Source of the DNA: Tubulanus polymorphus
Taxonomy: Eukaryota > Animalia > Nemertea
Assembly: GCF_964204645.1 (NCBI RefSeq)
Contig: NC_134032.1
Coordinates: 310,001 to 374,000 of the forward strand
Reading direction: 5' to 3'
DNA length: 64,000 bases
The position numbers and the translations under genes were made by a program. Each line of letters opens with the position of its first letter. Within the stretch, counting starts at the first letter, position 1. The notes beneath the pieces were generated by a model that worked only from the letters and a program-made list of their open reading frames with translations, did no database searches and had not been told where the DNA came from. Of this stretch, positions 1-64,000 are shown piece after piece.

Positions 1-56
1 GATTTTGGTGCTCGCGTGTCAAATAAACTAGTTCACCTATAAAGTACTGTTCATAC

Positions 57-166
57 GGACCCAGTTCCACAGTTGTGAGTTAAGATTTGACTCAGAGTTA
101 ACTCATTGAAAATGAACTAATTTCAACTCAGAGTGAACACTAACTCACGACTGTTGAACTGAATCC
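57..166. mobile_element. Short MITE (ccagttccacagttgtgagtta family)
   Basis: Imperfect terminal inverted repeats ggacccagttccacagttgtgagtta / taactcacgactgttgaactgaatcc; second copy in opposite orientation at 4217-4324. Confidence 0.7.
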
Positions 167-564
167 TGGTTGTACATATTAAAGTAAACAGGTTAACACA
201 GCCGCTCTACGAATCTGTTTATGAAATGAGACACTTATATTTGAGATATGGTTTTAGACTTGAGAAGGGTGCTAGAAACCACCCGATATACTTATAGTAA
301 TTTTGATAAACCTTCGAGTCATTTAACAATTGTTGGATTTTTACATTTATGATTTATTATATAGATATTGTGACCTTAGTGATTCACGATGACAAAAATG
401 ATTGTTATCAATTACTATTTCACCCAATTGCTATTTCACCCTTCTTGGTCCTAGATACAACTATGAAATAGTCAAATGTTTTTCCTTTTAAGCGCAACTC
501 ACGATTAGACAAGTAAATTGTATGAAGAGTGAATTGTTTTATGAATTTGTCGGTTTATTTGCAG

Positions 565-3500
565 ACGTGTTTTTTGACGCTGCAGTCGGTGCTACGCGAA
601 CGCGTCTGTCACGTCTCAATTAAAGAGCGATACACGTTGTCCAATCAGACGCCGCGATCGTTCTGTGTGCAAAACTACACGATTCAAAACCAATCAAAAC
701 CGGTGAGTTTCACAGACCTACACGCCCCCCCCAGTTTCACAAACCCCCACGCCCCCCAGTTTCACAAACCCACATACCCCCAGTTTCACAGACCCCCACA
801 CCCCCAGTTTCACAGACCCCCACGCCCCCAGTTTCACAAACCAACACTCCACAACTTTATTTCATCTGTTTCCATCAAACAGCTTGTTGAAACAATGAAG
901 GCGGTCACTTTCCTGGAAATCAGGGAATTTATTTTCTTAGAATAAGTCAGGGAATCTTTTAAGAAAAGCTTAAGATCAGGGATAAGTCTGGGAAATATGT
1001 TTGGATTGCTAGATCACATTTATAATCAAACAGTTCCCGTCTATGTTTTACATATTTGACTGTTTTAATTGATTGAATTCTTATCAGATCAAGTCATGGG
1101 GAACAACGTATGGGTCAGGGAATAGTCAGGAAAGAAGCTCGTCAAATAAAAGTGGTTTCCATGAACAATAAACTTTTAAATATTTCTAAATTTTAGTTTT
1201 CAATCGCGGGATTTCTCACTAATTTCTCTTGTGTTCTTTCTTTCAGATCCGAAGCGAGGAGTTGACGGTTTCGAGTCGTGATATCCGAGGTCACTCGTCG
1301 TTACCGCTAACGTTGTGGTGCAGCGGTCGAACGAACGACGCGGACATCAAAGATCCTCGAGATCTCGTGCTTTATCTACGTTTGAAATCCGATCGTTCGG
1401 CCGATTGGAATTTCCCGTTGAGACTCGATCGAGTGAAGATTCCGTTCGGAGTCGCAGCGCACGGTACGTCCGTCTGCCTCGGGACTTGTCTCCATTCATA
1501 TATCACCTTCCCCAATGAGGAGTCCCTTTTTGTCAACACAGAAATCATTCAAACTTGTTAATTTGGCGATCATCCTTTTTGGTGTCAGAGTGATGGCACT
1601 ATTCTGGACCAGGGGCGAATTTAGACCTTGTCGACCGTGCCTTTTTATTTTTTCTCTGTATCAAAATTTGCCGTTGTAAAACCACCCGAGATACACAATA
1701 GATATTTTTCCTAAATATATAACCTATGTTTCTTGACTAAATGCCTCTCAGAGATGCTCCAGAAAACTCCAAAATGATTGTAAAATTTCAAAAATTTTGC
1801 TGATATGCCTTTCCGCCCTAAATTAAGAATATATGCCCTTTTTATTGGTCGACATGGTCACAACATGCCCCTGTGGACCAAGACTTGTTGCTATAATTTC
1901 AAGCTTGATCACATGGAAATATCAGGGAAGCTCAGGGAATTCGGATGATGCTATGAGGGCCATGTGTTTCTTTATCAGTACGTGATGTGATAAAAAATGA
2001 ATGAATTGTTAAATACTTCAAACCTAGAAATTTCCTCGATTGGGGATTACTCCAGTGGTGCCACCTTGTAATACGTTAAAGTATTAAATTTCTAATGATT
2101 TCAGATGAAGTTTGCAGCAGTTATTCGTATTTGTTGACGTATCACGAATTCGAAGGAGTCATTTATCTAGTCATTTCCGACGACCCGAACCCGCAACTGA
2201 TGATTCATAGTAATTGTCCGTTTCCTCTTTACATCAGTGAATCTCGTTCGGCTGGTAAGTAATCTGCAAGTCAAAGTTTAACTTAGATTCTTGGAGAGTC
2301 ATAATAATATTATGGATCTTAGTTAAACTTTGATTTTGATGTTTAAAATAGTGATCTAAGAGGACTCAAAATCTAGGCTTTAAACTAGTGAAGTGAAGAG
2401 TCACACTTCTATCAGAACTGATTGAAATAAGTTCGTCTGTGCTTGGAGTAATCAATTATCAAATGATTACTCCAAGATCTGTGCGCATAATCCAAATAAA
2501 GGGAGATTTTTTTAATGTTTATGAAACACAATTTTGCAGAAAACTTTCTATGATGAAAACTGAATTTCAACCTGTTTTTTTTTACTGATTTCAGGTTTCG
2601 CGATTGAAGAAGATTCTCATCACATTCCGTCTGCCATCGAGATACCCGCCGATACGTGCGTTCACTACAGCTGCTACGACCAACAATCATCGCGGTTGCA
2701 CCTGGGCGCGATGGATACGGGCAGAATCTCGTGGAGCGCGGGCATCGACGTGCGTTCGAAACACGACGCGATCGCCAACATTCCGAAAACGGCGGACGTT
2801 AAAATCCACGTCGAGACGTGGAACTACGTGTGTCACGTTTACGTCGATACGGTCAGCCGAGCGGGAGTCGCCGCGACCGAGGTTAAAACACGCGAACGCG
2901 CGCGCGGGCAAGAATTAGTCGTAGTCATGGATACGGACGCGGAACGAACAGTCGGCGTCGAGCGGCGTCGCCGCCACAAATCGCAGCGACATCGGAAATT
3001 ACGCGGGTCCGGGCCGGTTACGCCGATTAGTGTTAACCTACGCGTTAAACACGCCAGTTTCGTATTGTTGGACGATCAGACTGAATCGGGCGTCGTCACA
3101 GAGATATCGCGTTGCACGCTGGACAACGCGATCGCAGCGACGATACCGGCGGTTACCGACGACGACGACGCGCGAGTCGCGTATTTCGCTTGCGTTGAAA
3201 AGTTACAAATCGATAATCAAATGCATCTGGACGGAGGATACGACTTCCCGGTCGTATTGCTACCGATCCCCGCTGAGAAATCAACCTCGAGTTTAAATCA
3301 TTTCGATTATGTCGACGAATTGACGTTCGAACGTTTAGACGAAATGCGACGGTCGGCGTTCTGCAGCGTCGACGTTCTAGTCCGCGACGGAGGCTGCCGC
3401 GTCCATGAAATAGCCGTCGCCGTCGGTCCATTATCCGTTTACGTCGAGGATAAGTTCGTCTACGACATTTTGAAGAAGGTCGACAGTTTCGTGCCGACGA

Positions 3501-6500
3501 GTCGCGCGACCGCCTCTAGGACGACGACGACGACGCCGGCGGAGTTGCCGTCGACCGTCTGCTCGGAGCTGCATCGTCTGACGTCGCAGATCCGTCTGCA
3601 CAGTTTATCCGTGCGACCGATACAGATGTATTTGAGCGTTCACGCGTCGATGAAGTTGTTCCTCGCGTCGGACAACACGCCGCTGAAATTCGCCGAGTTC
3701 ACGCGTACCGATTTAACGGCGAGCGCGGATCGTCTGCTGAGGATGTTAGTGATGCATTACGCATCGGGCGCTTTATTCAGAGCAGGTGAGAGAATTAACA
3801 CTTAACCCATTCAGTGTGTCTACACCACAGTGCGGTGTACGAATCAGTGATAGATTTTGCTAGTGCACTGCGATATGATGTACTTGCAAAATCTATCACT
3901 GATTTATACGCAGCACTGTAGTGTAGACGCACTGAAAGGGTTAACCCTACACAACTGTCGAACTGTATCCAGAGTCATTGTTCAACTGGTTCTTGCGTTG
4001 AGTTTAAATGTAATATTTTTAGGTTGGGTGATTGGTTCGTTGGAGCTCGTCGGTAATCCGACCGGTTTGGTACAGAACGTCACGCGTGGTGTCGTCGATC
4101 TGCTGCGTCTGCCGATGGAAGGACTCGGTCAAGGTCCCGGATATTTTCTGTCGGGCGTACGACAAGGATTTTCCTCGTTGTTGTGGCACGTTTCTACCGG
4201 TGAGAGAAAACATAAGGATCCAGTTCCACAGTTGTGAGTTAGAGTTAACTCTGGGTTAAAGTTAGTTCATTTTCAATGAGTTAACTCAGAGTCAAATCTT
4301 AACTCCGAACTGGTGGAACTGGGTGAAGATAATTAGAATTGTGGGTTCTGGCTGTCATCAGGGTGACCAATTGAGGGTCTGGAAAACTCTGGAAGAATCT
4401 GGGAAAATCAGGGAATTTGACGAATTTTGAATGGGACGTGTAAAACTAAGGGAATTTGCCTCTGATCAATTTCTCTTTTAATACATGATTCATGAAAAAT
4501 TGAGAATTGTAAACCTAGAAGTTTCTCTTGATTTACTCTGGGAATTTTATGTAATCGCGCGGAGAAATCAGGGAAAAATCAGTTGATTTGTAAATGGGTG
4601 GAAAGTGGCCGTCACCCTGACAGTATAACATCATCTTTACCAGTGACTGTTCAAAATAGTACATGTCCTGTTTTAAATATCTGATTCATATATCTTTTGC
4701 CTTAGAATGGCCATTTTAGGCCCTCTAAGATTTCCAATTCAAGTCCCAATTTGTATTTCTAATTCAATTCACTAAGCGTAAGTCGTCATTTGGAAGTCAT
4801 CTGTATTTTTGAGTCTCAATTTATATTTCAATTCAATTTACTAAGTGTAGGTTGTCATTTGGGTAGGCCTAAGTCGTCACATAACTGAAGTCATCTCTAT
4901 TTCTGTTCAAAAATGTTGACTATCTTAATGTCATATATTTTGTGCCCTAGAATGGCCATTTTAGGCCCTCACATTACGTAAAAGGATCCCAGTTTATCTG
5001 TAGCTGTGTTGATTATCTATTCGCAGGTACGGTGAATTCGGTGACTAGTTTCGCGTCGAGTTTGTCGCGTAACATGGACTATTTATCGCTGGACGAGGCG
5101 CATTGTCTCCGCCAGGAGGAGATTCGACGGCGTCCGCCGGAGCAGGTCGGCGACGGCTTGAAACAAGGATTAACCGGGTTCGGCTTGAGTCTTCTAGGTA
5201 TGTGTGGAAACGTCTTATCGACTAGAGAGGCGCGAGGTCTAGGAAAAAAAATTATTTTTCTCTTAAATTTATATTTGCCGCGCACAAAACTTCAAGGCAC
5301 CTGATAACTGATAATGGTTAAATTGAAGAAATTGTTTTCCACTGTATTAAGATAGTAATATATACACTATACACTAATGTCTATTTCAACCTAACTTGAG
5401 TCTGGTTGACTAGCTCAGTCAGTTTTAGTTGTGCATACCTGATACAGGTTTTGATAGGACCAGCATCAATCTTTAATCCATTTAACACTATTGAAGTATT
5501 GCAAAATACCTAAAAAGGTTCTTTTAAATGCGGTTGTCTCAGAAGTTGTGTCAGAGAAGAGACATCACTTTTGATTTGGGGTCGCCAGTCCTCAGTGTTG
5601 TTATCATGGACTAAAAAACGAATTAATGGTTATAGATTGAAAGTGGGTCATCAGTCCTCAGTGTTATAGATTGTATTAAGATCAGTGATAGCGATTGAAT
5701 TTATGGCTTTTCAATAAACAATACCTTCTGTGAATGAAGTAAGCAAACTATGATATAAATGATAAAACTTTTATATATCAATAGATATACAGTTACACTG
5801 CTGGCGCAGAGTCTCGTAAAAACGATTGACAATTTTTGTTTATCATGCTAACTAGCTGTCCAGTCCAGTGTTTATATTGTAAAATCTCAGTGATCGCTGA
5901 TTATTAATGATATCCCAGTGACAGATAACTACAATGTTACTGTCACACACTTTATGTATCTCACATGTCCAACTGTCTGTAGAGTTCAGTATTATACGCA
6001 GGTGATCTATAAACCTGTGATTATTATACTCTGATACTGATAACAGCACCTCTGTTACCAGTATCAGAGCATACTGATAATAATACATGTTTATCACTAA
6101 TAACACACGGGAATCCTGCACATCCTGTCACAGTAGACAAACATGCGTCCCCGTGTGTCAACATCTAAACAGTTTAGGTAACAGTAATATCCATCCGGGA
6201 GCTGATATTTCTTCACTCGTTTTCTATTTATCAAACTGTTTACAGTCGGATGTTCAGTGATCGGTTCTGTATAATTCACTTTAAACAATTGCGTCCCTCG
6301 TCGACTAATACCAATCACATGAAGTCCTGCTCCTATAAATTGTGGAGACTTTTGAAGGCTTGATTTATAGTTTTCGGCCATTTCTCCATTCGAACACTTA
6401 ACGATGAATCCGTGGGTTTGTGGTTGATGGTTGAACGGGATGCCGAGATCCGGTATCTCAACACCGGGGGGCGGTGCTCGCCATTCTAATCTCACCTGAA

Positions 6501-8208
6501 ATAGAAAACGACATTTTTATTTGACTCTCACCTCGCAGCGGTCACCTGGCTAGTATCGCATGTGGGTGATGATGATGAAACTGAAGATGAAAATGATTCT
6601 TACCTCATCGAACGGTATCACTTGTACGGATATTTGTTCTTCGGTTATTTGTTGTCTTTCAAATAGTTCTCGTTTAATCAAGGTCTCCAGTTCCTCTGTC
6701 CATATCAATTGTAATAGATCACCGTCAACAGTTATCAGATCACATTCTAGTTTGAATAACGGTTGATAGGAATAATTAGCGATATCTCTACTTTCATTCT
6801 CCTCATCTGAATAAACGTTTACTTTGCGTCTTTCAAACGTAACAGTGAATTCTGATCTATACTCGCAGCTAACGCTACTACCTGCCATGTTTGCTCGTCA
6901 AAAAGTAACTACTTGGAACTCGTGTTGAAGTTTTATATCAAGTATGAAAGGCAACAGATATTCCCAGGGTCTGATTCTGAAGTGAACATTATCAAAAACT
7001 TGTTTGCGCCTGTCGGCCTAAATCACTTTTTCGATGAATCATGTCTTTGATCACGTAGCCCCCAGATAAGGGAACTATTGATATGCGTGTCAGTGACTAA
7101 TGTCTATTGTAACGTTGTTTGAGAGGATGTCGCATGTCCTAGTTCAGTTAGTTTTATCAGCACATACCTGATATAAGTCTTAATAGGACCATCACAGATA
7201 GGGGCAGGTGACCTAAAACAGAATTTTTATCCTACCCTTTTTATTCTACACTGCATTGAAGGATTGCAAAATACTTAAAAAGTTTCCTTTGAATGGGGTT
7301 GTCTCAAAAGTTTTGTCATGGATGAGACACCATTTTCTTTCAAAGGAATCAAGTTTTACAATATGTTTTAAATGTCTACCAACTGAAGTTTTTTTCAAAT
7401 CATCAAACATTGAGACAGTTGTTGAAAAGTGGGTTAGAGAGACCATAGTACACTGGTTAACTCTAGCCAACTTATGAGAAACTTGCCCGTGGTTTTTAGG
7501 CATGGAAACAAAGTGTTCAATATTCAAATTATGGAGTCTTTTTCTTTTTTTTATCTCATTCAATGAAGACTCTTTGCCAAACCTTCAATATGTTGAAAAA
7601 TGGATTGAAAATCGATGTTTCAGATCAACTGCCCATAATCAGTGCACCTGATGATGGTTAATAGTATTCTCGTCCACTATTGAACTTTTTCATCTTTGCT
7701 GATTTATTGTGGAATTTATCTCGTATTTTCAGCTTCGCTCGTCTTATTAAAGCCTTGATTGAGCTAGGCCAGCCGACCTCCTTTCAAGCAAAGTCAAAAT
7801 AGACTTTAGCTCTTAGTTGCGTTCTCTTTAATCGCTAGTTAAGATGAAATCGACAAGACCAAACCCTGCAAGGAAGGAATTAACGAAATATTTTTGAGCA
7901 AGCGGTGTGGGCGAGTGGTTAGAGCATTCGGCTCTGAGAAGCCAGGTCGTGGGTTCGAACCCTGTAGTGTCCTCGGGCAAGACACTTATCCTCATTGCCT
8001 CTCTCCACCCAGGAGTAAATGGGTACCTGGCCTGATAGATGACTCCCGAGCGCCTAGTAGCTGCTCGGATGTTACTTCTCCCCAGGGAGAGATGACCAAT
8101 TTAGGAATAGAGGCATAGGCTGGGGGTTTTACCAAATCTGGAGTGCATCTGAACTCACTGGTTAAGATACCTGCGCTATATAAATGTCAATTATCATTAT
8201 TATTATCA

Positions 8209-8248
<40 letters not shown>

Positions 8249-10910
8249 ATTAAATATTTTGTCGTGTTATCGTTGATTGTAAAAGCTCATTTTCTCCACT
8301 CGTACACAGGTGCGGTAGCTGGTCTGGCCGAACAGCCGTTGCAAGGTATCCAACAAGTTACCGATCAGAGTCTGTCGGCCAGTCAAAAAGTGCTCGGCGT
8401 CATTTCCGGCTTCGGGAAAGGATTGATCGGCGTCGTTACTAAACCAGTAGGTGGCAGCGCTGAGTTCGTCGCACGTACAGGACATGGTTAGTATCGGTTT
8501 TATACTGGAACCAATCAAAGGCTTACATTTTCTTTTATTATTATTATTGCTATTGCTGACAACTCAATGCCTGAAAGTGCTGGAGATAATAAGGAAATTT
8601 TGCAATTTGAATTCCACCCCAGTGCGGTGTATAACAGGTATCACTGCTGTGCGTCTACACCGCGGCACAGTGTATGATTAGTTACTAATATTTCGCTGTG
8701 TTTGACAGCATCCTCCCCCGGCAGGGATTCGAACCTGATGGCATCGAGATTGCCACGGCACGAAACCCTGCCATAATCGACCGTGTGCGCAGATACATGC
8801 GCAGTTCAGATGATGTGATTTTTAGCCAATCAGAAATCCCGTTTTATTTTAGCCCGGGTTTTCCCATTTATAGTTCCTCCTTGAAATTTGCCTCAACGAT
8901 TATACAACGCGCAATCTGATTGGTGCCGCCAGTTTTCGTTCGGAAAGCTGCGCATGTACCTGCACACATGGTCGTCTATGGCAGGGTTCGTGCCGTGGCT
9001 GAGTGTATCGTTGCCATCAGGTTCGAGTCCCTGCAGAGGGAGGATGGTTTGACAGGTGCTGCCATCTTTCATTGGACATAGAAAACTTATTACTAATAAC
9101 ATCAATACACTGCGATGCGGTGTACTAGCAAAGTCGACATGATTTGTACACCGCATCATGGTGTAGAAACACTGAAAGAGTTGATCCTAAATCCTAATCC
9201 ATTGATTTCCTTTACCTTCAGTTCTTATATGTTTCTAGCAAAATTTCTGTACTAGCAAACCCCATCAGTGATGTATATACACCGCACTGCGATGTAGAGA
9301 TAATGAAAGGCTAAAAAACTTTTTTTTACGATAAAATTTAGATTAAAAATTGTTTTCGTTCGTTTTTTGTTAGGATTGCTGAACGGAGTCGGCGTCGGGC
9401 GTCTGCCCGGACCGTGGTATAAATCAGTCGTCGTCGAAGTCTCGACGTTCTCGACCGGTCAGTGGAAATTCCTCGCGAAAACGATCGAATCGGCCGCGAC
9501 GAATGAAATCATCTCGATCATCATGGCGACGCGCGTTGTCGTCGATGCCGCGGCGACCGAGCAACAATACACCGATGACGTCGAAGACGATGACCATACC
9601 TACGAATGTCTACCGGATGTTTACATCATTTTGAGTCCACAGGTGAATATTGAATTGTGTAAATGTTTAAATATTGGTTTTAACCGACAATATTCTATTG
9701 TAATAAGCCCTCGATAGATAGAGTTCAAATTTTAGTCAGAGCTGTTAACTCTAACTGTAATTGTAAAATCCTAGAGGCTTTGTTGATCAAATTAGAAAAG
9801 CCAAATTTCAACTTGCAATTGTTTCAAAATGGATCCTCGTTCATTTTACATGTCTCTCGTTCGGCCTGTGTTCTGGTTGTTGCCATATTATGTAATCTGC
9901 TATTTTAATACCACTATCGACCTGTTAATTCATATCTTAACGTACTATCGGCACTTTTTATGCATTTTTGAAGTTTTCAAGGGCATTAGAAAATTTGGGT
10001 CGATCGGACACGAGATGGCCGTCCTGTCCTGTGATCTTTTTGTGGCTATAAAAAGGTCATTTTTGATTCTATTCGTAGGCCTTTAGCTTCATAAAGGTTT
10101 TCGCGAAATTACATTCGAATTTGAGAAGGGTTTATTTTAGGAAGGGATCTCTAGCGTATCAGACAGGTTTTCTTGATCGGTCAATTATTACGTAATTGGA
10201 GGCCATCTTAGTGTCATCGGTCCCCATTCAAAGATGAGTTTGATAGATTTGTGTTTTGCTGTAATCTTTTCAGGTGTTGTTCATCATCGATATAAACGAG
10301 GATTGTCAACAGCAGGCGTTCGCTGTCACTGAATTAGATTGTTTGTGTTCGGGTTCAACGTCAATGGTGTTGATGGAATGGAACAGCGCTGATGACAATA
10401 AACTACAGGTATTTATCCATTGAAACACCAGACATTTTATCAGCTCACTTCCAAAAACTGATCGTCCACATTTCACATGTGTTCAGAACTTCACCGGAGA
10501 CATTTCTAATTGAAAATGAACTACAAACACCAGACATTAGACATTTTATCAGCGCACTTTCAGAACCCGTTCGTCCACACTTCACATGTGTTCAGAACTT
10601 CAGACATTTTTATTGGTAGTTAAATATAAGTTAAAATAAATCCGACTTAAGCCGAGTCCACTGTATCTAAGAGAATGTTAATTTTTTTCTTTCGCAGAAG
10701 GAGGGCGACAAGAAAGACCGGATCGCGGACTTCGTGGTCGGCGCGTCGTCCGGCCGGGAATTATCGGTGACCGATCGTATCGCGTTCGCGCCGGCGAAAG
10801 TGAAATATACGTTCAACTGCGAACAGAAATCACGTGACTCATTCTACACTCTGTTCCATATAGTCAGACGAAAACTGCTCGGGAAAGGCTTCTCGGTTTG
10901 GGGCGAATGA
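565..10910 (+). CDS. VPS13B: Intermembrane lipid transfer protein VPS13B (COH1), 3' portion, 10 exons; 5' end outside window
   Basis: Phase-compatible GT-AG exons: 565-702, 1247-1463, 2105-2254, 2595-3785, 4023-4199, 5027-5197, 8310-8486, 9374-9642, 10274-10408, 10698-10910 (TGA). Motifs LQIDNQ..YDFPV, HYASGALFRAGWVIGSLELVGNPTGL, TSFASSLSRNMDYLSLD, GKGLIGVVTKPVGG and C-terminal KLLGKGF are typical of the VPS13B C-terminus. Confidence 0.93.
707..845 (+). repeat. 24-bp minisatellite (cagtttcacagacccccacgcccc), ~5.5 copies
   Basis: Units start at about 732, 757, 781, 805 and 829, just after a VPS13B donor site. Confidence 0.85.
3806..3940. mobile_element. piggyBac-like MITE
   Basis: TTAA|CCC...GGG|TTAA ends with ~34-bp imperfect TIRs (cccattcagtgtgtctacaccacagtgc / gcactgtagtgtagacgcactgaaaggg); degraded relatives near 8620-8700 and 9105-9315. 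Confidence 0.75.
4217..4324. mobile_element. Short MITE, same family as 57-166
   Basis: TIRs ggatccagttccacagtt / aactggtggaactgggt; interior is the reverse complement of 57-166. Confidence 0.7.
4359..4619. mobile_element. hAT-like MITE with internal AAATCAGGGAA motifs
   Basis: TIR cagggtgac / gtcaccctg; related sequence at ~897-1160 and ~1915-1945; no TSD retained. Confidence 0.5.
4742..4900 (+). repeat. ~89-bp dispersed tandem repeat (caatttgtatttctaattcaattcactaagtgtaagtcgtcatttgg...)
   Basis: About 2 copies here and ~3.5 copies at 31691-32012. Confidence 0.75.
5852..6888 (-). pseudogene. Nested antisense two-exon gene of unknown function in a VPS13B intron, with an apparent frameshift
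   Basis: Exon 6888-6604 (95 codons), intron 6603-6496 (gag|gtaaga ... ttttctatttcag|gtg), exon from 6495 in frame; reading continues in a shifted frame near 6120 to a stop at 5852; TATAAAA ~45 bp upstream of the ATG. Confidence 0.55.
7896..8251 (+). mobile_element. tRNA-derived SINE, CORE-type, with (TTA)n tail
   Basis: A box tgggcgagtgg (7908), B box ggttcgaacc (7952), CORE-like gtgtcctcgggcaagacactt...gtaaatggg, TTA-repeat tail, possible TSD aaatatttt (7886-7894 / 8252-8260). Confidence 0.85.
8709..9046. mobile_element. MITE with long imperfect TIRs and 9-bp TSD (Mutator-like)
   Basis: Ends catcctccc...gggaggatg; perfect 9-bp duplication gtttgacag (8700-8708 / 9047-9055); near-identical copy at 17928-18266. 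Confidence 0.88.
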
Positions 10911-12028
10911 AAGCTTTAGAATCTGATAACTCTATTCATTTTCGGCAAGCGGTAAAAATATTGAAACCGGTGTCTTTAAACTCATTTGCTGCAGTGAGTC
11001 TAATCGGGTTGAGTCTTAATCATATCTCGAGTTAAACCTAAGCGCAATTAGTTAAGATAGGTCGATCTAAGCGGTCTTTCATGTTGGTTTGAGATGATGC
11101 CTTGGTGCCCCCTAGGTCAATCAGTTTTTATTCAGAAAAGACTTAAGATATATGTGCTAAATGACCAGAACGGACGCCGCAACAGTTGAACTAGAATATG
11201 GATTATTGATTCGATCGTGCAGTCAAACCTGATCTGGATCGGCTTAATCCGTGTTTTGGTCTAATCCGAACAATATTTGCGGTCCATGTACATAAATATA
11301 CGAGAAAAGGCTTTTTAGATCCGGATTTCATGTAAACCATATGAATTTTGTTGGTCCCAAATGATCCTTATAAAGCGGGTTTTATTATTTTGAAGAATTG
11401 CTGAAAATTCCTAAATCCGGGGACCAATTCAAGTTCAGCTTGTATCTGATGTGAAAAAATTTAAGTCCATCTTTGTGCTTGGTTTTTCTCATGGTCTTAT
11501 TCAAATCTCGTTGCAGTGGAATCCTCTCTAACTGGGCTCTAGGCTCAAAGACAATATTGTCAAAGTAGCATCTAGTCTAAAGCAATGGCATTTTCGGTGA
11601 AAATTCGTTTTAAGAATTAACAAATGGCCTGAATGAACTTTGTGTGTTTGCGTAATTGTGCGAGGTGTTTCTATGAGGTAAATAGGTAAAAGTAAATAAT
11701 TATTGTTATAGAAATATATAATATATTTGTCTTCATATTTCTGTTGTTATTTTGATGTCGGTTTCTAAAATAAATTCTATTTATTCAAAAGGGTTTAAAA
11801 TCAAAGTGTGGTACTGTCCACATTGTATCGGTGAATATTAAAGTTAAATCTACATTCAAAAGAAACTATGAGTTATTTTCAAAAAGAAATTTACTTCAGC
11901 CTCTATGAATCTAATTCAGTTTGTTGGTTTCTATTTATTCTGGTTGTCGGATGTTCAAATCATGAGTTGGCTGTCAATGAACTGATGTCACTGTATGTAA
12001 ACATACACCTCCTTCCACCTAGAAACAG

Positions 12029-12367
12029 CTAACCCTAACCCTAGCTTGTGATTGGCTGGAGCTGGTCATCTGATATATGCAAATAGCCCCAAGCACATGG
12101 TCGCTAACCCTAACCCTAGCTCCTGATTGGCTGGAGCTGGTCACCTGATATATGCAAATAGCCCCAAGCACATGGTCACTAACCCTAACCCTAGCTTGTG
12201 ATTGGCTGGAGCTTGTCACCTGATCCATAGCCCCAAGCACATGGTCACTAACCCTAACCCTAGCTTGTGATTGGCTGAAGCTGGTCACCTGATACATGCA
12301 AATAGCCCCAAGCACATGGTCACTAACCCTAACCCTAGCTTGTGATTGGCTGGAGCTGGTCACCTGA
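12029..12367 (+). repeat. ~75-bp minisatellite containing (CTAACC)2 telomere-like seeds
   Basis: ~4.5 copies of ctaaccctaaccctagcttgtgattggctggagctggtcacctgatatatgcaaatagccccaagcacatggtca. Confidence 0.88.
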
Positions 12368-12455
12368 TGTAAACAAACCTGCCATACTAGCTCTCTAGTG
12401 ATTATGGGATAGAATGCATAAGGACACTTTGAACTTTTGAGTAAAATGAAACTCC

Positions 12456-12890
12456 TCTGTGGAACTGGATCCAGAGTCAAATTAAACCCACACAACTGTG
12501 GAACGGGATCCAGAGTAAAATTAAACCCACACAACTGTGGAACTGGGCCCAGAGTCAAACCCACACAACCGTGGAACTGGGTCCAGAGTCGAATTAAACC
12601 CACACAACTGTGGAACTGGATCCTGAGTCAAATTAAACCCACACAACTGTGGAACTGGGCCCAGAGTCAAACCCACACAACTGTGGAACTGGGTCCAGAG
12701 TCGAATTAAACCTACATAACTGTGGAATTGGGGTTCAGAGTGAAATTAAACCCACACAACTGTCGAGTTCAGAGTCGACTTGGACCTACACAACTGGGTC
12801 AACGTAAAACCACACAACTGTGGAACTGGATCCAGAGAGTCAACTTTAATCCATGCAAATGTGGAACTGGATCTAAGAGTCAAACAAGAC
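12456..12890 (+). repeat. 34-39-bp minisatellite derived from the end of the 57-166 MITE family
   Basis: ~11 copies of actgtggaactggRtccagagtcaaattaaacccacaca, which contain the MITE TIR. Confidence 0.8.
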
Positions 12891-13105
12891 CCACGCAGAG
12901 TTGGATCCGAAACGCTGCTATGGAGTCCTGACATTTGTTAATCTGCGATACTATTATGGTAAGTCTCCTCTGACACTGTTGTGGCAAACATCGCCTATAT
13001 AAACATGTATTGTGACAAAATAGACAGGTTCTCATGTGTTGATATGTGATAATCCTACCGCGGTTACGAGCTCAGTGTCATGTGAAGCGCTTTCCTTTCT
13101 GATCA

Positions 13106-13168
13106 GTCGGGCTAGTCGACTCGAGTGTCGGGCTAGTCGACTCGAGTGTCGGGCTAGTCGACTCGAGA
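13106..13168 (+). repeat. 21-bp tandem repeat x3 (gtcgggctagtcgactcgagt)
   Basis: Direct inspection. Confidence 0.8.
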
Positions 13169-13239
13169 GTGTCGTGGCGGTAGCTCACTAATTATTCGAA
13201 TTCTGAACTTTTTTCGCCGAATTTCTAATGTCTAATTTT

Positions 13240-14052
13240 TAGGCCAGCCGTAGACTGGGCCTGAAGCGAATTTAAATGACATGGTTTCCAGAGCAAAGGC
13301 TCTTTGACTGTGCAACTGGGCAGATGTTTATGGGAAAACCTTTCAGACTTATGTCGCCAATGGTTACGCGAGAAAACTGACCTCAAATGAAGCTACAGTA
13401 TCAAGTGATAAGAGATGGTTTCTTCCAGACGCGGTTTGCTATCCGTAAAAGAAAAAAATACGTGTTGTCTTCGATGCTGCAGCTAGCTATCAAGGAGTTT
13501 CCTTGAATAACCAGTTGACGTGCGGACCAGATCTGCTGCGAAGATTACCCGGGATACACCGCTACGCTTCAGACAAGAACCAATTGCTGTTATTAGAGAC
13601 ATATAAGCGATGGACCATCGAGTTAAGATATCGCCTGACGATCAACCCACAATAAGTTTCTTGTGGAGAGACTTAGAGATGTTTAACAGATGAATGTCAA
13701 CATCTTTGACGCCAGATGCTCAGCAGGAAATGCCTGTTATGCCTTTCGCGAAACCACCGAAGATCCTGATGTACTGCCAGATGTCAGAGATGCCATTCTG
13801 AAAGATTTCTACATGGATAACTTCCTCCACTCCAAGCCGAATACTGCCACTGCTACTAAGACGTTGATAGATGTCGCCTCTACTGTGTCACGTGGAGGGT
13901 TCCACCTGACGAAGTTCCCCAGCAACGGCTGCGACGTTCTAGCAGCCCTTCCAAAAGATGATACAACAAAGTTCCTGGATAGTGGACGTCTGCAAAGGGA
14001 ACGCGTGTTAGGCTTATTTTGGGATGCTGAAACTGACGGAATTGGTGTGTAG
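13240..14052 (+). mobile_element. Degenerate BEL/Pao LTR-retrotransposon reverse-transcriptase fragment
   Basis: Frameshifted translation gives GYARKL, WFLP, KIRVVFDAAA, SLNNQL..GPDLL, LRFRQEPIA, FLWRD, FYMDN (YVDD equivalent), LTKF.SN and RVLGLFWD, diagnostic of Pao-family RT; contains stops and frameshifts. Confidence 0.88.
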
Positions 14053-14309
14053 CTGCAGTTTTGACATTTTGTGTGTTGAATGAATTTCATCGATTATAAT
14101 GAGGAAGAATAAGGAATGTAATTAAGATGTCTGTCTTCTGTCTTTCTTCTCCCGAAAAAAGTCATTCTCTGATGTACTGATAATGGTTACTGTCAACTTC
14201 TGCTGATTGACCAGTAATTTACCTTTTATTGCAACCGTCGCAACCACGCACTTTCAACTGTCAGCACATAGACTGCAGCGAAGAGCAAAGATTCAGGTTC
14301 TGAAATGCA

Positions 14310-14692
14310 GATTGTTTGGGTTGCAGGACAAAACTTCAGCTTCAAAAACTGGAATCCTCTCAACGCGGGACAAAGGCCTTTTGAATTCAGGTCTATAATA
14401 CCCTCTTTGTTGAATTCAGTTATGTTTGGGCTGCAGGACAAAACTTCAGCTTCAAAAACTGGAATCCTCTTTACACGGGACAAAGGCCTTTTGAATTCAG
14501 GTCTATAATAACCATTTGTTGAATTCAGTTATGTTTGGGTTGCAGGACAAAACTTCAGCTTCAAAAACTGGAATCCTCTTTACACGGGACAAAGGCCTTT
14601 TGAATTCAGGTCTATAATACCCTCTTTGTTAAATTCAGTTATGTTTGGGTTGCAGGACAAAACTTCAGCTTCAAACACTAGAATCCTCTTAC
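14310..14692 (+). repeat. ~110-bp tandem repeat, ~3.5 copies
   Basis: tgtttgggttgcaggacaaaacttcagcttcaaaaactggaatcctct recurs at ~14312, 14423, 14532, 14642. Confidence 0.9.
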
Positions 14693-15721
14693 GGCAGGAA
14701 TAATTCAGTTCTATAAATATATATTCTTTAATTCTGTAGTGTTGTGGCTAGTAAAACAGTATAAAAAGGGAGGGTTTCAGGCAGTAGGAAATCTAAAGTG
14801 GTTGAGTAGAGGGAACTTAGGATGGTGGAGCTAAAGATAAGAGGCTGTGGGCTATGAAATGATTAAATGAAGATTGTACGGAAAGGCTATATCCGAATGA
14901 ATAATTGAACGATAGACTGAACGATTGCAGTCATTTTCACTTGATAGAGTCGGAATACAGAGATTGAGCACATCCACGACGGGACCAGATTATCCACTCA
15001 GATAGAGTCGCCGAGAGGATACTACTCGACAACACAACACAGGTGGACATTAACACTGGTCAAACCAACAAACATAGCACTGGTGGAGAACCATAACAAT
15101 TGGAGGAAACAGCCACCACAACAGGGCCAATACGATCACATTTAGACACCTGGCATCTTTCCTCAAATTATAGTGATGTATTTGGGCCGTGTATCAAGAT
15201 ACAGAACCGATTTTAGGATAAATGTTATCAACATTTTTATCGTATCACGACTAAAATTGGCAAAGAACTTATCGAACTTATCGAGGGGTGGGTCTAGTTT
15301 TGTCATCCACTACATCCACTGTGAATTTCAGCACATCTGGAAAATTCATATTCTCCTTTCGATTTTGTACATTGGCAATTTTATCTTTATAGTTTGCAAA
15401 TAATTGTAAGAGGCTTATCACTATATCGTCCTTTGGGGCAAACCATATTTATAGTTTGTGCTTCTGGGTTCAGCGCTCCACCAGGTTTTCAGGGGTTCGA
15501 CATAAGTTTGAGTGGTTTATTACTGCGTTGAACAAACCTTTTTTTACCGAAAGCAGATAATGAGCCAATAATATCTTAGATTCGCTGAAAGGAGGTGTGA
15601 GGAACATGGGTACAGATCCAATTAGAATCGAGCTTTAGATGTCTCATGTGAGTTGAGAATATATATCATCAGTTTTTGGTGTCATCCGCCGCATTCAACC
15701 GAGAATTTCATCTCACACGAG

Positions 15722-17225
15722 ATGATGAACGCCATCAACATTTTACTGGTCGGTGTTTTCTGTCTCATCGTCGCCGATGAGGTTTTCACCGAGTTCCGCT
15801 TTCAACAATTCACTCGCCTGCCAGAATGTTCGGGAGGCGGCAAACACAGCGAGAAAAACTCACAAAACTGGGCGAAAACAAACCGCGTGATCGCGAACAG
15901 AAATGTCCGTAGCCTCGTCGAGTGCGGAGCTGATTGTATGAATGATCAGAAATGTTCAGCCATGTCGTTCAACGGAGGGCATTGTTACCTGTATGACGTC
16001 AACGTCGACTACGCGTGCAGCGCCACCGACGACAAAACCAAGTACTACAAGGTAGGATTCAAATAACTCTTAAATAGCATCATTTAATTCATACTATTAG
16101 CCTTTATAACAGGCACTTGCTAAACAAATTCAAAAGATTGAAAATGAAATTCATTTAAGACAGAAATCTGTCCATCAAATTTTCAGGATTACTGAATTTT
16201 GTAATCGATGTTTATAATTTGCGCATAACGGATTTCGGTTATGAATTCTGTTCCTTGAGAAGAATAACGTTCACTTTTTCGAGGTAAAATGTAATAGTAA
16301 TTTTCTAAACGAGCACGTTTAACGCTGGTTTCAGAAGAGATATGATGGACCAATGGGCACCAGCAGTACCAGCATTGGTACCACCAGCACCAACACCACT
16401 AGCACCAGCAGCACCACCACCGCTATGACAACAGGTAAGTTCTTTTCTCCCAATTTACACCCAGTACCTCGGTTATATAGAATATCAAACTAAAATGAAT
16501 TTGACTCAAATGATAAATGACTCTCTAGCAGAAATATACAGGATTTGAACCCACAAACCAGTGAAATAAACACCTCAAACTATTCGGCTTTATTAATTAC
16601 AGTTCTTTTAACGACGCTCTTTGTGTTTTAATTTTCACCTGTTTCAGTCGTGAAACCTAAATTGCGCAAACTTCGTTATTTCTTCGATTTCGAGAAAGTT
16701 GATGCTGAACGTGGAATCGTGATCGGGGAGGGAGCCAATATGACGGTGCGTGATAGCAAAGGAAACATCATTAAACCTAAACTGGTCAAAGGGTTCAATA
16801 ACAGCCAAACTGTTTCACCCTCGGATTCGAAACTGAATTTACATTTCGGGGTCAGAAATGATGGAAATCATTTTAAAAACTACTCGATTTCTTATTTAGT
16901 TCTCGGGAATAATCACATAAGGGTTGCTATGAATGAAGTCGATATATTCTCGCACTTGCTCCCTTTTTCTACTACGTGTCTGATAGATCCAATGAGAAGA
17001 AGAGTGTTGAATGGCTACAATATCGATAGTAAAGTATTCGACAAGAGGGAATGGGTTTCATTGAGATGCACGGACGGGGATTTGTACCTTAATGATACGC
17101 GTTTATCGAGCGGTCGAATGTTTGGGTCAGGTAATTTTAAGATGGATGGTCCGATAATTCGTGTTCATACAACCATAAATGACGAAGCTGTGATTGATAA
17201 CCTGGCGGTAGAATTTTGGTTTTAA
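15722..17225 (+). CDS. Secreted protein (~335 aa): signal peptide, PAN/apple domain, Thr/Ser-rich linker, divergent LamG/concanavalin-like domain
   Basis: Exons 15722-16051, 16335-16434, 16648-17225 with compatible phases; hydrophobic N-terminus; SLVECGADCMNDQKCSAMSFNGGHCYL is the PAN Cys pattern; YFFDFE..VRDSKGN, EWVSL..LYLND and IDNL resemble LamG-like folds. Confidence 0.8.
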
Positions 17226-17927
17226 TAAACTTGACACTAAGGAATATCTACGGATGGTGTGGCCTCAAATATGAGTAACCGATTAGGATGTATCAACAAT
17301 TCAACAATAAGAACATTTCAATCAATAAATGATTTTATCATATTCATCAAAATCAAACGTTTCGCTTTAAATTAGGTACAGTTTTAGAATATGCGTAATT
17401 TTAGTTACTAAACGTGACTATTATGTTTATGTAAGATCAATTGATTATGTAAATTTCACGCAATAAATGATTATGATAATTATCAAAATGAATGAGTTTT
17501 TGGTTTTTTATTTCGCTCCAGTTTTGACAACTGTTTAGTGTAAAGTACTCGTAAGCGGTCCAGGGGCAAGAAAAAATTTGAAAACTTAGCAAACACGTTT
17601 ATGCAATTTTAAGGTGCATTTTAGACCGGTTTAGGGAGGTGTCGTACCCTCGCAACCGAACTCGCCCCTGCAGTGCCACCGAAATGTGAAAAATGTCAAT
17701 TCACGGAAAGCCACCTGGTGGTGTTTCTTCTAACCATACGTGGAACGTTGGGCTCGTATTGTAGTATGTAGTTTAGAACTCGAGCCTAGTTCTCGTATCT
17801 AACTGCAGCGCGGCTTTACTATCAACCAGTTTTATCGATGCGTTCTCTGCATGGGGCGGGTGTTGAGTTGTTCTTTTCTATACTTGTCACTGCGCAGAAT
17901 GAAACCCCCTACGAGCATGTATACACT

Positions 17928-18266
17928 CATCCTCCCCCGGCAGGGACTCGAACCTGATGGCATCGAGATTGCCACGGCACGAAACCCTGCCATAATCGAC
18001 CGTGTGCGCAGATACATGCGCAGTTCAGATGATGTGATTTTTAGCCAATCAGAAATCCTGTTTTATTTTAGCCCGGGTTTTCCCATTTATAGTTCTTCCT
18101 TGAAATTTGCCTCAACGATTATACAACGAGCGATCTGATTGGTGCCGCCAGTTTTCGCTCGGAAAGCTGCGCATGTACCTGCGCATCCGGTCTACTGATG
18201 CAGGGGTTCGTGCCGTGGCTGAGTGTAGCGATGCCATCAGGTTCGAGTCCCTGCAGAGGGAGGATG
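17928..18266. mobile_element. Second copy of the Mutator-like MITE
   Basis: Same sequence as 8709-9046; flanks gtatacact / gtaaacact (8/9 match). Confidence 0.88.
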
Positions 18267-18953
18267 GTAAACACTCGATAATTCATATTCGAGCTGAAAC
18301 ATGCTCCGGTATCATCTGACACTTCGGTCCGAAAGCATCTATTCATATATATTTCATATATTCACACAGCTCGTTCGGTGAAACTAATATATTTCTCTTC
18401 ATTCACACGTGTGTAGATATTACATATTAATTACTCTTTACATTTCAACAAATAAACTCATGTGGACACCTGATACGATATCAATACCGGAACATTGCTG
18501 GCCTTTCTAACGACTTCACAGAATCCAAATTCTAAATTAGACCACCAGTGCAACCGCGTCTAGATACAAATATAACCCATATTCACAAATATTTGGAGTC
18601 ATTGACTCTGGTGTAACAAGCCGCAACATTCACAACTTCACGTGAATTTCACGGAGTCAAAATTTTCAAAATGTTTTCGCCGAGCTGTGGATTTTAAAAG
18701 CGCTGTCATTGCGGTGCCAAATGCGCATGCGTCAGTTGGCTACAACATCTTAAAACTACCTAAACGGATTGATTTTAGAATCAACGCGCAGCGCTGCTAT
18801 ATCCAGCCTCTCCTGTTGAGATAATTGCTCGTCGAACATACACGCGACCTGTATCTTTCATTTGGTACAAAGAACTTGGTAATCCAAAGCGCTCAGACCG
18901 CGCCAACCATGGTTGCAGCGACTAAGTTTCACCGTTTGTCTCTTAAGGTACAG

Positions 18954-18985
18954 CATGGACGTATAATCTAGTTTATACGTCCATG
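18954..18985. mobile_element. 32-bp palindromic mini-element with 7-bp flanking duplication
   Basis: catggacgtataa-tctagt-ttatacgtccatg flanked by ggtacag on both sides (18947-18953 / 18986-18992). Confidence 0.6.
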
Positions 18986-19208
18986 GGTACAGATATTTCG
19001 CGACACGTGGATACCTGTACATCATCAATTAGTGGTATACAATAGTTAATGTTCAGCCGTTACGAAAAATCTCAAGTCAGGTCGCAAAATAACGATATCG
19101 TTTTAATGATTTGCGATACTGATATACGGGCCTAATTAGGGTTTGGTCGACACTAGACACGATATTTTTCTACGTCGCGTAGATCGGACCGCGGCATCAT
19201 CCGCTCCT

Positions 19209-20221
19209 ATGGACGGTAACTCAACGACTCCGTCCGATGTCTCATCGGACCGTCAGGTCTGAACGATTCGAGGTCGCGTCCCTCGCCGTCATGATACTCG
19301 GCATTCTGTTGAACATTTTGGTCGTCGTTACTTAAGATATTGAGTTCGACTCACATTTCTTATTATCTTCTACGCTGTTTGGCTGTTATGGATATTGTGT
19401 TTTTAATATGGCGCGGGATACAAGGACCGGTACGCATCATACAGCGCTGATGATACAAGCAGTAAGATAGGGGGACTATGCCGTGGATCTTTCTGATATC
19501 GCGTATTCCGCGCACTGCATCCCAAATGACACGTAACTGGATAACTGTCGGTGTCGTCGTACGACGAACTCTATCGATTCTGTTTCCATTTTTCGCGAAA
19601 CGAACTATAACACAATTTCGAATCAAAGTCCTGATAGTTGTAGGCTTCGTATTCTTCGGACTGATCGAAGCGCCTTATTTCGCTACAATCGACGGAGTTC
19701 ATCATTTTTGGGACGACTGCTCGGACCGTATTCAAATGTACATCCGCGAAAACAAAGGAACATTATCGAAAACTATACAAAATATGATTTCGGCTGTTGA
19801 CGGACCGATTATCAAAGAATATCTACCGGTTACATTACTTATCATTTCCAATACAATTATGATAGTAAAACTGCGACAAATTCAGGCTAAACGCAAAGAG
19901 GATTTCACCTCACACGGAGGTGAGGATAGAAATAGAAATATTGATATCAAGGCTACGACAATGGCGATATCGGTTGTTTTGGTGTTCATCGTTTTTGAGA
20001 CACCCGGATCTTTCTCTTCGATATATCATTACATACGATCGGGTTTCCCGTCTTTACCCCCTTTGCCGAATGATTATTGGTATTTCGGTCGAGTTGTCAG
20101 CGCTTTCTTTCCTGTGTTGAATTCTGCGTCCAATTTTTTCCTGTACCGTATCGTAAACGGAACGTTTAGGAAAACAGCTCTGAAACTTATGCGAGACCGA
20201 TGTCGACGAAACGCGACATGA
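19209..20221 (+). pseudogene. Intronless rhodopsin-class GPCR (FMRFamide-receptor/Srw-like) pseudogene
   Basis: TM1 GILLNILVV and TM2 LRCLAVMDIVFL lie upstream across stops and frameshifts; the ORF from 19478 holds TM3-TM7 (RNWITV, FIVFETP, LNSASNFFLY, FRK). Confidence 0.8.
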
Positions 20222-20324
20222 TCAAATGAACGTTGAACTTGCTATTGCTAATTCTAATTTGAACAGTTCGAACATAATTTACTAATTGTATGTTGTGATT
20301 TATGACGACTAACAATTACGTAGT

Positions 20325-20835
20325 TTGATGGTAGTAATTTCTGCAGCAATTTACACACCCCGTATCTCGCTACTACTAGAGTTGTTCTTTTTTGGGATGT
20401 CAGCACAAATACTCTCAAATGGGAACGCAATAAAAGTGATTCAGAGAATACTGAGGACTTTATTTTCGTCGACTTTTTCTGTTTACGGACCAATTTTTAA
20501 AGAGCATTTACTGATCGTGTTGTTTATTATTTTCAATACAGGTTATGATAGTAAAACTGCGACAAATTCAGGCTAAACGTAAAGAAGATTTCACCTCACA
20601 CGGAGGTGAGAATAGAAATATAAATATTGATATTAAAGCTACTACAGTTTATACGGGAAATGGCAATATCAGTTATTTTGGTTTTTATCATTTTTGAAGC
20701 ACCCGGCTCTATATAGTAAAACACGGTCTCGTTTCACGTCTTTACCCCCTATACCACGCAATTATTGATATTTCGAAACCCCGAACTTTGCTCTTTTTCC
20801 GACATCCAATTTTTCCTTATACTGTATTGTAAATA
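20325..20835 (+). pseudogene. Degraded tandem paralog fragment of the preceding GPCR (TM4-TM7 region)
   Basis: 20544-20645 nearly duplicates 19858-19960 (atgatagtaaaactgcgacaaattcaggctaaacg...); multiple frameshifts. Confidence 0.75.
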
Positions 20836-20839
20836 CATG

Positions 20840-20998
20840 CAGTCAACCACCGATAAACTGCCCTACAATTAACCCCCACCCCGCCTACCGCCAGGTTTTA
20901 TCGAAATACACTTCTATAGAAATATGTACTAAAACCCCCTCGATATACCGCCAAAAATCGTTCTGCACCGATGAGGGTGGAATATCGGGGGTTGACAG
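20840..20998. mobile_element. Tc1/mariner-pogo-like MITE
   Basis: TIR cagtcaaccaccgata / tatcgggggttgacag followed by TA. Confidence 0.6.
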
Positions 20999-21024
20999 TA
21001 TAAAGTGTCTTCATTGTATCTGTC

Positions 21025-22229
21025 GAAAATGTCTCATAGAATTGAGTCTAAACGTCACTACTGTCTTAGTTTCGAAAATGTCTCATAGAATCGAGTCTAA
21101 ATGTCACTACTCTCTTAGTTTCGAAAATGTCTCATAGAATCGAGTCTAAACGTCACTACTCTCTTAGTTTTGAAAATGTCTCATAGAATTGAGTCTAAAC
21201 GTCACTAATCTCTTAGTTTCGAAAATGTCTCATAGAATCGAGTCTTAACGTCACTACTCTCTTAGTTTTGAAAATGTCTCATAGAATCGAGTCTTAACGT
21301 CACTACTGTCTTAGTTTTGAAAATGTCTCATAGAATCGAGTCTTAACGTCACTACTCTCTTAGTTTCGAAAATGTCTCATAGAATCGAGTCTAAATGTCA
21401 CTACTCTCTTAGTTTCGAAAATGTCTCATAGAATCGAGTCTAAACGTCACTACTCTCTTAGTTTTGAAAATGTCTCATAGAATTGAGTCTAAACGTCACT
21501 AATCTCTTAGTTTCGAAAATGTCTCATAGAATCGAGTCTTAACGTCACTACTCTCTTAGTTTTGAAAATGTCTCATAGAATCGAGTCTTAACGTCACTAC
21601 TGTCTTAGTTTTGAAAATGTCTCATAGAATTGAGTCTAAACGTCAATACTCTCTTAGTTTCGAAAATGTCTCATAGAATCGAGTCTAAATGTCACTAATC
21701 TCTTAGTTTTGAAAATGTCTCATAGAATCGAGTCTAAATGTCACTACTCTCTTAGTTTCGAAAATGTCTCATAGAATTGAGTCTAAACGTCACTACTCTC
21801 TTAGTTTTGAAAATGTCTCATAGAATCGAGTCTAAACGTCACTACTCTCTTAGTTTCGAAAATGTCTCATAGAATCGAGTCTAAACGTCACTACTCTCTT
21901 AGTTTCGAAAATGTCTCATAGAATCGAGTCTAAACGTCACTAATCTCTTAGTTTTGAAAATGTCTCATAGAATCGAGTCTAAACGTCACTAATCTCTTAG
22001 TTTCGAAAATGTCTCATAGAATCGAGTCTAAACGTCACTACTCTCTTAGTTTCGAAAATGTCTCATAGAATCGAGTCTAAATGTCACTAATCTCTTAGTT
22101 TTGAAAATGTCTCATACAATTGAGTCTAAACGTCACTACTCTCTTAGTTTTGAAAATGTCTCATAGAATTGAGTCTAAACGTCACTAATCTCTTAGTTTT
22201 GAAAATGGCTCATAGAATTGAGTCTAAAC
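21025..22229 (+). repeat. 49-bp minisatellite, ~24.6 copies
   Basis: Unit gaaaatgtctcatagaatcgagtctaaacgtcactactctcttagtttc with an exact 49-bp period from 21025 to 22201. Confidence 0.97.
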
Positions 22230-22631
22230 TCTCTAAGTCATTGCAACAAGGCATAACTTTATTTCTGAAAATATATTTTCCTGATCTATTGATTAATAAT
22301 AATTAATAATTATCGAAATCGAAGCCAGTGAAAACAATGAACAAGTCTGGCATATGTTTTTTTCATCTACGGTTGGGTTAGTTTTTTGCACGCATCCCTA
22401 TTGTTTTATCACAGCAGGAATCAGTAAAACTGATCTGGAAACAGTTTGGATGCAAGTTTGAACATCTATTATTGCGTTCATGGCTCAGTTGATTTTTTGC
22501 ACGCATTCGCCGTTTCGACCGCGTGGATGTTTTTAATTTCTCATTCGACAAAAAATGAATCGATTGTAAATTTCTGCTTTGATAATTTCACCCAGTTTGA
22601 GATGAGAGGCGGGTGGTGCGGACACAGTCAA

Positions 22632-22688
22632 TATAAACCAATCAGTTTCATCAACATTTCATCGACTTGGAATCGTTTGTATTCGAAG
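22632..22688 (+). promoter_or_regulatory. Putative TATA box and non-coding first exon of the peptide gene
   Basis: TATAAA at 22632-22637, consensus donor AAG|GTAAGT after 22688, matching acceptor ttcactttcag ending at 23192 just before the ATG. Confidence 0.5.
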
Positions 22689-23193
22689 GTAAGTTCAATT
22701 TTGATGCTGTTGAATCATCGAGTCAACATTGATCTGATATTTTGTTGCTGTTTCTAGAGAGAAATGATAAAACATCTTTGAAATATCAAAACTTATTTCT
22801 AACTGTAGGATTTTGTATTTGATTCTGTTAAATTTTGCTAGGTTTTATGATCAATTAGAGATGTATTGAATATTTGTAATGACTGCTGGAAATCAGTCCA
22901 AATATCTCGGATTTATTTGTTTCTATTCCAGCTTTGTGAATTTCTCGTATAAATCCGTGATTTGTCACCAAAACAAAACCGCAGTTAAGTAAGTTACTCG
23001 TTTCTTGTATTAAACATTCCGTTCCAATAAGGAACAAGTACCCATTTTATCTGTTTACAATATTTTCACTTTTTTTACGGTAAAAATTTGCGAATCAAGT
23101 GCGAATAACAAAAGGATTAAATCGACCATTCTAGTAACTGTTACAGTGTTATATCTCAGTGGCTATTTTTAACATTTCAAATTCACTTTCAGA

Positions 23194-23469
23194 ATGTTTA
23201 CTAAAACTCTGTTCATTGCCTTGGCCTTGTTTATGGTCGTTGGAGCTTCTGTCGCGGCAACTGAAGGTATTTCGTTAGGTTTTTTAAAACACGAGTTTAT
23301 ATTTTGCTTACAAGTTAAATCAATATAGATCAATCTATTTACAGAAATTCAGATTGAAAAGAGAGGAACTCCGTGTAAATGTCGTGGGAAAACCGGCACA
23401 TATTGGTTTGCTGGTTGTTGCGACTCCAGATGTTGCACTGCCTTCATGGGAGTTTGCTGTCCTAACTAA
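23194..23469 (+). CDS. 65-aa secreted cysteine-rich peptide precursor, APETx/BDS (anemone beta-defensin-fold toxin)-like
   Basis: Exons 23194-23266 and 23345-23469 (phase 1) give MFTKTLFIALALFMVVGASVAA-TEEIQIEKR-GTPCKCRGKTGTYWFAGCCDSRCCTAFMGVCCPN*: signal peptide, acidic propeptide, KR site, 34-aa mature peptide. Confidence 0.88.
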
Positions 23470-23586
23470 GATGTTTTGTTTCCGATATTTCGCTAATTCC
23501 TAGATGAATTGAATTCTAATCGTATAAAAAGTGGATACAACATAATCTGCGAAGCTCTTTTCTCTGTTCGCTATTTACTTTATCGC

Positions 23587-23599
23587 CCACTAGGGGGCG
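23587..23599 (+). promoter_or_regulatory. CTCF consensus motif
   Basis: CCACTAGGGGGCG matches the CCACYAGRKGGCR core; similar sites at 32938-32950 (CCACTAGATGGCG) and 56313-56326 (- strand). Confidence 0.5.
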
Positions 23600-23860
23600 T
23601 AACGTGGTCCGTATCCAGGTTTTTGTGTTGTTTGCAAATTTGGCAACTCTCTTTGATTGTACACCTAAAACTACGTGAACGACTTACATAAAATCGACGC
23701 ATTCAAAATTTCAAATTGAGTGCCCCAAATTTCGCGCCGTCGTTCTGAGTCTTAACTATTGCTGCCGGCAAGTACCAGATTAGAAATCGGTATTGCCTCA
23801 TTCATAATGCCTACAAGGAATTCACGCACGATTAGGAAAAAGTCATTCAGATGATATGAC

Positions 23861-24210
23861 CTAATTCATCAGATTTTTCTGTTGTGTTAATTTCAGTTTA
23901 CAACATAAACAATCGGTAAATAATTTGATGAATTCATTCTTGAAAACTTTCATTGTCCCGATATATATGAAAAAATTAACGCAGAAGACAAATTGTCGAA
24001 ATGTTTCTAGAAATTTGTCTAACCCATACCATAAAGTACTTAAAAAGAATCGCAAATGAGGATTCGATATGGAATCGATACGTATACGGTGATTCCTAGA
24101 AATGACTGGTTCAATGGCGCGCGGGATGCACTGAGCTGCAGCGTGCGGGAAAACTAGTAAAATATACACAATAACTACAACAAGAAGAGTTTTACTGGCT
24201 CCTGTCCAGA
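23861..24210 (-). pseudogene. 5'-truncated GPCR fragment (TM6-TM7-helix 8), FMRFamide-receptor/Srw-like
   Basis: ASKTLLVVVIVYILLVFP...FCVNFFIY..MKVFKNEF; the upstream part is replaced by the 167-bp repeat from 24211 and no acceptor is evident. Confidence 0.7.
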
Positions 24211-24693
24211 TTGTCCTCATTATAACCATTGATGAAACACTCTGAGTCCGTATTGTAAAGATATTATAAAATCCCTGCACACTAAGAATAAAAAGAGTCT
24301 GAAATGTTTCCTTGAGCTAGTGTAGTTTATTCAACGTTTCGACTATATCCTAATAGTCATCTTCAGGAATACTGATGTTGTCCTCATTATAACCATTGAT
24401 GAAACACTCTGAGTCCGTGTTGTAAAGATAATATAAAATCCCTGCACACTTAGAATAAAAAGAGTCTGAAATGTTTCCTTGAGCTAGTGTAGTTTATTCA
24501 ACTATATTCTAATAGTCATCTTCAGGAATACTGATGTTGTCCTCATTATAACCATTGATGAAACACTCTGAGTCCGTGTTGTAAAGATATTATAAAATCC
24601 CTGCACACTAAGAATAAAAAGAGTCTGAAATGTTTCCTTGAGCTAGTGTAGTTTATTCAACGTTTCCACTATATCCTAAGCTTCATGAATACT
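24211..24693 (-). mobile_element. 167-bp hammerhead-ribozyme repeat (Penelope pLTR/retrozyme-like), ~3 units
   Basis: Reverse complement of the 58124 and 62037 arrays; one intact hammerhead at ~24329-24372 (-), the others degenerate. Confidence 0.85.
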
Positions 24694-24902
24694 GGTTTAC
24701 AACAGGATTCTCAACAGATATACGTAGTTTAAAAGATTAAATCATTCAATGGTTAAGAGTTTAGTGATATCGGTTTAGTCAACAGTTGTGTATGGTTAGG
24801 TTTGTGTATCTGTATAAAAGAAGCTTACATATTGCTATTTCGATTGTAGAAGATGGTTACAAGCTCCAAATCAAAATCAAGCTTGAAAAATTTAGATTTA
24901 GG

Positions 24903-27544
24903 TTAAATTTTCATTGAAGCATTCTCGGCGTTCACTGCGCGTTTCTTCGACCGTGGGATAGTGGCGCGGTAGGTCACCGAGCCGTCAGCATTGAGGAAAC
25001 ATTGACAGTTGCTGCGGTAGATTCCTCTCATGACGCACGGGAAATGACTCGAGTTCATCGCTACGCACGTGTTATGAGCCGTCATACATTCTACAAACAT
25101 GTGCAGGAAATATGGAAGTGTTAGTTTATCATCAATAAATCATGTAAAAGTGAATGGAATGAACTAAATCGACTGTGGCAAGCGAGGATTCACCTAGCAA
25201 CATGCTACGATCCACCAGATGATAAAAGTAAAGAATCCAGTTCCACACTTGCCGTATTGCTGCAGTAGTTGATGTCCTACTGCACACTAGTGACACCTGG
25301 TGGATCCTCATCTGCCACAAGTGGAATCCTCTATTGCCGCAGTAGTTGATGTCCTACTGCACACTAGCGATACCTGGTGGATCATCACTTGTCACAAGTG
25401 GAATCCTCTATTGCCGCAGTAGTTGGTGTCCTACTACAAACTAGCGACACCTGGTGGATCCTCACTTGCCACAAGGGGAATATTTCATTGCTGCAGTAGC
25501 GTTGGGGAATCCCCCATTCAACCTCATAATGCAACGAAAGTCGAATTAAACAATTTTAGTTTGAATTACAGGTGAAAGTCGATTGAAAAAGGGCTTAATT
25601 CGGATGAACGTTCTACAAAAGCCTGTTCCAATCTTCAAAATCGCTGATTTAAAATTGTTCCACTTTCACCTATAAAAACTTACGTGTTCTGATGCGCTTT
25701 CCGTAAACGTATTTATTCGAACTAGTGCAGATATACTCGACACAGTTTTCCAAATAAGTTTGTCCCAACCGAGCGCATCCTTTATTCGTTTGGCAACCTA
25801 TAGATAACGCAGGAACAAAGTGACAGTTTTACAGAATCGTTGAAATCATTCAGAATTAGAAGGTCGTCTTGGTTAAAATGGCGTCGCATCGATTCGACTT
25901 CTGATTTCCCAAATCAAACCTCCTGATTCGCTGCCGGCAGGTGTGGTGGGTTTGTAAGGGACATAGGATTTAAATCAGAAAGATAAGTGTCAGATGAACA
26001 GGATCATAAAGTTATTCTATCCGGATAATTTCAGTAAGATTACTAGCCCCTAACAGAATTCTAGTACCCTCGAAATACTGGATAAATCAAACCTTGATAA
26101 GAGGGACTATCATCCCCCGCCCCCGCCTTACTTCAAAATGCAATAAATACCTCGCCTGTTTATCATAAGCGAATGATTGTTTCCGGTTCCACGGCAGACG
26201 TAACTATTACAACCGTGTTGATAGGTTTGACCTGGTTGAATACATTCCCCAGTTCGCAATTTACATCCTGGCAAAAACAACAAATGATTTCACATCCTCT
26301 TAATCATCAGACTTCGGGTTATCTCGTTTATATGTACATACACGCATTTGCAATAGCTGTCAACAAAATTGCGACGGTGTATAACGTCTATATTCTCTGA
26401 GACACGTACCTCCACTAGTGCTGCGCAATGTTTTGTAGTTTCCGTTTAGTAGACACGTGTATTTAACGCAGTCTCTGGTTATCGATTGACCGACTCCTAA
26501 ACATCCTCCTCCGGACAGCGAACAAGCTACAAAAAGAACCCCAGAAAAATATGGATACTTAATTAGCTCGGAATTCAGATCTTGTAAATATTTTAATGAC
26601 TTTTCGTATAAATCATGATTCAATGGATTATTTCGTCCTGTGTGCGGTTAGCTCAGTTGGTCGATTTGAGGACTGGGATCAAAGTCCCTAGTTCAAAACC
26701 ACCTCTGGCTTTGGCTGTTGAAAGACACAGTTGGACCTATAGCTCTGCTACAACCTTAGTCAGGTTGTGAGCCATTATTACCCGCTACTTACTATCACAA
26801 TTGCAGGCAAACCATGACGTCAGTATAGTATCGTTTAGGGGAGGAACGATTGGAATACTGACCTTTTTGAATTGGTTTCAATGCGATGTATCCGTTTCCG
26901 GTTTCACATCGATAAGTTGTACAACCAGTGGTCGTTATTTCGCCATTCCGTAAACAACTACCATCATTCAAATCGCACCCTGATAGGACGGAAGAGAAGA
27001 CCAGAAAATCAGTAAACAATAGATGAAGTACTCGTGACGTAAATCAACTGAACGCGATCTGTGTAGTAAAATCTAGTATAATACAACCAATAGATGACTA
27101 ATGCGCCATCTATATGATTTCAAGTATAACATATCGTATAAAATTCCTTATTTTTGCATGTATCAATCTTCGGTTCGGTTTACTACAACTGGGACTATTT
27201 GTTTAGACACGAGAATGCGAAGGAATCGGTTTTATTTTCTAATTCAAATAAAGCAATCTTTCGTTGATGTTATATGAAAGCTTAAGAAAATGGTTACCTC
27301 TAGAAATCGCTACTGTTCGTCCCGCGCTACACGTATACCGGGTACATCTATAAACCCATTGCCCACCTTCATAGTGAGTTCCCGAACCATCGGTACAAAC
27401 TTTCAATATAAAACATGATAGCATCATCGGGAACGGAGTTTTTATTGATCATTTAAATTGAGTGCAATATTTACCTGTTTGACAAAGTGCGAAACCGAAT
27501 GAAGACACGATCAATATCGAGATGGATAAACTAATCTTATACAT
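24903..27544 (-). CDS. Secreted 274-aa Cys-rich modular protein (tandem FnI/VWC-like mini-domains)
   Basis: Exons 27544-27475 (signal), 27399-27298, 26979-26863, 26526-26410, 26267-26151, 25797-25684, 25090-24903; all introns GT-AG phase 1; repeated (G/A)C-x4-6-C-x3-G-x6-C-x2-Y-x-C modules. Confidence 0.85.
25255..25502 (+). repeat. ~76-bp tandem repeat x3 with CTCF-like core
   Basis: tattgccgcagtagttgatgtcctactgcacactagcgacacctggtggatcc...; related fragments at ~31293 and ~59460. Confidence 0.8.
26642..26795 (+). mobile_element. Degenerate tRNA-derived SINE
   Basis: A box tagctcagttgg and B-box-like agttcaaaacc, no intact cloverleaf; intronic. Confidence 0.55.
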
Positions 27545-27582
27545 GCTTATTATCTGAAAGAAGATAGTGACGCGAATATTCA

Positions 27583-27960
27583 GGATCCAGTTCCACAGTT
27601 GGGAGTTAGAGTTAACTCTGAACTCCAGATCCAGTACTACAGTAGTGAGTCTCAAGATCCAGTTCTACAGTTATTGGTGAGTTAACTCTGAACTCAGGAC
27701 CCAATTCCACAGTTGTGAAGGGGTCCAGTTCCACACTACACAGTTTTGAACCAGAGCAAACTCTGAACTCAGGTTCCAGTGAATTAACAGTTGACTCTGA
27801 ACTCAGGTTCCAGTGAATTAACAGTTGACTCTGAACTCAGGTTCCAGTGAATTAACAGTTGACTCTGAACTCAGGTTCCAGTGAATTAACAGTTGACTCT
27901 GAACTCAGGTTCCAGTGAATTAACAGTTAACTTCCAGTAGCACAGTTTCAATTAGAAATT
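27583..27960 (+). repeat. MITE-end-derived repeats, including a 34-bp unit x5
   Basis: ggatccagttccacagttgggagttagagttaactctg followed by (actctgaactcaggttccagtgaattaacagttg)x5 at ~27760-27935. Confidence 0.8.
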
Positions 27961-29229
27961 AACTCTAAGTTAAAACTAATACATTTTGCGACGAGTTCGC
28001 TCTGTCTCTTTACTCTCAGAACATTTGGTTCAGATGCGCAATGTTAATGTAGGCCTAAATCTTATTTCGGATTAGTGTCACGTAGAAGAAAAATCTGTAT
28101 CGATAATAACAGACCCCAGGCCAAGTTGCACAATAAGACAACTGAAGTCCTTATTACAACTTTGAAACCCGGTCTAAGATTTAATTCGACCTCAATGCGT
28201 GAAAATAGACTGCAACTCGGGTGGTGAAATAGGCCTACATGGTTTGAGATACAATACACGGTAGACTGATAATAAATTCTATCATTTGTGAAATGTGTCT
28301 TGGAATTATGAATTTGGCAGAGATAAGTGATAAACAGAACCCTAACGATAGGAAACAAGTTAATACTTCACGCTTTTCCTGTTGAGTAGCAGTTTATCCG
28401 TGCGTCGCAATCCGCTGAGACAGGAATAACAGAAAAACGCCGCATTATTTAGACTCGATATAATTATCATCATCATCATCATCATACTAATATAGGGTTA
28501 CGTAGTAATCATCAATATTGACGATAGACGCATAACGGTATTCGCGGTTAAGTTATGTCGGTCAATGATATCAAAATAAGCTTTCGCAGAATGTAATTAA
28601 TTGTACAACTACAACTCCGCAATCTATCAAATACCGAAAAAAAAGATCAACGATTTGTTTACTGGTAACAACCCGAAATTTACCCCTAGTCGGACCGAGA
28701 CCGCACGTACTACGGTTAGTTCAGATATATCAGATATACCTTTTTGTCGACGGTCGCTTGGCGTCAACGTATTTTGATAATTGAATATGGCTACCAGTCA
28801 GCCATCTTGAATGAATGAATGAGTCCATGTCTAAAATCGCTAGGGACCACCATCTATAAGCCTTACGTCTTCCATGTAGGAAATCTAAGATTCTGTACTT
28901 CAAAACTGTAGCAGGGCTTGAATACAAATTTAGATTTAAAACTATTTCAATTTCTGGCTATGTCTATTAGAGTTTTCGATACTTATAACACGATCTATTT
29001 TTTATTTATTCATTCAGTTCGGTTAGTTTTTTTTATTTCGCATAGATATGCTGGTATATGATTATCTTTAGGGTGAATATGAGGCTAACGTTGTTTGTGC
29101 GCGCTGAGATGACAAGCATTGTTACAAGCCCCCGGGTTACCAGCATTTTGCTTCCTGGGCGCCTTCATTGACGTTAAAAATTGCTGTAACGCATTTACAG
29201 GTTTTTCTTAATTTTATCTATAAACATTG

Positions 29230-29357
29230 GGGCCAGTTGCTCAAAAGTAGATTAAAGATAATCGATGTATAAATACCATAGAAACAATGGATTTTCAATT
29301 GTCACTATGTTAACTATCCACTGGTTAACTCTAACCTACTTTCGAGCAAATGACCCA
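29230..29357. mobile_element. Short MITE
   Basis: Imperfect TIR gggccagttgctcaaaagtagatta / taacctactttcgagcaaatgaccc. Confidence 0.55.
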
Positions 29358-29718
29358 CGATTGTTATGACTCAGTGTAAATAAAGATAATTATCAATATT
29401 ATTAATGTGTTATTCTATATTCAGGCTATGTGTGCGGTCAAAACGTCAGGACATGCATTTGATAACCTGAAATACAAGATCTATCTATACGAACACGCAC
29501 GTGCCCCGACATTTGTTACTGGAATTTCCTAGAATTTTATCGATTGTTGATATTTCTGGGAAAATAATCGTTAAAGCTCTTTACGATGATATCAGCTGTT
29601 CCACACGCCGTAGACCCAGGGGACTCAACAGCTGGTTTATTGTGGACTGCAACAACCGTATCGTGTCGCATTATTTCTACCAATATCCATACGGTACATT
29701 TAGTATTTTAAGGTTATA

Positions 29719-32700
29719 ATGGTAGGATTTATCGGAGCGGGGCGAATGGCCCAGGTTTTATCGGGGTCTATAACGAAAAGAGGTAAAGTAATTGATGACG
29801 TGGTCGAGGGCGTTTATTCTACTCATAGATATATATTATGTAATAATATAAAATCCCTGCACACTAAGAATAAAAAGAGTCTGAAATGTTTCCTTGAGCT
29901 AGTGTAGTTTATTCAACGTTTCAACTATATCCTAATAGTCATCTTCAGGAATACTGTTTTCCTTGAGCTAGTGTAGTTTATTCAACGTTTGGACTCCTTT
30001 TGTCTATATTCTAACAGTCGTTTTCAGGAATTATTCCGATTGTGGGATTTTATATTATCTTGATCAAAGTGTTTCATCAATGGTTCATATACGTTTGAAT
30101 TTTCAGGCCTCATCAAACCAGAAAATGTCATTTCAAGCGATGTAATACCAAAAATGCTCAAACAAATCGGGGTAAGTTATGTAGCAAGCGCTGTAACAGT
30201 ATAAGAAGACATGGGCGTGAACACCTGTCCATGAAGTTGTCCAGAAGTGATGTGGTCTCGTGCATAAAGGCTTCTGGACACTGGCAGAACGGACGGACCG
30301 GTTATTCAAACCCTAAACGATGCACGAAACCAAATATTCAAAACAGATTTGACTAGAATGATGACATATGCCACGGTGAAGACGGATTCACGCAAACTAG
30401 CTCGCAGAACACTTTACCTCATACCTCGAATGCATCCTCGCTTGCCAGGGTTTGAAATCCTGGCCGAAAACCCTTCATTGGTCTATTACATCATGACTTC
30501 TTGACAGGTTTCTGCTCAGTGCCCACCGGTCTATATATCTAGCCAATCAGATGCGTAGTATTTATAGAGCAAACTTGCCGGTAAAAACTGATTGGCTAGA
30601 TGTATTTAGACTGGTGGGCGCTGAGCGTTAACCTGTCCGCCCAAGAAATCCTGGGCGATGTAATAGACCAATGAAGGGTTTGCGGTCAGAGTTTGTGTTG
30701 GTGGGCGGCAATAAAACCCTGGTAAGCGAGGATGCCTTGTGTGAGACGCGACCATACACAACTTTCCTATAGATCTGTAAGGAATAGTTGAACCATCTTA
30801 TCAACTTGACCCCTAACTTGACCTGACTGACCATAGGTTGTAGCACGCGACCGTTGACCAGCGCAGACTAAAACCGATTGTCCACTGTAAAAGACCCAAC
30901 AACTGCGTAATTGTTTTTAACTTACGGGATAGCCGTAGCCCCAGGTCAAGTATATAGTATCACCATGTAGAAATCACCATCATACAAACACTGAGTTTTA
31001 AGTCATCTTGTTACCGCTTGCCGTGGGATACCGACACGCCATCTATCCCGTCAGATGGCGCCACTGAGATATCAGACGCACTCGATCAAAAAAAGTTCAT
31101 TTTCAAGTTGCTTTGATCTCAATTTTCGGGCTTCCAATCCAAAAATTGGGCAAATCACGCATCGAAATATACACCGATTTAATCTTTAGAGTTCATATGT
31201 GCCATGATTTTGATATATCATGCATAGATTTTGAAAAATCATTTTTAGATTTTAATTGAGTTCGAGAAGAAATCCGGCGTCGACGTCGTATTGTACACTA
31301 GCGACACCTGGCTAAAAGAATCCACGGTTATAACTGTAGTAACTATTATTAACTGTTCAGTTTTCTCCATCTGACAGGCGCTGGGAGTGAAGACGACAAC
31401 CGATAACAAAGAAGTCGTACGAACGTCTAAGATAGTTTGTCTGGCGGTGAAACCGATCGTCGTCGCTCCGATACTGCGAGAAATCTCGACGGAAGTAACA
31501 CGTGACCATCTGATCGTATCGATCGCCGCCGGTGTGTCGACGCGAACGCTGGAACGAGTAGGTGTTTATATTTTGAGGGCGGGGATGTTGCGAGGGGTTG
31601 ATAAAGGGTTCTTTCCCATTGAGGTCAACTTCTTTTTGTCAAGGCTCGTTAAAACCTGCAATTAACTAAATATAACTTGTCATTAGGATAATTTGTATTT
31701 TCTAATTCAATTTACAAGTACTAAGTGTAAGTCTTCATTTGGATAAGTTGTCACATCACTGAAGTCATCTCAATATTTGAGTCTCAATTTATATTTCTAA
31801 TTCAATTCACTAAGTGTAAGTCTTCATTTGCATAAGTCGTCACATGACTGAAGTCATCTCAATATTTGAGTCTCAATTTGTATTTCTAATTCAATTTACT
31901 AAGTGTAAGTCATCATTTGGATAAGTCGTCACATGACTGAAGTCATCTCTATTTTTGAGTCACATTTTTAGTATTTCTAATTCAATTTACTAAGTGTAAG
32001 TCGTCATTTGGACGAATCATCAAAATAATGACCATCACAACTACAACGACCTGCACTTGAACAGTGAATTTAACTGTATGAGGAAGGTTTCATGTAATGA
32101 CTCGGTTTATGTTTGTTTTTTGTTACAGTTGTTACCTCCTCAGTCTCGAGTCGTGCGAGTTATGACGAACACGCCGTGTCTGGTAAACGAGGGCTGCAGT
32201 GTATTCTCGCCCGGTCAACACGCGTTACCCGCAGATCTGGAAACGGTCAGCAAACTATTCAGTAATGTGGGAATATGCGAGGACGCCCCGGAGTATCTGA
32301 TGGATACAGTAACCGGTCTCAGCGGTAGCGGACCTGCTTATGTAAGTCAGATGATTTTCTTAAGATATTTTGTCCGCTTAAGGCCTAGAAATATCTGCAA
32401 CAAGCCACGAAATTTGTCTTTTTCACGTTTAAGCTAGGCCCACCCTGACAGTTCGTAGTATAGGGTATTACTGCGTATTACACGTAGGCCTTCAATATAA
32501 CTCCCATGTTAATTTACGGAACCACAATTATACCAGTCAAACCATGCAACATGACGAAATTTTAGAGTAAGGTGCCACTAAGGGATGTACCCAGCACCCT
32601 CAACCCGCTAAGCGCCACGCAGGGCACTTAGCGGGTTCGATTTTTATTTTTCCCAATGTGGAGAGACCAGAGAAGAACCTTCGACCAAGAAATTCTGTCG

Positions 32701-33930
32701 CCACCAGGGTTTGAACCCATAAAACCCTGGATTGACGAGACCAGTGACCGGCGGCTTAGACCACTGCGCCTCTCCTAACCCACTCCCAGGGTTACTTGTG
32801 ACTGTAATGTCAAACTGTCGGGGTATAGTTTTCTTAAGTAAGGTTATAGTGTAATATTCTGAGGAATGGCGCAAGCGGCCGTGAACACAAGAAGTAAACA
32901 TTTCCCGGAGTTGAATAAATGCCAGTACCTTTGATAACCACTAGATGGCGAATTAGTGAAATCTAGCTTGATACGCAACCCTCAAGCGACAGGCATGTCT
33001 AACAGTAGAATCTGCGCTCTACATCTCTCTAGGTGGCAGGTTAGTCGAGCGAGCACGTTGGATTCAAACTAAAAAACCGTGTTTATATTTTTTCAGGCTT
33101 ATGTTGCAGTAGAAGCGCTGGCAGATGGCGCTGTAGAGATGGGTTTGACCCGAGAAACAGCTCAACGTTTGGCCGCTCAGGCGATGCTTGTATGTATTAT
33201 AAATACCTTCTAGTAAGCATGATATTGTCAGAAATACAGCGGGCAATTTCCATTTCTGTGGAATCATGACAGAGCAAAAGCTCTTCTGAGCTTCGCGGTA
33301 TACGGCATTCAAAGGGGGGATCGAAATTTATTGACAGAGACTTTTCTAGATTTTTTACACATTAACACATTTTCAAGATTTTCTTAATTTCGTCAAACAT
33401 TTTTGATTTTACGGCAAAACACCATTGTAATCACTTTATTTCTACAGCTGCCGGGTCTGTTACGGTTAGCTTGATCATGATTTAAAAAAAAAGTTATGTG
33501 CAGGGTAGATAGGCGGCCGGCCGTGCGAACTTTGAAAAAAAGGTTTAAACTTTTAACTTCATAGAAGCATTTTTCGTATGAATCGGAACCTCGCATTAGA
33601 TAAAAGTGAGTTGCATGAAATGGCAAACAGATCGAAGAGGCAAGAAGAGAAGGGGCAAATACGTCCCAGAATCTGGAAAATCATCTCCAGGATTCACTAA
33701 ATGACTATGAATTCAATCGTTACTTGCAGGGCGCAGCTAAGATGGTGCTCGAAACCGGCAAGTCGCCCGGTCAACTAAAAGACGAAGTATGCTCGGCAGG
33801 TGGCACCACTATCGCCGCTATACATAGTTTGGAGAAGGGCGGATTCCGAGGTGTGTTAATGGACGCCGTGGTCAAATCGACTATACGATCAAGAGAAATA
33901 GGAAAGAAACTGAACGATGATTATGATTAG
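29719..33930 (+). CDS. PYCR: Pyrroline-5-carboxylate reductase (271 aa)
   Basis: Exons 29719-29782, 30107-30171, 31378-31557, 32129-32341, 33097-33189, 33730-33930; motifs [54 protein letters not shown]. Confidence 0.96.
29844..30084 (-). mobile_element. Partial copies of the hammerhead repeat in PYCR intron 1, with an inverted fragment
   Basis: Matches the 167-bp unit (- strand) at 29844-29990; a plus-oriented fragment (gggattttatattatc...gtgtttcatcaatggtt) lies at ~30043-30085. Confidence 0.75.
30433..30734. mobile_element. Foldback MITE with CATCCTC termini (Mutator-like)
   Basis: catcctcgcttgccagggttt / aaaccctggtaagcgaggatg plus ~120-bp imperfect arms; flanks cctcgaatg / ccttgtgtg (6/9). 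Confidence 0.7.
31691..32012 (+). repeat. ~89-bp tandem repeat, ~3.5 copies
   Basis: Same family as 4742-4900. Confidence 0.85.
32641..32785 (-). mobile_element. tRNA(Leu/Ser)-like SINE with A-rich tail
   Basis: Reverse strand reads aggcgcagtggtctaag (A box) ... gggttcaaaccc (B box) ... gaaaaataaaaa. Confidence 0.6.
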
Positions 33931-34184
33931 AACTATTTGTAACCGATTTAAGAAAACGGGAAAAAGCAAAATAAACCGGAAAAATAAACATTTTAAATAT
34001 GGCTGCAAAGCAGCGATACAGAGTTTCAAAAATATACCGGTATATCAAGAAATATATACTACTAGCTGAACTCCCATAAAATGGACGGCTTTCTCGTTGG
34101 GCGCATCGTCGTGTTGGTCGAAGGCACACACCCTTCTCCCCTTCGCACAATCCCGAGTTCTGAAATATTACTTTAAGTCGTTAT

Positions 34185-35141
34185 TTATGTTTTGAACAAA
34201 TTTAACAACGTTTTTCTGAATTGTTTGTTCACGATTGTGTAAAGTATGAAATTTACACAAGAATTGAATATTGATGAAATCTGGTAAATAAACATTAAAA
34301 CGTCTTGGTAAAATACAGATACATCTTTTCCTCCGATCTTTCCGAAGAAACCCGGAAGTTCTAGAACAGTAAATGCAATACTCATCGAAAGCACCATTTT
34401 AGTAGATTTCGTTTGATTTTGAGATGTTGAGATTTTAGACGCTGACAAAGTTTTGCGATGCTTGCTTTTGACGTACAAAACAATTATAAGAGTTATGTTT
34501 GTCGTGAAAACTAAGATATTGGCAAGAACAACGCGGATGATCGGGTCGATATATTTGTTCATCAGCTTGTAAATCATTTTATAGGCCCCGGTAGTGTAAT
34601 ATCCGTAATGAAGAAATCGGAATCCATAATATCTTCTATTCAATTTCACCCTCATTGTTATAGGGTAATAAGCTCCTAGCGCCATTGATACTATACCCGT
34701 AATGATGATAAGCTGCTTAAAGCTGCGCTTAACTTGGAGCGGAAAAATTATAGTCAACAATCTTTCGCATTGAATTATAACGGTTAAATAATTCCGAAAC
34801 ACGAGGAATCCTAAGCAAAACAAACTTCCCCATATGCTTAATTCTATCGGAGAAATTCGGTAATTAGGAAATTTTTTGATCGAGTCGCCGAATCGCGCGT
34901 AGTGAATGTAATAACGAACTGGATCCTGAATGAACCTTGACAGTAAAAACACGATGTCGACGAGCGCGAGGAGTTTCAGTAAATCGAAGCAGCGGTTTTT
35001 AGTTTTTAGTTTGTAAAATACGACGATAACCAACAGGTTGAATGTAGCGCCGACTGTGATCAGTGGAGGTAAAATGTACGCTTTCAGGTACCACATATAC
35101 TCCCTTAGTGGATTGTAAAAGTAAACTCGAGTTTTGTTCAT
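34185..35141 (-). CDS. Intact intronless 7TM GPCR (318 aa), FMRFamide-receptor/Srw-like
   Basis: ATG at 35141 (MNKT glycosylation sequon); GATFNLLVI, LALVDIVFL, RNYLTVIIQCERLL, FTVLELP, FNSCVNFILY, FRK. Confidence 0.85.
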   Translation of the reverse strand: MNKTRVYFYNPLREYMWYLKAYILPPLITVGATFNLLVIVVFYKLKTKNRCFDLLKLLALVDIVFLLSRFIQDPVRYYIHYARFGDSIKKFPNYRISPIELSIWGSLFCLGFLVFRNYLTVIIQCERLLTIIFPLQVKRSFKQLIIITGIVSMALGAYYPITMRVKLNRRYYGFRFLHYGYYTTGAYKMIYKLMNKYIDPIIRVVLANILVFTTNITLIIVLYVKSKHRKTLSASKISTSQNQTKSTKMVLSMSIAFTVLELPGFFGKIGGKDVSVFYQDVLMFIYQISSIFNSCVNFILYTIVNKQFRKTLLNLFKT

Positions 35142-35180
35142 TGTTTCCAACCGGTCGGTTTGGTCTTCAGCGGTTCTCTC

Positions 35181-35464
35181 CAAACCATTATCTAAACTGA
35201 AACATTCGCATTAGTTACATTCATAAATTTACACCATCGGAAAATAAATCATCAAAACACAAGCTATTTTAGTTATCAGTATGAATAATCTCATTAGGTT
35301 TACATTCAAAACTTTGACGACAGACGTTACGCGTTAAAGCTGAAACCAGTGAAATTCATTTGTGATTATTTTCAGTGTAAATAGCTGTATCTGTTGTGTG
35401 TGCATCCAATTCCTTCGGGGTAGAAGTTGAAAAGCTGAATCGGCGAAACTTCTGGAATTCGTGA
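35181..35464 (+). repeat. Left copy of ~280-bp direct duplication flanking the satellite
   Basis: Near-identical to 55052-55321, which lacks ~14 bp. Confidence 0.92.
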
Positions 35465-38400
35465 GGTGTACAGGTGTGTCCCGAGTTCAAACCCGGTCTA
35501 TTGGTACTGATTCTGAGTGGTCCTGATGCTGAATAGAGGTTGTACAGGTGTGTCCCGGGTTCAAACCCGGTCTATTGGTACTGATTCTGAGTGGTCCTGA
35601 TGCTCAATAGAGGATGTACAGTGGTGTACCGACCGTACGGTGCTGCCGCTATGCTCATCGTTAGCGGGTTTTTCAAACACTAACTATAGTCAACTCTGGC
35701 AATCGACGTGTTCTCCAGTAATACTCCGTAACCCTTGATTGCCAGCGTTGACTAACGTTAGTGTATGAAAATCCCGCTAACAATGAGTATAGCGGCAGCA
35801 CCGTACGGTGAAATGTTGATATCTCAACAAAAGTAATTACTGACACTGATTCTGAGTGGTCCTGATGCTGAATAGAGGATGCACAGTGGTATCCCGGGTT
35901 CAATCCCGGTCTATTGGTACTGATTCTGAGTGGTCCTGATGCTGAATAGAGGTTGTACAGTGGTATCCCGGGTTCAATCCCGGTCTATTGGTACTGATTC
36001 TGGGTGGTTCTGATGCTGAATAGAGGATGCACAGTGGTATCCCGGGTTCAATCCCGGTCTATTGGTACTGATTCTGAGTGGTCCTGATGCTGAATAGAGG
36101 TTGTACAGTGGTATCCCGGGTTCAATCCCGGTCTATTGGTACTGATTCTGGGTGGTTCTGATGCTGAATAGAGGATGCACAGTGGTATCCCGGGTTCAAT
36201 CCCGGTCTATTGTTACTGATTCTGAGTGGTCCTGATGCTGAATAGAGGATGTACAGGGTTGTCCCGGGTTCAATCCCGGTCTATTGGTACTGATTCTGAG
36301 TGGTCCTGATGCTGAATAGAGGATGCACAGTGGTATCCCGGGTTCAATCCCGGTCTATTGGTACTGATTCTGGGTGGTTCTGATGCTGAATAGAGGATGC
36401 ACAGTGGTATCCCGGGTTCAATCCCGGTCTATTGGTACTGATTCTGAGTGGTCCTGATGCTCAATAGAGGATGCACAGTGGTATCCCGGGTTCAATCCCG
36501 GTCTATTGGTACTGATTCTGAGTGGTCCTGATGCTCAATAGAGGATGCACAGTGGTATCCCGGGTTCAATCCCGGTCTATTGTTACTGATTCTGAGTGGT
36601 CCTGATGCTGAATAGAGGTTGTACAGGTGTGTCCCGGGTTCAAACCCGGTCTATTGGTACTGATTCTGGGTGGTCCTGATGCTCAATAGAGGATGCACAG
36701 TGGCATCCCGGGTTCAATCCCGGTCTATTGGTACTGATTCTGAGTGGTCCTGATGCTCAATAGAGGATGCACAGTGGTATCCCGGGTTCAATCCCGGTCT
36801 ATTGTTACTGATTCTGAGTGGTCCTGATGCTGAATAGAGGTTGTACAGGTGTGTCCCGGGTTCAAACCCGGTCTATTGGTACTGATTCTGAGTGGTCCTG
36901 ATGCTCAATAGAGGATGTACAGTGGTGTACCGACCGTACGGTGCTGCCGCTATGCTCATCGTTAGCGGGTTTTTCAAACACTAACTATAGTCAACTCTGG
37001 CAATCGACGTGTTCTCCAGTAATACTCCGTAACCCTTGCTTGCCAGAGTTGACTAACGTTAGTGTATGAAAATCCCGCTAACAATGAGTATAGCGGCAGC
37101 ACCGTACGGTGAAATGTTGATATCTCAACAAAAGTAATTACTGACACTGATTCTGAGTGGTCCTGATGCTGAATAGAGGATGTACAGTGGTATCCCGGGT
37201 TCAAAACCGGTCTATTGGTACTGATTCTGGGTGGTCCTGATGCTGAATAGAGGATGTACAGTGGCGTACCGACCGTACGGTGCTGCCGCTATACTCATCG
37301 TTAGCGGGTTTTTCATACACTAACTTTAGTCAACTCTGGCAATCGACGTGCTCTCCAGTAATACTCCGTAACCCTTGCTTGCCAGAGTACACTTACGTTA
37401 GTGTATGAAAATCCCGCTAACTATGAGCATAGCGGCAGCACCGTACGGTGAAATGTTGATATCTCAACAAAAGTAATTACTGACACTGATTCTGAGTGGT
37501 CCTGATGCTCAATAGAGGATGTACAGGGTTGTCCCGGGTTCAAAACCGGTCTATTGGTACTGATTCAGAGTGTTCCTGATGCTCAATAGAGGATGTACAG
37601 GGTTGTCCCGGGTTCAAAACCGGTCTATTGGTACTGATTCAGAGTGTTCCTGATGCTCAATAGAGGATGTACAGGGTTGTCCCGGGTTCAAAACCGGTCT
37701 GTTGGTACTGATTCTGGGTGGTCCTGATGCTCAATAGAGGATATACAGGGTTTTCCCGGGTTCAAAACCGGTCTATTGGTACTGATTCAGAGTGTTCCTG
37801 ATGCTCAAAAGAGGATGTACAGGGTTGTCCCGGGTTCAAAACCGGTCTATTGGTACTGATTCTGAGTTGTCCTGATGCTCAATAGAGGATGCACAGTGGT
37901 ATCCCGGGTTCAATCCCGGTCTATTGGTACTGATTCAGTGTGTTCCTGATGCTGAATAGAGGATGTACGGTGGCGTACCGACCGTACGGTGCTGCCGCTA
38001 TACTCATCGTTAGCGGGTTTTTCATACACTAACTTTAGTCAACTCTGGCAATCGACGTGCTCTCCAGTAATACTCCGTAACCCTTGCTTGCCAGAGTACA
38101 CTTACGTTAGTGTATGAAAATCCCGCTAACTATGAGCATAGCGGCAGCACCGTACGGTGAAATGTTGATATCTCAACAAAAGTAATTACTGACACTGATT
38201 CTGAGTGGTCCTGATGCTGAATAGAGGATGTACAGGGTTGTCCCGGGTTCAATCCCGGTCTATTGGTACTGATTCTGAGTGGTCCTGATGCTCAATAGAG
38301 GATGCACAGGGTTGTCCCGGGTTCAATCCCGGTCTATTGGTACTGATTCTGAGTGGTCCTGATGCTGAATAGAGGATGCACAGTGATATCCCGGGTTCAA

Positions 38401-41400
38401 TCCCGGTCTATTGGTACTGATTCTGAGTGGTCCTGATGCTGAATAGAGGATGCACAGTGGTATCCCGGGTTCAATCCCGGTCTATTGTTACTGATTCTGA
38501 GTGGTCCTGATGCTGGATAGAGAATGTACAGGGTCGTCCCGGGTTCGATCCCTGTCTATTGGTACTGATTCTGAGTGGTCCTGATGCTCAATAGAGGATG
38601 CACAGTGGTATCCCGGGTTCAATCCCGGTCTATTGGTATTGATTCTGGGTGGTCCTGATGCTGAATAGAGGATGCACAGTGGTATCCCGGGTTCGATCCC
38701 GGTCTGTTGGTACTGATTCTGAGTGGTCCTGATGCTGGATAGAGAATGTACAGGGTCGTCCCGGGTTCGATCCCTGTCTATTGGTACTGATTCTGAGTGG
38801 TCCTGATGCTGAATAGAGGATGCACAGTGGTATCCCGGGTTCAAAACCGGTCTATTGTTACTGATTCTGAGTGGTCCTGATGCTAGATAGAGAATGTACA
38901 GGGTCGTCCCGGGTTCGATCCCTGTCTATTGGTACTGATTCTGAGTGGTCCTGATGCTGAATAGAGGATGTACAGTGGTATCCCGGGTTCAAAACCGGTC
39001 TATTGGTACTGATTCTGAGTGGTCCTGATGCTGAATAGAGGCTGTACAGTGGTATCCCGGGTTCAATCCCGGTCTATTGGTACTGATTCTGAGTGGTCCT
39101 GATGCTGAATAGAGGATGCACAGTGATATCCCGGGTTCAATCCCGGTCTATTGGTACTGATTCTGAGTGGTCCTGATGCTGAATAGAGGATGTACAGTGG
39201 CGTACCGACCGTACGGTGCTGCCGCTATACTCATCGTTAGCGGGTTTTTCATACACTAACTTTAGTCAACTCTGGCAATCGACGTGCTCTCCAGTAATAC
39301 TCCGTAACCCTTGCTTGCCAGAGTACACTTACGTTAGTGTATGAAAATCCCGCTAACTATGAGCATAGCGGCAGCACCGTACGGTGAAATGTTGATATCT
39401 CAACAAAAGTAATTACTGACACTGATTCTGAGTGGTCCTGATGCTCAATAGAGGATGTACAGGGTTGTCCCGGGTTCAATCCCGGTCTATTGGTACTGAT
39501 TCTGAGTGGTCCTGATGCTGAATAGAGGATGCACAGTGGTATCCCGGGTTCAAAACCGGTCTATTGTTACTGATTCTGAGTGGTCCTGATGCTGAATAGA
39601 GGATGCACAGTGGTATCCCGGGTTCAATTCCGGTCTATTGGTACTGATTCTAAGTGGTCCTGATGCTGAATAGAGGATGCACAGTGGTATCCCGGGTTCA
39701 ATCCCGGTCTATTGGTACTGATTCTGAGTGGTCCTGATGCTGAATAGAGGATGCACAGTGGTATCCCGGGTTCAATCCCGGTCTATTGGTACTGATTCTG
39801 AGTGTTCCTGATGCTGAATAGAGGATGTACAGTGGCGTACCGACCGTACGGTGCTGCCGCTATGCTCATCGTTAGCGGGTTTTTCATACACTAACTTTAG
39901 TCAACTCTGGCAATCGACGTGCTCTCCAGTAATACTCCGTAACCCTTGCTTGCCAGAGTTGACTAACGTTAGTGTATGAAAATCCCGCTAACAATGAGTA
40001 TAGCGGCAGCACCGTACGGTGAAATGTTGATATCTCAACAAAAGTAATTACTGACACTGATTCTGAGTGTTCCTGATGCTCAATAGAGGATGTACAGGGT
40101 TGTCCCGGGTTCAAAACCGGTCTATTGGTACTGATTCTGAGTGGTCCTGATGCTGAATAGAGGATGTACAGTGGTATCCCGGGTTCAAAACCGGTCTATT
40201 GGTACTGATTCTGGGTGGTCCTGATGCTCAATAGAGGATGTACAGTGGTATCCCGGGTTCAAAACCGGTCTATTGGTACTGATTCTGAGTGGTCCTGATG
40301 CTGAATAGAGGATGTACAGGGTTGTCCCGGCTTCAAAACCGGTCTATTGGTACTGATTCTGAGTGGTCCTGATGCTCAATAGAGGATGAACAGTGGTATC
40401 CAGGGTTCAAAACCGGTCTATTGGTACTGATTCTGAGTGGTCCTGATGCTGAATAGAGGATGCACAGTGGTATCCCGGGTTCAATCCCGGTCTATTGGTA
40501 CTGATTCTGAGTGTTCCTGATGCTGAATAGAGGATGTACAGTGGCGTACCGACCGTACGGTGCTGCCGCTATGCTCATCGTTAGCGGGTTTTTCATACAC
40601 TAACTTTAGTCAACTCTGGCAATCGACGTGCTCTCCAGTAATACTCCGTAACCCTTGCTTGCCAGAGTTGACTAACGTTAGTGTATGAAAATCCCGCTAA
40701 CAATGAGTATAGCGGCAGCACCGTACGGTGAAATGTTGATATCTCAACAAAAGTAATTACTGACACTGATTCTGAGTGTTCCTGATGCTCAATAGAGGAT
40801 GTACAGGGTTGTCCCGGGTTCAAAACCGGTCTATTGGTACTGATTCTGAGTGGTCCTGATGCTGAATAGAGGATGTACAGTGGTATCCCGGGTTCAAAAC
40901 CGGTCTATTGGTACTGATTCTGGGTGGTCCTGATGCTCAATAGAGGATGTACAGTGGTATCCCGGGTTCAAAACCGGTCTATTGGTACTGATTCTGAGTG
41001 GTCCTGATGCTGAATAGAGGATGTACAGGGTTGTCCCGGCTTCAAAACCGGTCTATTGGTACTGATTCTGAGTGGTCCTGATGCTCAATAGAGGATGAAC
41101 AGTGGTATCCAGGGTTCAAAACCGGTCTATTGGTACTGATTCTAAGTGGTCCTGATGCTGAATAGAGGATGTACAGGTGTTTCCCGGGTTCAAACCAGGT
41201 CTCTTGGTACTGATTCAGAGTGTTCCTGATGCTCAATAGAGGATGTACAGGGTTGTCCCGGGTTCAAAACCGGTCTATTGGTACTGATTCTGGGTGGTCC
41301 TGATGCTGAATAGAGGATGCACAGTGGTATCCCGGGTTCATTCCCGGTCTATTGGTACTGATTCTGGGTGGTCCTGATGCTCAATAGAGGATGCACAGTG

Positions 41401-44400
41401 GTATCCCGGGTTCATTCCCGGTCTATTGGTACTGATTCTAAGTGGTCCTGATGCTCAATAGAGGATGTACAGGGTTTTCCCGGGTTCAAAACCGGTCTAT
41501 TGGTACTGATTCAGAGTGTTCCTGATGCTCAATAGAGGATGTACAGGGTTTTCCCGGGTTCAAAACCGGTCTATTGGTACTGATTCTGAGTGGTCCTGAT
41601 GCTGAATAGAGGATGCACAGTGGTATCCCGGGTTCATTCCCGGTCTATTGGTACTGATTCTAAGTGGTCCTGATGCTCAATAGAGGATGTACAGGGTTTT
41701 CCCGGGTTCAAAACCGGTCTATTGGTACTGATTCTGAGTGGTCCTGATGCTCAATAGAGGATGTACAGTGGTATCCCGGGTTCAATCCCGGTCTATTGGT
41801 ACTGATTCTGAGTGGTCCTGATGCTGAATAGAGGATGTACAGTGGTATCCCGGGTTCAAACCCGGTCTATTGGTACTGATTCTGAGTGGTCCTGATGCTC
41901 AATAGAGGATGTACAGTGGCGTACCGACCGTACGGTGCTGCCGCTATACTCATCGTTAGCGGGTTTTTCATACACTAACTTTAGTCAACTCTGGCAATCG
42001 ACGTGCTCTCCAGTAATACTCCGTAACCCTTGCTTGCCAGAGTACACTTACGTTAGTGTATGAAAATCCCGCTAACTATGAGCATAGCGGCAGCACCGTA
42101 CGGTGAAATGTTGTTATCTCAACAAAAGTAATTACTGACACTGATTCTGAGTGGTCCTGATGCTCAATAGAGGATGTACAGGGTTGTCCCGGGTTCAAAA
42201 CCGGTCTATTGGTACTGATTCAGAGTGTTCCTGATGCTCAATAGAGGATGTACAGGGTTGTCCCGGGTTCAAAACCGGTCTATTGGTACTGATTCAGAGT
42301 GTTCCTGATGCTCAATAGAGGATGTACAGGGTTGTCCCGGGTTCAAAACCGGTCTGTTGGTACTGATTCTGGGTGGTCCTGATGCTCAATAGAGGATATA
42401 CAGGGTTTTCCCGGGTTCAAAACCGGTCTATTGGTACTGATTCAGAGTGTTCCTGATGCTCAATAGAGGATGTACAGGGTTGTCCCGGGTTCAAAACCGG
42501 TCTATTGTTACTGATTCTGAGTTGTCCTGATGCTCAATAGAGGATGCACAGTGGTATCCCGGGTTCAATCCCGGTCTGTTGGTACTGATTCTAAGTGGTC
42601 CTGATGCTGAATAGAGGATGCACAGTGGTATCCCGGTTTCAATCCCGGTCTATTGGTACTGATTCTGAGTGGTCCTGATGCTGAATAGAGGATGTACAGG
42701 TGTTTCCCGGGTTCAAACCCGGTCTATTGGTACTGATTCAGTGTGTTCCTGATGCTCAATAGAGGATGTACGGTGGCGTACCGACCGTACGGTGCTGCCG
42801 CTATACTCATCGTTAGCGGGTTTTTCATACACTAACTTTAGTCAACTCTGGCAATCGACGTGCTCTCCAGTAATACTCCGTAACCCTTGCTTGCCAGAGT
42901 ACACTTACGTTAGTGTATGAAAATCCCGCTAACTATGAGCATAGCGGCAGCACCGTACGGTGAAATGTTGATATCTCAACAAAAGTAATTACTGACACTG
43001 ATTCTGAGTGGTCCTGATGCTGAATAGAGGATGCACAGTGGTATCCCGGGTTCAATCCCGGTCTATTGGTATTGATTCTGGGTGGTCCTGATGCTGAATA
43101 GAGGATGCACAGTGGTATCCCGGGTTCAATCCCGGTCTATTGTTACTGATTCTAAGTGGTCCTGATGCTGAATAGAGGATGCACAGTGGTATCCCGGGTT
43201 CAAAACCGGTCTATTGGTACTGATTCTAAGTGGTCCTGATGCTGAATAGAGGATGCACAGTGGTATCCCGGGTTCAATCCCGGTCTATTGGTACTGATTC
43301 TGAGTGGTCCTGATGCTCAATAGAGGATGCACAGTGGTATCCCGGGTTCAATCCCGGTCTATTGTTACTGATTCTGAGTGGTCCTGATGCTGGATAGAGA
43401 ATGTACAGGGTCGTCCCGGGTTCGATCCCTGTCTATTGGTACTGATTCTGAGTGGTCCTGATGCTGAATAGAGGATGTACAGTGGTATCCCGGGTTCAAA
43501 ACCGGTCTATTGGTACTGATTCTGAGTGGTCCTGATGCTCAATAGAGGATGTACAGTGGTATCCCGGGTTCAATCCCGGTCTATTGGTACTGATTCTGAG
43601 TGGTCCTGATGCTGAATAGAGGATGTACAGTGGTATCCCGGGTTCAAACCCGGTCTATTGGTACTGATTCTGAGTGGTCCTGATGCTCAATAGAGGATGT
43701 ACAGTGGCGTACCGACCGTACGGTGCTGCCGCTATACTCATCGTTAGCGGGTTTTTCATACACTAACTTTAGTCAACTCTGGCAATCGACGTGCTCTCCA
43801 GTAATACTCCGTAACCCTTGCTTGCCAGAGTACACTTACGTTAGTGTATGAAAATCCCACTAACTATGAGCATAGCGGCAGCACCGTACGGTGAAATGTT
43901 GATATCTCAACAAAAGTCATTACTGACACTGATTCTGAGTGGTCCTGATGCTCAATAGAGGATGTACAGGGTTGTCCCGGGTTCAAAACCGGTCTATTGG
44001 TACTGATTCAGAGTGTTCCTGATGCTCAATAGAGGATGTACAGGGTTGTCCCGGGTTCAAAACCGGTCTATTGGTACTGATTCAGAGTGTTCCTGATGCT
44101 CAATAGAGGATGTACAGGGTTGTCCCGGGTTCAAAACCGGTCTGTTGGTACTGATTCTGGGTGGTCCTGATGCTCAATAGAGGATATACAGGGTTTTCCC
44201 GGGTTCAAAACCGGTCTATTGGTACTGATTCAGAGTGTTCCTGATGCTCAATAGAGGATGTACAGGGTTGTCCCGGGTTCAAAACCGGTCTATTGTTACT
44301 GATTCTGAGTTGTCCTGATGCTCAATAGAGGATGCACAGTGGTATCCCGGGTTCAATCCCGGTCTGTTGGTACTGATTCTAAGTGGTCCTGATGCTGAAT

Positions 44401-47400
44401 AGAGGATGTACAGGTGTTTCCCGGGTTCAAACCCGGTCTATTGGTACTGATTCAGTGTGTTCCTGATGCTCAATAGAGGATGTACGGTGGCGTACCGACC
44501 GTACGGTGCTGCCGCTATACTCATCGTTAGCGGGTTTTTCATACACTAACTTTAGTCAACTCTGGCAATCGACGTGCTCTCCAGTAATACTCCGTAACCC
44601 TTGCTTGCCAGAGTACACTTACGTTAGTGTATGAAAATCCCGCTAACTATGAGCATAGCGGCAGCACCGTACGGTGAAATGTTGATATCTCAACAAAAGT
44701 AATTACTGACACTGATTCTGAGTGGTCCTGATGCTGAATAGAGGATGCACAGTGGTATCCCGGGTTCAATCCCGGTCTATTGGTATTGATTCTGGGTGGT
44801 CCTGATGCTGAATAGAGGATGCACAGTGGTATCCCGGGTTCAATCCCGGTCTATTGTTACTGATTCTAAGTGGTCCTGATGCTGAATAGAGGATGCACAG
44901 TGGTATCCCGGGTTCAAAACCGGTCTATTGGTACTGATTCTAAGTGGTCCTGATGCTGAATAGAGGATGCACAGTGGTATCCCGGGTTCAATCCCGGTCT
45001 ATTGGTACTGATTCTGAGTGGTCCTGATGCTCAATAGAGGATGCACAGTGGTATCCCGGGTTCAATCCCGGTCTATTGGTATTGATTCTGGGTGGTCCTG
45101 ATGCTGAATAGAGGATGCACAGTGGTATCCCGGGTTCAATCCCGGTCTATTGTTACTGATTCTAAGTGGTCCTGATGCTGAATAGAGGATGCACAGTGGT
45201 ATCCCGGGTTCAAAACCGGTCTATTGGTACTGATTCTAAGTGGTCCTGATGCTGAATAGAGGATGCACAGTGGTATCCCGGGTTCAATCCCGGTCTATTG
45301 GTACTGATTCTGAGTGGTCCTGATGCTCAATAGAGGATGCACAGTGGTATCCCGGGTTCAATCCCGGTCTATTGTTACTGATTCTGAGTGGTCCTGATGC
45401 TGGATAGAGAATGTACAGGGTCGTCCCGGGTTCGATCCCTGTCTATTGGTACTGATTCTGAGTGGTCCTGATGCTGAATAGAGGATGTACAGTGGTATCC
45501 CGGGTTCAATCCCGGTCTATTGGTACTGATTCTGAGTGGTCCTGATGCTGAATAGAGGATGTACAGGGTTGTCCCGGGTTCAATCCCGGTCTATTGTTAC
45601 TGATTCTGAGTGTTCCTGATGCTCAATAGAGGATGTACAGGGTTGTCCCGGGTTCAATCCCGGTCTATTGGTACTGATTCTGAGTGGTCCTGATGCTGAA
45701 TAGAGGATGTACAGGGTTGTCCCGGGTTCAATCCCGGTCTATTGGTACTGATTCTGAGTGGTCCTGATGCTGAATAGAGGATGCACAGTGGTATCCCGGG
45801 TTCAATCCCGGTCTATTGGTACTGATTCTGAGTGGTCCTGATGCTGGATAGAGAATGTACAGGGTCGTCCCGGGTTCAAAACCGGTCTATTGGTACTGAT
45901 TCTGAGTGGTCCTGATGCTCAATAGAGGATGCACAGTGGTATCCCGGGTTCATTCCCGGTCTATTGGTACTGATTCTAAGTGGTCCTGATGCTCAATAGA
46001 GGATGTACAGGGTTTTCCCGGGTTCAAAACCGGTCTATTGGTACTGATTCTAAGTGGTCCTGATGCTGAATAGAGGATGCACAGTGGTATCCCGGGTTCA
46101 ATCCCGGTCTATTGGTACTGATTCTGAGTGGTCCTGATGCTCAATAGAGGATGTACAGTGGTATCCCGGGTTCAATCCCGGTCTATTGGTACTGATTCTG
46201 AGTGGTCCTGATGCTGAATAGAGGATGTACAGTGGTATCCCGGGTTCAAACCCGGTCTATTGGTACTGATTCTGAGTGGTCCTGATGCTCAATAGAGGAT
46301 GTACAGTGGCGTACCGACCGTACGGTGCTGCCGCTATACTCATCGTTAGCGGGTTTTTCATACACTAACTTTAGTCAACTCTGGCAATCGACGTGCTCTC
46401 CAGTAATACTCCGTAACCCTTGCTTGCCAGAGTACACTTACGTTAGTGTATGAAAATCCCGCTAACTATGAGCATAGCGGCAGCACCGTACGGTGAAATG
46501 TTGATATCTCAACAAAAGTAATTACTGACACTGATTCTGAGTGGTCCTGATGCTCAATAGAGGATGTACAGGGTTGTCCCGGGTTCAAAACCGGTCTATT
46601 GGTACTGATTCAGAGTGTTCCTGATGCTCAATAGAGGATGTACAGGGTTGTCCCGGGTTCAAAACCGGTCTATTGGTACTGATTCAGAGTGTTCCTGATG
46701 CTCAATAGAGGATGTACAGGGTTGTCCCGGGTTCAAAACCGGTCTGTTGGTACTGATTCTGGGTGGTCCTGATGCTCAATAGAGGATATACAGGGTTTTC
46801 CCGGGTTCAAAACCGGTCTATTGGTACTGATTCAGAGTGTTCCTGATGCTCAATAGAGGATGTACAGGGTTGTCCCGGGTTCAAAACCGGTCTATTGTTA
46901 CTGATTCTGAGTTGTCCTGATGCTCAATAGAGGATGCACAGTGGTATCCCGGGTTCAATCCCGGTCTGTTGGTACTGATTCTAAGTGGTCCTGATGCTGA
47001 ATAGAGGATGCACAGTGGTATCCCGGTTTCAATCCCGGTCTATTGGTACTGATTCTGAGTGGTCCTGATGCTGAATAGAGGATGTACAGGTGTTTCCCGG
47101 GTTCAAACCCGGTCTATTGGTACTGATTCAGTGTGTTCCTGATGCTCAATAGAGGATGTACGGTGGCGTACCGACCGTACGGTGCTGCCGCTATACTCAT
47201 CGTTAGCGGGTTTTTCATACACTAACTTTAGTCAACTCTGGCAATCGACGTGCTCTCCAGTAATACTCCGTAACCCTTGCTTGCCAGAGTACACTTACGT
47301 TAGTGTATGAAAATCCCGCTAACTATGAGCATAGCGGCAGCACCGTACGGTGAAATGTTGATATCTCAACAAAAGTAATTACTGACACTGATTCTGAGTG

Positions 47401-50400
47401 GTCCTGATGCTGAATAGAGGATGCACAGTGGTATCCCGGGTTCAATCCCGGTCTATTGGTATTGATTCTGGGTGGTCCTGATGCTGAATAGAGGATGCAC
47501 AGTGGTATCCCGGGTTCAATCCCGGTCTATTGTTACTGATTCTAAGTGGTCCTGATGCTGAATAGAGGATGCACAGTGGTATCCCGGGTTCAAAACCGGT
47601 CTATTGGTACTGATTCTAAGTGGTCCTGATGCTGAATAGAGGATGCACAGTGGTATCCCGGGTTCAATCCCGGTCTATTGGTACTGATTCTGAGTGGTCC
47701 TGATGCTCAATAGAGGATGCACAGTGGTATCCCGGGTTCAATCCCGGTCTATTGTTACTGATTCTGAGTGGTCCTGATGCTGGATAGAGAATGTACAGGG
47801 TCGTCCCGGGTTCGATCCCTGTCTATTGGTACTGATTCTGAGTGGTCCTGATGCTGAATAGAGGATGTACAGTGGTATCCCGGGTTCAAAACCGGTCTAT
47901 TGGTACTGATTCTGAGTGGTCCTGATGCTCAATAGAGGATGTACAGTGGTATCCCGGGTTCAATCCCGGTCTATTGGTACTGATTCTGAGTGGTCCTGAT
48001 GCTGAATAGAGGATGTACAGTGGTATCCCGGGTTCAAACCCGGTCTATTGGTACTGATTCTGAGTGGTCCTGATGCTCAATAGAGGATGTACAGTGGCGT
48101 ACCGACCGTACGGTGCTGCCGCTATACTCATCGTTAGCGGGTTTTTCATACACTAACTTTAGTCAACTCTGGCAATCGACGTGCTCTCCAGTAATACTCC
48201 GTAACCCTTGCTTGCCAGAGTACACTTACGTTAGTGTATGAAAATCCCACTAACTATGAGCATAGCGGCAGCACCGTACGGTGAAATGTTGATATCTCAA
48301 CAAAAGTAATTACTGACACTGATTCTGAGTGGTCCTGATGCTCAATAGAGGATGTACAGGGTTGTCCCGGGTTCAAAACCGGTCTATTGGTACTGATTCA
48401 GAGTGTTCCTGATGCTCAATAGAGGATGTACAGGGTTGTCCCGGGTTCAAAACCGGTCTATTGGTACTGATTCAGAGTGTTCCTGATGCTCAATAGAGGA
48501 TGTACAGGGTTGTCCCGGGTTCAAAACCGGTCTGTTGGTACTGATTCTGGGTGGTCCTGATGCTCAATAGAGGATATACAGGGTTTTCCCGGGTTCAAAA
48601 CCGGTCTATTGGTACTGATTCAGAGTGTTCCTGATGCTCAATAGAGGATGTACAGGGTTGTCCCGGGTTCAAAACCGGTCTATTGTTACTGATTCTGAGT
48701 TGTCCTGATGCTCAATAGAGGATGCACAGTGGTATCCCGGGTTCAATCCCGGTCTGTTGGTACTGATTCTAAGTGGTCCTGATGCTGAATAGAGGATGCA
48801 CAGTGGTATCCCGGTTTCAATCCCGGTCTATTGGTACTGATTCTGAGTGGTCCTGATGCTGAATAGAGGATGTACAGGTGTTTCCCGGGTTCAAACCCGG
48901 TCTATTGGTACTGATTCAGTGTGTTCCTGATGCTCAATAGAGGATGTACGGTGGCGTACCGACCGTACGGTGCTGCCGCTATACTCATCGTTAGCGGGTT
49001 TTTCATACACTAACTTTAGTCAACTCTGGCAATCGACGTGCTCTCCAGTAATACTCCGTAACCCTTGCTTGCCAGAGTACACTTACGTTAGTGTATGAAA
49101 ATCCCGCTAACTATGAGCATAGCGGCAGCACCGTACGGTGAAATGTTGATATCTCAACAAAAGTAATTACTGACACTGATTCTGAGTGGTCCTGATGCTG
49201 AATAGAGGATGCACAGTGGTATCCCGGGTTCAATCCCGGTCTATTGTTACTGATTCTAAGTGGTCCTGATGCTGAATAGAGGATGCACAGTGGTATCCCG
49301 GGTTCAAAACCGGTCTATTGGTACTGATTCTAAGTGGTCCTGATGCTGAATAGAGGATGCACAGTGGTATCCCGGGTTCAATCCCGGTCTATTGGTACTG
49401 ATTCTGAGTGGTCCTGATGCTCAATAGAGGATGCACAGTGGTATCCCGGGTTCAATCCCGGTCTATTGTTACTGATTCTGAGTGGTCCTGATGCTGGATA
49501 GAGAATGTACAGGGTCGTCCCGGGTTCGATCCCTGTCTATTGGTACTGATTCTGAGTGGTCCTGATGCTGAATAGAGGATGTACAGTGGTATCCCGGGTT
49601 CAATCCCGGTCTATTGGTACTGATTCTGAGTGGTCCTGATGCTGAATAGAGGATGTACAGGGTTGTCCCGGGTTCAATCCCGGTCTATTGTTACTGATTC
49701 TGAGTGTTCCTGATGCTCAATAGAGGATGTACAGGGTTGTCCCGGGTTCAATCCCGGTCTATTGGTACTGATTCTGAGTGGTCCTGATGCTGAATAGAGG
49801 ATGTACAGGGTTGTCCCGGGTTCAATCCCGGTCTATTGGTACTGATTCTGAGTGGTCCTGATGCTGAATAGAGGATGCACAGTGGTATCCCGGGTTCAAT
49901 CCCGGTCTATTGGTACTGATTCTGAGTGGTCCTGATGCTGGATAGAGAATGTACAGGGTCGTCCCGGGTTCAATCCCGGTCTATTGGTACTGATTCTGAG
50001 TGGTCCTGATGCTGAATAGAGGATGTACAGTGGTATCCCGGGTTCAATCCCGGTCTATTGGTACTGATTCTGAGTGGTCCTGATGCTGAATAGAGGATGT
50101 ACAGGGTTGTCCCGGGTTCAATCCCGGTCTATTGGTACTGATTCTGAGTGGTCCTGATGCTGAATAGAGGATGCACAGTGGTATCCAGGGTTCAAAACCG
50201 GTCTATTGGTACTGATTCTGAGTGGTCCTGATGCTCAATAGAGGATGCACAGTGGTATCCCGGGTTCAATCCCGGTCTATTGGTACTGATTCTGAGTGGT
50301 CCTGATGCTGGATAGAGAATGTACAGGGTCGTCCCGGGTTCAATCCCGGTCTATTGGTACTGATTCTGAGTGGTCCTGATGCTGAATAGAGGATGTACAG

Positions 50401-53400
50401 TGGTATCCCGGGTTCAATCCCGGTCTATTGGTACTGATTCTGAGTGGTCCTGATGCTGAATAGAGGATGTACAGGGTTGTCCCGGGTTCAATCCCGGTCT
50501 ATTGTTACTGATTCTGAGTGTTCCTGATGCTCAATAGAGGATGTACAGGGTTGTCCCGGGTTCAATCCCGGTCTATTGGTACTGATTCTGAGTGGTCCTG
50601 ATGCTGAATAGAGGATGCACAGTGGTATCCAGGGTTCAAAACCGGTCTATTGGTACTGATTCTAAGTGGTCCTGATGCTCAATAGAGGATGCACAGGGTT
50701 GTCCCGGGTTCAATCCCGGTCTATTGGTACTGATTCTGGGTGGTCCTGATGCTCAATAGAGGATGCACAGGGTTGTCCCGGGTTCAATCCCGGTCTATTG
50801 GTACTGATTCTGGGTGGTCCTGATGCTCAATAGAGGATGCACAGTGGTATCCCGGGTTCAATCCCGGTCTATTGGTACTGATTCTAAGTGGTCCTGATGC
50901 TGAATAGAGGTTGTACAGTGATATCCCGGGTTCAATCCCGGTCTATTGGTACTGATTCTGAGTGTTCCTGATGCTCAATAGAGGATGTACAGTGGTATCC
51001 CGGGTTCAATCCCGGTCTATTGGTACTGATTCTGAGTGGTCCTGATGCTGAATAGAGGATGCACAGTGATATCCCGGGTTCAAACCCGGTCTATTGGTAC
51101 TGATTCTGAGTGGTCCTGATGCTCAATAGAGGATGTACAGTGGCGTACCGACCGTACGGTGCTGCCGCTATACTCATCGTTAGCGGGTTTTTCATACACT
51201 AACTTTAGTCAACTCTGGCAATTGACGTGCTCTCCAGTAATACTCCGTAACCCTTGCTTGCCAGAGTACACTTACGTTAGTGTATGAAAATCCCGCTAAC
51301 TATGAGCATAGCGGCAGCACCGTACGGTGAAATGTTGATATCTCAACAAAAGTAATTACTGACACTGATTCTGAGTGGTCCTGATGCTCAATAGAGGATG
51401 TACAGGGTTGTCCCGGGTTCAAAACCGGTCTATTGGTACTGATTCAGAGTGTTCCTGATGCTCAATAGAGGATGTACAGGGTTGTCCCGGGTTCAAAACC
51501 GGTCTATTGTTACTGATTCTAAGTGGTCCTGATGCTGAATAGAGGATGCACAGTGGTATCCCGGGTTCAAAACCGGTCTATTGGTACTGATTCTAAGTGG
51601 TCCTGATGCTGAATAGAGGATGCACAGTGGTATCCCGGGTTCAATCCCGGTCTATTGGTACTGATTCTGAGTGGTCCTGATGCTCAATAGAGGATGCACA
51701 GTGGTATCCCGGGTTCAATCCCGGTCTATTGTTACTGATTCTGAGTGGTCCTGATGCTGGATAGAGAATGTACAGGGTCGTCCCGGGTTCGATCCCTGTC
51801 TATTGGTACTGATTCTGAGTGGTCCTGATGCTGAATAGAGGATGTACAGTGGTATCCCGGGTTCAATCCCGGTCTATTGGTACTGATTCTGAGTGGTCCT
51901 GATGCTGAATAGAGGATGTACAGGGTTGTCCCGGGTTCAATCCCGGTCTATTGTTACTGATTCTGAGTGTTCCTGATGCTCAATAGAGGATGTACAGGGT
52001 TGTCCCGGGTTCAATCCCGGTCTATTGGTACTGATTCTGAGTGGTCCTGATGCTGAATAGAGGATGTACAGGGTTGTCCCGGGTTCAATCCCGGTCTATT
52101 GGTACTGATTCTGAGTGGTCCTGATGCTGAATAGAGGATGCACAGTGGTATCCCGGGTTCAATCCCGGTCTATTGGTACTGATTCTGAGTGGTCCTGATG
52201 CTGGATAGAGAATGTACAGGGTCGTCCCGGGTTCAATCCCGGTCTATTGGTACTGATTCTGAGTGGTCCTGATGCTGAATAGAGGATGTACAGTGGTATC
52301 CCGGGTTCAATCCCGGTCTATTGGTACTGATTCTGAGTGGTCCTGATGCTGAATAGAGGATGTACAGGGTTGTCCCGGGTTCAATCCCGGTCTATTGGTA
52401 CTGATTCTGAGTGGTCCTGATGCTGAATAGAGGATGCACAGTGGTATCCAGGGTTCAAAACCGGTCTATTGGTACTGATTCTGAGTGGTCCTGATGCTCA
52501 ATAGAGGATGCACAGTGGTATCCCGGGTTCAATCCCGGTCTATTGGTACTGATTCTGAGTGGTCCTGATGCTGGATAGAGAATGTACAGGGTCGTCCCGG
52601 GTTCAATCCCGGTCTATTGGTACTGATTCTGAGTGGTCCTGATGCTGAATAGAGGATGTACAGTGGTATCCCGGGTTCAATCCCGGTCTATTGGTACTGA
52701 TTCTGAGTGGTCCTGATGCTGAATAGAGGATGTACAGGGTTGTCCCGGGTTCAATCCCGGTCTATTGTTACTGATTCTGAGTGTTCCTGATGCTCAATAG
52801 AGGATGTACAGGGTTGTCCCGGGTTCAATCCCGGTCTATTGGTACTGATTCTGAGTGGTCCTGATGCTGAATAGAGGATGCACAGTGGTATCCAGGGTTC
52901 AAAACCGGTCTATTGGTACTGATTCTAAGTGGTCCTGATGCTCAATAGAGGATGCACAGGGTTGTCCCGGGTTCAATCCCGGTCTATTGGTACTGATTCT
53001 GGGTGGTCCTGATGCTCAATAGAGGATGCACAGGGTTGTCCCGGGTTCAATCCCGGTCTATTGGTACTGATTCTGGGTGGTCCTGATGCTCAATAGAGGA
53101 TGCACAGTGGTATCCCGGGTTCAATCCCGGTCTATTGGTACTGATTCTAAGTGGTCCTGATGCTGAATAGAGGTTGTACAGTGATATCCCGGGTTCAATC
53201 CCGGTCTATTGGTACTGATTCTGAGTGTTCCTGATGCTCAATAGAGGATGTACAGTGGTATCCCGGGTTCAATCCCGGTCTATTGGTACTGATTCTGAGT
53301 GGTCCTGATGCTGAATAGAGGATGCACAGTGATATCCCGGGTTCAAACCCGGTCTATTGGTACTGATTCTGAGTGGTCCTGATGCTCAATAGAGGATGTA

Positions 53401-55050
53401 CAGTGGCGTACCGACCGTACGGTGCTGCCGCTATACTCATCGTTAGCGGGTTTTTCATACACTAACTTTAGTCAACTCTGGCAATTGACGTGCTCTCCAG
53501 TAATACTCCGTAACCCTTGCTTGCCAGAGTACACTTACGTTAGTGTATGAAAATCCCGCTAACTATGAGCATAGCGGCAGCACCGTACGGTGAAATGTTG
53601 ATATCTCAACAAAAGTAATTACTGACACTGATTCTGAGTGGTCCTGATGCTCAATAGAGGATGTACAGGGTTGTCCCGGGTTCAAAACCGGTCTATTGGT
53701 ACTGATTCAGAGTGTTCCTGATGCTCAATAGAGGATGTACAGGGTTGTCCCGGGTTCAAAACCGGTCTATTGTTACTGATTCTGAGTTGTCCTGATGCTC
53801 AATAGAGGATGTACAGTGGTATCCCGGGTTCAATCCCGGTCTGTTGGTACTGATTCTAAGTGGTCCTGATGCTGAATAGAGGATGCACAGTGGGGTCCCG
53901 GGTTCAATCCCGGTCTATTGGTACTGATTCTGAGTGGTCCTGATGCTCAATAGAGGATGCACAGTGGTATCCCGGGTTCAAAACCGGTCTATTGGTACTG
54001 ATTCTGAGTGGTCCTGATGCTGAATAGAGGATGCACAGTGGTATCCCTGGTTCAATCCCGGTCTATTGGTACTGATTCTGAGTGGTCCTGATGCTCAATA
54101 GAGGATGTACAGTGGTATCCCGGGTTCAATCCCGGTCTGTTGGTACTGATTCTAAGTGGTCCTGATGCTGAATAGAGGATGTATTGGCGTGTACCGGCCG
54201 TACGGTGCTCCCGCTATACTCATCGTTAGCGGGTTTTTCATACACTAACTTTAGTCAACTCTGGCAATCGACGTGCTCTCCAGTAATACTCCGTAACCCT
54301 TGCTTGCCAGAGTACACTTACGTTAGTGTATGAAAATCCCGCTAACTATGAGCATAGCGGCAGCACCGTACGGTGAAATGTTGATATCTCAACAAAAGTA
54401 ATTACTGACACTGATTCTGAGTGGTCCTGATGCTCAATAGAGGATGTACAGGGTTGTCCCGGGTTCAATCCCGGTCTATTGGTACTGATTCTGGGTGGTC
54501 CTGATGCTGAATAGAGGATGCACAGTGGTATCCCGGGTTCAATCTTGGTCTATTGGTACTGATTCTGAGTGGTCCTGATGCTGAATAGAGGATGTACAGG
54601 TGTGTCCCGGGTTCAAAACTGGTCTATTGTTACTGATTCTGAGTGTTCCTGATGCTGAATAGAGGATGTACAGTGGCGTACCGACCGTACGGTGCTGCCG
54701 CTATGCTCATCGTTAGCGGGTTTTTCATACACTAACTTTAGTCAACTCTGGCAATCGACGTGCTCTCCAGTAATACTCCGTAACCCTTGCTTGCCAGAGT
54801 TGACTTACGTTAGTGTATGAAAATCCCGCTAACAATGAGCATAGCGGCAGCACCTTACGGTAAAATGTTGATGTCTTAAAAGTAATTACTGGCACATATT
54901 CTGAGTGGTCCTGATGCTGAATAGAGGATGTACAGGTGTGTCCCGGGTTCAAACCCGGTCTATTGGTACTGATTCTGAGTGGTCCTGATGCTCAGTAGAG
55001 GTTGTACAGGGTTGTCCCGGGTTCAAACCCAGTAATTACTGGCAATTCCC
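35465..55050 (+). repeat. 19.6-kb composite satellite: 74-bp monomers with 19 interspersed ~215-bp hairpin modules, organised in higher-order repeats
   Basis: Monomer ctgattctgagtggtcctgatgctgaatagaggatgcacagtggtatcccgggttcaatcccggtctattggta (period 74); hairpins with ~71-bp arms from 35632 to ~54860. Confidence 0.97.
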
Positions 55051-55051
55051 T

Positions 55052-55321
55052 CAAACCATTATCTAAACTGAAAAATCCGCATTAGTTACATTTACAAATT
55101 TACACCATCGGAAAATAAATCATCCAAACACAAGCTATTTTAGTTATCAGTATGAATAATCTCATTAGGTTTACATTCAAAACTTTGACGACAGACGTTA
55201 CGCGTTAAAGCTGAAACCAGTGAAATTCATTTGTGATTATTTTCAGTGTAAATAGCTGTATCTGTTGTGTGTGCATCCAATTCCTTCGGGGTAGAAGTTG
55301 AAAAACTTCTGGAATTCGTGA
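55052..55321 (+). repeat. Right copy of the flanking direct duplication
   Basis: Matches 35181-35464. Confidence 0.92.
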
Positions 55322-56910
55322 ATCTGAGTTTGCAGTAAAGTGAGACGAGATTTGTGAATATTATGAATAGTGAAAATAGGACGGTATGAAATTTTATTCG
55401 AGGCCTTCTTGATAACGTGTTCATATATAAAGCGAATGTAAAAGTGCCAGCAGGAAATGACTATTTATCTTTTTATCGCGACCGTTAGTCGGGAAGCCTA
55501 GACCTTCCGTACGGCTACTCTCTGCCTCTTATTCAGCCGTTGAACCTAAGACTTGTTCAAAATCAATCTGTTGCGAACACAATTTAGCAAAAAATATTAT
55601 CAATGTTTTATTGTCATATATATTAAATATTATATATATATATATATATTATCATATAACATATATTTCAACCGGATGATATTTATTTATACATCTATCT
55701 ATCCACATATATCAAATCAATTTGAATCTGACTTTCAACTGAATCTATTTCGGAGGCTGTTTGTAAAATGGGATGAATATATACACGTAGAGTGAAAAAT
55801 CAGATGCTATTTGAGTTTCGAGAGTCATTAAGGACGACTTGCCATTCTAGTAGGATAGCTATTTCAACACGCTATCTAGTGGGATAGTTGGTGCAGCAGA
55901 GAGCCATATTTTCTAACGTTTGTGATCAGGTATCACGTTTTCGTCCTAATTTGAAGGATACCTACCTTGGAAAGAAAGTTTGTTTGTCTTTGGCCACAAA
56001 TCGTTACTCATTTTCGACCTCGCCCCCATTTCTACCTCCCAGCCTATCACTCAATTACTACTTCTACTCCACACCACTGTCACGTCACTCTTCTAACCGC
56101 AATCACCCATTCTCACTCCCAATTTCCATTCACAAACGCCCCGGCACCTCTAATGTGGCAAACGAAGATTCCGCAACGATCCACCAGGTGTCGCCAGTCG
56201 ATAATCAGTTATTGCCCTTACATTTCTTTGATATCGGATTTAGACGCCTAAAAAATTTTAAACTGCGCAGAAAATTAACTAATTTCAGCTGCGAATAGAT
56301 GAGTGTATATTTGCGCCACCTGGTGTGTTTCGTCAGTACCTCCGTGGACATTAACTTTCTACTCATATTTTCTATTTCGCAGATTCATTTTTTTATCACT
56401 CACTCCTCAATCAAAAATCACGGCGATCATAATTCTGCAATCTTTTAATTATTTCGCCCGCTTTTTCTAAGCAAGTACACTTAGTAAGTCGCATAGAAAG
56501 CTATGATCTAAAAGGATCTGACTATTTCACATCTCTCAGTGACCTTTTTCGACGCGCATGTGCGGATGTGACGTACTCGGTTAAGACTCGATGCTCTGTG
56601 TATAAATTTACAATCAAACAAAATCAAAAGATACATTTGTTTCTACAGAGAACGAATGGATATAAAACATTATTTCTCGGATTGAGAACATTTTCATCGA
56701 TAAAATCAAACTCACATTAAGTCGACATTTGTATAAGTCGTCACATTACTGGCTTTAGAGTTTCTGTAAATTAGTATTCAACGTTTCTACATGTAAAAGT
56801 CATCAACAAATTAATTTGTGAAACCCCATCTTTTTCAAGAAGTAATCAATCATGCCTGCACATTACTGAATTCGTGAGGCACAATAAGTGTAATTCATCT
56901 TTTGGATAAA

Positions 56911-57002
56911 CATTCAGACTGGTATTGTCTTTAACCCGGGGTTAACTCAATTGAAAATGAATTGAGATAACCCCCGGGTTTAAGTTAATACCAGTCTGAA
57001 TG
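56911..57002. mobile_element. Short palindromic MITE
   Basis: cattcagactggtatt / aataccagtctgaatg; centre ttaactcaattgaaaatgaa resembles that of the 57-166 family. Confidence 0.65.
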
Positions 57003-57841
57003 CGTCTGCGTGTACGTCTTCAACAAGGTGATCATCGCCAACAACGACGACTTTAGTGAGTTTGAATCTATCGATTTTTACTGTATATCGTTATAAACCA
57101 CACCCGTCAACCCGTCTCAGCACGCGCAGGCCAGAGCGCCAACCAGTCTATGGATGTAGTTATTTACAGGATACCGGCCTCGTTTCCGAACTGAACGACG
57201 ACCGGAAGTGAATCCATTCTCGACGGTTGAACAAAAAAGAAAAACATTTATGGATCGAAAATAGTTTCTGTCCGAAGAACCGCAAGACAAAATAGTCGAT
57301 TAATCATTAATATTAGTCTCTTGTCATGGATTTCCTAGTTGTGATGTTCGCTGGTCGAGTTCGAGTATTATCGAAATTCGGATAGAGTCTATTTCAAGTT
57401 GTTTTATCCAGTCCAACGGAGTAAGAGTTAACATCAGTTCTAAATATCAGTAAAATCGTAACTCAAATGTTCTGTGGAACTGGATTCAGGTTAGACTATA
57501 GTTTTGACGCCGCATTTTATGGTATCATTTTTTCAATTTTGACGGGTTAGTTTACGGAGCAAGTTTATACCTCTAACCACGTGCAACTGGAACTGCTGGA
57601 GTCAAAACTGAACACGAATCAGCGTTGGAATCGACTCCCGGAGTCAGACTGCCCAGAAGTCTGAAGGAACTAACGCAGCGCGTTCGAATGTAAAATATTA
57701 CGGATTAAACTTAGAAATCCACAGCGCGTTCAGGTACATATGTACTATCACCGGAATCTCCAGTAGCGAAAAAATGTTCGTTCAAATATCGCGAATTCCG
57801 AGGAGTCATTGACTCCGGAGTCCTGTGTACACTGTAATACG

Positions 57842-60800
57842 TCACCACAGTATATAGGCGACCCAGTAAACTACATTGAACAGAAGAAACGCGAGCGGAA
57901 ATAGTTTACGCGAAAGTTTATCGATAGTCCGAGCTCTTTGTCGGGATTCGTGGTCCATCAGTACTCCCATACCGCCTGGGGTGCGTAGACTCGCATCTCC
58001 CATCATCCGAACCTACAATTATCAACACGTCATAGCCATATCATTAATGATAAACAACCTTTAATTCCGATTTAGCAGCATTGAATTATTTAATAGTTAA
58101 TAGTAGTAATCAAAAGTAGTGTTCACGGACTCAGAGTGTTTCATCAATGGTTATAATGAGGACAACATCAGTATTCCTGAAGATGACTATTAGGATATAG
58201 TCGAAACGTTGAATAAACTACACTAGCTCAAGGAAACATTTCAGACTCTTTTTATTCTTAGTGTGCAGGGATTTTATATTATCTTTACAACACGGACTCA
58301 GAGTGTTTCATCAATGGTTATAATGAGGACAACATCAGTATTCCTGAAGATGACTATTAGGATATAGTCGAAACGTTGAATAAACTACACTAGCTCAAGG
58401 AAATATTTCAGACTCTTTTTATTCTTAGTGTGCAGGGATTTTATATTATCTTTACAACACGGACTCAGAGTGTTTCATCAATGGTTATAATGACGACAAC
58501 ATCAGTATTCCTGAAGATGACTATTAGGATATAGTCGTAGCAAAACAGTTATGTTAAAACAGTTGTCATCATTGAAAACATGAAGCATTAACGGATAAAC
58601 AACAACCCTTTCGTTAAACTGGACCTATATCGAGTATGTTGAATTCTGAACGAAAGCCACGTAGACCGCACAATGATTAGTTACCTTTTCCATGATGCGT
58701 TCGTCGTCGTTGAAGCCGGTTAAGTGTGGTTTCACCGGATGGTGTCGTTTACTCGACTCCTTGCGGGAATAGACATTCACCACGGCGAACTCCAACAGCG
58801 ACGAGAACACGAATATCAAACACACCGACATCCAAACGTCCAACGCCTTAATATAGCTAACCCTGGGTAGACTTTCGCGAGCTCCGGTCGACTGAGTGGT
58901 CATCGTCAGTACGGTGAGTAGTCCGATAGTAACGCGAGCCGGAATGGCGTCGATGCTGATCCAGAATGCCACCCACGACAGAATGACTATCAACACGCTC
59001 GGTATATAGATCTGTATCATGTAATATCCTATACTGCGCTTTAGGGTAAAGTTCACCTGCAAACACGGGTATGAACCTAGAAAAAATCGAAAGAGAAAAA
59101 CTGATTATAAACGAATTAAGAAATAGTAATGAAGAAGAAATATCCCTGGTTATCCCTAGGTGGCGTGGCCTAAGAGGACATAATATGTGTCAACTTAATT
59201 TTTCCACATCTTAGAGTCTGAGATTAATCTAGGATAGATTCCTATATTTGTATTTCAGAGAAAGCAGTGCCATCAGAAAAAAGGGCCCAAAATCAAAATC
59301 TAAACTGAAACTGAGTCTTATACAGCGTGTAGTAGCTTTATAGGGCTTCGTAATTGTGTAATCGATTCTGACAAGCGGTCGTGTACACTAAAGGCACACT
59401 AGATATCCCAACCGTAGTAAATACTGCCTACGGTCTGGACTGCGTCTGCGCAATGATTGATCCACACTTGCCATTAGTATTGGAATCGTCGATTGCCGCA
59501 GTAGCATTGCGTTTACCTCGGGCACCAGTCACCCTTGGGTTCGAGCCCCGCGAATTCGTCTGGTTTTTCGGAGATCGGTTACCTGTTGTATAGTTCTGAG
59601 AACAATCTTCTAAAACAGTTTTAATCAGGTTGAACTGTGGCAGTTGAAGATTCGGTTCCATTGCTACCGGCTTGTGGCGCCACTCGTACGTGACGACGTC
59701 CGTCGTGCTTCCGACTACGGAATTATAACATATAATCAGGTCACGTTCTAGGTGAGAAGATGGTTTAACTTTGAAAGCAACACTTCTTAGGACACTTACA
59801 ACTTTCGATCATCATAGGACACACTTGAGTGTCCAACGGGTATTTGTGTAGTTTCATTGGACATGATAACACTGCTGTAACTCTGAAAGTAGAACCAGAA
59901 CATACGCTGTATTCAACATAGGCCTATCTAGCTACGGGGAGAGTTCGATTTACAAGATTTCATAGTTTCCAAGGAGTTCATTTAATAAAGAAACAGTCAA
60001 AAATAAGATCTAACTTATCCTCTAAGCTATTTCTGTACAGGCAGAGCATAATAGTACAATAACCACTCTCAAACGTGGTGAACGGATAATTATACTCTTC
60101 AATTCAAGTTTCACGTTTTGACCGAATTTATTGTGGGATTCATCTGACACTGATATTGTGTATCTTATCGTCTCAACTTTCAATACTCTTTCGCTAGTTC
60201 TTATGTAAACAAATATTTTCAAAAGAGTAGGATTAAAGCATTTAAAACCATAAAAAGAAGGTATTTGCCTTCCGGGCACCACCTGGCGGAGCTTTTAAGC
60301 GCACTTACTTCGATGCATAGTAGACGGTACCGTCGGAATAAAGTCTCAACAGACGATTAGGTAGCGTTATGTAGTGAAACTGGGCTTTCTTCTCGTTGCG
60401 GAAGAAAACGTCCGGCACCCAGATCTTCTCCCACATTCCGTCGCCGAGTTTGATCATCTGTCGTTCGGTTCTGCCGTTAAACGGCTTAAAACTCAACCTG
60501 GGATCGACCCACTCCTCGCGCAGGTAAATATTGATCGCGTAATCCTGAAATATTTTTGAAATACATCTACAAGTGATAAACAGTATACTATGTAAGTTAA
60601 GCTAAAGTTATCAGTTAAGGATAACCCGCAACCATAAAACTGAGTCCGTTCGAATAATGTCTCTTGCAACCTGATTTATATTATTGATAATGATAATGAT
60701 AATGATAATGTTTTTAACCTCTTCTTAAAAACAAATATGGACTGGCTATCACGAATAAATTCTGGCAATGAATTCCATTTAGCAGGACTTGTATTCTTTG

Positions 60801-61781
60801 CATTCCAATTGTATTTTGATAGCTCATGGTTTTACGTATTACTATTGTTAAGCGCTGATTACCTCATAAACAAATAAATTACTATTATCATCATGATTAT
60901 GGTTTGTTCGGTCATTGCGACTTGTTTGTCGGGTCACTTCGTCACTTCTGAATTCATCGTAATTTATAAGATTCCCTGCGCCTTTTCTAATGTCAGAGTA
61001 TAATTTCTTGAATTAAATCGCGGAATCGGTAACTCGCAATAAAACTCATAGATGGCGACCTAGTCGACGTTGTAATATATCATGAAATTCGTTTTTTTTC
61101 TTCACGTCGCCTCTCGTATCTCGCATGATAAAACTAGATTTAATTTTTAAAAAGTATCGCTTAAAAGCAGACATTTTACAGAAGCAAACAAATCTAAGAG
61201 AATCAACTACGAGTTTGGGATGTGGAACGTTTAAACGCAATTGACTCAGACTATTTCAATACGCGAATTCATCTCGACGCTCGCGCGCGACAATTCCGCT
61301 GGGAAATCTTTCTAATGATGGATCGTTTCAAAAACCAGACTTCACAAAATCAAACCGATTCCCGCGAGGATTCCCCGAACTCCTGCCAACTCTTAGCGAT
61401 ATTTGTTTTAGCGTCGCTCGTTGAAGATTTTCGGGCGAGTTTTTGACAGCGAAAATGGGAAGAATTTTCGCGCCGATTCTGAGAAGAAATGCAGTATTTT
61501 GATATGAAATTCGACGTTAAATCTTAAGTCAATATTGTCAGCACAAGTCGCTTTCCGACTATTAGAAACCTAGTCACCCAGTGCTTGTTACGCCTTGCTA
61601 CGCGTTCCACTGCAAATGGAACTGGTAATTTTAGGGCACATGTTCAATTCCCTTCGATCGCAAAACGATGATTATCCAGCTAGATTTTACTGTCAAGAAA
61701 ACCGCAATCTTACCATTGACTGTTCACTGATAGAATCAAATCCATTCACATAAATTCCTAATTTTACATTCGTCGCTTGGT
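57842..61781 (-). CDS. Cys-loop ligand-gated chloride channel, glycine receptor alpha-like subunit; 5' exons beyond window
   Basis: Exons 61781-61714, 60544-60309, 59882-59800, 59714-59583, 59076-58685, 58012-57842 (TGA); WVPDVFF, Cys loop [15 protein letters not shown], second disulfide [12 protein letters not shown], anion-selective PARV motif before M2, and M4 [13 protein letters not shown]. Confidence 0.92.
58124..58537 (+). mobile_element. 167-bp hammerhead-ribozyme repeat, ~2.5 units
   Basis: Cores at 58177 and 58344 intact; the third (58511) is truncated before GAAA. Confidence 0.88.
58172..58215 (+). ncRNA. Minimal type I hammerhead ribozyme (representative intact copy)
   Basis: Stem I TATTC/GAATA, core CTGAAGA, stem II GACTAT-taggat-ATAGTC, GAAA, palindromic loopless stem III AC-GT, predicted cleavage after GUU (58210). 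Confidence 0.8.
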
Positions 61782-62036
61782 CTGAAATAAACATCAAAAC
61801 AACATTGATAGAAATTGTCTCAATAATGATATGATAATGTTATGATAATTCATTCATAATCGTTTTAAATTATTGTTGATTGGTTGTCAAGGACGTTAAC
61901 TGTTTATAATTCAATTGGAGATAAAACCGACCGACAAACTAAGGGAGTAGTCACGTGGGCTCCTTATATTGAAATGAGGTCCGAAATGTTTCTTTAAGCT
62001 AATTGTACAGAGCTGGTAACTTATATTCAACTTATT

Positions 62037-63916
62037 CAGTATCATTCCTGGACTATTAGGATATAGTGGAAACGATGAATAAACTACACTAGCTCAAGGA
62101 ATACAGTATTCCTGAAGATGACTATTAGGATATAGTGGAAACGATGAATAAACTACACTAGCTCAAGGAAACATTTCAGACTCTTTTTATTCTTAGTGTG
62201 CAGGGATTTTATATTATCTTTACAACACGGACTCAGAGTGTTTCATCAATGGTTATAATGAGGACAACATCAGTATTCCTGAAGATGACTACTAGGATAT
62301 AGTGGAAACGTTGAATAAACTACACTAGCTCAAGGAAACATTTCAGACTCTTTTTATTCTTAGTGTGCAGGGATTTTATATTATCTTTACAACACGGGCT
62401 CAGAGTGTTTCATCAATGGTTATAATGAGGACGACATCAGTATTCCTGAAGATGACTATTAGGATATAGTGGAAACATTGAATAAACTACACTAGCTCAA
62501 GGAAACATTTCAGACTCTTTTTATTCTTAGTGTGCAGGGATTTTATATTATCTTTACAACACGGACTCAGAGTGTTTCATCAATGGTTATAATGAGGACA
62601 ACATCAGTATTCCTGAAGATGACTATTAGGATATAGTGGAAACGTTGAATAAACTACACTAGCTCAAGGAAACATTTCAGACTCTTTTTATTCTTAGTGT
62701 GCAGGGATTTTATATTATCTTTACAACACGGACTCAGAGTGTTTCATCAATGGTTATAATGAGGACAACATCAGTATTCCTGAAGATGACTACTAGGATA
62801 TAGTGGAAACGTTGAATAAACTACACTAGCTCAAGGAAACATTTCAGACTCTTTTTATTCTTAGTGTGCAGGGATTTTATATTATCTTTACAACACGGAC
62901 TCAGAGTGTTTCATCAATGGTTATAATGAGGACAACATCAGTATTTCTGAAGATGACTATTAGGATATAGTGGAAACGTTGAATAAACTACACTAGCTCA
63001 AGGAAACATTTCAGACTCTTTTTATTGTTAGTGTGCAGGGATTTTATATTATCTTTACAACACGGACTCAGAGTGTTTCATCAATGGTTATAATGAAGAC
63101 AGCATCAGTATTCCTGAAGATGACTATTAGGATATAGTCGAAACGTTGAATAAACTACACTAGCTCAAGGAAACATTTCAGACTCTTTTTATTCTTAGTG
63201 TGCAGGGATTTTATATTATCTTTACAACACGGACTCAGAGTGTTTCATCAATGGTTATAATGAGGACAACATCAGTATTCCTGAAGATGACTATTAGGAT
63301 ATAGTGGAAACGTTGAATAAACTACACTAGCTCAAGGAAACATTTCAGACTCTTTTTATTCTTAGTGTGCAGGGATTTTATATTATCTTTACAACACGGA
63401 CTCAGAGTGTTTCATCAATGGTTATAATGAGGACAACATCTGTATTCCTGAAGATGACTATTAGGATATAGTGGAAACGTTGAATAAACTACACTAGCTC
63501 AAGGAAACATTTCAGACTCTTTTTATTCTTAGTGTGCAGGGATTTTATATTATCTTTACAACACGGACTCAGAGTGTTTCATCAATGGTTATAATGAGGA
63601 CAACATCAGTATTCCTGAAGATGACTATTAGGATATAGTCGAAACGTTGAATAAACTACACTAGCTCAAGGAAACATTTCAGACTCTTTTTATTCTTATT
63701 GTGCAGGGATTTTATATTATCTTTACAACACAGACTCAGAGTGTTTCATCAATGGTTATAATGAGGACAACATCAGTATTCCTGATGATGACTATTAGGA
63801 TATAGTGGAAACGTTGAATAAACTACACTAGCTCAAGGAAACATTTCAGACTCTTTTTATTCTTAGTGTGCAGGGATTTTATATTATCTTTACAACACGG
63901 ACTCGCAGTGTTTCAT
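62037..63916 (+). mobile_element. 167-bp hammerhead-ribozyme tandem array, ~11 units (retrozyme-like)
   Basis: CTGA(A/T)GA cores every 167 bp from 62112 to 63782; copies at 63114 and 63615 keep ATAGTC-GAAA, the others read ATAGTG-GAAA. Confidence 0.9.
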
Positions 63917-64000
63917 GGTTACTACTCTCTTACAATTGCGGGTTATTTTGAATAATGGATATCGGTTTTTTTCGTGATATTTCTATCTCGCCAGATTCAG

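Follow-up and report, generated by a model that had tools for sequence, protein, structure and literature searches.

A probably transposon-derived composite satellite of 74-bp monomers and long palindromes upstream of a GPCR gene in Tubulanus polymorphus

The 19.6-kb array described here is probably a transposon-derived composite satellite, a reading to which we assign a probability of roughly 0.7. It lies in the window, i.e., the whole 64,000-nucleotide stretch of Tubulanus polymorphus DNA that was analyzed (NC_134032.1, positions 310,001 to 374,000), and is conventional satellite biology, though uncommonly tidy in its anatomy. In a neat and completely assembled form, the locus would illustrate how the tandem-repeat module of a mobile element turns into a satellite. 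The repeated cassette (about two monomers, a palindrome and about two monomers) is seen as a single copy in dispersed elements, in short arrays joined to such elements, within an 11-kb macrosatellite near chromosome ends and as the free-standing 19.6-kb array.

Units of 74 bp are reported by Tandem Repeats Finder between 35463 and about 55030, and the duplicated flank sets the exact edges of the insert at 35465-55045. The array is unidirectional, and about 196 full-length 74-bp monomers were counted in a BLAST census. The inverted-repeat search returned 20 pairs, one of which (I1) is a cross-match of neighbouring copies and was not counted; the other 19 are hairpins whose arms measure 70-73 nt, are 89-96% complementary and are separated by 32-36 nt. 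The composite satellite of 74-bp monomers punctuated by 19 hairpins, as claimed in the preliminary description, is real. The first and last modules each have about 2.2 monomers on their outward side. The array and its palindromic modules (arms and spacer) are as follows:

35465..55045, + strand, composite satellite, with about 196 monomers of full length (74 bp), 19 truncated ones and 19 palindromic modules
35632..35809, + strand, palindromic module 1 (pair I4, 73-nt arms, 90%)
36933..37110, + strand, palindromic module 2 (pair I6, 92%)
37272..37449, + strand, palindromic module 3 (pair I7, 90%)
37981..38158, + strand, palindromic module 4 (pair I8)
39208..39385, + strand, palindromic module 5 (pair I9)
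39843..40020, + strand, palindromic module 6 (pair I2, 94%)
40552..40729, + strand, palindromic module 7 (pair I3, 94%)
41927..42104, + strand, palindromic module 8 (pair I10)
42784..42961, + strand, palindromic module 9 (pair I11)
43715..43892, + strand, palindromic module 10 (pair I18, 89%)
44498..44675, + strand, palindromic module 11 (pair I12)
46317..46494, + strand, palindromic module 12 (pair I13)
47174..47351, + strand, palindromic module 13 (pair I14)
48105..48282, + strand, palindromic module 14 (pair I19, 89%)
48962..49139, + strand, palindromic module 15 (pair I15)
51151..51328, + strand, palindromic module 16 (pair I16)
53414..53591, + strand, palindromic module 17 (pair I17)
54198..54373, + strand, palindromic module 18 (pair I20, 70-nt arms)
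54684..54861, + strand, palindromic module 19 (pair I5, 93%)

The monomer before each module is truncated identically in all 19 cases (...GGATGTAC[A/G]GTGG[C/T]GTACC), and every module starts with GACCGTACGG. The inverted arms of about 71 nt, the spacer of about 36 nt and the constant point of entry into the monomer, all noted earlier from the sequence, hold for 19 of 19 modules. The small stem-loop TGTTGA-TATC-TCAACA and the palindrome AGTAATTACT are found after the module as described, and a T5 run is found in the left arm of the window modules. When folded as DNA, module 3 reaches -72.5 kcal/mol (z = -14.5 vs. shuffles). One example of the 3' tail is:

35810..35844, + strand, tail after a module: non-monomer stretch with a 6-bp stem-loop, then AGTAATTACTGAC

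As AGTAATTACTG is the family-majority monomer junction, the monomer resumes there after the module tail. The module and its 22-nt tail stand in place of about 11 nt of monomer, and the module flanks (GTGTCCCG on the left, GAAATG... on the right) have no duplicated bases.

Genome-wide, the family comprises about 2,970 monomers and about 363 hairpins, and the cassette is present on at least 10 contigs. An identical monomer/hairpin junction at fixed spacing was found for 291 of the approximately 363 hairpins (at least 80%), and both junctions are common to all 99 aligned hairpin copies. Head-to-tail monomers, array-specific homogenization and larger repeat periods make this a satellite with higher-order structure.

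The common junction bears on whether the palindrome could be an independent MITE-type transposon, which inserted once into an existing monomer and was then passively co-amplified. Such an origin would fit the 71-nt arms as terminal inverted repeats and the family consensus, which is an almost perfect inverted repeat. It would also fit the diverged relatives (L046, L044/L045), which retain the terminal ACCGT..GTGCTGCC motif around differing inner parts and thereby resemble MITE subfamilies with shared terminal inverted repeats. However, among the approximately 125 copies inspected there was no solo hairpin and no target-site duplication; every sampled copy is set among monomers, and the diverged relatives also adjoin monomers. 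A single junction in at least 80% of the hairpins, and a module that replaces monomer sequence, also argue against this origin, which we regard as unlikely. Of the suggested MITE- or Helentron-like element co-amplified with a SINE-head satellite, the link to a mobile element and the joint amplification stand; the independent MITE and the SINE head are not supported.

The mobile-element link comes from a dispersed, non-coding repeat that adjoins the monomers, whose unique part extends over at least 1.7 kb and which has hundreds of copies. In six loci (L023, L033, L041, L047, L051 and L053), the monomer block begins at one and the same base after ...gatcgtctctaa, and none of the six has a microsatellite at this junction. 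The junction flank is present in at least 40 near-full copies with 89-99% identity across chromosome arms (445 first-look candidates, and 2,006 for the distal part of the repeat). No ORF above 77 aa was found in the unique part, and no transposon-like ORF of 120 aa or more in the 11-kb duplicon. In interior copies of the repeat, the hairpin is found at a distance of a few monomers, with hairpins 280-540 bp from copies of the flank. A second, right-hand palindromic module of about 240 bp recurs in some loci. Because none of the unique part of the element adjoins the window array, the array would be related to the dispersed element by sequence family only.

Two loci, L021 and L023, have a foldback-like layout in which long inverted arms of tandem repeats surround a common 1.3-kb centre: monomers in + orientation, the centre, and monomers in - orientation. 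The centre is inverted between the two loci, and in L023 it is bounded by 90-bp inverted repeats. This resembles Tetris of Drosophila virilis, a foldback transposon with the TIR-220 satellite, which is likewise a non-autonomous modular element whose inverted arms hold tandem repeats, and whose repeats also build kilobase-scale satellite-like arrays in many rearranged forms (PMC4079207). In contrast to Tetris, the monomers here are 74-76 bp rather than 220 bp, a long palindrome is fixed within the repeat unit, and the arrays are mostly near chromosome ends instead of in beta-heterochromatin (PMC4079207).

A second comparison is with Cg_HINE of Crassostrea gigas, a non-autonomous HINE/Helentron element carrying the Cg170 satellite-like array (PMC7492417). 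Hallmarks of HINEs include 11-12-bp subterminal inverted repeats, a left flank ending in a microsatellite, TT insertion sites and a right flank of 60 bp that includes a short palindrome (PMC7492417). In both cases a tandem array meets a conserved left flank at a fixed junction and in the same relative orientation, palindromes accompany the array, and the array is dispersed as part of the element (PMC7492417); this likeness is one of array layout. The palindromes here differ in being ten times longer and in lying within the array.

Taken as a transposon-derived satellite, the family could have arisen as follows. The 74-76-bp monomers would represent the tandemly repeated module in a family of dispersed non-coding repeats, whose other components are the unique part (at least 1.7 kb) and a 178-bp palindrome with its tail; some copies would add the second palindrome (about 240 bp) and the 1.3-kb centre in a foldback-like layout. 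We infer that the repeats were born inside the element, rather than being a satellite that the element captured. The long palindrome was presumably fixed once inside a monomer, where it displaced the second half of the GGGTTCGAACCC motif, and the cassette would thereafter have been inherited as a unit and spread with the element. Amplification, mostly near chromosome ends, may have proceeded by unequal crossing-over and segmental duplication, giving rise to arrays and to the 11-kb macrosatellite.

The window copy is monophyletic and locally expanded. Its 19 hairpins form a single clade (support 96/80) and are 97.6% identical to each other; their identity to hairpin copies from the other loci sampled is 81-92%. 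The array has expanded through segmental duplications of 0.7, 2.3 and 4.4 kb, the two larger of which are:

40765..48880, + strand, 4390-bp segmental tandem duplication within the array (40765-44489 = 45155-48880, 3727 bp, 97.5%)
49175..54183, + strand, 2263-bp segmental tandem duplication within the array (49175-51920 = 51438-54183, 2747 bp, 98.8%)

Unique host DNA is directly duplicated on either side of the array, and array and duplication together lie 324 bp upstream of the GPCR gene:

35174..35464, + strand, left-hand copy of the direct duplication that flanks the array, in unique host DNA upstream of the GPCR gene
55046..55321, + strand, right copy of the flanking direct duplication

The duplication is 276-291 bp long and these are its only two copies in the genome. 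They differ by 6 mismatches in 276 aligned bases (2.2%, similar to the divergence within the array) and by indels of 14 bp and 1 bp. A long flanking duplication was considered as a trait of the family and rejected, as it was found at the window locus only. In the protein searches, an exact look-up gave no match, and a protein atlas led solely to invertebrate receptors, most of them spiralian. Assemblies are error-prone in long satellite arrays, and the repeat could in principle have been mis-assembled or artificially expanded. However, the differences among the copies form ordered, nested variants and include segmental duplications, diverged duplicates of an otherwise unique flank enclose the array, and the cassette is found again on other contigs, which makes an assembly artefact extremely improbable.

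Unequal crossing-over alone does not explain the long flanking duplication. A satellite-only piece probably integrated upstream of the GPCR gene with a 276-291-bp target duplication, perhaps when a staggered break was repaired or when extrachromosomal satellite DNA re-inserted, and would then have grown in place to 19.6 kb by the three sizes of duplication. With its long duplicated flank and a receptor gene close by, the locus can serve to study how satellite DNA gets to new sites, and it can also be used to ask whether the satellite affects a neighbouring promoter. A more far-reaching version, which we consider very unlikely, is that the cassette itself is the propagating unit, released as satellite DNA and re-integrated at breaks, and perhaps also a Pol III-driven source of hairpin RNA. 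If this were true, cassettes would be released, e.g., as extrachromosomal circles with help from the palindromes, and would leave target duplications of about 280 bp on re-integration. New arrays could then be seeded beside genes independently of a transposase, and the hairpin RNAs would be directed against the parent element.

The monomers had been described as tRNA-like. They resemble tRNA genes and SINE heads with Pol III type-2 promoters in their unit of about 74 bp and in matching the internal B box GGTTCGANNCC, which reads GGTTCGAACCC in the family consensus monomer and occurs as GGTTCAATCCC, GGTTCAAAACC and GGTTCAAACCC in window monomers. In the consensus, AGTGG stands about 37 nt upstream of the B-box match, and ATTCTGAGTGG, read by eye, fits 6 of the 9 specified positions of the A box TRGCNNAGTGG. 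The B-box-like motif thus stands, but the tRNA does not: ARAGORN found 0 tRNA genes in the window, and RF00005 was absent from the monomers, both in the window and in the family type, at the Rfam gathering threshold and even at E<=10. Unlike tRNA genes, the monomers have no cloverleaf and no covariance-model match, and their "T loop" consists of a 12-bp palindrome whose loop has 4-6 nt instead of 7. Monomer folding was not better than that of shuffles (z = +0.4 to +1.3), and the three-way junction proposed by eye is not the minimum-energy fold.

The arrangement also differs from that of a tRNA-derived SINE. In the + orientation of the monomers, the unique part (at least 1.7 kb) is found upstream of them, and isolated sites are short tandem blocks, not head-body-tail units. 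With negative detectors and monomers downstream of the unique part instead of at a 5' head, a SINE head or tRNA origin could not be demonstrated, and tRNA or SINE identity was rejected. A repeat thus cannot be named tRNA-like on the strength of a B-box-like motif and a period of 74 bp.

The same motifs underlie the idea of a functional RNA locus, in which monomers are transcribed by Pol III from A and B boxes and the palindromes give hairpin RNAs that are processed to small RNAs, e.g., to silence the parent element. The consensus holds a perfect B-box match (GGTTCGAACC) and the hairpins are highly stable. However, the B-box motif is itself a palindrome and therefore uninformative on strand, and the T5 run, put forward as a potential Pol III terminator, is restricted to arrays on chromosome 8 and to a few related copies; most copies elsewhere do without it. 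The closing stem of the three-way junction is likewise confined to the chromosome-8 variant. Pairing is not kept by compensatory change, because covariation was no higher than in shuffled controls: the arms of 99 hairpins gave 4 compensated cells vs. 2.2 expected (79 of 500 shuffles were as high), and the junction in 100 monomers scored 0.131 vs. 0.133 for shuffles. Moreover, pairing is poorer in the variant that is most amplified in the window than in the family consensus (-115.7 vs. -129.7 kcal/mol). The arrays show no sign of selection for RNA structure, and judged by sequence conservation the Pol III/small-RNA alternative appears unsupported; we hold a functional RNA locus to be improbable. 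The lack of covariation is compatible with small-RNA production, which tolerates mismatches, and any RNA or small RNA derived from the palindromes would be a by-product and not a conserved function.

Hairpin-RNA (endo-siRNA) loci of Drosophila and plants are made of long inverted repeats. The array shares with them near-perfect arms of about 70-80 bp, a short spacer and many tandem copies. It differs in that arm substitutions are uncompensated and that the family itself is the sole target identified here.

Placement along the chromosomes is far from even. Of the exact hairpin matches, 97 of 100 are located no more than 2 Mb from a contig end, vs. 16% expected, as are 28 of the 31 clusters of exact matches; with a looser hairpin pattern, roughly 60% of clusters are near ends. 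This strong enrichment, the 11-kb macrosatellite common to several chromosome ends, and telomere-like repeats nearby could indicate that the family is maintained for chromosome ends, as a subtelomeric buffer or recombination substrate, with the window copy as a stray. However, many copies are interior and joined to the dispersed repeat, and neutral repeats would be similarly enriched in regions where recombination costs are low and ectopic exchange occurs. Block ends also fall at arbitrary monomer phases, and we find a chromosome-end role quite unlikely.

The outer ends of the monomer blocks are variable. Defined transposon ends for the blocks were considered and rejected, as the monomer phase at which a block begins or stops varies widely on the left and on the right. 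Several block ends coincide with the palindrome AGTAATTACT.

The array at 35465-55045 is a transposon-derived composite satellite, built of 74-bp monomers and palindromic modules (hairpins). Tandem Repeats Finder placed the 74-bp units from 35463 to ~55030, a BLAST census counted 196 full monomers, and an inverted-repeat search found 19 hairpins with arms of 70-73 nt that are 89-96% complementary and separated by 32-36 nt. Before all 19 modules, which start with GACCGTACGG, the preceding monomer is truncated at one identical base. On the 3' side of each module follows a 22-nt non-monomer tail with a 6-bp stem-loop, and then AGTAATTACTG. Module folding compared with shuffles gave z = -14.5. As the 74-bp units, the 19 hairpins, the common module junctions and the fold were confirmed by repeat searches, alignment and folding, the preliminary description of the array (including fixed entry position, stem-loop and palindrome) is accurate.

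The interpretation of the monomers as tRNA-like fared differently. ARAGORN found no tRNA in the window, and Rfam at E<=10 found none in window monomers or in family-type monomers from another chromosome. Monomer folds on either strand were no better than those of shuffles (z from -0.2 to +1.3). The proposed three-way junction is not the minimum-energy fold, and its covariation score among 100 distinct monomers from 22 loci was 0.131 vs 0.133 in shuffles. Its closing stem AATAGA/TCTATT is found mainly in chromosome-8 arrays (the window and the comparison locus L020), with a few copies in L011, L024 and L031. ARAGORN, Rfam, the comparison of folds with shuffles and the lack of covariation speak against a tRNA-like identity, and no SINE head could be demonstrated in the family. 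A perfect B-box match is present in the family consensus monomer, but it lies within the 12-bp palindrome GGGTTCGAACCC and therefore reads identically on both strands; this palindrome leaves a loop of 4-6 nt, not a T loop. The family-majority monomer junction is itself the palindrome CAGTAATTACTG, which means that the "agtaattact" after each hairpin is the ancestral monomer junction.

The hairpin appears to be free of structural selection, judging from 99 copies (90 distinct). Paired cells in the arms made up 94.6%, exactly the shuffled expectation, and 4 cells were compensated vs 2.2 expected, a number reached by 79 of 500 shuffles. Many arm positions are broken, each in 20-33 sequences. The family consensus comes close to a perfect palindrome (-136.7 kcal/mol), and pairing is poorer in the variant that has been amplified most in the window (-115.7 vs -129.7 kcal/mol). 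The left-arm T5 run, suggested as a Pol III terminator, is indeed present as GGGTTTTTC in chromosome-8 arrays, but only there and in a few related copies, while most hairpins elsewhere have GGGATTTCC or GGGATTTTC at this site. Sequence conservation lends no support to the idea of a locus producing Pol III transcripts or small RNAs.

Across the 268 Mb genome, in which the window spans 310001-374000 of chromosome 8, a monomer 25-mer with <=3 mismatches gave 2,971 matches vs 0 control matches, the arm-to-loop pattern of the hairpin gave 363, and the monomer-hairpin junction at fixed spacing gave 291. In the 46 loci retrieved, each hairpin examined had monomer context, and those apparently free of monomers still have part of a degenerate monomer at their junction. 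Neither a solo hairpin nor a target-site duplication at a hairpin was found in these loci, which speaks against an independent MITE. At L039 and L040, where the monomer has a deletion, a ~41-bp tandem repeat directly abuts the hairpin. Exact-match hairpins are strongly subtelomeric, with 97 of 100 copies and 28 of 31 clusters <2 Mb from a contig end vs 16% expected; a looser pattern adds interior copies and leaves roughly 60% of clusters near contig ends. Several chromosome ends and one interior site share a non-coding ~11.2-kb tandem duplicon without a long ORF, whose units are 92-95% identical and each contain one cassette (~2.5 monomers, hairpin, ~2 monomers).

Sites of the ~11.2-kb duplicon (L014-L019; C, chromosome)
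C7:22-56 kb
C4:27.17-27.29 Mb
C1:31.80-31.87 Mb
C10:13.93-14.19 Mb
C6:9.50-9.53 Mb

The monomer block starts at one base, after ...gatcgtctctaa, in L023, L033, L041, L047, L051 and L053. The flank beside it is a dispersed repeat with at least 40 near-full copies (89-99% identity) across chromosome arms among 445 first-look candidates, and ~10 copies lack part of the side facing the monomers. Flank homology extends at least 1.65 kb and continues beyond that, the farther part having 2,006 candidates, older subfamilies included; no ORF in the dispersed unique part exceeds 77 aa. Hairpin matches lie 280-540 bp from flank copies at, for example, C3:2.208 Mb, C3:7.635 Mb, C1:23.82 Mb and C2:29.18 Mb, and the same flank adjoins arrays of kilobase size at C4:24.04 and 24.58 Mb. 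The outer ends of monomer blocks fall at many monomer phases, and a second, unrelated palindromic module of ~240 bp recurs on this outer side. In L021 and L023, monomer arrays in opposite orientation surround a common 1.3-kb centre, flipped between the two loci, in a foldback-like layout. Diverged hairpin relatives differ in inner sequence and loop, but they retain the terminal ACCGT..GTGCTGCC motif and adjoin monomers too.

Recurring palindromic modules
L049:1164-1400, ~240-bp module; also in L022, L023, L021, L025/L026 and L048
L046:1206-1358, diverged hairpin relative
L044, diverged hairpin relative
L045, ~1264-1420, diverged hairpin relative

The fixed flank junction, the hairpins near the flank and the recurring modules argue that monomers and palindrome belong to a single repeat family that is modular and non-autonomous. 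Of the suggested MITE/Helentron-like element co-amplified with a SINE-head satellite, the co-amplification and the transposon link are retained, but not the independent MITE or the SINE head. Of described systems, the family most resembles the foldback element Tetris, which has the TIR-220 satellite (PMC4079207), and HINE elements with satellite-like arrays (PMC7492417).

On each side of the window array lies one copy of a directly duplicated stretch of otherwise unique DNA (35174-35464 and 55046-55321); the copies differ by 6 mismatches in 276 aligned bases and a 14-bp indel. These are the only two copies genome-wide; no comparable flanking duplication was found at other loci, and the dispersed element's unique part is absent from the window. 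The 19 window hairpins form one clade (support 96/80), are 97.6% alike vs 81-92% to copies at other sampled loci, and have their nearest relatives on the same chromosome. The array includes segments duplicated in tandem, one of 4390 bp (97.5% over 3.7 kb), one of 2263 bp (98.8% over 2.7 kb) and one of 709 bp, and the flank divergence of 2.2% is similar to that within the array. We infer that the integration of a small satellite-only piece here was accompanied by a long duplication of the target, and that this piece then grew in place through unequal exchange.

The array begins 324 bp upstream of the ATG of a GPCR ORF, and of the duplicated 280-bp upstream sequence this ORF retains one copy; an ORF search of the window gave a second such ORF.

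Intronless Srw/rhodopsin-type GPCR ORFs
34185-35141, minus strand, ATG at 35141
19478-20221, plus strand

An Rfam scan of the whole window at gathering threshold returned no family, including for the 167-bp satellite, which forms two arrays (58124-58537 and 62104-63916). Tandem Repeats Finder, which detected these arrays, also reported a related 159-bp array upstream (24211-24679), a 49-bp satellite at 21023-22229 (24.6 copies, 94% matches) and TTAGGG-type interstitial repeats. The unit of a 75/144-bp tandem repeat at 12029-12373 starts with CTAACCCTAACC, an interstitial telomere-like motif, and a similar motif adjoins the cassette at L012.
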